A DNA stretch of 64,000 nucleotides from Cetorhinus maximus (lineage: Eukaryota). Made by a program: the position numbers and the translations under genes. Under the pieces are notes generated by a model that did not search any database, was not told the DNA's origin, and saw only the letters and a list, made by a program, of their open reading frames with translations. Location: positions 47,678,001-47,742,000 of the forward strand of contig NC_135902.1 in the NCBI RefSeq assembly GCF_964194155.1, given 5' to 3'. Positions 1-64,000 of this stretch are shown in pieces. Numbering within the stretch: position 1 is the stretch's first letter; the number at the start of each line of letters is the position of its first letter.

Positions 1-82
1 TGTCTTGCTCAAGCTGGACAGTTTTTTCCTCCCATCTGCGGAGCTATCAAACAAAGCCAGGAAATCGCCTGCTCTTTCTTCG
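1..82 (-). CDS. CEP131: CEP131 (AZI1) coding exon 3, partial (runs off window edge)
   Basis: Acceptor ctctccttag at 84-83. Phase-2 join gives (S)EERAGDFLALFDSSADGRKKLSSLSKT, resembling CEP131 'DFLMLFEGSPSGKKRPASLS'. Confidence 0.88.
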
Positions 83-1073
83 CTAAGGAGAGACCAGGTA
101 AGGGGCACAATTAATGGACTTATTTTCTTCAGGCATGATGCCATATTGAATGGCCAATTATATGCATCAATTTTTTGAATTTTTGCAATCAATTCCCGAT
201 ATTCACTATTTCCAAAGTCTTAATTCTCATAACGCAGTGCTTCCTGTGTGCCGTGAGCACAGCTTTCTCACTAGTTACCGAACAGTGCTCTTTTACAGCT
301 CTGTGAAGTGCGTTCTATTACCACACATTCGAAATCGAACTCTGTAACTTTAAGAGTCACTGCACCATTACTTCTGCCATAATTAGGCAAGAAATAAGAA
401 AATATGCTGATTAATTGATTTTATAAATCATATACTCGTGTGCATTTTATGGCCAAGCTGGACCTTCCCACGAGTAGCTGCTGGTAGCCTGGACTTTACT
501 CACCACTATGATTTGTTTTTTGAAAACGGAAGGAGTGGGGAAGGGGATTGGGACTTGAGTGAAATAGAGGAGGAAAACATTTTTTTTTAATTTCCTCATC
601 ACCAATTAGGTGTTCACCATCTAGGCACCATTCACCGACCGAAGATGTTACATGTGTGGACACACTGCCACCTATTGTCACTATCTACAAACACATTAAG
701 CACCAGTCTACATCCATTACATTAGGCAGACGCAATGGCTTTCAGCTCTCTCTGAACAAATGACAAAATGGTAACTTCAGCCTCAGTGGATTCAGTGGAA
801 AAGGATTTGACTTTTTTTTTAAGAAAGTCATTTTCTTGCAACTTGGCTCCTCCAATACTTTTCAGGGGAAAAGAACATGACAAAGGAGTCATGTTTCATT
901 ATTTAATGTTCACGATCCAAAGAAAGAAAACGAAAATAATAGACATACATAAAAGAAAAGAACCCCACCCCCCCTGAAACTGCAAGAGATAAAATCAGGG
1001 GGTTCACTGCTTTTCCAAACATAAAGTAACTTTTTATCTCCATACATTTGCTGCAAGTCACAAAGGCCAAAAT

Positions 1074-1480
1074 GGGGCGGAATTTTAAAATGGGTGGGAT
1101 CGGAAGCAGACGATTTCCAGTCACCAGCCTGTGTGCCGGGTTGCCAGCATGGTCCCAGCTCGGGACCATTTTCGAATAGCCTGTTTGGTGAGGCCGACGT
1201 GAGAGAGAGATATTTGATATCCTTACAAAGGGGCCGTGCATAAGGCCTATTAAACTATATAACAATGCCCCATCCCCCACCCCGGAAAACCACAAGCAGC
1301 CCGCACAGATTTGCTTGGCGTGCTCCCCCCATGGCCACAGGCACGCCTGCTGCTGGATTAATCCCTGGATTGGCGGCGGGGGGGGCAGGCGTGCTGTCCA
1401 CAGGCCTTCCCGCCAATCAGGGTGGAGGCGGGAAGGTGGGGGGTTCCCCACATGTACATGTACACCCTCACGCAGGCAGC
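1074..1480. mobile_element. Degenerate PIF/Harbinger-like non-autonomous element fragment
   Basis: Begins GGGGCGGAATTTT like the TIR of the MITEs at 17.1, 34.2 and 44.6 kb; GC-rich body; right end not identified. Confidence 0.45.
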
Positions 1481-1499
1481 CTGTAGATTATTATCCTTC

Positions 1500-1960
1500 C
1501 AATATCTCCCATGGCTGGATAAACTGCCAAATTGCTATCATCTTCCAGTCCTCCGTGGGCACAAGGGTGGTGCCAGAGGACCAGAGAATTGCAAGTGTTA
1601 CACTTGTGTTGAAGAATGGGTATAAGGATAAGCCCAACAGCTAGAGGCCAATTAGTTTAACCTCAGTGGTGGGAAAGCTTTTAGGAATGATAATCAGGAG
1701 CAGATTTACAGTCACTTGGACAAGTGTGGATTAATTAAGGAAAGCCACATGAATTTGTTGAAGGAAAGTCGTTTTTAACTAGCTTGATTGATGAGGTAAC
1801 AGAGGGTTGATGAGGGTAATGCTGTTGATGTGGTGTACATGGACTTCCAAAAGGTGTTCGCTAAAGTGCCATATAACAAGCTTGTCAGCAAAGTTAAAGC
1901 TGATTCAATAAAAGGGACAGTGGCAGCATGGATATGAAGTTGGCCGAGTGACAGCAACCA
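1500..1960 (+). mobile_element. CR1 LINE reverse-transcriptase fragment (decayed)
   Basis: Translates to CR1 RT motifs (RPISLTSVVGK, VDVVYMDFQKVFAKVP) with stops and frameshifts. Confidence 0.85.
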
Positions 1961-2321
1961 GACATCCTGTGGGCAAGGGTCATTACATTGTGGAAGCTTT
2001 TTATGGATACAGGGAAAAGCTAAGCTTATAATTACTATTTAACACTATTTATAAGGCTAACACAGGCTAACTTCTACAAGTGAGTTACCAGAGAATCTTT
2101 ATGCTGTGTTCATGGTTTTGTGCCAATATTAGAAAGGTGGCTTGTTAAAGGCCAGGCAACAATTGTTTTTCCCCCAGATTGAGACCTTTTCGATTACAAA
2201 TATTGTGTAAAGTTGTTTGCTTAAAGTTCAAAGTAAGGTCAAAAAGGTAATGTCTTAATGTAATACAACTGATGATGGCTGTTTGTTTAGAATATCATTG
2301 CTAAGTAGAAATTCAGCAGTT

Positions 2322-2865
2322 TGTAATCACCCTTACGCAATGGTTGCTTGGTGGAACTGGGGACGGATGGGGGAGGTGCTGAGGCAAGCAGATCCAGGAG
2401 GAGATTGGCCAAACTTCCTGTCAGGACCTTCCTGCTCAAGGGAGGGTTGCCCGGGGTGAAAATGAACCAATCACGGACCGTCGCTATCAGAGGAAGTAGC
2501 CAACCATGGACTATTGCTATCAGAAAGGAGCCAATCAGAAAGTGCGTACATGACAAGGCAGGGAGCAGAAACCTATTTAAGCACGGTGTTCATTAAGCTT
2601 GAGGCCATCACTGCAGCCGGACAAGGAAGAGGGAAAGCCTGGTCAGTTATCTGAACAGAGAATGGACACGGATGGATTGACCACCCGATCCTGCCTGTTT
2701 CTCGGGGAAACCAAGTAACTAAAGCACGGGGTGAGTAGTCACTGGTATAAGTATTATTGAGCTGTCTGTAACAATAATCAAATAATAAAGTGCAGCTGTT
2801 TTGGGTAGTCTCGAGTTTTGGGTCATTGATGTCCAGAGTAGACCAGGTGGTAGGAATAGCCTACA
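2322..2865 (+). mobile_element. Putative solo LTR (~540 bp) in CEP131 intron
   Basis: TGTAA...CTACA termini, repeated CCAAT-like boxes, CTATTTAA TATA-like box near 2573, AATAAA near 2784. CR1 sequence resumes at the right end. No clean TSD. Confidence 0.55.
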
Positions 2866-3790
2866 ATCTACATTGCTTGACCTATAATAGTGACTTGGAC
2901 TTGGCTGTGCAGGGCACAATTTCAAAATCTGCAGATGACACAAAACTTGGGAATACTGTGAACTGTGAGGAGAATAGTGATCGACTTCAAGAGGGCATAG
3001 ACAGGTTGGTGGAATGGGTGAAGTTTCATGCAGAGAAGTGCTACATTTTAGTAGGAAGAACTACTAAATGTGTAGAATATAAGATAAAGGCGTAATTCTA
3101 ATGGGGGTGCAGGAACAAAAAGACCTGGTGGTATATGTGCACAAATCACTGAAGGTGGCACAGCAGGTTGAGAAAGCAGTTAGTACGGCATACGGATCCT
3201 GGGCTTTATAAAGAGGTACATAGGTCACAAAAACAAGGGAGTGATGTGACCCTTTATAAATGAGTATTGTGTCCGATTCTAAGCATCACGCTTTAGGAAG
3301 GATGTGAATGTATCAGAGCGTGCACACAAAAAATTTACGAGAATGGTTCCAGGAATGGGGGATTTCAGTTACATGGATAGACTGGAGAAGCTGGGGTCAT
3401 TCTCCTTAGAGAAGAGGAGGTTGAGAAAAGATTTGTTAGAGGTGTTCAAAAACATGCAAGGCCTGGACAGAGGAGATAGGGAGAAACCACTGGCAAAAAG
3501 GTCAAGAGCCAGAGAACTCGGATTTGAGGGGAATAGCAAAAGAACCAAATATGGCATGAGGAAAACATTTTTTTTTAAATACAGTTTATAGTTAGGATCT
3601 GGAATGCACTGGCTGAGAGTGTGGCAGAAGCTGATTCAATCATGGCTTTCAAAAGGCAACTGGATCATTACCTGAAGAGAAAAATTATTACAATGCCATA
3701 AGGAAAGGGCAGTGGGGCTAGCTCTCTTACAGAGAGCTGGCAAGGAACTAAGAGGCCACATGGTTCTTTCTATGCTGCATCCATTTCGAG
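2866..3790 (+). mobile_element. CR1 LINE 3' portion (decayed)
   Basis: SKSADDTKLG, DRLEKLGSFSLEKRRLRKDL and CR1 3' UTR. Confidence 0.88.
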
Positions 3791-4384
3791 AAGCTAAGTT
3801 GCAGGCAACACAAATAAAACCAGTGTGGGGTTGGCAGGAGGCAGGCCCTGACCTGTCAGTCTGGAACTATCACTGCAGCTGCTGCTTTCACTTTCAATGC
3901 CAGATCCTAACTATAAACTGTATTTTTTTTTTAAATGTTTTCCTCATGTCACCTTTGGTTCTTTTTCAAATCAGTGCCCTCTGGCTCTTGACCCTATTGC
4001 CAATGGGGTCAGTTTCTCCCTATCTCCTCCGTCCAGGCCTCTCATGTTTTTGAACAGGTCTATCAAATCTCTTCTCAACCTTTTCTTTTTGTGATCTATG
4101 TACTTATCTGCCTCCACTATGAACAGCCAGGGTTGGGGCGGGGTGGGTGAAGAGTAATGAAAGGGGGTTGTGTAAATGCTTCTATCTTTCAGAAACTCAT
4201 AGAAAGCAGGGAAAGTATATTGAGGCATTTAATGCTGACTGAATAATCAAAATGCTGCTCAGTGTTCTGGTGCAGTTGTTGGTGAACTGATTTGCAAGAT
4301 GTCCTTCATATTTACACAGTAGATTAAATTCCACCTAAACATGGATCTACTTCAATTCTCAGTGATGTAAAGTAATTACATTAC

Positions 4385-4494
4385 CTTAATGTGGCATTGG
4401 CTTGCTGGTTGACCTGCGTGGTACTGTTTGACCTTTGTAAATTGTTAATAGCACGAGAACCACTGCCACTGATATTTCCAAGCCCAGCATCAAC
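4385..4494 (-). CDS. CEP131: CEP131 coding exon 2 (110 nt)
   Basis: ctccctgcag| acceptor and |gtaatg donor. Encodes VDAGLGNISGSGSRAINNLQRSNSTTQVNQQANATL, matching the CEP131 'AINNLRRSNSTTQV' motif. Phases 0/2 fit both neighbouring exons. Confidence 0.93.
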
Positions 4495-5419
4495 CTGCAG
4501 GGAGACAGAAAACCTCGACATAACTTTTACATGCGAAACTTCTCATTCTCTCTGTTTCTCTCACATGCATGCATTTACACACGCCCAATAGCTTTTCCCT
4601 ACACTTCTGAAGTACTATAACACACTTGTGACTTTACAAATTTTGCACTTTCCCAATTTGAGTTGTACTGCTGATTTTAGGTAGGGGGAGAGGAAGAGCA
4701 CCCCCAGTACTGACAAGCACACAATCAATCAGACAAATTGCACCCAAACCTTCCTTGTCAAATGGTTCATTGAGCATATCAGACGTTAGTAAGATTCAGC
4801 TTAATGAATAGCCAGAGAAAATAAATTGAGGCACCAATTATATGCACCAGTAAACAATAGATATCCCCAAGGCTCGGCTGGAAAGTGTATCGCCTAGAAC
4901 ATTAAGGTCAAAAGACCAAAAAATCTCCCAGGATCAATCCCTAGTGTTGCTTATTAGCTAATCACAGTCTTGGTCAAAGTTGGGGAACTGAGGAAGGAGC
5001 TGGTAAAACAAGAACTAAAATTAGTCTTAGTGTCCCTTGAATGAGGTAAAGAGTGGAGTGGTGGGGAAAGAAAATCATCCAAGATTTATGCTTCTAATTG
5101 TTATCCAATACCTCTCTGGAAAGCAAAGCTTAAATTGTCGAGCAAATCACTGCTAAGTCCCCCGTTACACTCACCTGACCATCAGAAATGTACTTTGCAG
5201 AGAGGAATTGGATAGCAATTAGAAGCATAAATCTTGGAAGCTTAAATTGACCACAAAACGATAATTTGGGTCTCATACCAGAAGGCTGTCAGCACAAGAC
5301 CTGTGTGCCTCACCATGATCACCACATTCATGGCAGGAAGGGGAAGTTTTTTTTAAAAACTCGGCCAGTTCTGGAAAGTTCCATTTAAGTTATACCCAGG
5401 TTCCGTCTGCATTATTTAC

Positions 5420-5587
5420 CGAAGTGTTCCTTTTGGCCTTGTTCTCGGAGATGACAGAGGTGGAGCGTGCTAGCTGTTTGGCTGGTGAAGCGCTGCTGGG
5501 GCGTTTAGATATGGATAACTGAGAGCCAGTCAAGCTAAGATCAAATCCATCACCAAGGAACGAAGAACTGCTTCGTGAAGTATTCAT
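5420..5587 (-). CDS. CEP131: CEP131 first coding exon (exon spans 5611-5420, ATG at 5587)
   Basis: MNTSRSSSSFLGDGFDLSLTGSQLSISKRPSSASPAKQLARSTSVISENKAKRNTS matches the vertebrate CEP131 N-terminus (DLSLTG...RRP.SA). Acceptor ttcattccag| at 5612, donor |gtaaat at 5419. Confidence 0.92.
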
Positions 5588-5934
5588 TGTGAACGCACAA
5601 TAGAAAGCAACCTGGAATGAAATTAGAAAACTACATGTAAACATTTGGCTTTTGAATCCAGTAGTTTAACACTTTAAAATAGTGAAATTCTTTTGCGGCT
5701 TGCAAAGTGAGCATATGCACTATCAAGCCCTCTCCTAGCTTTTACACAGTGAAATTAATATTTTATTCATTGAAATGGTCAATGCATTTGCTAATGTCCT
5801 GAGAGAGGATTTTGCTATGGCTTGTGCTAAAAACATATCAGTATGCAACAGAGCTAACAAACAGGTGAATACCACCAGCTGAAATCAGTTAGCAACATGG
5901 ACTAAGAACTGTGTCCAGGACTTCCATAGTCTAA

Positions 5935-6345
5935 ACATATCAGCTTGGCTCATCTGGTCATATTCTTGCCTCTGAGTTAGAAGTTTGTGGGTGGAAAGCC
6001 TATTCTAAGAATTGACCCTTTAATCCAGATTGGCATTCTAGTGTAGTGCTGAGGAAGTACTATCCTTCAGATCAGATATCAAACAAAAGCATTATCAGCC
6101 TGTTCCAATGGACATTACAGATCCCATATCAATATTCAGAGAGAAGTACAGTTCACCTGGTGTGCTGGGCAATATTTCACCCTAAATTGACAGCACGGTC
6201 ACTCATTTCATTGGTGTTTGTGGGATCTTGTTGCACACAAAAAGGTGCCATATTTTTTAGAATACAACCACTGGATTTAAAAATGACATTAATTTATTCC
6301 ACCTGAGGATATATGATAAAGCACCATAAACATAGAAGACTTTAC
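5935..6345 (+). mobile_element. Deu-domain tRNA-derived SINE (SacSINE1/AmnSINE1-like), diverged
   Basis: Colinear with better-preserved copies, for example 59517-59945. Confidence 0.65.
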
Positions 6346-6369
6346 ATTTAATAATGTATCATTTATGCA

Positions 6370-7010
6370 TCCAATTCCATTTGCCTAGCTCTACTCCTGC
6401 TATACTCCATCTGCCGCTGAAATGCTTAATCACACCTTTGTCACCTCCAGGCTTGACCAGTCCACTCCTCTCCAGCCCAGCTTCCCAACCTCCACCATTC
6501 ATAAACTCCAGCTTATCCGAACTCATCCACTCCCTCTCACTCATCAACCATGCCCTTGCTGACCTATATTGCCTCCCAGTTGTGAATGGCTCAATATTAA
6601 AATCCTCATCCTTATGTTTAAATCTCTTCATTGGGTTATCCCTCCTTATCTCTAACCTCCTCAAGACCTACACCCCAGCCCCACCTCTCCCCCGGGAACA
6701 CTCTGTTCCTCTAACTCTGGCCTTTTTGTACATGGCTTTACCCCACCATTAAGAGCCATGCCTGCAGCTGCTTAGGCCCTGTGCTCTAGAATTCCCTCTC
6801 AAACCCTTCTGTCTGTCTCTCCTCCTCCTCCACATCTCTCTCTCCCTCCCTCTTCCCTTAAGGCTCATATTGTAACCCTCCCCTTTAACCATACTTTTGG
6901 CTGCCCATCCTAACACCACTTTATTTCAGTGTCCATTTGTGTCTGATGATGTCTCTATGAAGCACCTTTATGTTAAAGCATAATGTACATATGACAGTAG
7001 TTGTTATTGT
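6370..7010 (+). mobile_element. L2 LINE 3' fragment
   Basis: LADLYCLPV...ILKSSSL (L2 'LHWLPV...FKIL' region) plus L2 3' tail ending in gttgttattgtt. Confidence 0.75.
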
Positions 7011-8704
7011 TGGCTCACTCCACCAAGGAAGCCCTCTTCATGGATTTCTCTGACAAGTACATACAGGTAAATGCCACTAGCATACCTAAACAAAACGTTT
7101 AAAAAATACTCAAGATGACCAGAATAAAAACACTTTTATAACTGTAGAAATTCAAAGGGTAAATCAGACCTAAATGACAATGAAAATACAAAGTCATCAA
7201 CCTTTCAAAAGCATCAGATTTCTGATAACAGCTGAGGAGCTGCCAAGTTCAAGACGACATTAATCGTTATTCACATCCTAAAGGGTCACTGAATCTGATG
7301 GTCAAAATTAATTCACAGGCTTTAAGCTGTCATTACCCAAAATAAATCTCGCTAAAGCTTTGTTTGAAAAGTGCCAACTCTGAGTAAAAGTCAAAGCAAA
7401 TGTGTTTGTGTTATCTACCCCCAAAAATAGCTTTGGTAAATCTCTTCAATGTAAAACAGCCAAAACAAAGATTCTTGGCACAGCACAGAGGATTTTGATG
7501 GTCACAGGTTAGTACTGTTTGAAAACCTACAAGGTTTAGAGGCTACTTTGAAGTTCCTGTATCTTTTAAAACAGAAAACTTTCCACAAGGAACCAAACAT
7601 TGCATAGTAAAGGTTACATTTTCAGCTCTTCATTGTCTGAACTACTTTGATTCTATTTCTGGGAGTGCTGAAGATACAGCCAATGAAAAAACCTCTTCAC
7701 CATCACTCTTTGGTGCATTAGCACTTCAGCCTGACCCACTGAACACTGCCAGTCTCAAGCTGGTCAGTTTGCTCCAAACAGACAAAGGACAGGAAGTTTA
7801 ATATTAGACAATGACTGAGCACCTCCATCTGGTGATCACAGAGTGAAAATAAAAATGATCACTGCCCTTTCATCCAAGAAATAGGAACGTGGCATGAAGA
7901 ACTGTGGAGAAAGAGCCCTGTACAACTGAAATAATGCTGACATTCTGCTGAAAAGCCATCACTTTGTAAATTAACAATCTTCTGTCATCACTCAAGTTTT
8001 CCCTAGCCACTTTATCCCACCCAATTAATAAAATTAATTTGTTGCCTGTACTGTTTATTTGGAGTCAATGGTCAATCTCTGGAGCTTAGCATAATGTCAT
8101 TTCCGACAAAGCACTGTGTGAGGAAAGGCACACAAATAGACAATTATGCCAAATCCAATTTAATAAACATTCTATTTTCAGTTTACCAATACAAATGGGT
8201 TTTAACTTGCTTTGTTCCAGAAGGACTAACTGGGAAATTGGAACTTCAATTTCAACAATATTAACTGGAGAAATGCAGTTTTAATTTAGAAAGCACAATA
8301 ACCTATATTAAAAATTCACTCTAAATTCATGTTCTGATTCATGGGTTTGCTACCCATTAGCTGACATCAAACACTGAGATGACAGAATTCTTTCTTAAAA
8401 CCAATTACTTTTAATCCGCCTTCTGTAACTGGTATTTTGCTTTTCTTGTAAGTTGAGCCTTTGGACCCAGACCTTTTCACATATAAAAATATTGCTGCAG
8501 AATTCTCTCATATAGCTTCTTACATTTGGCTTTTGAATGCTCACTCTTTTTCTGGGTAAAATCAGTTGGCATTACCCATTTTCTCAAAGCATAACAAACA
8601 TTTACTTACCAAAGGCTCTGAGTTGAGGACTTCGTTATTTTCTAATGCGTTTGGATTGTGCATTTATTACTCCAGATATATTTGAGGAATTGCACATACT
8701 GAAT

Positions 8705-11190
8705 ATCATAAGGACAATTCAGCACAGACTAAGGCCATTTGTCCCATCATGGCTGTGCTGGCTCTTTAGTGGAGCTATCCAATTAGTCCCACTCCCCTGC
8801 TCTTTCCCCATAGCCCTGTAAATATTTTCCTCTGAGTATTTATTCAGTTCTCCTTTGTATGTTTTGGATCTGTTCCAACTGCCCTTTCAGGCAGTGCATT
8901 CCAGGTCACAGCAACTTGCGGTGTAAAACAAAAAGTTGCTTCATGTCGCCCTTTTTGTCAATCACCTTAAATCTGTGTCCTCCGATTAATGGTCCTCCTG
9001 CCACTGGAAGCAGTTTCTCTTTATCTACCCTATCAAAACCATTCTTGACCTCGAACATCTCTATCAAATCTTCTCTTTAACCTTCCCCACTCCAGCTTCT
9101 CCAGTCCCTCACATCGCTGGTACCATTCTGGTAAATCTCTCCTGCAACCTCCCTCAGGTCTTGACACCTTCCTGAAGTGTCATGTCCAGACTTGAATGTA
9201 ACACTTCAGCTGAGGCCTGACCAGTGTTTTATAAAAGGTATAGCATGAGTTCTTTCCTTCTGTACTCTACTTGTCTATTAATAAAGCCAAATGCTTTTTT
9301 AAAAAAAGCCCTTCTCATCTTGTCCAGCTACCTTCAAGGGTTTGTGTACATAACCACACGGACACACAAATGAGAGACAACTTGCCCACACTGGGAAACC
9401 CTACATAATGCATCCCTCAATCTACCTATCGAAATGTATCACTTCATACTTCTCCATGTTAAATTTCATCCACTATGCGCATGGGCATACGAATTAAGGA
9501 GCAGGAGAAAGCCCTTCAACCCCAAGCCTCTTCCGCCATTTGATAAGATCATGGCTAATCTGATTGTGGCTTCAGTTCTACCTTCTTGTCTACCCCTATA
9601 CTCTTTGAATCCTTTGTCAATCAAGAATCTATCTAACTCTGCCTTAAAAACATTCAACGAGCCAGCCTCCACTGCTCTCTGGGAAGAGAATTCTACAGGC
9701 TAATGACCCTCTGAGAGAAAAATGTTCTCCTCACCTCCATCTTAAATGGGAGGCCTCTTATTTTTAAACTGTCTGCCCTAGTTCTAGTCTCTCCCGTAAG
9801 GGAAACATCCTCTCAGCATTCACATTGTCAAATCACCTCAGGATCTTGTATGTTTCAATAGGATATAATGTTGTAATTCTATAAAACACTGGTGAGGCCA
9901 CAACTGGAGTATTGTGTGCAGTTCTGGTCACCACATTACAGGAAGGTCATAATAGCTCTGGAGAGAGTGCAGAGGAGGTTTATAAGAATGTTGCCAAGGT
10001 TAGAAAAGTGTAGCTATAAGGAGAGATTGGATAGGTTGGGGTTATTTTCCTTAGAACAAAGAAGGCTGAGAGGTGACTTGATTGTGGTGTACAAAATTAT
10101 GAGGGGAATAGATAGAGTGGACAGGATAAAATTGTTTCCCTTGGTGGAGAATCCTAGAACCAGGGTACATAGATTCAAGATAAGTGGCAGAAGGTGTAGG
10201 GGGGACATGAGGAAGAACTTTTTCACGCAGAGGGTAGTGGGTGCCTGGAATTCACTGCCCAAGTTGGTGGTAGAGGCAGAAACTCTAAACTCTTAAAAAG
10301 TACCTAGATCTGCACCTTAAGTGCTGTAAGCTGCAGGGCTATGGGCCGGGTGCAGGAAGGTGGGATTAGAAAGGGCACCTGGGTGTCCTTGGGCTGGCAT
10401 GGACAAGATGGGCCGAATGGCCTCTTTCTGTCCTGTAAGTTTTCTGTGGTTCTAAGATCACCTTATGTTCTTCCAAGCTCCAATGGATACAGGCCCAATC
10501 TGTCCAACCTTTCCTCATAAAATAACTCCCCTCATCCCAGGCATCAGTCAAGTGAACCTTCTCTGAACAGCTTCTGATGCAATTATATCCTTTCTTAAGT
10601 AAGGAGACTAAAACTGTACACAGTACTCAAGATGTGGTCTCACCAAGACCACCACCCTGTACAACTGTAGCAGAACTTCCTTCATTTTATATTCCACTCT
10701 CCTTGAAATACACAACATTCCATTTGCCTTCCTAATCACTTGCAGTACCTGCATACCTAACTTTTTATGAGTCAGGCACTAGGTCACCCAGATCCCTCTG
10801 TACTGCAGAGCTCTGCAATCTCTCTCCATTTAAATAACGCACTGCTTTTCTATTCCTCCTGCCAAAGTGGACGCACTTTCCCACATTATATTCCATCTGC
10901 CAAATTTTTGCACATTCACTTAACCTACCTACATCCCTTTGTAGACTCCTTATGTGCTCTTCACAACTTACTCTCCGACCTATCTTTATGCCATCAACAA
11001 ATTTAGCAGCCATACATTCTGTCCATTCGTCCAAGTCATTGATATAGATTGTAAATAGTTGAGGCTCCAGCACTGATCCCTGTAGCATTTCACTAGTTAC
11101 AACTTGCCAACCTGAAAAAGACCCACTATCCCTACTCCCTGCTTTCTGTTAGCTAATTAATCCTCTATCCGTGCTAATACGTTACCCGCC
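8705..11190 (-). mobile_element. Cluster of nested CR1 LINE fragments (mostly minus strand)
   Basis: QGSVLEPQLFTIYINDLD, FKAELDRFL and several CR1 3' tails. Confidence 0.88.
9861..10452 (+). mobile_element. Young CR1 3' fragment inserted into an older antisense CR1
   Basis: Open 134-aa frame RPQLEYCVQFWSPHY...RRLRGDLI...NFFTQRVVGAWNSLP. Host sequence atgtttcaata|agatcacct rejoins across it. Confidence 0.88.
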
Positions 11191-11194
11191 GCTC

Positions 11195-11590
11195 CAGGAT
11201 TTAAGCACATGATGTAAATGTAGGTTGACACTCCCAGTGCGATGCTGAGCAAATGCAAGAGGTACTGTCCTTTGGATGAGGCATTAAACTGAGACCCTCT
11301 CTGATCTTTCAGGTGACACTATTCAAAGAGGAGCAGGGGAGTTCTCCAGTTATCTTGGCCAAAATTTATCCCTCATCAACACCACTGAAACAGATTATCT
11401 GGTCCTTTGTTTCATTGCTGTTTCTATGCGCTGCAATGTGAAATTTGGCCGCCATATTTCCCTTGTAAGGGCACCTTTAACACCAGGGCATCAAACAAAA
11501 CTTGACTGCACTTCAAAAGTATTTCATCATCGTGAAGTGCTTTGGACCATCCTGATAGCGGGAAAGGCAATATCTAAATGCACATCCTTT
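11195..11590 (+). mobile_element. Deu-domain SINE
   Basis: gagcaggggagttctcc...cagattatctggtc...aaatttggccgcc...cacttcaaaagtatttcat. Confidence 0.75.
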
Positions 11591-13089
11591 ATTAGGCCCT
11601 TTAAATCAGAAGTATCCAAAATTTAGAAATTGATCTTGTTGTAACAAGCAAACAACTTTCACTGAGAGAAGCACATGTTCTGAAAAAATGCTAATCCTGA
11701 AGTATTTTTGCTTGAACTCCTAAAATGATGCCGTGCCTTAGCACCTTTGCTTTAAGTTACAGTTCTCTTTGTGCTATTTCTTCTCCCCCAGACCTATGTC
11801 ATTAGAAAGTTGTTGGATCACTAGCTTATTCCTTTGCTGAGGTCACCCAGCTATGAAGGATTTATGTGCAAGTTGCTTGGACTGACTCAATTTAAAGAAC
11901 ATCCTTTTGCTTTGAGGGGGAAAGTGCCTCGTCCAACACTGGATATTTTACAAACAGCCCACAAATGGCAATGTAGTACCCTCTCCAGACTCTCTACGGA
12001 TCTACAGACTCTTGGATGTGCACCCTTACAAAATGATTAAGTTAAACGCCTGATGATATGTAACCTTTTCTGTTGCTACAGCTGGTAAGCGATTGTCTAC
12101 CAGAAATATTTTTAGTCCCATTCACAGGGATGTTAAACAGAAGGTTGGTCAAACACACACAAAAAAATTAACAGCTTTTAAATAATGGAAGAACTAGCAT
12201 TTATGAAGTGCCTTTTCCACACCCAAGATGTCCCAAAGTTCTGCACAGCAAGTGAAGTACTTTATGAAGTGCAGCCAATGTTGCAGTGCATGCCAATTTG
12301 CTGCTGGTTTAATGACCCAATATGAACCCCCTCAATTAATGTATTCCCTTCTAACTGAATTTCAGTTGACCATTGTCCTCTACGTTGCTCTATCATTCAG
12401 GAGTTTTTTTTTAAGCAGTTGAGGGAAACAAATCATCTTACAAATAGGTTAGCAAAATTAAGTCCTTGCCAACACCTGCAAGAAAACTGTATGCAAGTCA
12501 CAGCAACATCCCTTGGAGACACCAAGGATATTCAAAAATGTCCTCGAACGAGTAAAGTTCACTCTGTAATCGTGGAGTTGTGAATGGCAGCCATTGCAGC
12601 AAGCATCAATGTTATTTCACCTGCATCAGAATCGACTCATTTCCAAGCGCAAGTCCGACCAAGGGCAAACAATACTGACTTTCACCCATAAAATGGTGAT
12701 TTCAGATTTGTTGAGCACCCTGGATCCCATCACTTTTTTAGTAACTGCAGGGAGGCAATTAAAAGTTTGCTACAATAAGTCTACGTGGTTAGGCTCACTG
12801 ATTTGAAATGGGAAGTACTGTTTTAAATAAGATGCAAAGTGCCAGAGAGTGAATGGGGTATCAGAAAACTAGCTGTCAGTTTTAGTTACCAATAGGGGAA
12901 AAGGGTCTCTCACAAGTACACCAACATCCAGACTTTGACTGTAGATCCTCCACAACAATCCCCATTCAGCTTAAACATCCCTAACTACATTTTTTTAAAA
13001 AAATAACCAAACTATCTAGACAGCAACATGCATTGGTCCAGGTTTTACTTGGCCGCATCTGAACCATTTCCTTCTCGACTGAGTCAAAC

Positions 13090-13104
13090 GTTACCATAGG
13101 CAAC
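13090..13104. promoter_or_regulatory. RFX X-box near the CEP131 5' end
   Basis: GTTACC-ATA-GGCAAC fits GTNRCC(N0-3)RGYAAC exactly; an extra half-site GGTAAC follows. Confidence 0.6.
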
Positions 13105-13202
13105 GCTGGTAACAGTCACAAGCATGCACTACTATTCAATCCCTCGACAGGCAAACCCTTCACTCTTGGGCACTGCTTCGAGTAGCTGGGATTCAAGAGC
13201 AT

Positions 13203-13259
13203 GAGAGAGAGAGAGAGACAGAGAAAGAGAGAGAGAGCCAGAGAGAGAGAGAGACAGAG
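13203..13259. repeat. Imperfect (GA)n microsatellite
   Basis: gagagagagagagagacagagaaagagagagagagcc... Confidence 0.95.
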
Positions 13260-13268
13260 GGATCCCAC

Positions 13269-13930
13269 CTGAGTCGCAGGATGGCAGAAAATGCACTCAA
13301 ATTAATCGCCCCAAGCGGTGGGTTTTGGCCGGCTTTACCGGGTCTTGTCCCAACACGATCGCAGATGCCAAATTGCGATGTTCTCGGGCAGTAACGAGAA
13401 GCTCAAAGTAACCAGTCCGGGCCTGTGGATGATAACTTGTATCAAAGAGGGTCGCTCACAAAGCCTTGGCCTAAGGTTACATTGTAACTGTTTACATCAG
13501 AAGTGATACATTGTAACAAAACAAAGAACAGAGAAACCCTCTCCCAGCCGCCGCCGCCTCCTTACAATCAATGCTCATCCTTCGCTTCCCCCTTCACACA
13601 AAGTGCATCTTAAACCGCTTCTGGCTGCCGGGGGGGCGGGGGGGAAACCTCCTCCTGAGTCATCTCAGGGCAGAGAGGGGGGGGGGGAAAAAAAACAGGA
13701 GCAACTTAGCAACCGAGTCCGCCTGCAACCAAACTTCATCTCAACGGAGGTCCCGCCCCCTCCTCGGCCTCCGATTGGTCCTCGGCGAGGGGCGGTGCCT
13801 CATACCGGGCCGCTGATTGGTTGGTGATTGGTCAATCAGCAAAACCCCGCTCCCGCCTCCCAGGTTCCGCTATCAAATTAGATTGACCGGGCACTCAGAT
13901 TCTCAGAGGTTGCACTGACCCGCCTGACAA
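13269..13930 (-). promoter_or_regulatory. CEP131: CpG-rich CEP131 promoter and non-coding first exon(s)
   Basis: CpG-rich; GC boxes (CCGCCC ~13753, GGGGCGG ~13789); ATTGG/CCAAT boxes (~13774, 13816, 13827); candidate minus-strand donors at 13565 (GTAAGG) and 13268 (AG|GTGGGA). Confidence 0.7.
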
Positions 13931-15129
13931 CAAACATGGGTCAAAGGTGCTACAACCCCAGTACTTAGGAAAGCAGGATTTTAACTAAAAGTGCCTCATT
14001 TTCATTAGTCATAAATTAATTTACCATGCTGTGTAAGGTGGAGCAATAATGCATTTTATGGACCACGACATTAAGTGTTTTAGCAAAGCCAGCTTCTTGA
14101 ACTGTGCACCACTGGTTCCATGGGAGATTTTATCTGCTTTTATCTGGGTCGTGTCCTTCTGATGCTCTGTCCCTTACATAGAATCTGTAATTCCAACCGA
14201 ACCATTCCATAAATCAGGAGACAAGCATTTTAAAAAGATCGAGCGATTTGGTGTAAAAATCACGTGTTGTTTATTTTATTCGAACACAAACCAATATGGG
14301 TAGAAAGTTGGTTTATAAAGGCTCAAAAGTGGTCGATTTAAACTCTAAGGTGCCAGAGCCCTTTACGAAAGCTACATTCATGCATTGAAATGCTTTACAG
14401 TTTTTTTGGAAGGATTCTTATCTGTTTTCCGAGTGTGATCGTGGCCCCGCCGGTGGTCCAATTGTGGAGGTGTCCCAGGGCCAGCACCGATACAGACAAT
14501 TCTCCCCCCACCCCACCCAAGGAGCCAATGTGGAGAGGGATTGGGTTTCATGCAAAGCTGGGATCTGGTACCCAGGCAGCTCCAGGGTCCAAGCATGTGA
14601 ATCAGAGGTCCTGAGATTGCAGGTCCTCCCGCAAGATAACAACTGAGGCTCAATTTTTCGCATCGATAAATTCGCAAGACATGTCTGCAGAATGTACGGC
14701 GCAGAAACAGGCCATTTGGCTGAACTGCTCTATTCTCCGCATTTCATCTCATTCTATCAGCATGCACCCTTCTGTTTCTTTATGCCTTGTGTTTAGCTAT
14801 CTCCCCTAAATGCACCTATGCTGTTCACCTTAAATATTCCCCATGGGAGTGAATTCTACATTCTAGTCACTTTGGAAAAATAAGTTTTTTTCTTAATTCT
14901 GTAATGGATTCATTGCTGACTAACCTAGGTCAATGGGCTCAGGGTTTGCACTAAGCATACCAGAACCTCCTGATACCAAAACTGACAGCTGATATGTATC
15001 AGGAAAGATTGAACTCCAGGAAAGAGAAGGCTAAGGGGTGACCTAGTAGAGGTCTTTGTAAATAATTAAGGGAATTGATGAAGTAGATAAAGAGAAGATA
15101 TTTCCACGTGAAGAATACAAAACTAGGAG

Positions 15130-15530
15130 ACGTGGATATAAGTGATGTTGGCTGAGGGATAAATATTGGGCTGGACACCAGGCAAACCTCCTCTCAGCTT
15201 ATTCAAATAGTGCCATTCACATATAACTGAGAGGGCAAATAGAGCCCTGAATTGAGCTCTGAAGAAGAGACTTGAAACGTTAACTCTGTTTTTCTCTCCA
15301 CAGATGCTATTAGACCCGCTGAGTTTTTCCAGCATTTTCTGTTTTTGTTGGGCAAATAGGGCCCTGGTTTAACATCTCATCCAAAAGACGGTGTCTCCAA
15401 CTGTGCAGTTCTCCTTCAGTACTGCACTGAAGTCTCAGCCTAGATTATGCGCTCAGGTATCTGGAGTGAATATTGTACCCATTACCTTCTGACTCAAATA
15501 AGAATGTTACCACAGAATCAAGGCTTCACC
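15130..15530 (-). mobile_element. Deu-domain SINE interrupted by a Penelope fragment
   Basis: Reverse complement of the SINE consensus on both sides of 15250-15349. Confidence 0.7.
15250..15349 (+). mobile_element. Short Penelope pLTR-derived insertion (deleted hammerhead stem II)
   Basis: CTGAAGA-aga-gactt-GAAACGTTAACT...; 17-bp TSD GGGCAAATAG(A/G)GCCCTG at 15233-15249 and 15350-15366. Confidence 0.8.
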
Positions 15531-15589
15531 TTAATAAAGTGCATATTGCAAAGAAACAGTATTTTCTAGCTGCCCTGGATTACATACGA

Positions 15590-15872
15590 GCATACAAAAT
15601 AGGAGCAGAAGTAGGACTGTTGGCCCCTTGAGCCTGCTCACCATTCAATAAGATCATGGCTGATCTGTTTGTGTTTGAAGTTCCACATTCTCATCCACCC
15701 CCAATAACCTTTGATTCCCTTGCCTAACAAGAATGTATCTACCTCTGCCTTAAAAATATTCAGTGACCCTGCCTCCACCACCTTCTGAGGCAGAGAATTC
15801 CAAAGTCGCACAACCCCCTGAGAGAAAAATTCTCCTCATCTCTGTCCTATATGGGCGACCCTTAATTTTAAA
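15590..15872 (-). mobile_element. CR1 3' fragment
   Basis: CR1 3' UTR (aggagcagaagtagg...gatcatggctgatct). Confidence 0.8.
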
Positions 15873-17092
15873 CCAATTGCAGATGTTGCCATCCACATTC
15901 ATACACCCAACGATCGAGAAATCTCAAAACTCTTCTGCATGGGCTCAATGCATGAATCATCGAATCATAGAATGGTTACGGCACAGAAGAAGGCCATTTG
16001 GCCCATCGAGCCTGAGTCAGAATGATATTGCTGAAGTGATTGTAATTCAACGATTTTGGAGGTAGCTTATTCCTACATAGGGATCAAAAGGCAGAGTCAT
16101 AGGATGTTTGCTAACACTCAACAGGGTCAAATTTTAAAATACATAGCAGCAGTCACAGCAGCAAGTGGAATGTGCAGTCAGGGAAGTTCTCTTTGGGGTG
16201 GGTCACAAGCCAACGCCCATTGTGGAAGACAAAGGCACTCAGAAATGTACAGCAGGAAAGTTTCACTTGGATCAGCTGTATTGCCAGCTCCTACAATTAC
16301 AATAATTTCCATACAAAATGTTGCCTCATGATCTTAGACATGAAAGCAATTTCTGCTGAGGTCAATGCAATGTGATATAATTGCTACAAATATGCAATGG
16401 CAATCATTATTTCAGCTTGTTCAACATGCCACAGCAATGACATGTAGACCAAATACCAGGATTTGGAAACAAGGCATTAAGAATATGACCTGGGTACGTA
16501 ATGTAAACAACTGGAATATTGTCTAGAAAATGTTAACCCTTTCACCTGATCATGTAAGTGCTCTTAGACTAGCACTCAGCTTCTGGTGCAAATGAATTTT
16601 TTTAAAAAACTGACACATTGTGGTTGTTGATCACACTGAATCATCTTTTCACTTTGATTGAAGTTCACATGGTTGGAAGTTGAAGTGCATGTCACAAGAT
16701 TTGTTCTAAACCTGGAGCACTGCCAATAGAAGCCGATTATCCCAACTATTCCAAAGTTTTAAAACTTACTTCACGCTCTTCTTTGCACTCTGCAGGTGAA
16801 AAAAAAATCAATCTGACTGTTGTGGATTCTGATGAAAAATTAACTCGCCGGCTCTTTCTACATGTGCTATCTAACCCAGTAAGCGTTTATTCCATTTTGT
16901 ACTGCTGTTTCAGATTTTCTCATCTGCAGTTTTTTACTTCATTCTTCAAATAAATTAGCATTTACACAAACATACTGATTGGGAAGTTTTTAATATAGCA
17001 AGGCATTTGAGATGAAAATTGAGTGAGGTGACACCTTTATAACTAGAGCCTGGCTTTTGGTGGTGCTAGCCAAAGGAGGAAGCAAAAATCTG

Positions 17093-17775
17093 GGCCAAGG
17101 TTTTCAGCTCGGCATGTGGGCACACGCCTGACACATGAGCATGAAATAGTGTGCGATGACATTGGGCGAGCGTCCCGATGTCGTTACACACTCGCCCGAT
17201 ATTCTGGTTGGTGGACACGTGCGGGAGTTGGCAACGCGCCCGCCGACAATTAAGACAATGTTAAGCTCATTAATTAATTAATTTAATTTAAACTTTCCCT
17301 GCCCGTCCAACCTAACGGTTGGCGGGTGGGCGAATAGGCCAAGCGGCCTTTCCATTCTTTGTCAAACCTCATCCATGGGCGGGATGAGGTTTCAGCCAGT
17401 GATTCTAAAAATAAATAAAAACTTTTAAAACTCATTTTTAACATGTCCCATGACAGAGTCACATGAGTGGGGGAGACATGTTTTCCTTATTTCTCAATTC
17501 TTTATTTGTAATGTTGAAAACCTTCAGCTCCCTGAGGCAGCTCTGTGCCTTCAGGGAGCTTTCACTGAGTGCACACCCGTGCACGCGCACACTTCAGCGC
17601 TCGCGCTCCTCCTGCCCTCTGAGGCAGCACTGAGGCTCTGAGCGCGCCTTTCATGCTGGCTGGCCATTAATTAGCCAACCAGCATGAAATCGCGGTTGGG
17701 GCCCGATCGTGTCGGTTTCATGGCTGCTCCTGGGCTCACCTGCCATGCCTGTCCGACGAGGTAAAAACCCTGCCC
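17093..17775. mobile_element. PIF/Harbinger-like MITE (~680 bp)
   Basis: Imperfect TIRs GGCCAAGGTTTT / AAAAACCCTGCCC; 3-bp TSD CTG; homologous to copies at 34.2, 44.6 and 53.7 kb. Confidence 0.8.
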
Positions 17776-19069
17776 CTGGAGAATTTGATTTAGGACTGAG
17801 TTGCACATTTAAAAACCGGGGGAGGGGTGGGGAAACACCCAGGCAAAGTTAACACTTTAGAAAAACAGATTTATATATTCCTGCCTTATATTATATACAT
17901 GCTGTCTTCTTTCAATTCAAAATGGATAGCACATAAATAAAACATTGATGTATTAACCATCAGGAAGCTTAAACGTTTTAATTTGCAGAAACTGTATGAA
18001 AGCATGCAAGTGTTTGTGAGGAGATAAACCTGTGTAAGCCATAAATATAAACAATACTCAGCAGGTCAGGCAGATCTGTGGAGAGAGAAACAGTTGTTTC
18101 TGGTCGGTAAGCTTTTGTTTGAACCTGTAAAGTATACTGTAGGTATCAAAAATAATTAGGTAGAATCTATGAGAGCTTAACTTATCAGGCTGGATTTGTG
18201 CACTATGTACTTAGCACTGAAGTTTTGGAGACAACTGAAGGGTCAGGAACAAAGCTGAAGGAGGGAGGGAAAGAAGTTGGACCAGTGACTCAAAACACTT
18301 TAAAAAAGGATAAAGTTGATATCCAATTCTGCTCTCTTGTGCATTCCTTTTCATCGTATTTTCAAAGCTCCATCATTGGCAATCATGCCTTCAACTGCCT
18401 ATGCCCTAAGCTCTGGTATTCCCTTTGTTACACACCCCCAGGGAAACTGTGAAACAAAATAAACAAATTTACTGAGTGTTCCCCAATTGAAAAAGTTAAC
18501 AATGAGAATCCACTTTTTGCAGACTTTACTTTAACACGAGTCAGAAGCGAAACAAATTACACATGAATTAACAGGCAAATTATACCTCAATATAAAGGTA
18601 AACTTAACTTTGAATAGTCAGTCCAACAATGCCTTATGCAACCACGAACTTTCACATCACTCCCCACACAATGTGGCACTATATATATGGCTGCACAGTT
18701 CCATAATATACTGTTCTTTATTCATGAAGGGTAGATCAGGGGATACCCAACAACAGCTTTCACCTTAGAGTTTCATGGGTATAATTATCAAGGGCAAGGC
18801 ACACTCCTACGAACCCTCTCTCCCTCGTGTCATGACTGTCCTGATGTGTAGCTTTCCAGATCCTTTTCAACCGACCAACCAATAACACCCCAGTTCAGTT
18901 TGACCACTTCAGCAAAAGCACCCAGCTCTTTAGCACCGCCAAGCTATTCACACATCTATCCAGATTTTAGACCTTTTTATCCAGCTTGCACAGTACTTCC
19001 AAGAACTCCTGTCTCCTTTTCTGCCATGATTCCCTGGGTGACCGTCTAGTCCCCCTCCTGTCTTCACCT

Positions 19070-19790
19070 TTATGTGGGGCGGGCGAGGCCTAGAGCAGCC
19101 TGCCTGCCAATGCCCCAATTGAGGCCATTAAGTGGCCAATTATTAGACACAAGGGCTCTTTCCACCCAGGAAGCAGCCCTTAAATATCCTCAATTTTGAG
19201 GCTGTTGGGAGGAGTTCAAGGCGGAGGATGTTTTTTTCCTTCATTTACGGGATGTGGGTGTCGCTGGCTAGGCCAGCATTTACTGCCCATCCCTCATTGT
19301 CCTTGAGAAGGTGGTGGTGAGCTGCCTGCTTGAACCGCTGCAGTCCCTGTTTGGGCCTCAGGCAGGGAGGGGAAGGGCCCCTTTTCCACTTCGACACCCT
19401 CCTCAAGGTCTGTTCCCCTGTGGGTGCTCCCTCCCCTCCTGGATTGTCCATCAAGCACTCCACCGCCACCCCCATCCCCTGGGCCTCACCTCCCCTCCTG
19501 CCACGAGACCCCCCTGCATTTACCTGGTCCTAAACTCTGGGACTTGGAACCTGTGGGCAGTTTGTAGTCCCAGTCCTGGCCACTGCTGCTGCTGGGACCA
19601 CAGGGCTGACGGCCAATTCAGATTACCCAGCAGCTCTCTGAGGCCGGAGTTCTGCCCAAATGAGGGGGACAAGTCCCCACTCCGGCCAATTAATATTTAT
19701 CAGAGCGTTGAATGGCTGTGGGGCTGCTGTGATCAGGGGAGTTGCATGTCCCCTCTTCGGGTGCTGGGGGCATCCAAAAAATCCCTGCCC
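19070..19790. mobile_element. Harbinger-like element with a nested LINE 3' tail (~19235-19345)
   Basis: Ends AAAAATCCCTGCCC (TIR); internal minus-strand LQRFKQAAHHHLLK LINE tail. Confidence 0.55.
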
Positions 19791-20219
19791 CTTATGTGGC
19801 TCAGCGTCAAATTTTGTTTGATAGTGCTTGTGAAATTCATTGGGACATTTTTAGTACATTAAAAAAAATCTATATCTATGCAAGTTGCTTTGGCTATTCT
19901 GTTAAAATGAATATTTCCTAGCTATGTACTGGTTATTTTTTTAATTGCTCTGATCCAATTGTGTTTTGTTTTCCTCATTCTCTTCCCACCCACTCACTAC
20001 ACACTTTTAAGTTCAATTTCATTTGAAACAACACTGTCAGACCTGCTGAGTTTTTCCAGGTATTTTTGTATTTGTTCTAGAAGTTTCATCATTCTTCTCA
20101 ATGAAGTGGTCTTCAGTCCCATTCAATAAAGGCAAGATTATAATTGTGGTCAATCCTTCAATGGCCAAGACCTTTTACACTACACCAGCGAGTCTAAGCA
20201 CAAGGCATTTTAAAAGGAA

Positions 20220-20620
20220 AGCTTGCATTTATATAGCACCTTTCATGATGTCAGGATCTCCCAAACCACTTTACACCCTATTTTAAAATAAATTCACTGT
20301 TGTAATGTTGGACACGGGCTGCTGATTTGCATACAGCAAGTTTCCACAAAAAGCAACATAATAATGACCAGATAATGTGTTTTACTGATGTCACTGGAGG
20401 AATAAATATGGAGCAGGATGTCAGAGATATCTCCCATGCTCCTGTTCAAAATGGTGCCATGTGATCTTTCACGCCTGCCTGAGAAAGCAGACAGGGCCTT
20501 GGTTTAACTTTCCATCCAAAAAAAGGGCACCGCCAACACAGCAGCACTCACTCCCTCAGTGCTCCACGAGAGTGTCAATCTAGATTTCTGTGCTTAAGTC
20601 TCTTAAGTGAGACTAAGTCA
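20220..20620 (-). mobile_element. Deu-domain SINE
   Basis: Starts with the L2-like tail cttgcatttatatagcacctttc; reverse complement of SINE consensus. Confidence 0.75.
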
Positions 20621-20942
20621 GTGCCAGACCCGTCCTCTCTTTGCAGTTTGAAACCAGAAGAAAACATCCCTGATATGTACAGTGATGCTCCAGCCTCATT
20701 CTGGGCTAAATAAGATGCAAAATTCAGCTTTAATATGTTGTGGCTTGAGTGCTATGCTTTCTTTGTGGAACATACAGACTTTACTTCTGGATCTTAAAAA
20801 GTCTTTTTTTATTATTACTAGATATATGTTGAATTCACATGAATACAAGTTCCATGACTCAGCTGTACACTACCATCTAAAGTTACAAAGCGCTTTAAGT
20901 TCACTGCTTTATATTGACTTTAATAAAAGCATAGTCCTGCTA

Positions 20943-20989
20943 GTGTGTGTGCACGCGCGCGCATGCGTGTGTGTATACACATGTACATA
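20943..20989. repeat. Alternating purine-pyrimidine tract (47 nt)
   Basis: gtgtgtgtgcacgcgcgcgcatgcgtgtgtgtatacacatgtacata. Confidence 0.85.
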
Positions 20990-23066
20990 GCAGTGAGGAA
21001 AAATTCACCCCTATTCCTCAAATGCACCTGATTAAGGCACTATCCCAACACAGGGGCTCACTGCTCACCAGTTTCCCACAAGTCTGAAGCCAAAGATCCA
21101 GGTTTAACTGGTCCAATCTCCTCAGCAGATGCAGTTTGCAGCTGTTTTGGAAATTTAAAAGATGTACAAAAGGTGGTGAAGATTAAGAAGGAAAGTTTAA
21201 GTTAAAAGGTGATTGTCTAGTCATGCATGTCGATAGAAACTCGTCCCACAGAATTGCACAAATGCAGATTCCTCTGTGCTATTAAAAATAAGAATATAAG
21301 CCCTCCAAAAATATTTTTGCTGCTTGAATTGTAAACTACCTGAAACAGCACAAGCTCGCACCTTGCCACAGAACTGCCGCCAAGGAATGTCAGTCTGTCA
21401 CAGGATTATTTGTCTTTTTGGGTATATGGGAAACATACTTACTGTGCAAGGTCCAGTTTAACAAATGCAGATAATTTGAAAATTAGCCTCAATCAGAAGC
21501 AGTTAAATAGAAAGACATAGATTGGCAAACATGAACTCTTTGACATCATGTTAATTGCTGGCACAAACACACCATGATTCAATACTAACATCACAGAGTC
21601 TGTCTCTGACAAATTAATCTGCAGCTCTTCCTTTTATCCCTATTCAGCAAATACCTTTAACCATAGTAGGGTAGAAGTTGTTGTTTGCTGGATAAGCAGT
21701 AACATTTTTTTTAAAAAGCGAATAAAGCCATGTTTTTAAGTGGTAATAAGCTAGAAAGAACTATCATGACATCTCATTCTAAAATTTAGTGAATTTCACC
21801 AAGTAACTGTTGGTCTGCAAGTCTGTCCTTTACCTAAATAAATCCTCCACTTTAGAGTGTTAATCCGGAGGATATTTACAGTATTTTGCACTGATCACCA
21901 GAACATAAGTGTACAGACCTCATTATTTTAAGTCAACTATTACAAGAATGCAAATACGTATCACTCCCAGGAATTCACAGCATTCACCAAAGTATCTCAT
22001 TTTCTTTTGCTTTGGGCTGTAAGTTGGATATGTGGCTCTGCATGTAAAACGTACATATAAATATGCTCACCGCATCACTGATTTTGAGTGTTAATAAAAC
22101 ACTATACAACTGAAATTTCTGGGTTACAGCTAAAGTAAGCAGAATATCAGAACAGATAATAGTCCTGCTGCCAGGGATATGCAAGATTATTATTCTATAT
22201 CAAAAAAAGTTCATATTTCTTATCTCTTATTGAATATGCTCACTCTTTTCTTTGATAAGAAGAAATCAATAGTTTTGTGATTCCTGAAGTTAGTTCAATT
22301 TTCTAAAGAGCTGTTGAGGCTAGTGTTCACGCCAAGCTGGACATCTGCTTAAAAGGAGCTGTAATAAAACTTAGCAGAAAATTAACTTCAGAAAAGATGC
22401 GCTTCATCTTACATGATGAAATGTACGCCTTGATTAATCTTTTTTCTCTTTTCTCCAAGGAACCCATTTGTTGAGAATTGTAGGGTAAAGTTCCCTTCCC
22501 CAAAAAAACAGGCCCTCCACATCCCTCTTCTCCACCTCCACTCCAAACACCTTACTCAAAAAACAAAATCAGGAAGTTATTCCCGTGTCTACTTTGGCTG
22601 AGGGAAGGTTTTCCTTATTTTCTTGGTCAATTGGCCACTCAACCTTTCTTTAGCCGAATGCAATCTTTAGGATCCCATTTAGCAACGCATCCTGATGACT
22701 GGAACTTAGCCCGACTCATTGGACCATATATCCATGGCAATAGGGGAAGCAGGTTCTCGGGTTCCTGTGCAGAGCAATGTGCCAGATTTCCCTTTGATGT
22801 ATCTCTTTCTCAAAACCTAACATTGTTTTGTCCGTCTTAGCAGCCGTATCTCCATTGATTATTTTGAGTTCCGTCTCCCCAACAATGGGTGTTTTTTTTA
22901 ACATTGAAGGGCTTTCAGGAGTGAGTTTATGGTAAAGAGTATTGAAACCGAAGCATTTTAAGCCCTGAAAATCTGACCAAAGAAGTCCAGGCAATTCATT
23001 TGATATTTCTATTAATGAATGTTTTATGTTATATTAACAGCTGGTTGATCCTGTTTAACTTTCCGA

Positions 23067-23770
23067 GGCTGGATTTATTTTACATGCCCCCAGCAGGTGT
23101 GTTTTCGCTGGGGGAGGAACGTAAAACAGGCCGGGTGGTTAGCCCACCAGCTTCCTGCCCACCCCTGACCCGGTCCCCATAATACACAGAAATCAGCAGC
23201 CCACCTGCCATATTTAAATGAATAATTAAAAGGTTATTAGGCTTGTTAGCAGGCAGAATAAAAACCTCCACACATCAATATAGGGTTAAAGCCTATAGGA
23301 AAAAAGGCAGGAGGGGTTGGTGGGGCACGTCTCGGAGGCACTCTCACTGAGATGTCACCCCCCCCCCACCTCCATTTCCTTCTGAGCCACCTGCCCTACA
23401 AAACCCGGCCCCCACCCCCGCTCCCTGAGCTCTAGGACCCCTCCCCACCCTAAAACCGCGAGGACCTATCTATCCTGGGCAGCCATGCTCTACCTCACGC
23501 TACTTCCTACAAGCCTGGCAGTGCCCACGAACTGAGCTCTGGTGCTGCCTGGACTGATGGAGCTGCCGGCCAATCAGATTGGCTGGCAGCTCCCGAGGGT
23601 GGGACTTCCTCCCACTGAGCGGGTGGGAGTTCCATTGTTAAACAGTTTAGCCTGGCCACAGTGTGTTCTGGCTGTGGGGCAGGCTTCTGGCAGACCTTTC
23701 TCCAGAGGGGGTGAACAGTGTGCACCCAGAGCTTAATTGAGATCAATGTAATTAATGGGAACATTAATTC
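23067..23770. mobile_element. Harbinger-like non-autonomous element fragment
   Basis: GGCTGGATTT start; shares ctgccggccaatcagattggc motifs with the 19.1, 36.2 and 55.0 kb pieces. Confidence 0.5.
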
Positions 23771-24747
23771 GAACTTCATATGTGGCCCATAAACCTCTAC
23801 TGCAAATCTCTAACAGGCCTTTGAGGATTAAAGCTTAGGCATTTCCAGCCAATGGTACACAGGAAAGCTATAAAGTCAACCTGAGATCATGTTTCATCTC
23901 AAAATAAGTCGAAGTTACGTGAAACACTACTGGTTCATCATTATTCGTCTACACAAATACCAGTGTCATTTTCGGAGAAATTTCCAGTGCAGAGATATTT
24001 TAGTTCAGTCCCAGGATAAAAATGAATGCCAGAACACAAATTAATTTTCACTTGGAAAAACATGTTCACAAATGACAGCCCATTTGTGAACTGAAGCACT
24101 GAATCAAGTTTGCGTGATGCAGTTTGCCTTTAGCAGAGAGAACCATTAAAAGGCAAAACTGCGGCTGGGAAACTTGATTCCGATCTTTGATAATATAACG
24201 GAGAGGGGTGATGAAGGGAGTGGGGTTGATTTTGTGTGCTGGGACTTTCAAAGGGCATTTGATGAAGTGTCACATACTTGACTTGTTAGCAGATTTGAAG
24301 CCCCCGGGATTAAGAGACCCCGGGGTAGCACGGAAGTGAAAACAGCTAAAGGACAGAAAGCAGAGGACAGTGCCAAAGAATTGTTTGTCGGGCTGTTACA
24401 CCAGGGAAATTCACAAAAGGAGTCGATTGGTTTCGCGCATTCAGGAACAATAAATCAGGAAGGGGGAAGAAAGGTGCAACTCTGACTGCCATAGAAATGC
24501 ATCCAATGTTATTTTGTACATGTACAGCACACATATTAACTGTTGGTCTTAACAGGACACATTAAATATGTGTTCTTACCTTCCTATTATAATTGTAACA
24601 AACTCCAGATTCAGAACAAGTACATTGTGGTTACAAAAAGAAACAAAGCCACTAATCTTCATTTAACACGTTTGATAACACCATTCATGTTTCGCTCTCG
24701 CCTGCCCATCCAACTCCAAAAGTCAGTTTCAATATGCCATTGGGTAT

Positions 24748-24889
24748 TCAGTGCGTCTTGCTTCCAGGGTATTTATTGTTGAAGAGGCTGATGCCAGCTT
24801 TAGAGGCGGTCTGTTTCACCTTGTCCAGTGTGGTCTTTTTAATGGCAGCGGGGGGAACAGTCTCTTGGTCAGCCAGGGACTGCAGCTCC
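24748..24889 (-). CDS. PYCR1: PYCR1 coding exon 7 (terminal, TGA at 24750-24748)
   Basis: tctctgtttag| then (R)ELQSLADQETVPPAAIKKTTLDKVKQTASKAGISLFNNKYPGSKTH*. Confidence 0.95.
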
Positions 24890-25520
24890 CTAAACAGAGA
24901 AAGGTGAAGACTCATGTACAAGCGCAAGAGCAGGTCAAGAAACGTGTGGAATAAATTCCCATAGCAAGCAGTTAAATGACTGCCCTACAGTAAGTCTCCT
25001 TACCTACACATTCATCTCGAAAATACATCCTACATCAGAACGAGTGATCGATCAGTGACTCCTTGCAGTAATCTGTGAACTGCGCTCGCTTTCCACAACC
25101 AATGCTAAATCCAGGTGTTTATTAACCTCGGTTGTCCATTGTATTTAGTGAAGTAGCACTGGATGATGGAGGTAAAGAGGAGCAAAGGAGCTGGGAACCC
25201 AGGCTAAAGAAAGCTATTTCCAAAATCAGCCCAGTAAAAACAATCTTAAGAGAATTAAAGAGGCAATTCTTGCTGAGAATTTTTAAAAATATGTTACATA
25301 AAATATATACTGTTGTTAATAACAAATGGCACAACTGCAGCAGTTGACAGCCTCCTCCCACAGCCCTCAAAAACTTTCGGTAGATGACAATCCCCGGAGT
25401 ACAATTAAACCTCCAAGCGAGAGCATCTGTGGACCACCCACAAATTGGAAGCAAAATCCAGGCCATGGCTAAATGTTCGTGGCATTTAGTTGCTGAGTTC
25501 TCTCTGATGCAAGAGATTTA

Positions 25521-25733
<213 letters not shown>

Positions 25734-25995
25734 TCAAGAAAAGAGGACAAAATATATTGACAAAATCCTCGGTAATTTAAAAACAATGTACAGCACATTT
25801 TTCATTTGAAAAGCGAAGTTGCAGAAACTACCATCAAGGTTAGGGTTGGACAATCAGTAACTTGTTATAACTGAACCGTCCGGGTGGACAAGCCTTGGCC
25901 TTTCATTCCAAAGGATTCTATTTAACGGAAGGTTTCGATTCGCTAAACTGAGGCAATAGTTTAAATGGAACACCTCCCGAGCATCAACAAAATTA

Positions 25996-26334
<339 letters not shown>

Positions 26335-26359
26335 TCACTCAGTCAAGATCCGTGCATCT

Positions 26360-26900
26360 GCAGCACTGACACCTTTAGATTATATAAAAACGCCTTTAAT
26401 GCAGGAAAATGTCCCCCAAGGCGCTCTGCAGGGGGGTTACCAAAAAGAATATTTGCCACCGTGTCACATAAGGAGGTATCGGGATAGGGAAACCAAAAGC
26501 TTGGGCAAAGAGGTAGGATTTTAAGGAGCATCTTAATGGAGGAGAGAGGGGTAAAGAGGTTTAGGGAGGGAATTCCAGAGCTTAGAGCCCAGATAGCTGA
26601 ATGTGTAAATCAGGGATGCGCAAGAGGCCAGAATTGAGAAGTGTAGAGACCTCGGGGGATTGGAGGGGTGAAGGAGGTTACAGCAAGATGGAGGGATGAG
26701 GCCTTGGGGGGGGACTTTAAAGAACAAGGATGAGAATTTGACCACTGAGGTGTTGCCAGACCTGAACCCAATGGAGATTAGGGAGCTTAGGAGTGTGGAG
26801 TGAATGGAACTTGGTGCAAGTTAGGATGTGGGCAGCAGATCTTTGGATAAGCTTAAGTTTACAGAGGATGCAGGGTGGAGGGTTGACTAGGAGAGTCTTA
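26360..26900 (-). mobile_element. L2 LINE 3' fragment
   Basis: LKLIQRSAAHILTCTK...LHWVQV...KF and KLWNSLP motifs. Confidence 0.8.
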
Positions 26901-27339
26901 AAGCAGACTGCTTTGACAAAACTTTCGATCACCTGCCCTCCTTAGATGGCTCGTGTCAAATTTCTTAGCATGAATCTCCTTGGGAGGTTTTACTATGTTA
27001 AAGGCTTCACATAACAGGAGAGCTGCTCAGAGATGGGAGGCCGTGAGATTCAAGTAGCCCAGACACAAGTTAAGACCTGCAAGTACACATTTGGAAAGGA
27101 GTTCCCGGGATTTGTGGTGTGCGAGGATATTGAATGAATAGCTGTCTGTGTGTAGGCATGATAAAAATCAACTGGTATTCCTTCTGCTCAAACAGATTTT
27201 TGTTTAGTCACAGAATATTTTACCAAGACAAAAGATGAATAGAAGAAAAACAAAGGTTTTCACAAGAAATAACCGACATACGAAATATCCTGCCATAAAC
27301 TTCTTTCGAATGTGATTTTACATATAGAAATTAAACAAA

Positions 27340-27945
27340 ATGACAATATAGAGACAAGCCATTCAGCCCAACTGGTCTATGCTGCTGTTTATTCTCCACA
27401 CAAACCTCCTCTCACCCATTCTCGTCTCCACCACCATCAACCCCAATCACCATAGCCATCTTGCAATTTACCCTCATCTTTCATCACAGAATGGTTACAG
27501 CACAGAAGGAGGCCATTCAGCCCACCATGTCTGCATTGGCTCTCCGAATGAGCAATGCACCTACTGCCCCTCCCCTGCCTTCTCCCCATAACCCTGCACA
27601 TTCTTCCTTTTCAGATAATGATCCAATTCCCTCTTCAATTGCATTGAACCTGCCTCCACCACACTCTCAGGCAGTGCATTCCACATCTTAACCACTCGCT
27701 GTGTGAAAAAGTTTCTCCTCGTGTCTCCATTGCTTCTTTCGGCAATGACATTGAATCTGTGCCCACTCGTTCCCGATCCTTCCCACCAATGGGAACCGTT
27801 TCTGCCTATCTACTCTGTCCAGGCCCCTCCTCATTTTTAATACCTCTATCAAATCTCCTCTCAACCTTCTCTCCTCCAAGGAAAACAGTCCCAACTTCTC
27901 CAATCTATCTTCATAACTGAAGTTCCTCATCCCACGTACATCCAA
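27340..27945 (-). mobile_element. CR1 3' fragments
   Basis: SYEDRLEKLGLFSLEERRLRGDLIEV and CR1 3' UTR. Confidence 0.88.
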
Positions 27946-28065
27946 TAACCTTATAGGAAATGATCAAGTTTCCGCCCCCCCTCTCCCAACCCCACCCGCT
28001 TAGTTTCTCGCCAACTCTGAACACTTGTTGATTGGTATGTTTGGTGCACAAGGGTTGGTACATAC

Positions 28066-28287
28066 ATAGGCAGGGCCACTGCCACTGAGTCCAGTCACTG
28101 CATCGATCAGATCCTCCTCCACCTCCACGCAATACCCGACACTGGCCATCAGCTGTTCCAGCAGGTGCCCGTCTTCGACTGCTGCGTGTGTTCCCGTGGC
28201 GTACACTGTGGCCCCCTCGCGTACAATCACAGGGGTGTTGGTCATTAAGCGGATCACCTTCGGAAACTCGCGCACAGTAGACAGTTT
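28066..28287 (-). CDS. PYCR1: PYCR1 coding exon 4 (222 nt)
   Basis: [29 protein letters not shown]...[13 protein letters not shown]; ttacag| acceptor and |gtatgt donor. Confidence 0.97.
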
Positions 28288-31200
28288 CTGTAATACCAAG
28301 CAAGCTACGTGAGAAAAGTGGCAGTATGGCCGAATTGTTAGCATCAATGCTACATAGAATTGACAGCACGGAACAGGCCATTCAGCCCAACTGGTCTATC
28401 CTGGTGAGCTCTTATCCCTCTTCATCTGGTCAGATCATTATATCCTTCTATTCCTTTCTCCCTCATGTGTTTATCTAGCTTTCCCCCAAATAAATCTCTG
28501 CTATTAGTTCGTCAAATGCTTGTTTGAAAAAAGTAGGTGGATTCCTTCAACATAAATTGTTTAGAGGCTGACTGAAGAATGAATGATAACCAGACCAGGA
28601 GGAATTCATTAACTTAGGAATAAATAATGTAGCCAGCTTTCAGCATGGGGGGAAAATGGGTGGGGAGGGGGGCACATTTTCATTCAAGGGACTAATACAT
28701 AGAACAGAAATAGGCTTTCCAGCTCCTCGAGCCTGTTTTACCAATCAACTAGATCATAGTTAATTTGTACCACAACTCCATTTAGCCTCATTTAGCTTCA
28801 TATCCCTTGATATGCTTACCATGCAGAAATATATCGATCTCTGTCTTAAACGTTCCAATTTTCCCACTGCCTGTAGGGGGACAGAGTTCCTGATTTCTAT
28901 TACCCTCCATACTGTAACAAAATTCCTGTTGTACAGTTCAGGAAGTGTGAGGCAAGGAATGAGGAAACTTGGCTTATTGCAGTAAATGGAGATGGTCCCT
29001 AAAAAAGGAGAGAGCATGGACTCAGTAGATCGAATGGCCTCCTTTTATGCCGTAAATGGCTCGAGGATGCTCAGGAGGGATAGGAAAGAAGAGGGTGAAG
29101 CTCAGGGTCAGACATTTAGAAGGGAAAGAAAGCAGACTCTGAGGATATACCCAACAAGATTTTGTGCTTGGAGGTTTTTAAAGCAAAGAGCTACGATAGA
29201 ATAGGCTTTGCTGCAGGGGATCAATGAAAGTGCAGATGTGATTTTAACAGGAGATTTCAACCAGTGAAAAGTGAATTGGGAATGTCCGTCCCCAAGTGGC
29301 CTAGTGGCAGATTTTGAAAATATAAAACATATAATAGCTTCATGACCCATTTCCCCAAGGAAACAACAAAAGACTGTTCTCAAGTCGAATGGCAATGGGA
29401 ATTGACCAGAGACCGTACAATACGACCTCTGGGAGATAGTCATCACGTTCAACAAGACCTAGTATTCAACAATCGACGACCAATACCAAGCTTTACAATT
29501 TTAATCAAAGGCCAAGTACAGGGATAGGAGGTATAGCTCAGAGAACAGACTAATTGTAGGGGTAGTTGTTTATTAACTTCAGTAAGAGGAGAAATTAAAG
29601 AGTCTTCAGCATTTACACTGAGCAACAAGCAGGACAAGCAAGATCAACGAGCATTTCAAAAAGCAACCCTACATGGATCAAGAACATTATTAAAAGTCGA
29701 TGAAAGAAGCATGTGTTTACAAGGACAGAGAGAGAGAGTGGGGCAGCTCACTGGGATGGAAGGGGAGAGGAAAAGGAGAGAAGAGAAGAGGGGAAGGAGG
29801 GAAAATCTTCCCATAACGAACTAGCAGTCTTCAAGAAAATGGAATGCAGAGAATTGGGGACATCTGTCTAACATCACTACCTGATATAGGTCAGAAAGCA
29901 CTTTGCACTCTTTTCAGGGTAACTGGAGTTAGATGGTAAATGCAGCCACACCAATATCAGTCATGCCCATTCCCTGGAACGATTTTACAGCTAAGGTACG
30001 GATGCAATCTAGAGGCGAATAAACCACGTGATGGGGATTCAAAAGGAAGTTAACTTTCTTTTTACTTATAGGTCAGCTAAGATGGGCAGAATGACCTCCC
30101 TCATCTGTTTCACTTCTGAATAGTGGCTGGCCCAAACATTTAAAAGTGGCAAAAATATTCCAACAAACAAGAACCTCTGAAAGGACATTAAGCAAATTAA
30201 TAGCATAATTTCATCAGGTTACATTTGCATGGACTTCAAAGGATAAATGAACACAAATTGAATCAGATGCCCATCAGATTCACATTATGTTGATCACTCC
30301 GTGTAGTGATGAGCCACTCATGACATTTAATCTGTGCTTTCTAAAAGCTGCCCAATGTTATGGCAGTTGTTTGGAATCATCAGTAGAGTTCATCATACTC
30401 AGCAATTTTCTGGCATTCCCCTCGAAGACGGTTACCTTATTTTCAACATGGCCAATCTCCGTGTTTTTGGATATATAAAAGTAATTATTAATAGGTCATT
30501 AGTCTTGAACTGGTTGAATGCAAGTCGTTTGTAGAGTGACTCATTGTCAAACTGCTTCGTGCCCGCTGGTGTTTTAAAACAGCTGGCAAACCAACCTCTG
30601 CTGCTTGCTATTGTTGAGGTCGTAAGAATTAAGCATTTACTCCTTCCTATATATTGCTCTCAGCCCAAGACCTGCACTGAGCAGAGCGCTGGTCCGCTCC
30701 CCTGAGCATCAATATTCCACTCAGAGCAGCAATGTGGCTGCGCATCAGGACAGAGGGGTCATCCCACTAGCTGAATTGCCGGGTTTGCACCGAGCATTTC
30801 AGGTCAGAAATTGAGAGTCCAGTAGCGTCTCCTGGAAATCACAACCTGCTGCTGTACATTTCAATCAATCAGGCTGAAAACCGCACCTTAATGATTAAAA
30901 TGTAACTGCACAACTGAACGCAAAGAGATTATTTGGCAGTGCAAATTGTCCTGGGCAAATTTCTTCCCTCAACCACAAAATAAGCAAGTCAGCTTGGTCA
31001 CTCATCTCATTACGCTTTGTGGAACCTTGTGCATAAAATGGTGCCGGCATCCCCCAATCATTCATCGTGTGAAGCAACATGGGCTATTTGAGAAACAATG
31101 GGTATTCATAGAATTTTGCAGCGCAGAAGGAGGCTGCTCACCCCGGGGTACCCGTGCTCTCTCTCTGAAAGCACTATTCGCTTTGACCTGTTTCCCTTGA

Positions 31201-31399
31201 CACTTTAATTTTCTTTACCAAATAACTCACATAAACTTAGGTTCTTTCTTTTAAACCCACCAGAAATTAACAATTTTCAGCAAGTATCACAAGTCCCAAT
31301 CACAGGCCATCCTAATTCACAATCCCACTGTCCTCTGAGTAACCGTATTGGTGCTTGAACGAAATTCGGGTAAAGGATCATATCAATAAGAAGCCTCAC

Positions 31400-31579
31400 C
31401 TTTTCTATGGAGTTAATGGTGACTCCAGCAGCACAGGACACAACTAAGTGGCGTTCTTCGATATCAGGGGCAATCTCATCCAGTACGAAAGGGATAATGG
31501 GTGGTTTGACAGCGAGGAACAGGACGTCGCTCTTTTGAACGGTCTCCTTGTTGCTCAAGGTAAAATTGACACCAAGCTT
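31400..31579 (-). CDS. PYCR1: PYCR1 coding exon 3 (180 nt)
   Basis: [26 protein letters not shown]...[14 protein letters not shown]; tttgtag| acceptor and |gtgagg donor. Confidence 0.97.
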
Positions 31580-32079
31580 CTACAAAGCAAAATTTAAAGA
31601 AAATAATCAGAAAGATTGGAACGATGGAGCATTTCACACAGTGTAGCAGACCCTCAGAGTCGTAGTGCCATGCCCTGCACCTACCTTTACTCTAAATCAC
31701 TTCCCTAAAGTTAAAATACAATTGCTATTAAATTATGGGAGCTACGGTAATTCAATGGATATTCTGTCCGGCTACCTTTGTAACATTTTAACCATGCAGT
31801 GTGATCAGAACTCTTGATCAATTAGACTGGGCCCTGTGATCTCAGTGACTCCCACCTTTTTCAGTGACAGCTTCAACCAAAAAAAAAGTCATAGGAACAT
31901 GAATGGGACATTCAGACCCTTGAGCATATTCCGCGTCTCAATTAAATTATGACTGACCTGCACCTTCAACTCCACCTATTTGCCTGGGTTTTGAAATCCT
32001 TAATATTATTGCCTAACAAAAATCTATCAATCTCAGTTTTTCAATTTTCAACTAACCCCCAGACTTTGAGAGGGGAGAG

Positions 32080-32825
32080 AGTGACCTAGTGGTACTGTCA
32101 CTGTCACTAGACTAGTAAACCAGTGACTCAGGCTATTGTCCTGGGGAGAAGGGTTCAAATCCCACCACGATAGCCAGTGGAATTTAAATTCAATTCACAA
32201 ATGTGGAAATGAAAGCTATTCATCAATGATGGTGAACAGGAAACTATCATCAATTGCCATAAAAAAGGTGCTCAAAATCATGAGGGGTCTGGACAGAGTA
32301 GATAGGGAGAAACTGTTCCTGCTCATAAAAGGAAAGAGACGGCACAGATTTAAAGTGATTTACAAAAGAAGCAGATGTGAGGGAAAAAACCCTTTTCACA
32401 CAGCGAGTGGTTCAGGTCTGGAATGCACCACCTCACGGGAAGTGTGGCGGAGGCAGGTTCAATCCAGGCATTCAAGAGGGCATTAGGTGATTATTTAAAT
32501 AGAAACAATGTGCAGGGTTACAGGGAAAAGGCAGGAGAATGGCACTGAGAGTCATAATGCTCATTCAGAGAGTCAGCACAGACATGAAGGGCCGAATGGC
32601 CTCCTTCTGCACAGAAACAATTCTGTGATTCTGAAAAACCCATCTGGCTCACTAATATCCTTTAGGGAGGGGAACCTGCTGTCCTTACCTGGTCTGGCGC
32701 ACACGTGACTCCAGACCCACAGCAAAGCGGCCTCTGAGATGGACTAGCGAGCCACTCAGTTCAAGGGCAATTAAGGATGGGCAACAAATGCTGGCCTTGC
32801 CGGTGACGCCCATATCCCATGAAAG
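32080..32825 (+). mobile_element. Second tRNA-derived SINE family, with a CR1 3' fragment (~32266-32633) inserted
   Basis: Head with box-B-like gggttcaaatccc; tail gggcaattaaggatgggcaacaaatgctggcc; SINE resumes after the CR1 at an A-run. Confidence 0.75.
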
Positions 32826-33929
32826 GATCATTTTTCTTTACAAAAACTAACCTTTGGTGTAAAGCAATGTTTTCTGGCATCCTCCCCGAACGCCTCCGCT
32901 CTACTGTTAAGGTTAAGTTCCCTTGGGAAAAGCAGAAGTTGCTCCCAATTTAAAATCCAAGAAAACTGCCAAATAATTAATAGACTGCGCGGGGGGAGGG
33001 GGCACTGGGTTAAAACCAGGCCTTGCATTTAGGAACGCTTTTGTGCTTATTCAGGAGAATTGACCAGAGGGAGGGTGTAGGAAGACACAATTGGAGTCTC
33101 TGTGTCTCCCTTTTGTTCCTTCGTGTCAGAGTTGAGAATGCCATCCCTGTTGACGTAAATCAGAATCTGCAACCTTCTCCCACTCTGTGCATGAATAGAC
33201 AATTTACATGAGTTTTAGGGATGAAACTAAAAAGGCAATGCCCATTTTTTGCTACTCGCTAATTATCTACACATGGAACTGGACGGGGTACATTGGATAA
33301 AAGGCTCTGGTGACCAAGAACAGCAGGTTATTAAATGAAGTGTGACAAGTTTGCCAATGTGTTATTTTTCTGTCACCCTGTCAGATAATGACCACAAATA
33401 GGTCGATATTTAGCCAACAGGATAGCATGTGTTTGAGAGGGCGCAATAGCTCATCTGCTTTCTATAGTGGGCAATAAACACATATATGGGTTGAGATTTT
33501 TTTTTTTAAAAAAAGGAGCAAACAAGATCCTTTAATGACAAGGCAGAACCGAGTAAAATTAGGATTGGGATTGAAAGTTAAAAGTAGACCAGGGGGGGTC
33601 AGTGCGTAGGTCCAGCTGAAGCTTTTGGGCACGAATTCTTCAATACAGCCTCAGCCCCAGGATTGTCATGTAGCTAAGCAGAAAATCAATGCTTTAGCAG
33701 GCAGCACAGCTAGAAGCAGCCCTGGCGTGTGGTCCCCAGGCGGGATGCATGTTCATCCAACGCAGAGGGAGTTCTGGTTATCCACACAAGACAGCAATGT
33801 AGCTTCAGCGTTATCGCTAAGTAACGCAAGGCCAGCCAATGTTGTGCTGGCAACATTAAATAAGCTCTACCTCCTATCGCTGGCTGCTGTGAAAGCTGTC
33901 CTGAAGTGGATCCCATACCATGTTATTCA

Positions 33930-34965
33930 CATTTTTTTTATCCTTTGATGGGATGTGGGCATCAGTGGCAAGACCAGCATTTGTTGTCCATCCCCCAATC
34001 GCCCTAGAACTGAACATTTCAGAGGACAGTTAAGAGCCAACCACATTACTGTGGGTCTGGAGTAACATGGTAGATTTCCCTCCTTGAAAGGATATTGGTG
34101 ATGGGTTTTTATGACAATCAATGATCATTTCATGGTCACTATTACTGCCTGGCTTTTAATTACAAATTTTATTAATTGAACTTAAATTAAATTTGAACCC
34201 TTGTCCCCAGAGATAGGGCAGAATTTTGCCCTTGGATGGCGTATGGACCCCACCAGCTCAGCGGCGGGCGGACAGCCGACCCCTGCCACTGAAACGGGGC
34301 CCACCACCATTTTGAGTGGGCGGGACAATTAAGGACCGCCCAGCGGCCTGCCCGACAGGAAGTGCTATGCGCTTCCTGTGCGGGGGGGGAGGGAATCCCC
34401 ATCTGTCAAAGTGCGCACTGCTCCCTGAGGCAAAGGCCTGTCTCAGGGAGATTCGTGACAGGTAGGTAAAGTCTAAAAATAGATAGATATTGAAATTATT
34501 AACATGTCCCCCTCTTGTGACAATGTCACACGAGATGGGACATGTTAATAATAAACACATCAAATTTATTAAATGTTTAAAAAACGGACATGAAACTCCA
34601 TCCCGCCAGTGGATGAGGTGTCATGTTTTTTCAGAAGCTCGCCGGGGCTCCTGGCCTGCCCACCAGCCTTAAACTTGGACGGGCAGGTCTTTAATTAATT
34701 TAATTAGCCTGTCAATGGCCTTAATTGGCCATTGACAGGTCGGCGGGCGGACAGCTGATTTCGCTGTCCGCCCGCCTTCCTAAAATTTAAAGGGACCGGG
34801 ATGACATCGGGGGTTCCTCCCAACATCATCCCGCGTCATTTTCCGCTCGGTGAGCGGGCCCTGCCCCCAAATCGCCGAGGGGAAAACCCTGCCCATAATG
34901 TCCCCCATTATCCTTGTCTCTGGATTACTAGTCCGGTAACACTGCCACTTTTCCAATGACTCCCC
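33930..34965 (-). mobile_element. Second-family SINE interrupted by a MITE
   Basis: Reverse complement of the 32.1/40.6 kb SINE on both sides of 34216-34894. Confidence 0.7.
34216..34894. mobile_element. PIF/Harbinger-like MITE (~680 bp)
   Basis: TIRs GGGCAGAATTTTGCCC / GGGGAAAACCCTGCCC; 3-bp TSD ATA. Confidence 0.85.
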
Positions 34966-35034
34966 ATAATAATTTTACTATTCAAAAGAGACAGTGTCAT
35001 GGTGAATTGGTAAAGCAAAGATGGTGATTCCTAC

Positions 35035-35105
35035 CCTCAGACCTCCGACAGTGGGCAACTCCTGGTCTGGTGAACTTGCTGTAATCTTGTGCGCAGCTAA
35101 GACAC
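35035..35105 (-). CDS. PYCR1: PYCR1 coding exon 2 (71 nt)
   Basis: (G)VLAAHKITASSPDQELPTVGGLR; catcctcag| acceptor and |gtagga donor. Confidence 0.96.
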
Positions 35106-35176
35106 CTGAGGATGAAAAATCATGCTTCAGAAAATGAAGATTAAGTAAATGGGAAAAGAAGCACCATCCAATCTAA

Positions 35177-35326
35177 CTCTTTTTCACAGAAGCTCTGAAG
35201 AAGAGTCATACGGACTTGAAACATTAATTCTGTTTTTCTCTCCACAGACGCTGTTGGAACTGTTGAGTTTTTCCAGCATTTTCTGTTTTTGTTTCAGGTT
35301 TCCAGCATCCGCAGTATTTTGCTTTT
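35177..35326 (+). mobile_element. Penelope pLTR-derived insertion with hammerhead motif
   Basis: CTGAAGA-A-GAGTC-ATACG-GACTT-GAAAC-ATT at 35195-35225; degenerate TSD accat(cc/tg)aatctaa. Confidence 0.8.
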
Positions 35327-37049
35327 ACCATTGAATCTAATCCCACTTTCTAGTTCTTTGCTGCAGCCCCCTAAGTTAGGGCGCTTCAAGCGCATATCCA
35401 AGTATTTGTCCAAATGCAAACAGGGTTTCTGCCTCGACCACCCTCTGAAGTAACGGGTTCCAGGCCCTACCCTCCTCTGGGTGAAAAGAAATTCTCCTCA
35501 AATTCCATCTAATCTTTCCACCAAGTACTTTAAATCTGTGTCCCTGGTTATTGACCCCTCTGTAGAGGGAAATAGATCCTTCTTATCCATTCCATCTATG
35601 CCCATCATAATGTTATACACCTCAATCAAATTGCCCCTCAGCCACTTCTGTTGCAAAGAAAACAACCTCAGCCTAGCCAACCTTTCGCCTTAGGAGGTGA
35701 ATTTTTCATCAGAGTGGTCAAGTGGGAATTGGAGCTCAGACCCTCTGGGTTGCTAGCCCACCACTACATTGCTACGTGCTGTGAGCTCTTCAACATGTGC
35801 TAACACAGAACATAGGTGCCAGATGGAAACTCTCACTCATTCCAGGTTAATGGTCATCTGCAGCTACAACGTTGCTTCACAATGCAAACTAATCGCCAAT
35901 GACATCTCAGCCAATAGAGCAAACCAGAGTTTAGTTTTATATTCTCCCCATGAATGAGTGGCCTTACCAGCTAAATGACTACTTCTGAGCAGCAAGGGCA
36001 CCCGCCGTCCACTACAAAGTCTGGTGGCACTTTCGCCCAACCCATAGGTGGGGGAAAGGCACTGGGTGAATTGCTCATTCGGAGAGCCAATACAGGCACG
36101 ATGGGCCGAATGGCCTCCTCCTGTGCTGTAACAATTCTGCGATCCTGTGACTTCTGGGAGCCCCGATGGAATAAAGTTTTCAACTGGTAACGGAAACCCA
36201 GCTGCCAGGGCTGGCGGCTCCTCTGGGGCCATTTAATTGCTGCACTGCCATGTCTGCGACAGATATCCTGCCGCAAGAGCGACCAGCCAGAGGCCAAAAC
36301 AGCTTTGCAGTACCAGCGGCGCCACCAGGAGCAGTGGCAACTACCAGTATTACACTGGGGCCTACCCAGAGGATCAGAGATAGATCCTCCGAAGACAAGT
36401 GGGGCGGGATGAGGTTCCCAGGATGGGAGACACTGAGCGGGAATGGGGAGGGGTTTGGGTCAACAACAAGGTGGGGTGGGGGGGGCAAACCTTTCCTGGT
36501 GCCAGGTCCTGCAAATCGGGCACAAGGTGCCTGAGCACAAGGCAGCCCACCCCGCCCCCAAGATGGCTGCAGGCAAATCCAAACAGGGTTCCTTGGGCAG
36601 CCTTTCCAGATGGTGAGACTCCACCCGCCACTGGGCGAATACCAGTGGCAGTGGGATGAGGCCCATGAGTGGCCATTTAAGGGTCTCAGTTGGCTCTGGG
36701 CGTAAAGGCCACCAGCAAGCCTTCCCACCCCGAATTTAATCGGAAGGAGACGGGAATCTCCCACCTGATCACACCCACCCCCACCTTCGAACTCACCAGG
36801 AGTTGTTACCAGTCTCACTTAGCATGCTGACAGATCACCCATGGTATTTCTCAAAAGAAGTCAGATTACACATTGCTTTAAAAATATAATGACAGAGGGG
36901 GTTTTACAGAGGCTACAGCTAGTAATTCTCCCAAAGTTCATGTGTTGCTTTTTCCAACACCCCATGTAAGGTGGTGCCATGCTAACAACTGTCATTGCTT
37001 ACATTCTGAAGGAGCTCCTGTTGATCTGTGAATTCATCCTGTACTCAAA

Positions 37050-37330
37050 GTTCACAAGGTGATTGGTATGAGAGGGGACACAAGGAAAAACTTTTCACCC
37101 AGAGGGTGGTGGGCATCTGGAATTCTCTGCCTAAGTTGGTGGTTGAGGCTGAAATGCTCAACTCATTTAAAAGGTGCCTGGATCTGTACCTGAAATGCTG
37201 TAACCTGCAAGGCTATGGAGCAGGTGCTGGAAAGTGGGGTTAAAAATGGGAGGCTTAGTTTCTTTTCTTTCGCTCTTTCTTTGGCCAGCATGGACATGAT
37301 GGGCTGAATGGCCTCTTTCTGCATTGCTTA
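37050..37330 (+). mobile_element. CR1 3' fragment, same subfamily as 9861-10452
   Basis: KLFTQRVVGIWNSLPKLVVEAE and shared 3' UTR. Confidence 0.85.
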
Positions 37331-37419
37331 AGAAAAACCACAAAGGGATTTGGCAACCTCCTCACCAGGATGCTTTTCTGAAGGTAAAGCAATTGTTAAG
37401 ATCATTGGCCCTACTTTAA

Positions 37420-39513
37420 CCAAGGAAAGAATTGATTTTAATTTGTGAAGTATCCCCGTATGGAGTAGGGGCTTTACTTTCACATCGGATGGTGGATGGC
37501 TCCGAACGACCCATTGGGCATACATCTCACACGCTCAGTGCTGCAGAGCAACAATATTCTCAAATTGAGAAGGAGGGTCTGTCTGTTGTGTTTGGTGTTC
37601 GGGAATTCCATCAATACCTCCACGGTCGCCATTTCCACATTATATCCAACCACAAGCCTCTGCTTGGATTATTTCGAGAGGATAAGGCAATACCCCCCAT
37701 CACATCTGCTCACATCCAGAGGTGGGCACTGATATTGGCTGCTTACGAATACACTTTTACTCACCGATCGGGAAGCCAGATCACACATGCTGATGCTCTG
37801 AGCCACCTCCCCCTGCCAGATAACAACTTGAAGGTTCCAATTCCCCAGGAACTTGTCTTAGTACTAAATCTTTTAGATTCCTCTCCTGTCCAGGTCAAAC
37901 AAATCTGTGAGTGGACCAGCTGGGATACGCTTTTATTTGATGCCCGGGAGTAGATCTTGAATGGATGGTCAGGCGAGCCAAAGTCTGATGGCCTGAAGCC
38001 CTATTTCAATCGCAGCTATGAGCTCACCTGCCAGGATGGGATATTGCTCTGGGGAGCCAGGGTTATCCTGCCCCCCGAGAGGGCGAAGGCCATTACTGGC
38101 CGAATTACATAGTGCTGACCCTGGCATTAGTAGGATGAAGATGTTCTACTTGTGGTGGCCAGGAATGGACGCAGATATTGAAACCTTAGTCAAAAGTTGT
38201 CTTCAATGCCAGCAGGTACAAAAGCTACCCACCTTAGCTCCACTGCATTCCTGGGAATGGGTGGGGCGGCCATGGATGCGCCTCCAGTCGACTACATGGG
38301 GCCCTTCTTGGGCACAATGTTCCTTTTACTAATAGACGCCCACTCCAAGTGGATGGATGTCTACGAAGTCCGGTCACCCACGTCTGCTACCACCATAGAC
38401 CGTTTGTGACAGAGTTTTGCAGTGCACGGGTTACCAGGGGTGCTCGTGTCAGACAATGGCACTGCATTTACCAGCAGGGAGTTCCACAGGTTTATAACCC
38501 TCAGCGGAATAACTCCTATTAAAACCTCGTCTTACCACCCCGCCTCTAATGGTTTGGCTGAGCAGGCGGTCCAAACTTTTAAGTCCGGGATGAAAGAGCT
38601 GGACAGGGATTCCATCAGCACCAGATTGTCACGGTTCCTGTTCACATACTGGACGACACCACACACGGCCACCGGTATTGCCCCCGCTGAATTACTAATG
38701 AAGAGATGGCTCCTCACCCGTCTAACTCTTATCAGGCCAACTTAGGGGGGAGGGTGGAGAGAATTCAAGAGGCCCAGAAGACTAGACATGATGGCCATAA
38801 TCATGAAAGAAATTTCACGATGGGAGAAAAAGTCCTCGTGAAGATCTTTGGAGATGGGCCCAATTGGCTATTAGGCAAAGTGAGAGCCTTGACAGGTCCT
38901 CTCTCCTACAATGTATGGTAAACGGCCGAATAATTAAACGACATGTGGATTGTCTCCAGAGAAGAGAGACAGTCCCACAAGAAGGAACACTGTGATCATT
39001 TGCGTTTGAGTCTGCACCGCACGTGGAAAATATGTGACATGATTTGGAAATGCTGGTGGGGCCTGTTGGACCCGAGAGAGTTGAAGACACAAACTTGCCC
39101 ACTTCCACCGAAGAGCCTGGTGGACAGTTGACCCCTGAGAAGGGGCTCTCAGATAAACCAGCCGTTGAGCTACGACACTCGAAAAGTCCGAGGAAGCCTC
39201 CTGAGAGACTTGACTTGTAAATAGTTATTCATGTAAATAGGTGGGATGTTGTGATGCTTGTCAATTGTACTTTCAAAGAGGGAGGGATGTGGTAAAGTGG
39301 CGCGCTAAGAGAATGTAGTTAGTTGACCATGTGACTGTATTGGCCAATTGGCTACACAGCGCAGGCTCCTTGGGTAACTAAGTCCAGAGCTGGAGGTGAT
39401 TGTAGAAGCACACAAGGGGTCGGTGCTCTGTTCTTAGTTCCAACAAACCACCCACCCGTGTTTGTTCAGTTAATCGATCTCTCTGCCTATATTGTTTCAA
39501 GCACCAACTAACC
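37420..39513 (+). mobile_element. 5'-truncated, decayed Ty3/Gypsy LTR retrotransposon (RNase H, integrase, PPT, 3' LTR 39288-39513) in a PYCR1 intron
   Basis: CEVSPYGVGALLSH...YSQIEKEGL...NHKPL (RNase H); WWPGM...CLQCQ, VDYMGP, SDNG, YHPASNGLAE (integrase); stops and frameshifts; PPT AAAGAGGGAGGGA then TGTGG. Confidence 0.92.
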
Positions 39514-39649
39514 TGTTAGTATCAAGGGTGGACAAAGCGAACCTGATATCCAAAAACATAGGACCTGAGAGATGTCCAGAGACTATTCACTCCTTCAATC
39601 AATCAATCTGGCCAATTGTTAATTGGGACGTTCTACACTGAGGGAGCGA

Positions 39650-39830
39650 GGTGTCAGCTGTGGCTCAGTTCATAGCACCCTCACCTTTGAATCAGAAGGT
39701 TGTGGGTTCATGTCCCACTCCAGGACTTGAACAAAAAAAAAAGTCAAGAACTGTGAATGTACTCGAAAGAGTTACACTGAGGGAGCTGTAGCAATGCTGG
39801 GGAGGTCCTCTGTTGATAAGCGACATGTCA
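39650..39830 (+). mobile_element. Deu-domain SINE head (tRNA-like)
   Basis: gtggctcagtt (A box) ... gggttcatgtccc (B box). Confidence 0.65.
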
Positions 39831-39911
39831 GACTCTCAGCCAGTGTTTCCGAGTTGCCTGTGAAGACAGACAGCAGCCCCCTCCACAACAGAGCTTTACC
39901 TGACCTCTCAC

Positions 39912-39978
39912 CTGCAGCCGTGAATCCCCGGGCCAGAGCAAAGGCTAACTGGCCCGCTCCAATGAATCCGACACTCAT
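39912..39978 (-). CDS. PYCR1: PYCR1 coding exon 1 (67 nt coding; exon likely starts at 40027)
   Basis: MSVGFIGAGQLAFALARGFTAA(G), Rossmann motif; |gtgaga donor. The seven exons total 939 nt = 312 aa plus stop. Adjacent to MYADML2 like human PYCR1. Confidence 0.97.
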
Positions 39979-40139
39979 GGCTCTATCCCTTTGTGACAGC
40001 GATCCGGAACACCTCGCCGACCCTCACCTAGAACACAAAAAACCAGGCGGACATCAGTCACCCTGCCCGGGGTGGGGTGGGGGGTAGGGGGGAGATTTAG
40101 GGTCGATCCCACATCCCCAGTAAACTGCAGCCCCTTTAC

Positions 40140-40330
40140 CTTCCGCACTGCTCCGGGGGAACCAGCCTGGCCAACGTGGCCGAGAGAAGTGTCAAACCAA
40201 GCCAGCCTCCAGAGCGACGGCCGCCTCCACCAATGGGCTCGAGAGTTGCAGCTAGGCTCCGCCCACCCGACCGGGGTGCACCAATAGGTAAAGAGCAGGG
40301 CGGGGTTCCTGGCCCGAGAGTCGGATCCGC
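40140..40330 (-). promoter_or_regulatory. PYCR1: PYCR1 promoter and non-coding first exon (donor at 40139)
   Basis: AAG|GTAAAG donor; short intron to acceptor ttctag| at 40028; CCAAT at ~40230 and ~40281; GC boxes at ~40259 and ~40298; CpG-rich. Confidence 0.7.
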
Positions 40331-40469
40331 CTCGCAACAGGAGCTCAGCATTGCATCATTTCACAGGCCGGAGCGGGGAGGTCCCTGTGTCAACCACAAC
40401 TCCCTGTTGGCCCATTCAGAGCCTGAGAGTGGCATTGCCGAACTCTCACCCCCAACAAGAGTTAGGGGA

Positions 40470-40608
40470 TAAAAGCACAAAAAACTGCGGATGCTGGGAA
40501 ATCTGAAACAAAAACAAAAATAGCTGGAAAAACTCTGACAGGTCTGACAGCATCTGTGGAGAGGAACACAGTTAACGTTTCCAGTCCCTATGACTCTTCA
40601 TCAGAATA
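40470..40608 (-). mobile_element. Penelope pLTR-derived insertion
   Basis: 13-bp TSD AAGAG(T/C)TAGGGGA at 40457-40469 and 40609-40621. Confidence 0.85.
40570..40606 (-). ncRNA. Minimal type I hammerhead ribozyme motif
   Basis: TT-CTGATGA-A-GAGTC-ATAGG-GACTG-GAAAC-GTT-AACT; intact core, one stem II mismatch. Confidence 0.6.
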
Positions 40609-40624
40609 AAGAGCTAGGGGAGGG

Positions 40625-40937
40625 GATGGTGTCGCTGGACCTCTGAGTAATACCCTGGGGACCTGGGTTTGAATCCAGCCACAGCAGATGGTGGAATCTG
40701 AATTCAGTAAAAATCTGGAATTAAAACTATTGCCGATTGTTGTAAAAACCCATCTGGTTCACTAATGTCCTTCAGGGAAGGAAATCTGCCGTCCTTACCT
40801 GGTCTGGCCTACATGTGACTCCAGACCCACCGCAATGTGGCTGACTCTCAAATGCCCTCTGAACAAGGGCAATTAGAGGATGGGCAATAAATGCTGGCCT
40901 AACCAGTGACACCCACGTCCCATGAATTAAAAAAAAG
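40625..40937 (+). mobile_element. Second-family tRNA-derived SINE
   Basis: gggtttgaatcc B box; tail gatgggcaataaatgctggcc...catgaattaaaaaaa. Confidence 0.8.
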
Positions 40938-41799
40938 ACACTGGCTTAAAGAGTGGCTTGTCTTTTACTGTCGAGAGACTTGAGCACAAAATCCAGGCTG
41001 ACACTCCCTGCGCCCGTGCCCAGAGAGCGCTGCACTGTCGGAGGTGCCACCTTTCTGATGAGACAGCCTAATCAAAGCCCTGAATGCTCTCCACGGTGGA
41101 CGCAAACTATCTCAGTGGTCAGACTTATCAATAATCTTCAAAATCAAAAGATTTGTTATAAAAATCATGAGTTGTTATTATGTTAAGCCTTGCCAACATA
41201 GATTGATAGTTGTTTTATAAATTTCCATTGTGGTTTATTTAATCCCTAACAGGTCCAGGTCCTTTACAAAAGCTATATTACTGCATTTGAAAATGCTTTA
41301 CGAAGGACACTTTAAAAATCCTACCAGCTATCACCGCGTTGTGATGCATCTCAGTATAAGGTTCCTGTGAGAATGACTGGGATGACAGCTGGACAAAAGT
41401 GATCATATTTCATTTTATAAAGTTTCCTTTTCTTTTATAGTTCAGTTCTTTATTGGGTGAGCCCTTCTAGAGAAAGAGGGAACTTTGAGAGGAATGCCTC
41501 TTTGTTTTTTTTTTGCAAAAGGAAAGCAACAAAAAAGGGTCTTGCACCACACAGTATTTGCCCTTTATGAATTGTAAAGTAGGAGGGGGTAGTGCATTGA
41601 GACAAAACCGAGCAGAGTTGTTTCCCCCCTCTATTGAGTAGCTATTGCTGATTGGTCAGTTCAGATGTAAGCCGAGGCATTATGATGCCAGGATATTAGC
41701 ATCCCAATATTTATAAAAATATCAGGAGATCTTGGGTGAAGCTTATCTTAGATGTCACCGTGAGAGTTGGCATGTTTGCTTTGCACTATTTTGCAGAAC

Positions 41800-42390
41800 A
41801 GGGGAAGGGTTAGCTGTCATATGCTGGTCAACATTAATCCTTCAATCAACATCATAAGATTATCTGATCATTAGCACGTTGCTGCTTTTAGAACATAGGA
41901 ACAAGAGTAGGTCAATTAAGCCCTCAAACCTGTTTCAGCATTCAATGAGGTCATGACTGATCTATAATCAAAATTCATGTCATCCCATATCCCTTAATGA
42001 ATTAGGTTAGCAAAAGTCTATTATTCTAATATTTAAAATTAGCAGTTGATGTAACATCAATTGTTATTTGTGGAAGAGTTCCAAACTTTTCCTTCCCTTT
42101 GTGTGTAGAAGTATTTCCTAATTTCACTCCTGAAAAGGTCTAACTCTAATTTTTCGACTATACCCCTGAGTCCTGTACTCCCCACCTAATGGAAACACTT
42201 TCTATCTGCCCTATTTGTTCCCCTTAATATGTTGAACACCCAACTCAAATCACCCATTATGGGATTTTCTTGTGAGCAAACTGGCTGCTGCATTTTCTAC
42301 AGTACAACTACACTTCGAAAGTGCTTAATGGGCTGAGATGCACTTTGGAAGATCCTGAAATTGTGAAAGGGTGCTAGATAAATGCAGGTC
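41800..42390. mobile_element. Deu-domain SINE (+) interrupted by a CR1 3' fragment (-, ~41890-42260)
   Basis: SINE ...ttgctgctt resumes as tgggattttcttgtgagcaaactggctgc. Confidence 0.7.
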
Positions 42391-42499
42391 TTCATTCCCT
42401 TGATTGATATGTTGCGTACAATCCTGTAGCATTTTTTTCTATAAAAGGTAAGGTCGTTTGCCCTGTAACTCACTGTACGTGTATACTAAACTTATACAG

Positions 42500-42830
42500 T
42501 TAAGTTACAGGATGTAACGGCTGCAACAAGCCAACATGCCCAGCACCGAGGCACTAATCGCTCAAAACCAGTTCCGCTGGACAGGACCTGCCGATCAAAT
42601 GCCTGACACCAGACTCTCGAACCAACTGCGCTACTCAGAACTTGGTCACAGCACGAGACTCCCAGGAGGACAGCTTTAGGGATGTCCTCAAAGCATCACT
42701 GAAGAGGTCAAACATCCCCGATGACTCATTGGAGTCCCTGTCCTGTGACTGACCTAAATGGAGAAGGCTCATTTGGGAACACATTAAGGGACTTTGTTGG
42801 GAATACGCAGAGGTGAAGTTGAGTAAAAAT
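42500..42830 (+). mobile_element. RTE-clade LINE 3' fragment
   Basis: MPDTRLSNQLRYSELGH...PGGQ...FRDVLKASLKRSNI...D*PKWR resembles the RTE/BovB C-terminus. Confidence 0.75.
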
Positions 42831-43417
42831 TATTATGACCATTTTGTTGCATAAAGCATTAAAGGAGTTCTGCCTTTTCTGAGGTAACCTTAAAAGTATA
42901 ACATATATAGACAGATATATAGGAGATAGACAGATTTTTAATTAGTAACGGGTTGAAAGGTTATGGGGAGAGGGCAGGAAATTGGAGTTGAGGCTGAAAT
43001 GAGATCAGCCATGATTGTATTGAATGGCGGGGCAGGCTCGAGGGGCTGGATTGCCTACTCCTGCTCCTAGTTCTTATGTTCTTATATGTACATACACTAA
43101 TAGACCTCTCACACAGATAGTCAATGGCGCAGTTAGAGAGCTAAACACGGGTATTGCTGAGAAGAAAACCAGTATGGGGTGACTAACTCAACAGGAGTAT
43201 CTTAAAATATGTCTTTACATTTTATAATTCATCCTAAGCAGTTGCAGTAACTACATTTATTTTATTAATGTTTATGCTTATGATTCAAAAATAAGCATTG
43301 CTCATATAACCAAATCCTGGAAGGTTTGTATTATTGTTCAGGTTCGGAGGGACGTCCTGAATAAAAAAAACCCAAGTTAAGCTTGTATATTTAATTAAGA
43401 GACGAGAGAAACTGGGA

Positions 43418-43529
43418 CAAAAACAAAAATACCTGGAAAAACTCAGCAGGTCTGGCAGCATCTGCGGAGAGGAACACAGTTAACGTTTTGAGTCCGTATG
43501 ACTCTTCAACAGAACAGGACTCTTCAACT
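43418..43529 (-). mobile_element. Penelope pLTR-derived insertion (core CTGTTGA...AAAAC)
   Basis: Perfect 13-bp TSD AGAGAAACTGGGA at 43405-43417 and 43530-43542, inserted into a CR1. Confidence 0.85.
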
Positions 43530-43950
43530 AGAGAAACTGGGATTGTTCTCCTTAGAGCAGAGAAGATTAAGGGGAGATTTGACAGAGAGGTTCAAATCAT
43601 GAATTGCTTTCATAAGAGTAAATAAGGAGAAACTGCTTCCAGTGGCAAAGGGTGAGTAACCAGAGGACACAGATTTAAGATAATTGGCAAAAAAAATCCA
43701 GGGGGAATTGATGAGAATTTTTTTATGCAATGAGTTATCTGGGCTGCATTGCCTGAAACAATGGCAGAGGCAGATTCAGTAATCAAAAGGGATTTGGATA
43801 TACATATGTACTTGAAAAGGAGATATTTTCAGGGCTGTGTGGAAAGAATAGAGGAAAAGAACTAATTGGATAACTGTTCAAAGAACTGGTACAAACATGA
43901 TGGGCTGAATGGTCTCCTTCTGTCCTGCATGATGCTATTCTATGATTCAA
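43530..43950 (+). mobile_element. CR1 3' fragment
   Basis: LEKLGLFSLEQRRLRGDL and 3' UTR with ttctatgatt tail. Confidence 0.85.
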
Positions 43951-43956
43951 TGACCT

Positions 43957-44030
43957 ATACATATATACAAATATATTTATGTATATCTAATATATACATA
44001 TATTGTATGCATATATATATATATATAAAT
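43957..44030. repeat. Imperfect (TA)n
   Basis: atatatatatatatataaat and flanking TA-rich sequence. Confidence 0.85.
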
Positions 44031-44563
44031 GTTTTGCAATGAGTGTGAATTCATTATGATGCACAAACATCAAACTCTGTTACAGAGTCAAAACAATTAC
44101 TTAAAAACCAATTCAAGCAGCCAGGCCATGGTAGAAGCTAAAATAATTGTATTAATGTAACAGTTGAGTGTTGGGAAATCATCTGCAGCAGTTCTGCTGA
44201 ATGATTTTGTGGGCAAAGCAAATACTTTAATCTGCATGTTTCTTAGTTCACAGAATGTTCTGTAGCAAAGATAACAATGCATTTTTCAAAGTTTCGGTAA
44301 AAAAAGAGGTCATGTTGGAGACAGGCTGACTGGACATTAGCATCTCAGAAGCTTTTCTTTAATCTCTCCAGGCTGAAAGGATGTATACCATCACTGCATT
44401 GCTTCAAAACCTAGACTTCACCAGATAACCAAATATAGCTAAGTTAAAATGTGCAGGATATATTTATACATTATGTATAATAGTGAAATAGAATTCGTGT
44501 TTTAAATATAAATGTTGTTGACAAACAGGCAATTGAAGGGTCCTAGTTCTCATTCAAGCCCAT

Positions 44564-45199
44564 GGCCTGAATTTTTAGATCGACGGGCAGACATGATCAG
44601 CGGGCGTGGGATTGGCCGGGAATAGGGACCGCTGACTGTGATTGGCCCCCGATTACAATTTCACGCTGGCTGACCAATTAGAGGCCAGCCAGCGTGAAGC
44701 ATGCGCTGAAAAGCTCAGCGCTGCCAGAGTGGGGGCAGGAGGAGGGTGGGCGATGACATCAACACAGGTGTGGGCGAACGCTGAGAGAAAGCTCCCTCAA
44801 CGCAGAGAGCTGCCTCAGGGAGCTGCAGACCCGAAAATGTTCCAATAAAGTTTTAAAAAGCAAGAAAAAAATGATCGAGCATCACAATCAGGCACCTGAA
44901 AATATAGATGATAAAAACGCCCACAGATTTCTATTCTTATTTTATTTCATCGCGGAAACCTCATCCCGCCCTTGGATGAGGTTTGATGGAAAATGTAAAG
45001 GCCGCCTGGCCGATTCGCCCGTCCACCAACCGTAAGGTTGGACGGGCAATGGAAAACAGCAGACAATTGCACCGTTGTTGGGCTTAATTGTCAGCGGGCG
45101 CACTTCTGACTTTTGCACGTGCCTGCCAAGTGAAGTCAGGACACTCGCCAGACACCATCGCGCGCCATTTCACGCCCGATCAACATAAAAATCCAGCCC
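44564..45199. mobile_element. PIF/Harbinger-like MITE (~640 bp), inverted relative to the 17.1 kb copy
   Basis: TIRs GGCCTGAATTTTTA / TAAAAATCCAGCCC; 3-bp TSD CAT. Confidence 0.85.
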
Positions 45200-45999
45200 C
45201 ATGTCTTTGACCAAGCTTTTGGTCACCTTTTGGTCCTGATATCTCTTTATATGGCTAGGCGTTACACTTGAGTTGAAAACTCACCTAACACCTTAGATAC
45301 TTACAGTATTAAAGGTGCTATATAAGCACAGGTTGTTAATGTTACTGTGTCTTCTGATTGCACACTGTTCTAATCCAATCTAACATACCAAAATCCATTG
45401 ACCAATTTGTATATGCATGTCTATGAGTAGGACATTGTAAATGCTGTGTGTAAAACAGTGCATCTCCGGAATTAGCGATGTTTGCCTTGGCTCATTCCCA
45501 TTAAGACGTAATTAGAGGCAGGTTCTGGAACATCAACATGAAAGGTTTGCTGCTGATGCTGAAAATATGCAGCAGGACAATCAGTGTCTGAAAAGGGGAA
45601 ATGCACGTTTGGGAGGAACTGAACCAAAAATAAAAAGGACACCCCAGACCCCTTACAGCATTGACGAAAAGAAGGAGCAGAGAAAAACTAGTCGCTGAGA
45701 AAACCGACTCCAGCAAATACACAGCCACAAACAAGGTTAGAAAAGGGGAAGAACACACAGTGGAATGGACGAAAGACAAAAATCCAGACAAAAAGAGAGA
45801 AACACTGATATATCTGGATGGATGGAAGAGCAATAAAATCAAATCAAATAGGAAATAAGAAGAAAGAAATAAAACTGCAAAGGATGAAAACCTGATGTAG
45901 AAACAGAAAATTGCATTGAATTATATTGAACATACCGCACATAAATAAACCACTCAGCCCAATTGGCCTAGTGAAATTTATGTTTCATGTGAGCCTCCT

Positions 46000-46205
46000 T
46001 GACCCCTCTTCATTTGAAACTATCAACGTAACCTTCTATTTCTTTCTCCCTCCCTCATTTTTCTTTCTAACTTCCCCTGAATGCATGGGAAAGAGAAAAG
46101 AGAGTTCTGATGCAATGTCTTCAACCTGAAACGTTAACTTCATTTCTTCCTCTACAGGTGCTGTCTGACCTGCCGAGTATTTTCAGTCTCTTCTGTTTTT
46201 ATTCA
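46000..46205 (+). mobile_element. Older Penelope pLTR fragment with degenerate hammerhead
   Basis: AGTT-CTGATGC...GAAAC-GTT-AACT at 46103-46139, followed by pLTR tail. Confidence 0.7.
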
Positions 46206-46574
46206 AAACATCCTACTAATGCAGATGGTGGCCCTTTGTCGGCGCTGGAAAAGAGAAGGCTTAAATGAAACAAAGAGGCAAAAGAAGAATGACATGTGCC
46301 GTCAGAGCAAGTTTTGGCGAAACCAAACCCTAGTGTATGCAGCCATTTAAAGACGTCAAGCTTTGCCTATTCTGGATTTGCCTAACATGGGTACGGGTGG
46401 GATGTAGACTGGCTGTGCATTGTGTTATAGAGCAGCAAGTTCAGTTCACCATTACAGTGTCGAATATCCCACGTTGATAAGCCCTCCCAAATCCAAAACC
46501 ATTGCATTCCTGTCTTCTTCAGGTGGAAAGCCCAATCTGAAACCGGCTACACAATTTGTTAAGCAATAAATCTA

Positions 46575-46880
46575 GACCCATCTTTTTGTTTACTTGTCCC
46601 GTAATCACTCCATTTTGCCTTGCACCATCACCCCCTTCGTCATCTAATTTCTCCTGCCTTCTATCCCGTAACAGACCTTTGCCTTTTGTTCTTCCGCCCT
46701 CCCCTCTTTCCCCGCCTCTGAACTTGCTCAAAAGCAGTCATGTCTCTTAACTCTTACCGGCTCCAATGAAAGGCTATTGACCTGAAATATTAACTGTTTC
46801 CCTCGCCACAGATAATGCCTGACCTGCTGCGTCTTTCCAGCCTCTGTGTTTTTATTTAAGGTATCTCCAATATCCAGCGG
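46575..46880 (+). mobile_element. Penelope pLTR fragment (older subfamily)
   Basis: Pyrimidine-rich pLTR body, ...attgacctgaaatattaactgtttc...gacctgctg tail. Confidence 0.7.
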
Positions 46881-47419
46881 CTACAAGGCTTCTCTGTAAA
46901 ATTACTCTTGATGCATCGATAGGAAAAAGCTGCCCTAACTGACTACCCTGTTCAAGGCAGTTAATAGATGAGTGGGAATGGAAAATATTGTTCAAATGGA
47001 GTGGCTGGTGTTTAGTTGGGGGTTTGCACTCAGACATATTTTTCCAGTAGAGCAGAGAGTGCTTTAGTCTGCATCTAATCATGCTATACTTGACCAGCAT
47101 TATTAACCTTAATGTAAATGCTTGAATCAGATATAGGTCACCTGAAACGCTGTGGTCCATTCTCTAGCATTAAAATACATTCACAAAAAAAAAACTTCAT
47201 GAAATAGACTATTGCCTGAGTGAAACTGAATGCTTTTAAAAATTCACAATCAAGGGATAAATTAGTACAGAAACGTAAATTACAAACTTTGCCACAAGGA
47301 GTGCTGGCTTCCTCTGATGAATGCTGAACTTCTTAATGCTGCTTAGACTGTTTTTGCAATGAAAGACAAGCACTCAAGTTTACCATAAGGTGGAAGAAAT
47401 TCACCATAACAATTCCAGT

Positions 47420-48310
47420 GTCAGCTTAATGCAAAGGTCGTTATTTTGGCATTGAATCACAAAGTTGTGGATTTAAACTCTATCCCAAGACTTGGGCACA
47501 TAAATCTAGACTTACATTTCAGTGCAATACTGACAGAGTTGCACTATCAGAGTGGGTGCAGTCTTATACATAACACAGCCAAGCAAATGTACATCTACCT
47601 GTTCCAGTGGGGTTTTTTTTATTCATCGCTGGCTAGGCCAATATTTATTGCCCATCCTTAATTGCCCTTGAGCAGCTGGTGTCAAGCCACCTTCTTGAAC
47701 CGCTGCAGTGCATGTGGAGTTGGTACACCCACAGTGTTTTTAGGAAGGGAGTTCATTCCTTTTTAGACTTTCTAGCAGTTTGATACAACTTAGTGGCTTG
47801 CTAGGCCATTTCAGAGAGTGATTAAGAGTCAACCACATTGCTGTGGGTCTGGAGTCAAATGTAGGCCAGACCAGGTAGATTTCCTTCGTAAGTGAACCAG
47901 ATGGTTTTTTACAACAATGGTTTCATGGTCACCATTACTGGTACTAGTTTCTAATTCCAGATTTTTATTAATTGAATTTAAGTTCCACCAGCTGCTGTGG
48001 TGGGGTTTAAATTCATGTCCCCAGAGCATTGGGCTGGGCCCCTGGATTACTAGTCCAGTGACATGACCACTACCTCCCCCTTAAAAGACCTCAAAGTAGT
48101 AGCAGAGGAGCTCCCATGGTGTCCTAGCCAACATTTAACTGCCAAAATACTATAGGCAGCCTAATCATTCATCTGAATTCTATGGGGCCTTACTGTGTGC
48201 AAGTTGGCTGTGGTATTTGCATACATCGCAAAAGCGATGGCACTGCAGAGTCATTGATTGGTTGTGATATACTTTGGGACATCCTGAAAACGTGATAAGG
48301 GACATTATTT
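47420..48310. mobile_element. Deu-domain SINE (+) interrupted by second-family SINE and LINE tail (-, ~47625-48082)
   Basis: ...ctgttccagtgg resumes at aaaagacctc...gaggagctccc. Confidence 0.65.
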
Positions 48311-49569
48311 AAATACTTTCTTTCTTAGGCAACCAGCATTTTCACACAAGCAGAGTTTCACAGTAATGGGAAGAAAAGGCAACAAAAAAGGGACCTCGCA
48401 TTTCAGTGTTTCAAGTGTTTTCTGTTTTTGTTTCAGCCTCTCCAGCATTCGTTGTACTTGTTTCGAATGAACTTTCTGTTCTTCCCAGTTCTGACAAAAC
48501 ACCCAAAATGACAACTCTCTCCAAAGTTGCTGTCTCCTTTGCCCTGCTTACAGCACTTTCAATTTTACTTTCATTACAACAGGATAACCAGTTTTTCCTG
48601 CATCTGATAATAATTGGATGCATCGCAAAGTGTAAGATAGAAACATGAGGCAATATGCACCTTTTATTTTTGGTACACAGTGTTGACAAATGTTATTGTT
48701 ATTCCAGGATAAATTGACGTTAATTTATAATTACAGGCTTTATGTTTCCCCCCCCCCCAAAATGGCATTAAACAGTTTGTACTCTATTGCTTTTAAATGA
48801 GACTTCATTGCAGTGTTGTCATGCTATACGCTGTGCTACATGTTATTTAATAATGACACTTTGATCTTAGTTCAGGTTTCAAGGCACTAAATCTGAGCAA
48901 ATGTAGATTTAAAATGTACTCATGCATCTACACGCAGAAGCCATATTCTGCCCAGAAAATGAGAGTCAGGGGAGCTTTCCAGCATTTGAAAGTATTCAGT
49001 AGATGCTATTATCAGGCCTAGCTGGATATATATTTCTGCTTCAGTCTCCCTAATGCGTCAGTAAAACTTGCTGATTCCACTGAAATAGTACAAAGAGCGT
49101 CCTTTTATCACTTCCCCTGGCTGAAATTCAAACCTATTAAAAACAACAGCCAAGTGATCCACACGTTCCATCTTTCTCCCAAAGAAAATCTCTACCATTT
49201 AAACATTGGACTTAAATCCTGAGATATACATTCAAAGCAGCCTTGTAAAGCAGAACAGCCCGAGGTTTAATTTCATGAGGTAACTCAAGCTACTTTCGTA
49301 CACAATTAGTTGCTGCTAGTGATTTGGCTTTTTGTTTAAAAATGTAAACTTCTGTTATGTGACAAATAAGCTCCTGCTTGCATCAACCCTATGCCTTGCC
49401 TGGTATCCAGGCACATGCCTATGACGTCACAGTTAGTCCAATATGGACTTAGCAACATCCCAAAAATAAAGATCAAGTCAGACAAAGATAAGGTCAATCA
49501 CATTTCATAATTGAGAACATTTTGCTGCTTCACTTTAAAGGTGAACTGCATTTTGTTGCAGAGGAGGTA

Positions 49570-50350
49570 TGTGAATGAGATGAAGAGGGCACTTTCAAAG
49601 GGGCAGCAGAAGCATGATAGGCCAAATGGCCTCCCTCTGCACTACAAAATATTACAACATTACTTCATAATAATGCTGTTATTTTAGATTCAACTGTTAA
49701 GGTGTTACCGCAATTAAAAGTAACAACGCAGGTTAATAAGGCCACAAAAAGTAAACAAAGCACTGGGTTCATTTCTAGATGGATAGAATTTAAAAGCAGA
49801 GAAGTTAAGTTAAAATTGCATCGAACCTCGATTAGAGCACACATGCAGTACTGTGAACAATTCTGGTCTCCAAGGTTATAAAAAGTAAATATAGAGGCAT
49901 TGAATAGGTACAAAAAAATTACTAGAATGATAATAGAACTGAGAGGTTATACCTAACAGGAAAGATTGAATAAGGTGGGCTATTTTTTGTAGAAAAGAGA
50001 AGACTGGGGCTGACCTGATAGAGATCTTCAAGATTATGAATGGCTCTGACAGGGTAGAACGTTCGATAAGGCCAGAACCTGGGGGGATTAAAAACAAGAC
50101 AGTTACGAATAAACTGAATAGAGGATTCAGGAGAAACTTCTTTATCCAGAGAATGGTGAGAATGTGGAGTTTGTTACCACTGGATGTGGTTGAGGTGAAC
50201 AAAATAGGTGCATTTAAAGGGAAGCTGGATAAACACACAAGAGAGAAAGAAACAGTTGTGGGTCTATGAAGAGGGATGGGAGGAAGCTCCATATGGAAGA
50301 TAAACACCAGCAAGGACCTGATGGGTCAAATGACCTGTTTCTGTGCTTTA
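49570..50350 (+). mobile_element. CR1 3' fragments
   Basis: QYCEQFWSP, FRRNFFIQRMVRMWSLLP, AFKGKLDK. Confidence 0.85.
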
Positions 50351-51019
50351 ATTACCTGGCAATGCCATACACAAAGATCACAGCAACTAAAACTTAAACC
50401 ACTTTAAGGCAAGTATGTTAACCTCCAAAATGGTGAGCTGTAATGTTCACGCAAACAGAGCACCAGGGTTTAAATTTCTGTGCTAATATTTCTAGGCCAT
50501 TTTTGCACTACGGACAAAGATATGACAAATCTTTGAATTTTAAATTAGCTGGGGCCACTGTACAGTAGGTAGAACATACCCTCTCCTTTCCCTTTACTTT
50601 GGTACCACCTACCACTCATTTCCCTGTCATCACACATTTGCGTCCAATAGAAAACCTTAGATTAGATTTTGCTTTTCTGCCCTGTCCCTCACAGAAACCA
50701 AAAATAAAAATAATAACGCCCCCCCAATATAATAAATAGTAGTGCCAGGTGCTGTAACAACTATGTCACTTTCTATAATAACATTGAACCCACTGTCCAG
50801 CACACACACACACATATCCCTGATATTCCCTGCGAAGACAGTTTAAGAATGCTTGCAAGTTATCAACTAAAAGGGACCGATTGTATGTGAACTTTAACAA
50901 TGAGCCAACATTCCAGGCGAGATGAGGTGCAGTCTTCCTTCAGGCATTTGTAGGCCATTCTTTTTGCATAGAGACTGTCACAAACCAATAATCGTAATAA
51001 TAATAAAGGTGTTGCTTCT

Positions 51020-51916
51020 TCAAGGCTCTGCAATGTAACGAATCTTCTGTGAGTAGATCAGGTCGACAATGTACAGAATGAGGTTGATGTAGGTGAAGAT
51101 AGCGATGATCAGCTGGCTATCCCAGGGGCAGTCCCCCATTGAGCAACTCGCTGGCCTGTCCATTGAGCCATACTTGTTGTCAAAGCAGAAGATGGGCCAG
51201 ATGACCGCGGCGCTCAGGTACATCAGGGTGGCCAGGAAGGTGTAGAGGACCACCACCCTGTCGAAGGGGCACCTCAGCATGCCAGTTCTCCCGGAGACGT
51301 TGAGGGCAATGACCAGGGCGGTGAGGATGAAGCAGATGGAGTAGACCACCACACACCACTGGGTGGCTGTGTAGCGACTGTACTGGCTGCCATTCAGCAG
51401 GGCTCCGAAGATGATGCAGGCTACATAAGCCTGGACCACCTTGAGGAGCCCCGAGGTGGTGGCCATGTAGGCACCGATGTGGCCCGGTTTGGCCCGGGTC
51501 AGGTGGATCTCCACGGCGTAGGCGATGCAGGCGACAGCCGAGGAGGCGGTGGCCGAAATCCTGAAGTTCCTGGACTGACAGTCCTGGCAGTCCAGCTCCA
51601 CGAAGTAGACGGGGTAGATGACCGTGGCCGTCACGTACATGAGGGTGGCCAGCATGGCGAAGGAGATGGTGAAGTTGTCCCAGGAGATGGTCAGGCAGCT
51701 GTGCAGCCGGGTGAACTCGAAGGAGAGGATCAGGGCGCTGAGGGCCAGGCAGAAGCACCAGGCGAACATGCAGAAGTGGCCGTAAGCGGCGCCGAAACCC
51801 CCGTCGTGAGCGACCAGGCTCAGGGTGACACATCCGAACAGAGTCTGCAGACAGCGGAGGGCACCCAGCGGAGACAGCAGGGCAGAGCTGTTCAGATAGG
51901 GACCCGCCGTCTCCAT
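51020..51916 (-). CDS. MYADML2: Myeloid-associated differentiation marker-like 2 (two MARVEL domains), single coding exon, 298 aa
   Basis: METAGPYL...FEFTRLHSCLTISWDNFT...YMATTSGLLKVVQAYVACIIFGAL...CPWDSQL...YSQKIRYIAEP* closely matches recalled MYADML2; syntenic with PYCR1. Confidence 0.95.
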   Translation of the reverse strand: METAGPYLNSSALLSPLGALRCLQTLFGCVTLSLVAHDGGFGAAYGHFCMFAWCFCLALSALILSFEFTRLHSCLTISWDNFTISFAMLATLMYVTATVIYPVYFVELDCQDCQSRNFRISATASSAVACIAYAVEIHLTRAKPGHIGAYMATTSGLLKVVQAYVACIIFGALLNGSQYSRYTATQWCVVVYSICFILTALVIALNVSGRTGMLRCPFDRVVVLYTFLATLMYLSAAVIWPIFCFDNKYGSMDRPASCSMGDCPWDSQLIIAIFTYINLILYIVDLIYSQKIRYIAEP

Positions 51917-51923
51917 AATCCGC

Positions 51924-52250
51924 NNNNNNNNNNNNNNNNNNNNNNNNNNNNNNNNNNNNNNNNNNNNNNNNNNNNNNNNNNNNNNNNNNNNNNNNNNNNN
52001 NNNNNNNNNNNNNNNNNNNNNNNNNNNNNNNNNNNNNNNNNNNNNNNNNNNNNNNNNNNNNNNNNNNNNNNNNNNNNNNNNNNNNNNNNNNNNNNNNNNN
52101 NNNNNNNNNNNNNNNNNNNNNNNNNNNNNNNNNNNNNNNNNNNNNNNNNNNNNNNNNNNNNNNNNNNNNNNNNNNNNNNNNNNNNNNNNNNNNNNNNNNN
52201 NNNNNNNNNNNNNNNNNNNNNNNNNNNNNNNNNNNNNNNNNNNNNNNNNN
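51924..52250. other. Assembly gap (N run)
   Basis: Ns. Confidence 1.
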
Positions 52251-53072
52251 CCCCCCCCACACACATCCCCCCCCGCACTCACACCCCCCCCCACACCCCC
52301 CCACACACACCACCCCCCACACACACCCCCCACACACACCCCCCCCCCCCCCACACACACACCCCCACGCATATCCCCCCCCACTCACACCCCCCCCACA
52401 CCCCCCCACACATACCCCCCCCCCACACACATACCTCCCCCACACACATCCCCCCCCCACTCACACCCCCCCCACACCCCCCCACNNNNNNNNNNNNNNN
52501 NNNNNNNNNNNNNNNNNNNNNNNNNNNNNNNNNNNNNNNNNNNNNNNNNNNNNNNNNNNNNNNNNNNNNNNNNNNNNNNNNNNNNNNNNNNNNNNNNNNN
52601 NNNNNNNNNNNNNNNNNNNNNNNNNNNNNNNNNNNNNNNNNNNNNNNNNNNNNNNNNNNNNNNNNNNNNNNNNNNNNNNNNNNNNNNNNNNNNNNNNNNN
52701 NNNNNNNNNNNNNNNNNNNNNNNNNNNNNNNNNNNNNNNNNNNNNNNNNNNNNNNNNNNNNNNNNNNNNNNNNNNNNNNNNNACACCCCCCCATACCCCC
52801 CCACGCACCTCCCCACACACACACCCACCCCCAAACACCCCCCCACACACACCCACACACCCCCCCACACACACCCACCCACACACACACCCACACCCCC
52901 CAAACACACCCCTCCCACACACCCACACCCCCCCCCACACATACACCCCCCCCACACACACACCCCCCACACACACCCCCCACACACACACCACCCACAC
53001 CCCCCCCCACACACAACCCCCCACTCCCCCACACACACCCTCCCCCGCCCCACACACACACACACACCCCCC
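52251..53072. repeat. C/A-rich low-complexity tract containing a second gap (52486-52782)
   Basis: Mixed C-runs and (CA)n. Confidence 0.95.
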
Positions 53073-53225
53073 TTGATTTCACACTCCCCAATTTCAAACC
53101 CACCCCATTTTCACAGAATTTCAGACACACCCCCGACCTCAGGCACACCCACCCCAATTTCAGATTACCCCTGATTTCAGCCTCCCTGATTCCAAGCCAC
53201 CCAATTTCAGATCCCCTGACCAGAT

Positions 53226-53655
53226 CCCCCTGATTTCAGAGCTCACCCCCCCATGATTTCAGACCCCCCTGATTTCAGAGCTTACCCCTCATGATTTCAG
53301 AACCCCCTGATTTCAGAGCTCACCCCCCCCCATAATTTCAGATCCCCCTGATTTCAGAGCTCACCCCCCATGATTTTAGATCCCCCTGATTTCAGAGCTT
53401 CCCCAACCCATGATTTCAGATCCCCCTGATTTCAGAGCTCACCCCCCCATGATTTTAGATCCCCTGATTTCAGAGCTTCCCCAACCCATGATTTCAGATC
53501 CCCCTGATTTCAGAGCTTCTCCAACCCATGATTTCAGATCCCCCTGATTTCAGAGCTCACCCCCCCATGATTTTAGATCCCTGATTTCAGAGCTTCCCCA
53601 ACCCATGATTTCAGATCCCCCTGATTTCAGAGCTCACCACCCCCCCATGATTTTG
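53226..53655. repeat. Minisatellite, 11 units of ~38-40 bp
   Basis: Unit CCCCCTGATTTCAGAGCT(CACCCCCC/TCCCCAACCC)ATGATTT(C/T)AGAT. Confidence 0.95.
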
Positions 53656-53930
53656 TAAAAAAAATCTGAAGGCCGCTTGGCCTTTTCGCCTGCCCGCCAA
53701 CCGTAAGGTTGGACGGGCAGCGAAAAATTTAATTAAATTATTACTTTAATGGCCTTAATTGGCCTGTTAATTGTCAGCGGGCACGCTGCCAACTCTTGTG
53801 CCCGCCCGTCAACTGAAATATCGCACGAGTGGGTGGTGATGTCAGGACGCTCACCCGACATCATCGCGCGTCATTTTACGCTCATTGGGGTCGGGCGCGC
53901 GCCCGCCTGACGAGTGAAAAGCTCCGGCCC
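53656..53930. mobile_element. Half copy of Harbinger-like MITE
   Basis: ccaaccgtaaggttggacgggcag...gtgaaaagctccggccc; homologous to the right half of 44564-45199. Confidence 0.8.
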
Positions 53931-54059
53931 CTCTGGCCCTGGTCATTTCAGCAACATTGGAGAGGAAAGGGAAGCTGGAGATGGGGAAGTAATTTGCCAG
54001 GATAGAGAGATCACAAAATGCTTCTTTGAGAATTTTTGTTTTTATTCTTTGAAAGAGAT

Positions 54060-55128
54060 CCGGCCAGCAAACCTTTGCCAGCCACAGCTTTCTCTCCCAT
54101 GCCGCCCACAGAGCGACACCAGCCCCTCAGGAGCTTCACACTCCATGAGCTACGTGACGATTAAAGGCGTCGCACGTACACACGCTGACTCATGTACCTT
54201 ATCCCAGCATGGCCGACGCTCAGAGCACCCGGGACTCCCGGGAACAGGCTACTCCACAGCTCTCCGAGCAGGACCTGCACCAAGATGGAGGCATCTTAGG
54301 AACTCAGGGTCCACGTGGCCTCCCAGTTCCACCAAAGTAGCCTGGCTTAAGACCACAGGGGCGGTGAATGCCTTGGCACAGTGACTGAGAACCTGGACCC
54401 AGTGCCGTAAAAGCTTTAATGACCTTCTGCGCTATGGTAAGGTGAATGAGGCTCTCCTCTAACACATACAGCCTGGCCTTGCTGTGTGCAGCATGGCCGG
54501 CCTCGTGTCTACACTGTACACATGATGCTCGGCGATGAGGCAGCAGCAAACCTCCATGGCCGAGGGGAAACAATTTATGCTCATGGGAAATTGGGAGGAA
54601 ATTGGTGGAGAGAATGTGAGACCCCTTGCAGACGTCTCCAAGCCTCGATGAGACCGCACTTCACTCTTTCTATCTTTGCCTTTCAGGAGGAGAGAGCCCA
54701 CAATGTGAGGGGGATGCTGAGGACCGGGGTTGGGCCCCCCAAACCTGAAAAGGTGGGAAGGAAAGGGAGGGCACCTCCTTTGCCCTGTGCACATTGGGGG
54801 CACCATTCCCAAGATGGTACCCCCGTTTCTGCCTCCCATCCGTCCTCCAAAACCTGACCCCCCCCCCCACCCCCTCCCTATGGTCCACAATTCCTCCCCA
54901 TCCAAAACCCCTGGGATTCACTTTTGAGTCCACTTGCTACAATCTTTCTCTGGGACTGGGCGTAGTTCCAACAGTGACCACTACTGAGCTCTGGCGCTGC
55001 TGGGACTCAGACTGGCCGGCAGCTCTCCTGGGCAGGACCTCCTGTCCCTGAGGGATGGAAGCCCCACTCTCATCTCACTAAGGCTGCCCCCAGTGAGCAA
55101 AGCGCCTCCCCCGGGTAATATTCAGCCC
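54060..55128 (+). mobile_element. Harbinger derivative with decayed Myb/SANT-like ORF
   Basis: TKVAWLKTTGAVNALAQ*LRTWTQCRKSFNDLLRYGK; right end AATATTCAGCCC TIR-like. Confidence 0.65.
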
Positions 55129-55129
55129 C

Positions 55130-55460
55130 CCCTCCACCGTCTCTGAAATCTCCTCCAGTCCCACAACCCTTCAAGATGTGTGAACTGCTCCAATTTTGGT
55201 TTTGTACGTGTCCCTGATTTTCATAGCTCCACCCTTTAGCTGCTTAGGCCCTAAGATCCAGAATTTCCTGCCTGGGTCTCTCCACCTCTCAACTTTAAGA
55301 TGCTTCTTAAAACCTGTCTCTTTGACAAAGCTTTTGGTCACCTGCTCTAATATCTCCCCGTGTGGCTTGGTGTTAAACATTGTTTGATGATGCTCCAAGG
55401 AAGCACTTTGGGGATGTCTTACCAAATTACAGGTGCTATATAAATGCAAGTTGTTGTTTT
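55130..55460 (+). mobile_element. L2 3' fragment
   Basis: Tail ggtgctatataaatgcaagttgttgtt. Confidence 0.8.
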
Positions 55461-56009
55461 TGTAGGTGACCTTTTTTTTAACTGCTTCAGACAGATACAT
55501 AGTGCAGAAATGCGAGGAAAGTCTTTCCATTGCAAACTAAGAAACCAACACTGAATGTGGATAATTCCCACACACACTTATAATAGGTATGCAGTTGGCA
55601 AATCTGCTATAGGGAGATGCAGTGGTCACAATGAGGCTGGAGTGTAATGGCAGTCCAAGTATGTTAGGAATGGAGACTTGATTCCTTCCCTTAAAGGGTT
55701 GGAATTTCAATCTGTCCACCGCCATTTGCTCAGTTATCTGACAGTGGAACAATGGCTTTCCAACACTGGAAAAGAACACGAGTTCCACTAAATAGGCCAA
55801 ATCCATTCGATTTTTAGGGTGCGTTTACATCATAAATGCGACTTGATACAAAGCACAGCCACTTGCCGGTGCAGACACGATGGGCCAAATGGCCTCCTTC
55901 TGTGTTGTTAAAACTCTGTGATTCTGTGACTTTGTACCAATGCGACAGTTATTCAACAACGGCACCTTGACCACCCCGAGGCACTTCATAAAAGCTTTAA
56001 CAAACGTTT

Positions 56010-56105
56010 ATAAAAATAAAAATAGCTGGAAAAACGCAGCAGGTCTGACAGCATCTGCGGAGAGAAACACAGTTAACGTTTCAAGTCCGTATGACTCTTC
56101 ATCAG
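56010..56105 (-). mobile_element. Penelope pLTR-derived insertion within an L2 fragment
   Basis: Same pLTR tail as other copies; 5' end at the hammerhead CTGA. Confidence 0.8.
56071..56105 (-). ncRNA. Minimal hammerhead ribozyme core
   Basis: CTGATGA-A-GAGTC-ATACG-GACTT-GAAAC-GTT-AACT; 5' strand of stem I missing. Confidence 0.6.
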
Positions 56106-56950
56106 CATAATGTTAGCAAACATTATTTGACACCAAACCACAATTTAGGACAGGTGACCAAAAGCTTGGTCAAAGAGGTTTTAAGGAGCATCTTAGAGGA
56201 GGAGAGAGCGGTAGGGAGGCGGAGAGATTTAGGAAGGGAGTTCCCGATCTTAGGACCTGGATACCTGAAGGCACGGCTGTGGCAAGGAAATTGGAGATGC
56301 ACAGGAGACCAGAACTGGAGAAGCTCAATTCTCGGAAAGCTGTGGAGCAGTGGTGGGGGGTGGGGAGTGGTTTCAGAGATAGAGAGTGGCAAGGCCATCA
56401 TGCGATCAGATAGATATGGATGTTAAATTGCAGGACTGAGAGCCAGTGAGGGATGGACAGGACTAGGACACAGGCAGCAGAGTTTTGGTTGAGCTTGAGT
56501 GTAAAACAGCGTGTCAATGCAGTCAGAATTCAGTGTTAGGGCCGAAACTGATACTGGGACAAAACGAAGTGGAGGAGGGAGTTACACTCCATTTTGTTTT
56601 GGAATCAGATCAGGCCCCTACACCTGATATATGTTCCATCAATCGGAGTGATGCCATACCCACATTGCATTGACATTAAACTGGTGGTGTGAATGTGCTG
56701 TTGTGAGTCTCACTCGGAGGCTGGCAATGCCCGAGTCCTGGTTCATCTCCTTCAGCACAGGGGGTGGCAGCTAAAAAGAGGCCAGTCAGGCCACACAAAT
56801 TGGTAACATAGTGAATTACCAAACAGGTTTAATGATGGATACGCTCACCGTCACTGTAAAATACAGCCAGTTTTCAAAACCAGATCAAATAGCAGCCGTC
56901 CTGATACAGGTCTCTGAAAAATTAAACAAGCAAAACAGCTATTTCTCTTG

Positions 56951-57138
56951 GAAAAACTCAGCAGGTCTGGCAGCATCTGCGGAGAGGAACACAGTTAACG
57001 TTTCGAGTCCGAATCATTCGGACTCGAAACGTTAACTGTGTTCCTCTCCGCAGATGCTGCCAGACCTGCTGAGTTTTCCCAGGTATTTTTGTTTTTGTTT
57101 TGGATTTCCAGCATCCGCAGTTTTTTGCTTTTATCCAT
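56951..57138. mobile_element. Penelope insertion with 5' inversion forming a perfect palindrome
   Basis: Arms 56953-57014 and 57016-57077; perfect 12-bp TSD CTATTTCTCTTG at 56939-56950 and 57139-57150. Confidence 0.9.
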
Positions 57139-57663
57139 CTATTTCTCTTGCTGTGTATGGCTATTTTTTTTTTTCAGGCTTTTTAAGTGGCAAATGGCAG
57201 ACCGGCCTGAGCAGAACAATGATTCCGACAAGCTGCGATTGGTTTTGGAATTACAGACGTGTGTTTGCCAGCGGAGACAGTGTCTTGCCTCCGAGTTCAA
57301 TCGTGGCTCTGTGGCAACGAACCAGAAAACCAGGTACGTCCAATATGCTCCTTGCTCTGTTTGATACACAGCATTGTCATTGAGAGTCAACCTCAGGGGA
57401 GCCCCAGGCAGCTGCAGACACAAGGGACACCAGCTATTGCCAGGGGTCAGCAACGCCCAGCTCTGCAGCCTCCTGGGGCTCGTCAAGGGCTCATGTGCTG
57501 CTCACCAGCCTGATCGATTGTTTGGAGCTGGGAATTCTTTGCCAGAGGCTCACAGTAACTTGGCCTGTCCATCTTCAGATCTGATTGCCTGTGTCAGTTT
57601 TATGTCTCGAGCCTATGAGTTCACTAGTCGAGTAAACTCGAATTGCACACCTTCATATACACT

Positions 57664-57895
57664 TGTTAGTTGAAGCTCGCTATCAATAACAGAGAGAGAC
57701 CGACAGAAGAACAAACTGTGATTGTTTATTGCAGCGGAAGAAAGAGCACTAAATCCTTCTGTGATCCCACAACCGCCTCCAGCGCTAGACTTACAGTTAA
57801 CCAGGAGCACGCGCTGTACATTGATTGGTCAGTACTGTCACACGGTTAGTCCACTTGCATTCTCTTAAAGATACATGGCACTCCACTTTACCACG
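57664..57895 (-). mobile_element. Solo LTR related to the Gypsy 3' LTR at 39288-39513
   Basis: Reverse complement CGTGGTAAAGTGG...AAGAGAATG...GCTGGAGG...GTGCTCT...CAACTAACA is colinear with that LTR; contains CCAAT and AATAAA. Confidence 0.8.
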
Positions 57896-58443
57896 TTTAG
57901 CCAGTGTGTTCAGGTATGAATTTCATAAGAAGAGAGTTGAGAAGCCGACGGAACAATGAAAGTTTATAGTTTTGCTTGAAAATTAAAGCAGCAGCGTATT
58001 GTCCGGCTATTGAAGAACTCTCCAAAAAAAAAACCAAGATAAATCGCACTAAAAAGTAGGTTATTTCTTCATTTCCTATTTCTGGCAGCCAGACTTTTAT
58101 TTACGCACGTATAAATTTGCCTATTTCCTTTTTCAGCATTTATCTGTTTTTTAACATTCTAGCCGCTATAATGCATTTAATTTTATTTAATTTTTGCTTT
58201 AAAAATGATAACAATGGTATTACTTATAACAACTTTTAACACAATAAATAGATACCAAAATGCATGCAATGAAATCTCTTTTAGAGCAAAAGACATATTC
58301 ATATATTTAACTATATTGAGTAGCAGCATTGTGGCTCTGAAGGTATCGCTTGTTTGACTGAATTTTAAAAACAGCCCTTTGTGTTATTCAGGCTGGTGGT
58401 GACTCTTGAGCCAAACGAACCCACATATGAAGGACTATTAAAG

Positions 58444-58460
58444 AGCCACTAGAGGGCAGA
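58444..58460 (+). promoter_or_regulatory. CTCF motif
   Basis: GCCACTAGAGGGCAG matches the canonical core CCACYAGRKGGCRS. Confidence 0.6.
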
Positions 58461-58499
58461 CAAGGGCAGTCTGAGATTTCCTGATCTATCCTGATGTAA

Positions 58500-58680
58500 C
58501 TCTTTTCGAGTCAAAACAATAAACTAAATTAACAAAAACAAGGGAGAAATCAAGCACAGCCCCTAAGTCAGGTCAGCTGTAAAATCAAGGAAAAACTTTA
58601 AAGGAACCTTACAAACATCAAACTAAGATGTGATTAAAGGGGTCAACAAAACACCCCAGTCCCCGCGGTGCCCAGATGCA
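58500..58680 (-). mobile_element. Tx1/L1-like LINE 3' end
   Basis: WAPRGLGCFVDPFNHILV* followed by a T-rich 3' UTR. Confidence 0.5.
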
Positions 58681-59516
58681 GAGCCTGGTGATTTGTGCTG
58701 CTTGTTCCCAACACTTGAGTCCTTCCTCTCCTCAGACGCAAGTATCTGTGCACAATCTACAGCTCCATCTCCACCTTTTGCCTTCCTGATATTTTTTCAG
58801 GCAGGCTCAGAGAGTTAAACCCAGCTTGGTTGCTTTCGAGGCTGTAACTTTCCCTCAAAGATCTTAGGCTAGGCAATATGATTCGCGAAAAAATAAGAGC
58901 AATGGGCATAAAATACTCGATTCTGGTCGCGGGGGAATATTATGAAGTGAAACATTCACGTTTTTTAGTTGTTCTGGAATGTTCTGCAAACTAGTGCAGA
59001 GAAAGAAACTAATTCGACAGAAGGTAGAGGAATGTGGGCCTGGGACAGTTTCTGTGTGAGCCCTAAATGTGGATCAAAAAGACTTGAAGGCTATGAGTAT
59101 GAGTATGGGTACGTTTGGGTACGATACACGATAGTGCTGGTGTTCTGGTGCTTCACTCATAGTCACCCTTTGTGTAGGGTCGTGAACACTGAAAACCGGG
59201 GGGTTATTCACATGTGGCCCTCAGACCGTGGTCACTGATTGGGAACGAGACCCTGTCTGACCATTCTTTTTCCCCCTGTCCCCAGCCTAAACCAATGACT
59301 AGGTCCATTATAATGCTGACTCTTTCAATTAAATTTGTCCACTCAGCATAAGCCAGTGCGTACGTGAAAACAATTGCGACCTTTGTCCCGTGAGAGCATG
59401 TACCTTGCGCAAGCATCATCTTCAAATCGATAACCTTGACTTGGACTGCGTGCATTGTCATAAATCTGTAGACAGATTGTGTGATAGCGTCTCAGAGAGC
59501 TGTGAGCGAGTAACTA

Positions 59517-59945
59517 TGTCAGTTGTGGATCAGTGGGTACCATTGTCACTTCTGAGTTAGAAAGTTATGGGTTTGAGTCCCACTCCAGAGACTTGAGTTG
59601 TCACTCCAGCGCAGTACTGAAAGAGTGCTGCACTGTCAGAGGTGCCATCTTTCTGATGAGATGTTAACACTGAAGCCCTGTTAGGTGGATATAAAAGATC
59701 CCTGCCACTACTTCAAAGAAGAGCAGGGAAGCTCCACCTAATATCCTGGCCAATATTTATCCCTCGATCAACATGACTGAAAAAAAAAAACAGAATACCT
59801 GGGTCATTATCATATTGCTGTCTGTGAGATCTTGCTGTGCGCAAATTGGCTGCCGCGTTTCCTACATTACGACAGTAACTACTCTTCAAGAAGTACTTCC
59901 TTGGCTGTAAAGCGCTCTGGGATGTCCAGAGCTGCTTTATAACAG
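59517..59945 (+). mobile_element. Near full-length Deu-domain SINE
   Basis: tRNA-like head; Deu-like core ctgtgcgcaaattggctgccgcgtttcctacattacgacagt...ttggctgtaaagcgct. Confidence 0.85.
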
Positions 59946-60109
59946 CTGCTTCATGTTCCAGCCCTCTCATTGGACAAATAGATGTCGTCTCAAAGAGTCA
60001 GATGAGGGGGAACAAGGGTTGACTTGAGCTCCAGGCTGCAGGCCCACTAAAGCACCAGGTCACAGGAGGAAAACCCCAAATCGATGGAAAAAAAGAAAGT
60101 CTTGGACAA

Positions 60110-60455
60110 TCACAAACATGGCAGCCAATTTGCACACAGCAAGCTCCCACAAACAGGAACATGATAATGATCACATAGTCTCCATTGTGATGTCGATTGA
60201 GGGATAAATATTGACCAGGACATTGGGGATAACCCCCCTGCCCTTCTTCGAAAGAGGTACTGTGGGATTTTTATTTTACACCCACCTGAGAGGGTGGACA
60301 GGGCCTTGGCTTAACCTCAAATTGGAAAGGCTGCACCTCCGACAAGGCAGCACTCCCTCACTGGGTGTCAACCTTGGTTCTTGTGTTCAAGACCTGGAGT
60401 GAGGCTTGAACCTACAACCGCCGGACTCAGAGGGGAGGGTGTTATGCCAACCGAG
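60110..60455 (-). mobile_element. Deu-domain SINE
   Basis: Reverse complement of the same consensus. Confidence 0.8.
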
Positions 60456-60479
60456 CTACTCCAACAGATAGAAGGGTGT

Positions 60480-61014
60480 AAAACAAAAATAAAAATACCT
60501 GGAAAAACTCAACAGGTCTGACAGCATCTGCGGAGAGGAACGCAGTTAATGTTTCGAGTCCATATGACTCTTCAACAGAACTAAGGAAAAATAGAAAAGA
60601 GGTGAAATATAAGCTGGTTTAAGGCGTGGGGGGACAAGTAGAGCTGGATAGAGGGCCAGTGATAGGTGGAGATAACCAAAAGATGTCATAGACAAAAGAA
60701 CAAAGAGGTGTTGAAGGTGGTGATATTATCTAAGGAATGTGCTAATTAAAGGTAGAAAGCAGGACAAGCAAGGGACAGATAGCCCTAGTGGGGGTGGGGT
60801 GAAGGGAAAGAATCGAAATAGGCTAAAAGGTAGAGATAAAACAATGGATGGAAATACATTTAAAAATAATGGAAATAGGTGGAAAAGAAAAATCTATATA
60901 AATTATTGGGGGAGAAAAAGGGGGGGATCGGAAATGGGGTGTGGATGGAGGAGAGAGTTCATGATCTAAAATTGTTGAGCTCAATATTCAGTCCGGAAGG
61001 CTGTCAAGTGCTTA
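60480..61014 (-). mobile_element. Penelope-like element 3' end (ORF C-terminus plus pLTR with hammerhead)
   Basis: LST*QPSGLNIELNNFRS* resembles the GIY-YIG end motif 'TLxPxGLN'; AGTT-CTGTTGA-A-GAGTC-ATATG-GACTC-GAAAC-ATT-AACT at 60582-60544. Confidence 0.85.
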
Positions 61015-63439
61015 GTCACTGCAAGACCTCCAGAAACCAGTCCGCGGTACTTTACAATAGCAGATGTTACTCAAAATGACCTCACCCGCAGGTTACCCAG
61101 CCCCCTGAATAACGTGAGCGTCAGGCCCTCCCTCTCTTGATCCTCGCTGAGTGACAAAGTGGATTTGCCTGGTACAAACATGGCAGCCGGGCATCACACC
61201 AGCTGGTAGGGCTGTGTGACTTCACCAGGAGCTTCTGATGGATGCGGGGGACGCCCACCCTTCCTGAGATGGCGGCACAGTGTGCCGGATGTGCCAGGAG
61301 TGACTGGTAGTGTGGCGTGTACCCCCCAAGGTGCTACCCTCTGTAGCGCCATCTCCAGAGGCCGGCAGGTCCGAATTTCACGCGCTTTAGGGAAAGAAAA
61401 TCAAAATCGTCCATAAAATGACCTGGTGACGAGAGTTGCGGTTATAATATACTTGCATTGCTGGAGAATGTTAGTCTTTGAGTGCGTTGTGGAACTCCAG
61501 TGGGAGCCTCGCCTGTTCCCTCAGACGGACAGAGAGAATCCCATTGCTCAAGTTGAAGAATATTCTTCTGATCTCCCGCAATTTGCCCCGTAACCAACAA
61601 CCACTGAGTACAGGCTGGCTGGTCATTTAACTCATTGTTGTTGCTGGACACACACTGTCTGCCCGCGCCAACAGTGAATAAACTTTGAAAACAGTAATTC
61701 ACTGGCGCTAGAGCTTCCGGAGACACCCTGAAAAATTTACAGGCGCTCTATAAATGCGAGACCATTTTCTTTCTTGCATATTACACAAATCCCAGTTTAA
61801 ATGTTCAGCTATTGCCCATTGAGAAGAGGGTGTGAGCATCACAAATGCTGATGCAGGGTGCGCATGCTCATAAGGACCAACTAATTTGAGGGGGTTTAAG
61901 GACAGCATTATGCATATTCCCACTATTCTAGCAGATTATGTACACAAAAGACTGTAAAGGGGCATTATCACACCAGCCACCAAGAGGCAATTTGTAGAAT
62001 TAGTACAAATTAACAGCACCAAAATATAATTACTATTAGAATGTTGCAAATTTTCCCTGCGTGGTTGAGAAGGGATATAATCACCTATCTTTTGGATAAG
62101 ACGTCAAAACAAAGCCTGTGAACCTGCTGAGATGAATGTAAAGCAGCCGCTGGTATTATCAGAACGAGTGCCGGGGAGTTCTCCCTGTGCCTTGGCCAAC
62201 ATTCTTCCCCACCGTCACCAGAACAGATGAACTGATCATTCGCCTGTCACTCTTTGTTGCAGCCCTGCCTTGTGCAAATCATCTGCTGCATTCGCCCATG
62301 AGATGATACCAGCTACACTCCAGGAGTTACCCTCTTGGCTGTGGAAACTCTTTGCGATGCCCTGGGGTCATGTACAAATGCCAATGCTTCACAACACGGT
62401 GATAAGGTTTGAGAGGTTAGCAGAAGCTGCATATTCCACTCCTGACGTGAATTCCAGATCCTCGAATTTTTCAACCCCGGCACCTAATTGTTTCAGCTGA
62501 GGCAGAAGCTGTTGATATTCATGATTAGATTGGATGGGTGCATGAAGAAAATGAGGACCAAGATATATGGAAACAGGGCAGTTAATGTGTTTAGGGCTAT
62601 CTTGTCACCTGAAGGGTAAATGCCAACATGGATTGGTTGATCAAAAGGCCTGATTTTGCATTGTGACTTCCGTGTCAAAGCTCCCAACAAACAGCTGATG
62701 GTCCAATGCTGGATAACCTCACAATATCACAAACTCTAGTGCTGCATTGACACAGCCAGAAAGGTATTTACATCAGATTTTTAACTCGTGTGAAATGCTT
62801 TAATAATTCTCACCTCTGCTATGGTGGTCCATACTGTCTGTGTGAAACAGCTTCAGTGGTTCCAGTAAAATGTGTCCTCTGTTCAAACAACACCAAGGGC
62901 ACTACTCTCTGCACCCACAAGAGGGCAGTGATGGATCACCTTTCATCTCACAATGCCCAGCTGTTTGGACAAAACTCTGGGGTGAAGTTAGTCAAAGGAC
63001 TGTCATTCACAAAATGCAGGTTTCTCATTTTATCCCAAGGATTAGGGCAGGCGTGGTCAAAAGGGAAAAGAAAATATATTAAAAATGAGTGGGAAGCTAA
63101 AGACAAACTTTAGCTTGACAGGGTAGATGCTGAGAAGTTCCACCTGCCAGGAGAGTCCAGAATGGGATTCAGCAACCTTAAAAACAGCAAAAAAAAAAGT
63201 TAAATATGAGGAAAAACAGGATAGAGACACATTTCAACAATGTTGTAAAGATTTTTATGAAAAAAATTGTTAATTGAATGATATTTTCTCACAAGTACAA
63301 TGTTCATAAAAGTTAAAAGAGAAACAAGCCATTTAAGTGCCATCAAAATGGGTTTGATCCATCGAGGTTGGGAGCCGCAATTGGACTCGTTACCGAGCCA
63401 CACGTGTCTCCAGAGCCACAGGCTGCACACCCCTGCTTT

Positions 63440-63680
63440 AAAACAAGGGGCATGGTCTCAGGATAAGGGGTCAGCCATTTAGGACTGAGATAAGGAGAGA
63501 TTACTTCACTCAGAGGGTTGTGAATCTTTGGAATTCTCTTACCTGAGAGTGCTGTGGATGCCCAGTCGATCGAGTACATTCAAGACCGAATTGGATGGAT
63601 TTTTGGGACCCTAAAGGAATTGAGGAATATGGAGAGTGAGCGGGAAAGTGGAGTTGTGGCTGACAATCAGTCAGGGTCTT
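63440..63680 (+). mobile_element. CR1 3' fragment
   Basis: YFTQRVVNLWNSLP motif. Confidence 0.8.
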
Positions 63681-63689
63681 ATTTTTGTT

Positions 63690-64000
63690 TTATTATTCAT
63701 TCATGGGATGTGGGCTTCACTAGCTGGGTCAGCATTTTTACTGCCCATCCCTAGTTGCCCTTGAGAAGGTGGTGGTGAGCTGCCTTCTTGAACCGCTGCA
63801 GCCCATGTGGTGTAGGTACACCCACAGCGCTGTTAGGGAGGGGAGTTCCAGGAATTTGACCCAGCGACAATGAAGGAACGGCCGATATATTTCCAAGTCA
63901 GGATGGCAAGTGTCTTGGAGGGGCACCTCCAGGTGGCGGTGTTCCCATCTATCTGCTGCCCTTGTCCTTCTAGGTGGTAGTGGTCGTGGGTTTAGGAGTT
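63690..64000 (-). mobile_element. Non-LTR retrotransposon 3' end (ORF ending LQRFKKAAHHHLLKGN*)
   Basis: Coding-like end plus tail gggcaactagggatgggcagtaaaaatgctg...catcccatgaatgaata. Confidence 0.75.

What the first reader, a model, noticed from the sequence alone, without database searches (positions are those of the whole stretch)
40470..61014. Dispersed Penelope-derived elements carrying a minimal hammerhead ribozyme
Seen: about a dozen related insertions (15250, ~16.8k, ~18.05k, ~20.04k, 35177, 40470, 43418, ~46.1k, ~46.7k, ~48.4k, 56010, 56951, 60480). The better copies give the consensus AGTT-CTGA(T/A)GA-A-GAGTC-ATACG-GACTC-GAAAC-GTT-AACT. This reads as stem I (AGTT/AACT), the CUGANGA core, a 5-bp stem II, GAAA and a loopless palindromic stem III (ACGU) with a GUU cleavage triplet. 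The longest copy joins this to a Penelope GIY-YIG C-terminus. Established: Penelope-like pLTRs carry minimal type I hammerheads thought to cleave as dimers. Inference: ribozyme motifs are very dense in this genome. The class is known; this family may not be characterised.
Basis: partly seen in the sequence, partly recalled or inferred. Interest (0 to 1): 0.7.

Follow-up and report, generated by a model that had tools for sequence, protein, structure and literature searches.

The report
Penelope stubs, core-altered hammerhead lineage
These are short inserted ends of a very abundant Penelope-type jumping gene carrying a known kind of small hammerhead RNA motif; its younger lineages replaced a normally fixed core letter (A to U, then C) yet kept spreading, so the motif is likely a slowed cutter that the element mostly copies uncut.

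Summary
Observation mostly confirmed: 11 of 13 listed places are stubs of one Penelope-like element (RT, Neptune-type Cys linker, GIY-YIG); none of 12 profile hits carries an intact motif. Genome-wide, 7,499 of 35,544 exact-pattern motifs have A6; a further 7,905 are almost all C6. Trees with the motif masked give a ladder A6 (oldest), U6, C6 (youngest); full-length U6 elements exist, one with an intact 917-aa ORF. After U6, 0 of 14 other core/palindrome sites changed (background 21%, p about 0.04) and stem II gained a compensatory pair. Insertion 5' ends pile up at the first bases of stem I, about 30 nt below a TATA-like box, not at the cut site, so stubs likely copy uncut RNA from its start. 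Best reading: slowed but fold-constrained ribozyme, cleavage not needed before copying; activity untested. The class is published; I found no paper on this variant (Lunse 2017 not readable). This scan noted the A6U/A6C lineage and shared stub start before, on other DNA of this and other genomes.

The parts
60480..61015 (-). Longest copy: last 18 codons of the ORF, whole non-coding pLTR, U6 hammerhead motif, partial tail
   Evidence: 93-94% to 29 genomic copies; tblastn to P0001
60959..61015 (-). ORF C-terminal 18 codons (after the GIY-YIG domain) and stop; one in-frame stop in this copy
60605..60611 (-). TATA-like box (TATATTT; TATAAAT in the oldest subfamily), 29 nt upstream of stem I; inferred promoter element
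60579..60584 (-). Initiator-like TTAGTT; A at 60582 is the first base of stem I and the inferred transcription start
   Evidence: 5'-end pile-up; consensus of Inr recalled
60544..60582 (-). Minimal hammerhead motif, U6 at 60575, G16.2A breaks the palindrome; predicted cut between 60548 and 60547
43417..43529 (-). Stub with U6 motif (43478-43516), G12A; 16-nt flanking direct repeat
40472..40606 (-). Stub with A6U7 motif, C11.1G mismatch, 13-nt flanking direct repeat; about 0.5 kb upstream of a PYCR first coding exon
56010..56105 (-). Stub starting at C3, A6U7 core intact, stem I 5' strand absent
56949..57133 (.). Head-to-head inverted pair of tail stubs joined in loop II, no core; 15-nt flanking direct repeat
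35191..35327 (+). Stub of the oldest (A6A7) subfamily, palindrome and stem I damaged
15255..15349 (+). Stub of the A6A7 subfamily, 8-nt deletion in stem II, 17-nt flanking direct repeat
46102..46230 (+). Decayed stub resembling an older family with shorter loop II
46767..46873 (+). Decayed stub resembling the older family (stem II AGGTC/GACCT type)
18040..18109 (-). Tail fragment without core
20032..20083 (+). Tail fragment without core

Best explanation
The copies are damaged stubs of the pseudo-LTR of one abundant Penelope-like retroelement whose younger lineages carry U6 or C6 instead of A6 in a minimal hammerhead motif; the motif likely sits at the very start of the element's RNA, is likely a slowed but still fold-constrained ribozyme, and most stubs were likely copied from uncut RNA. 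Shown: Penelope ORF and tandem pLTR layout, the A6-U6-C6 succession on the amplifying lineage, pairing-preserving stem changes, 5' ends piled at stem I, flanking direct repeats. Inferred: TATA/initiator promoter with start at the first base of stem I; reverse transcription primed in the tail or ORF start and running to the RNA 5' end to give about 130-nt stubs; weak residual cleavage (as a dimer, perhaps protein- or Mn2+-assisted) as the reason the fold is kept.
For: ORF with RT motifs, C-x4-C-x2-C linker and GIY-YIG; full-length pLTR-ORF-pLTR copies of 3.28-3.29 kb period. Exact counts U6 4,423 vs A6 1,710 for one 34-mer; A6 7,499 and C6 6,042 of 35,544; 7,905 more with C6 in 98 of the first 100 rows. 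Tree of 126 copies with the motif masked: ladder AA, AT, TT-GUU, TT-GUC, CT/CC; ORF-only tree of 19 candidates agrees (L328 is chimeric). Tail divergence 8.2, 5.4, 4.4, 4.4, 1.4-2.1, 1.6, 0.6% along the ladder (last group n=3). 12 of 19 full-length candidates have U6/C6 in both pLTRs; L345 has an intact 917-aa ORF. An older family keeps A6 in 91 of 100 rows. After U6, 0 of 14 other core/palindrome sites and 0 of 8 stem I sites changed in majority sequences vs 95 of 447 background sites (Fisher p=0.038); stem II U-A to C-G double change in 82 of 100 rows, old pair 17, U-G 1, C-A 0. 86 of 486 5' ends fall at -36..-31 vs 34 at -60..-37 (p=4e-34) and 11 at -4..+2. A6C cuts >10,000-fold slower in Mg2+ than Mn2+ (PMC7151607); CUGA mutants low in a saturation screen (PMC9901934); hammerhead mutants did not affect insertion in vitro for an anole Penelope (PMC11167929).
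Against: No activity or RNA end was measured. The conservation test is marginal (p about 0.04; about 0.1 against the 14 of 91 tail background) and the motif lies just downstream of the inferred start, so promoter constraint could explain it. The GUU-to-GUC gain reverted to GUU in the youngest group. In the untargeted subset the pile-up is modest: 8 of 51 ends at -36..-31, 3 at -60..-37, 14 at -30..-7 (p=0.004), and 3 of the 8 are window copies. Copies starting at the cut site outnumber offset controls 92:31:31 genome-wide; 62 of the 92 look like internal deletions or fold-backs from their four flanking letters, leaving about 30 vs about 21 and 15, so some in-vivo cutting is neither shown nor excluded. 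Exact patterns favour young copies: in the untargeted sample A6 is the majority (18 A, 5 C, 2 U, 1 G of 26 readable). D. virilis Penelope has a TATA-less internal promoter with its start upstream of an intron (PMC2377424).
Confidence: 0.62

Rival explanations
1. The U6/C6 motif is catalytically dead; the sequence is kept because it doubles as downstream promoter, protein-binding hairpin or template signal.
For: A6 changes cripple hammerheads; U6 is predicted to lock the core into a rod-like hairpin, -9.2 vs -6.8 kcal/mol for the open core; no 5'-end pile-up at the cut site in 486 ends; Naiad PLEs thrive without hammerheads (PMC8557442).
Against: Unpaired core bases, the ACGU palindrome with its CpG, and stem I all stayed fixed while loop II changed freely and stem II covaried; the rod fold is not predicted for the C6 groups; natural A6C is slow, not dead.
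Confidence: 0.22
2. U6/C6 cores are fully functional in vivo through help from the element protein or Mn2+, and cleavage is an essential, timed step.
For: Anole PLE hammerhead cleaves only with protein; A6C works with Mn2+; raw 3-fold excess of copies starting at the cut site.
Against: Most stubs contain the uncut motif up to stem I; the cut-site excess largely dissolves on inspection and involves under 100 exact matches; hammerhead mutants did not reduce insertion in vitro.
Confidence: 0.1
3. The 5'-end pile-up marks a 3' splice acceptor (pyrimidine tract + YAG ending inside stem I), as for the D. virilis intron, not a transcription start.
For: The sequence reads as pyrimidine tract + TAG/CAG at -36..-34; in D. 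virilis the intron end maps to the 5' end of helix I (PMC4209133).
Against: No shared upstream exon among the listed ends; several head-to-head pairs join arm to arm at -35/-34 with 0-4 extra letters; ends spread over -36..-31; TATAAAT sits 31 nt upstream in the oldest subfamily.
Confidence: 0.12

Closest known systems
Minimal hammerheads (min-HHR) of metazoan Penelope-like elements (Cervera and De la Pena 2014, PMC4209133; main text read to the references, text-held supplement searched)
   Same: Type I, 4-bp stem I, extra nucleotide between 9 and 10.1, G10.1-C11.1, palindromic 15.2-16.2 without loop III, in both pLTRs about 3 kb apart, mostly dispersed single copies, inverted pairs
   Different: Position 6 is U or C in the younger lineages; the paper's text reports U3-A8 as core variant, no A6 change and no shark (figures not seen)
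Neptune-clade EN+ PLEs (PMC8557442, passages)
   Same: Single ORF RT + Cys Zn-finger-like linker + C-terminal GIY-YIG; pLTR, tail, inverted 5'-truncated partner
   Different: Clade assigned by linker motif only; no RT tree with references; TATA-like box present
Poseidon PLE of Anolis carolinensis, PAc (PMC11167929, main text parts 1-2)
   Same: Hammerhead near RNA 5' region; copying from uncut RNA; internal priming near ORF start would explain stubs
   Different: In PAc the ORF starts inside stem II; here the main ATG lies about 140 nt downstream; different clade; canonical core there
Phage Bcep176 A6C hammerhead (PMC3088659 passages; PMC7151607 results, discussion, methods)
   Same: Natural change at position 6
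   Different: Single phage motif, versus tens of thousands of copies and a U6 stage in a minimal dimer-type motif
Non-LTR retrozymes (bioRxiv 10.64898/2026.07.22.740005, part 1 and passages)
   Same: Non-coding hammerhead-bearing PLE derivatives
   Different: Window copies are dispersed single stubs or inverted pairs with flanking direct repeats, not tandem arrays

Membership tests
EN+ Penelope-like element | Single ORF with RT and C-terminal GIY-YIG | tested here: met
   917-aa ORF in L345: RVT_1 E=3.6e-07; GIY-YIG E=0.0016, below Pfam cut-off but motif LVYCIRC..YIG visible
EN+ Penelope-like element | Tandem pLTR-ORF-pLTR layout, optional tail, inverted 5'-truncated partner | tested here: met
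   window pair 56949-57133
EN+ Penelope-like element | RT groups with telomerase/PLE RTs in a tree | not tested
   No reference RTs held; PDB sequence search gave 0 hits at E<=0.1
Neptune clade | CX2-5CxxC linker between RT and EN | tested here: met
   C-x4-C-x2-C in P0001; definition; shared with Nematis, so not exclusive
PLE minimal type I hammerhead | Stem I, stem II, extra nucleotide 9/10.1, G10.1-C11.1, palindromic loopless stem III | tested here: met
   Subfamily majority motifs; damaged in each window copy
PLE minimal type I hammerhead | Canonical core C3 U4 G5 A6 N7 G8 A9 / G12 A13 A14 | tested here: not met
   Met by AA, AT and the older family; not met by U6/C6 lineages, 28,045 of 35,544 plus about 7,900 motifs, incl. 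window copies 43418 and 60480
PLE minimal type I hammerhead | Covariation in stem II | tested here: met
   10.1-11.1 G-C vs A-U and 10.2-11.2 A-U vs G-C between families; U-A to C-G within the C6 lineage
PLE minimal type I hammerhead | Covariation in stem I | tested here: inconclusive
   Only one-sided changes: C-A mismatch in the AA group, A-to-G wobble in some GUC copies
PLE minimal type I hammerhead | Self-cleavage at H17 as a dimer | not testable with these tools
   Indirect genomic test inconclusive
Non-LTR retrozyme | Tandem array of motif-bearing units | tested here: not met
   No tandem repeat overlaps a window copy; copies dispersed

The most novel reading that the evidence does not exclude
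A vertebrate retroelement lineage traded the invariant A6 of its 5'-terminal hammerhead for U and then C while selection kept the fold, producing a conditional (protein- or Mn2+-gated) ribozyme placed at the transcription start that removes the capped first 35 nt only late or rarely; the dated subfamilies form a natural allelic series for asking why Penelope elements keep hammerheads.
Probability: 0.25. Interest if true: 0.75.

Novelty: new variant of a known kind. Interest (0 to 1): 0.47.

Why it matters
The role of hammerheads in endonuclease-bearing Penelope elements is stated to be unclear (PMC8557442), and in vitro insertion did not need cleavage (PMC11167929). A lineage that amplified to tens of thousands of copies after losing A6, with dated A6, U6 and C6 alleles and an intact-ORF member, makes that question testable with a handful of 39-nt RNAs. 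The window's own copies are ordinary decayed stubs.

Tried and rejected
Rfam scan: no hammerhead family matched; the miRNA-precursor hits at 56952-57079 are the inverted pair, below gathering scores. Active-5'/dead-3' pLTR division of labour: rejected, 12 of 19 full-length candidates have U6/C6 in both pLTRs and none has A6 upstream with U6 downstream; L065 and L070, which looked so, are separate insertions. U6 as neutral decay of A6 copies: rejected by the masked tree and by 2 U in 100 rows of the older family. A6U selected to remove an upstream AUG in the core: rejected, the AA group lacks it and younger groups regained an AUG in loop II. Splice acceptor before the tail ATG: rejected, its AG is lost in young groups. 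Pile-up of 5' ends at the cut site: none locally; genome-wide test inconclusive because flanks could not be fetched. RNA evidence: 24 runs listed, all contigs; four guessed-RNA runs laid on L318 cover the element but cannot show starts, strand or level. PDB search with the ORF: 0 hits. Lunse et al. 2017 could not be read; figures and one supplement file of PMC4209133 were not seen, so a published A6 variant there is not excluded. Literature searches for an A6U/A6C PLE hammerhead or a shark case listed none. Rows dropped before counts: 24 of 510 ends under 85% identity; 19 unclassified of 442 copies; 3 unanchored junction copies.
Full report
Observation. A refined motif+tail profile gives 12 hits at E<1e-8 and none in the reversed window, confirming 11 of 13 listed places; ~16.8k and ~48.4k are not significant. 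The copies at 43418 and 60480 read CTGTTGA, with U at hammerhead position 6. Four stubs have 13-17-nt flanking direct repeats reached by at most 1 of 200 random controls; five others tested do not stand out. Rfam has no matching hammerhead model. In 58 arbitrarily placed 10-kb stretches there are 55 hits and 0 in the reversed control, so the family is dense everywhere and the window is about twice average.

What it is. The window lies in a 3.99-Gb genome; that it is a cartilaginous fish is my recall of such repeats and the wording of earlier notes, not a call result. Relatives of the 60480 copy are 93-94% identical and extend upstream into an ORF with RT motifs, a C-x4-C-x2-C linker and GIY-YIG. 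Full-length pLTR-ORF-pLTR units have a period of 3.28-3.29 kb; 757 places hold the tail-to-ORF junction pattern. L345 has an intact 917-aa ORF. The linker fits the Neptune (or Nematis) definition; no RT tree was made. Motif anatomy matches the published PLE min-HHR in every respect but position 6.

Position 6. One exact 34-mer occurs 4,423 times with U6 and 1,710 times with A6. A degenerate pattern has 35,544 matches, 7,499 with A6 and 6,042 with C6; the first 100 rows hold 65 U, 21 A, 12 C, 2 G. A non-overlapping pattern adds 7,905 matches, with C6 in 98 of the first 100 rows. An older family (245 matches) keeps A6 in 91 of 100 rows. Exact patterns favour young copies; in the untargeted sample 18 of 26 readable cores are A6. 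A tree of 126 copies with the motif masked gives a ladder from A6A7 through A6U7, U6 (GUU), U6 (GUC) to C6; an ORF-only tree of 19 full-length candidates agrees, and tail divergence falls from 8.2% to under 2% along it. So U6 was fixed on the amplifying lineage; 12 of the 19 candidates have U6/C6 in both pLTRs.

Is the fold still constrained? After U6, majority sequences changed at 0 of 14 other core and palindrome sites and 0 of 8 stem I sites, at 3 of 5 loop II sites and at 95 of 447 other non-coding pLTR sites (Fisher p=0.038 for the 14; weaker against the tail alone, 14 of 91). Stem II changes keep pairing: A-U to G-U, in some to G-C, and U-A to C-G in 82 of 100 rows with 1 wobble intermediate and 0 mismatches. 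Stem I shows no double change. Published data say A6 changes slow hammerheads strongly, with Mn2+ rescue for A6C; I found no direct number for A6U. U6 is also predicted to fold the core into a rod-like hairpin.

Where the RNA starts. With the cut site as 0 and stem I starting at -35, 86 of 486 insertion 5' ends lie at -36..-31, 34 at -60..-37, 54 at -30..-7 and 11 at -4..+2. Both of the first two bins contain the whole motif, so pattern targeting does not explain the peak; in the untargeted subset it is 8 vs 3 vs 14 of 51. A TATA-like box lies 29-31 nt upstream (TATAAAT in the oldest group) and the peak sits on an initiator-like TYAGTT (consensus motifs recalled). I infer that transcription starts at stem I and that stubs are cDNAs run to the 5' end of uncut RNA, in line with internal priming and cleavage-independent insertion shown for the anole element. 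D. virilis Penelope differs (TATA-less), and a splice acceptor reading remains a rival.

In-vivo cutting. Genome-wide patterns gave 92 at the site, 31 at +3 and 31 at -3. From the four flanking letters alone, 31 of the 92 match a fold-back through stem I, 17 an internal deletion and 14 an inverted tail, leaving about 30 against about 21 and 15 after like filtering by eye. This is inconclusive; I could not fetch flanks and did not check the reported rRNA fusions.

Known and new. PLE hammerheads are published. Searches listed no A6U/A6C PLE motif and no shark case, but Lunse 2017 and the figures of PMC4209133 were not seen. This scan had already noted the A6U/A6C lineage and the shared stub start on other DNA of this and other genomes; I reached those readings before the look-up and tested them here. 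Papers seen: PMC4209133 (main text parts 1-3, supplement search), PMC11167929 (parts 1-2), PMC7151607 (parts 1-2), bioRxiv 2026.07.22.740005 (part 1, passages), PMC8557442, PMC3088659, PMC2377424, PMC6155905, PMC9901934, PMC6765202 (passages).

Verdict. The window copies are ordinary decayed stubs of a known class; the family is a core-variant of the PLE min-HHR with a dated allelic series, which makes an open question testable. New variant of a known kind; interest 0.47.

Noticed in passing
window 39910-39978 (-): First coding exon of a pyrroline-5-carboxylate reductase (PYCR1/2-like, E=4e-8); the 40470 stub lies about 0.5 kb upstream on the same strand, next to the GC-rich promoter region.
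   Followed up: partly
pLTR position -66..-62 (window 60609-60613 equivalent); L287, L291, L354, L280, L339: Second pile-up of 5' ends (25 of 486) at the TATA-like AT-rich box, nearly all in U6/C6 groups; the upstream neighbour is often the ORF start of another copy, as if new cDNA were inserted into the element's own pLTR at this site.
   Followed up: partly
G000, 31 of 92 rows: Junctions that look like fold-backs using stem I complementarity (inverted arm ending at the first base of stem I, then continuing after the cut site); a possible route to the inverted pairs.
   Followed up: no
L067, L061, L160, L119; window 60525-60527 (-): A 30-32-codon upstream ORF starts in the tail and stops, in frame, 9 codons before the main ATG; it is cut to 10 codons in younger groups.
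   Followed up: partly
window 53221-53653: Tandem array of about 39/79-nt units, 88-90% matches, next to CA/C-rich arrays and N stretches at 51924-53070.
   Followed up: no
window 37420-38742 (+): Fragments reading like LTR-retrotransposon RNase H and integrase (identification from recalled motifs); described only.
   Followed up: no
window 9877-10293 (+) and repeat families D7, D12, D17-D19: Many decayed LINE 3' ends, CR1-like by recalled motifs.
   Followed up: no
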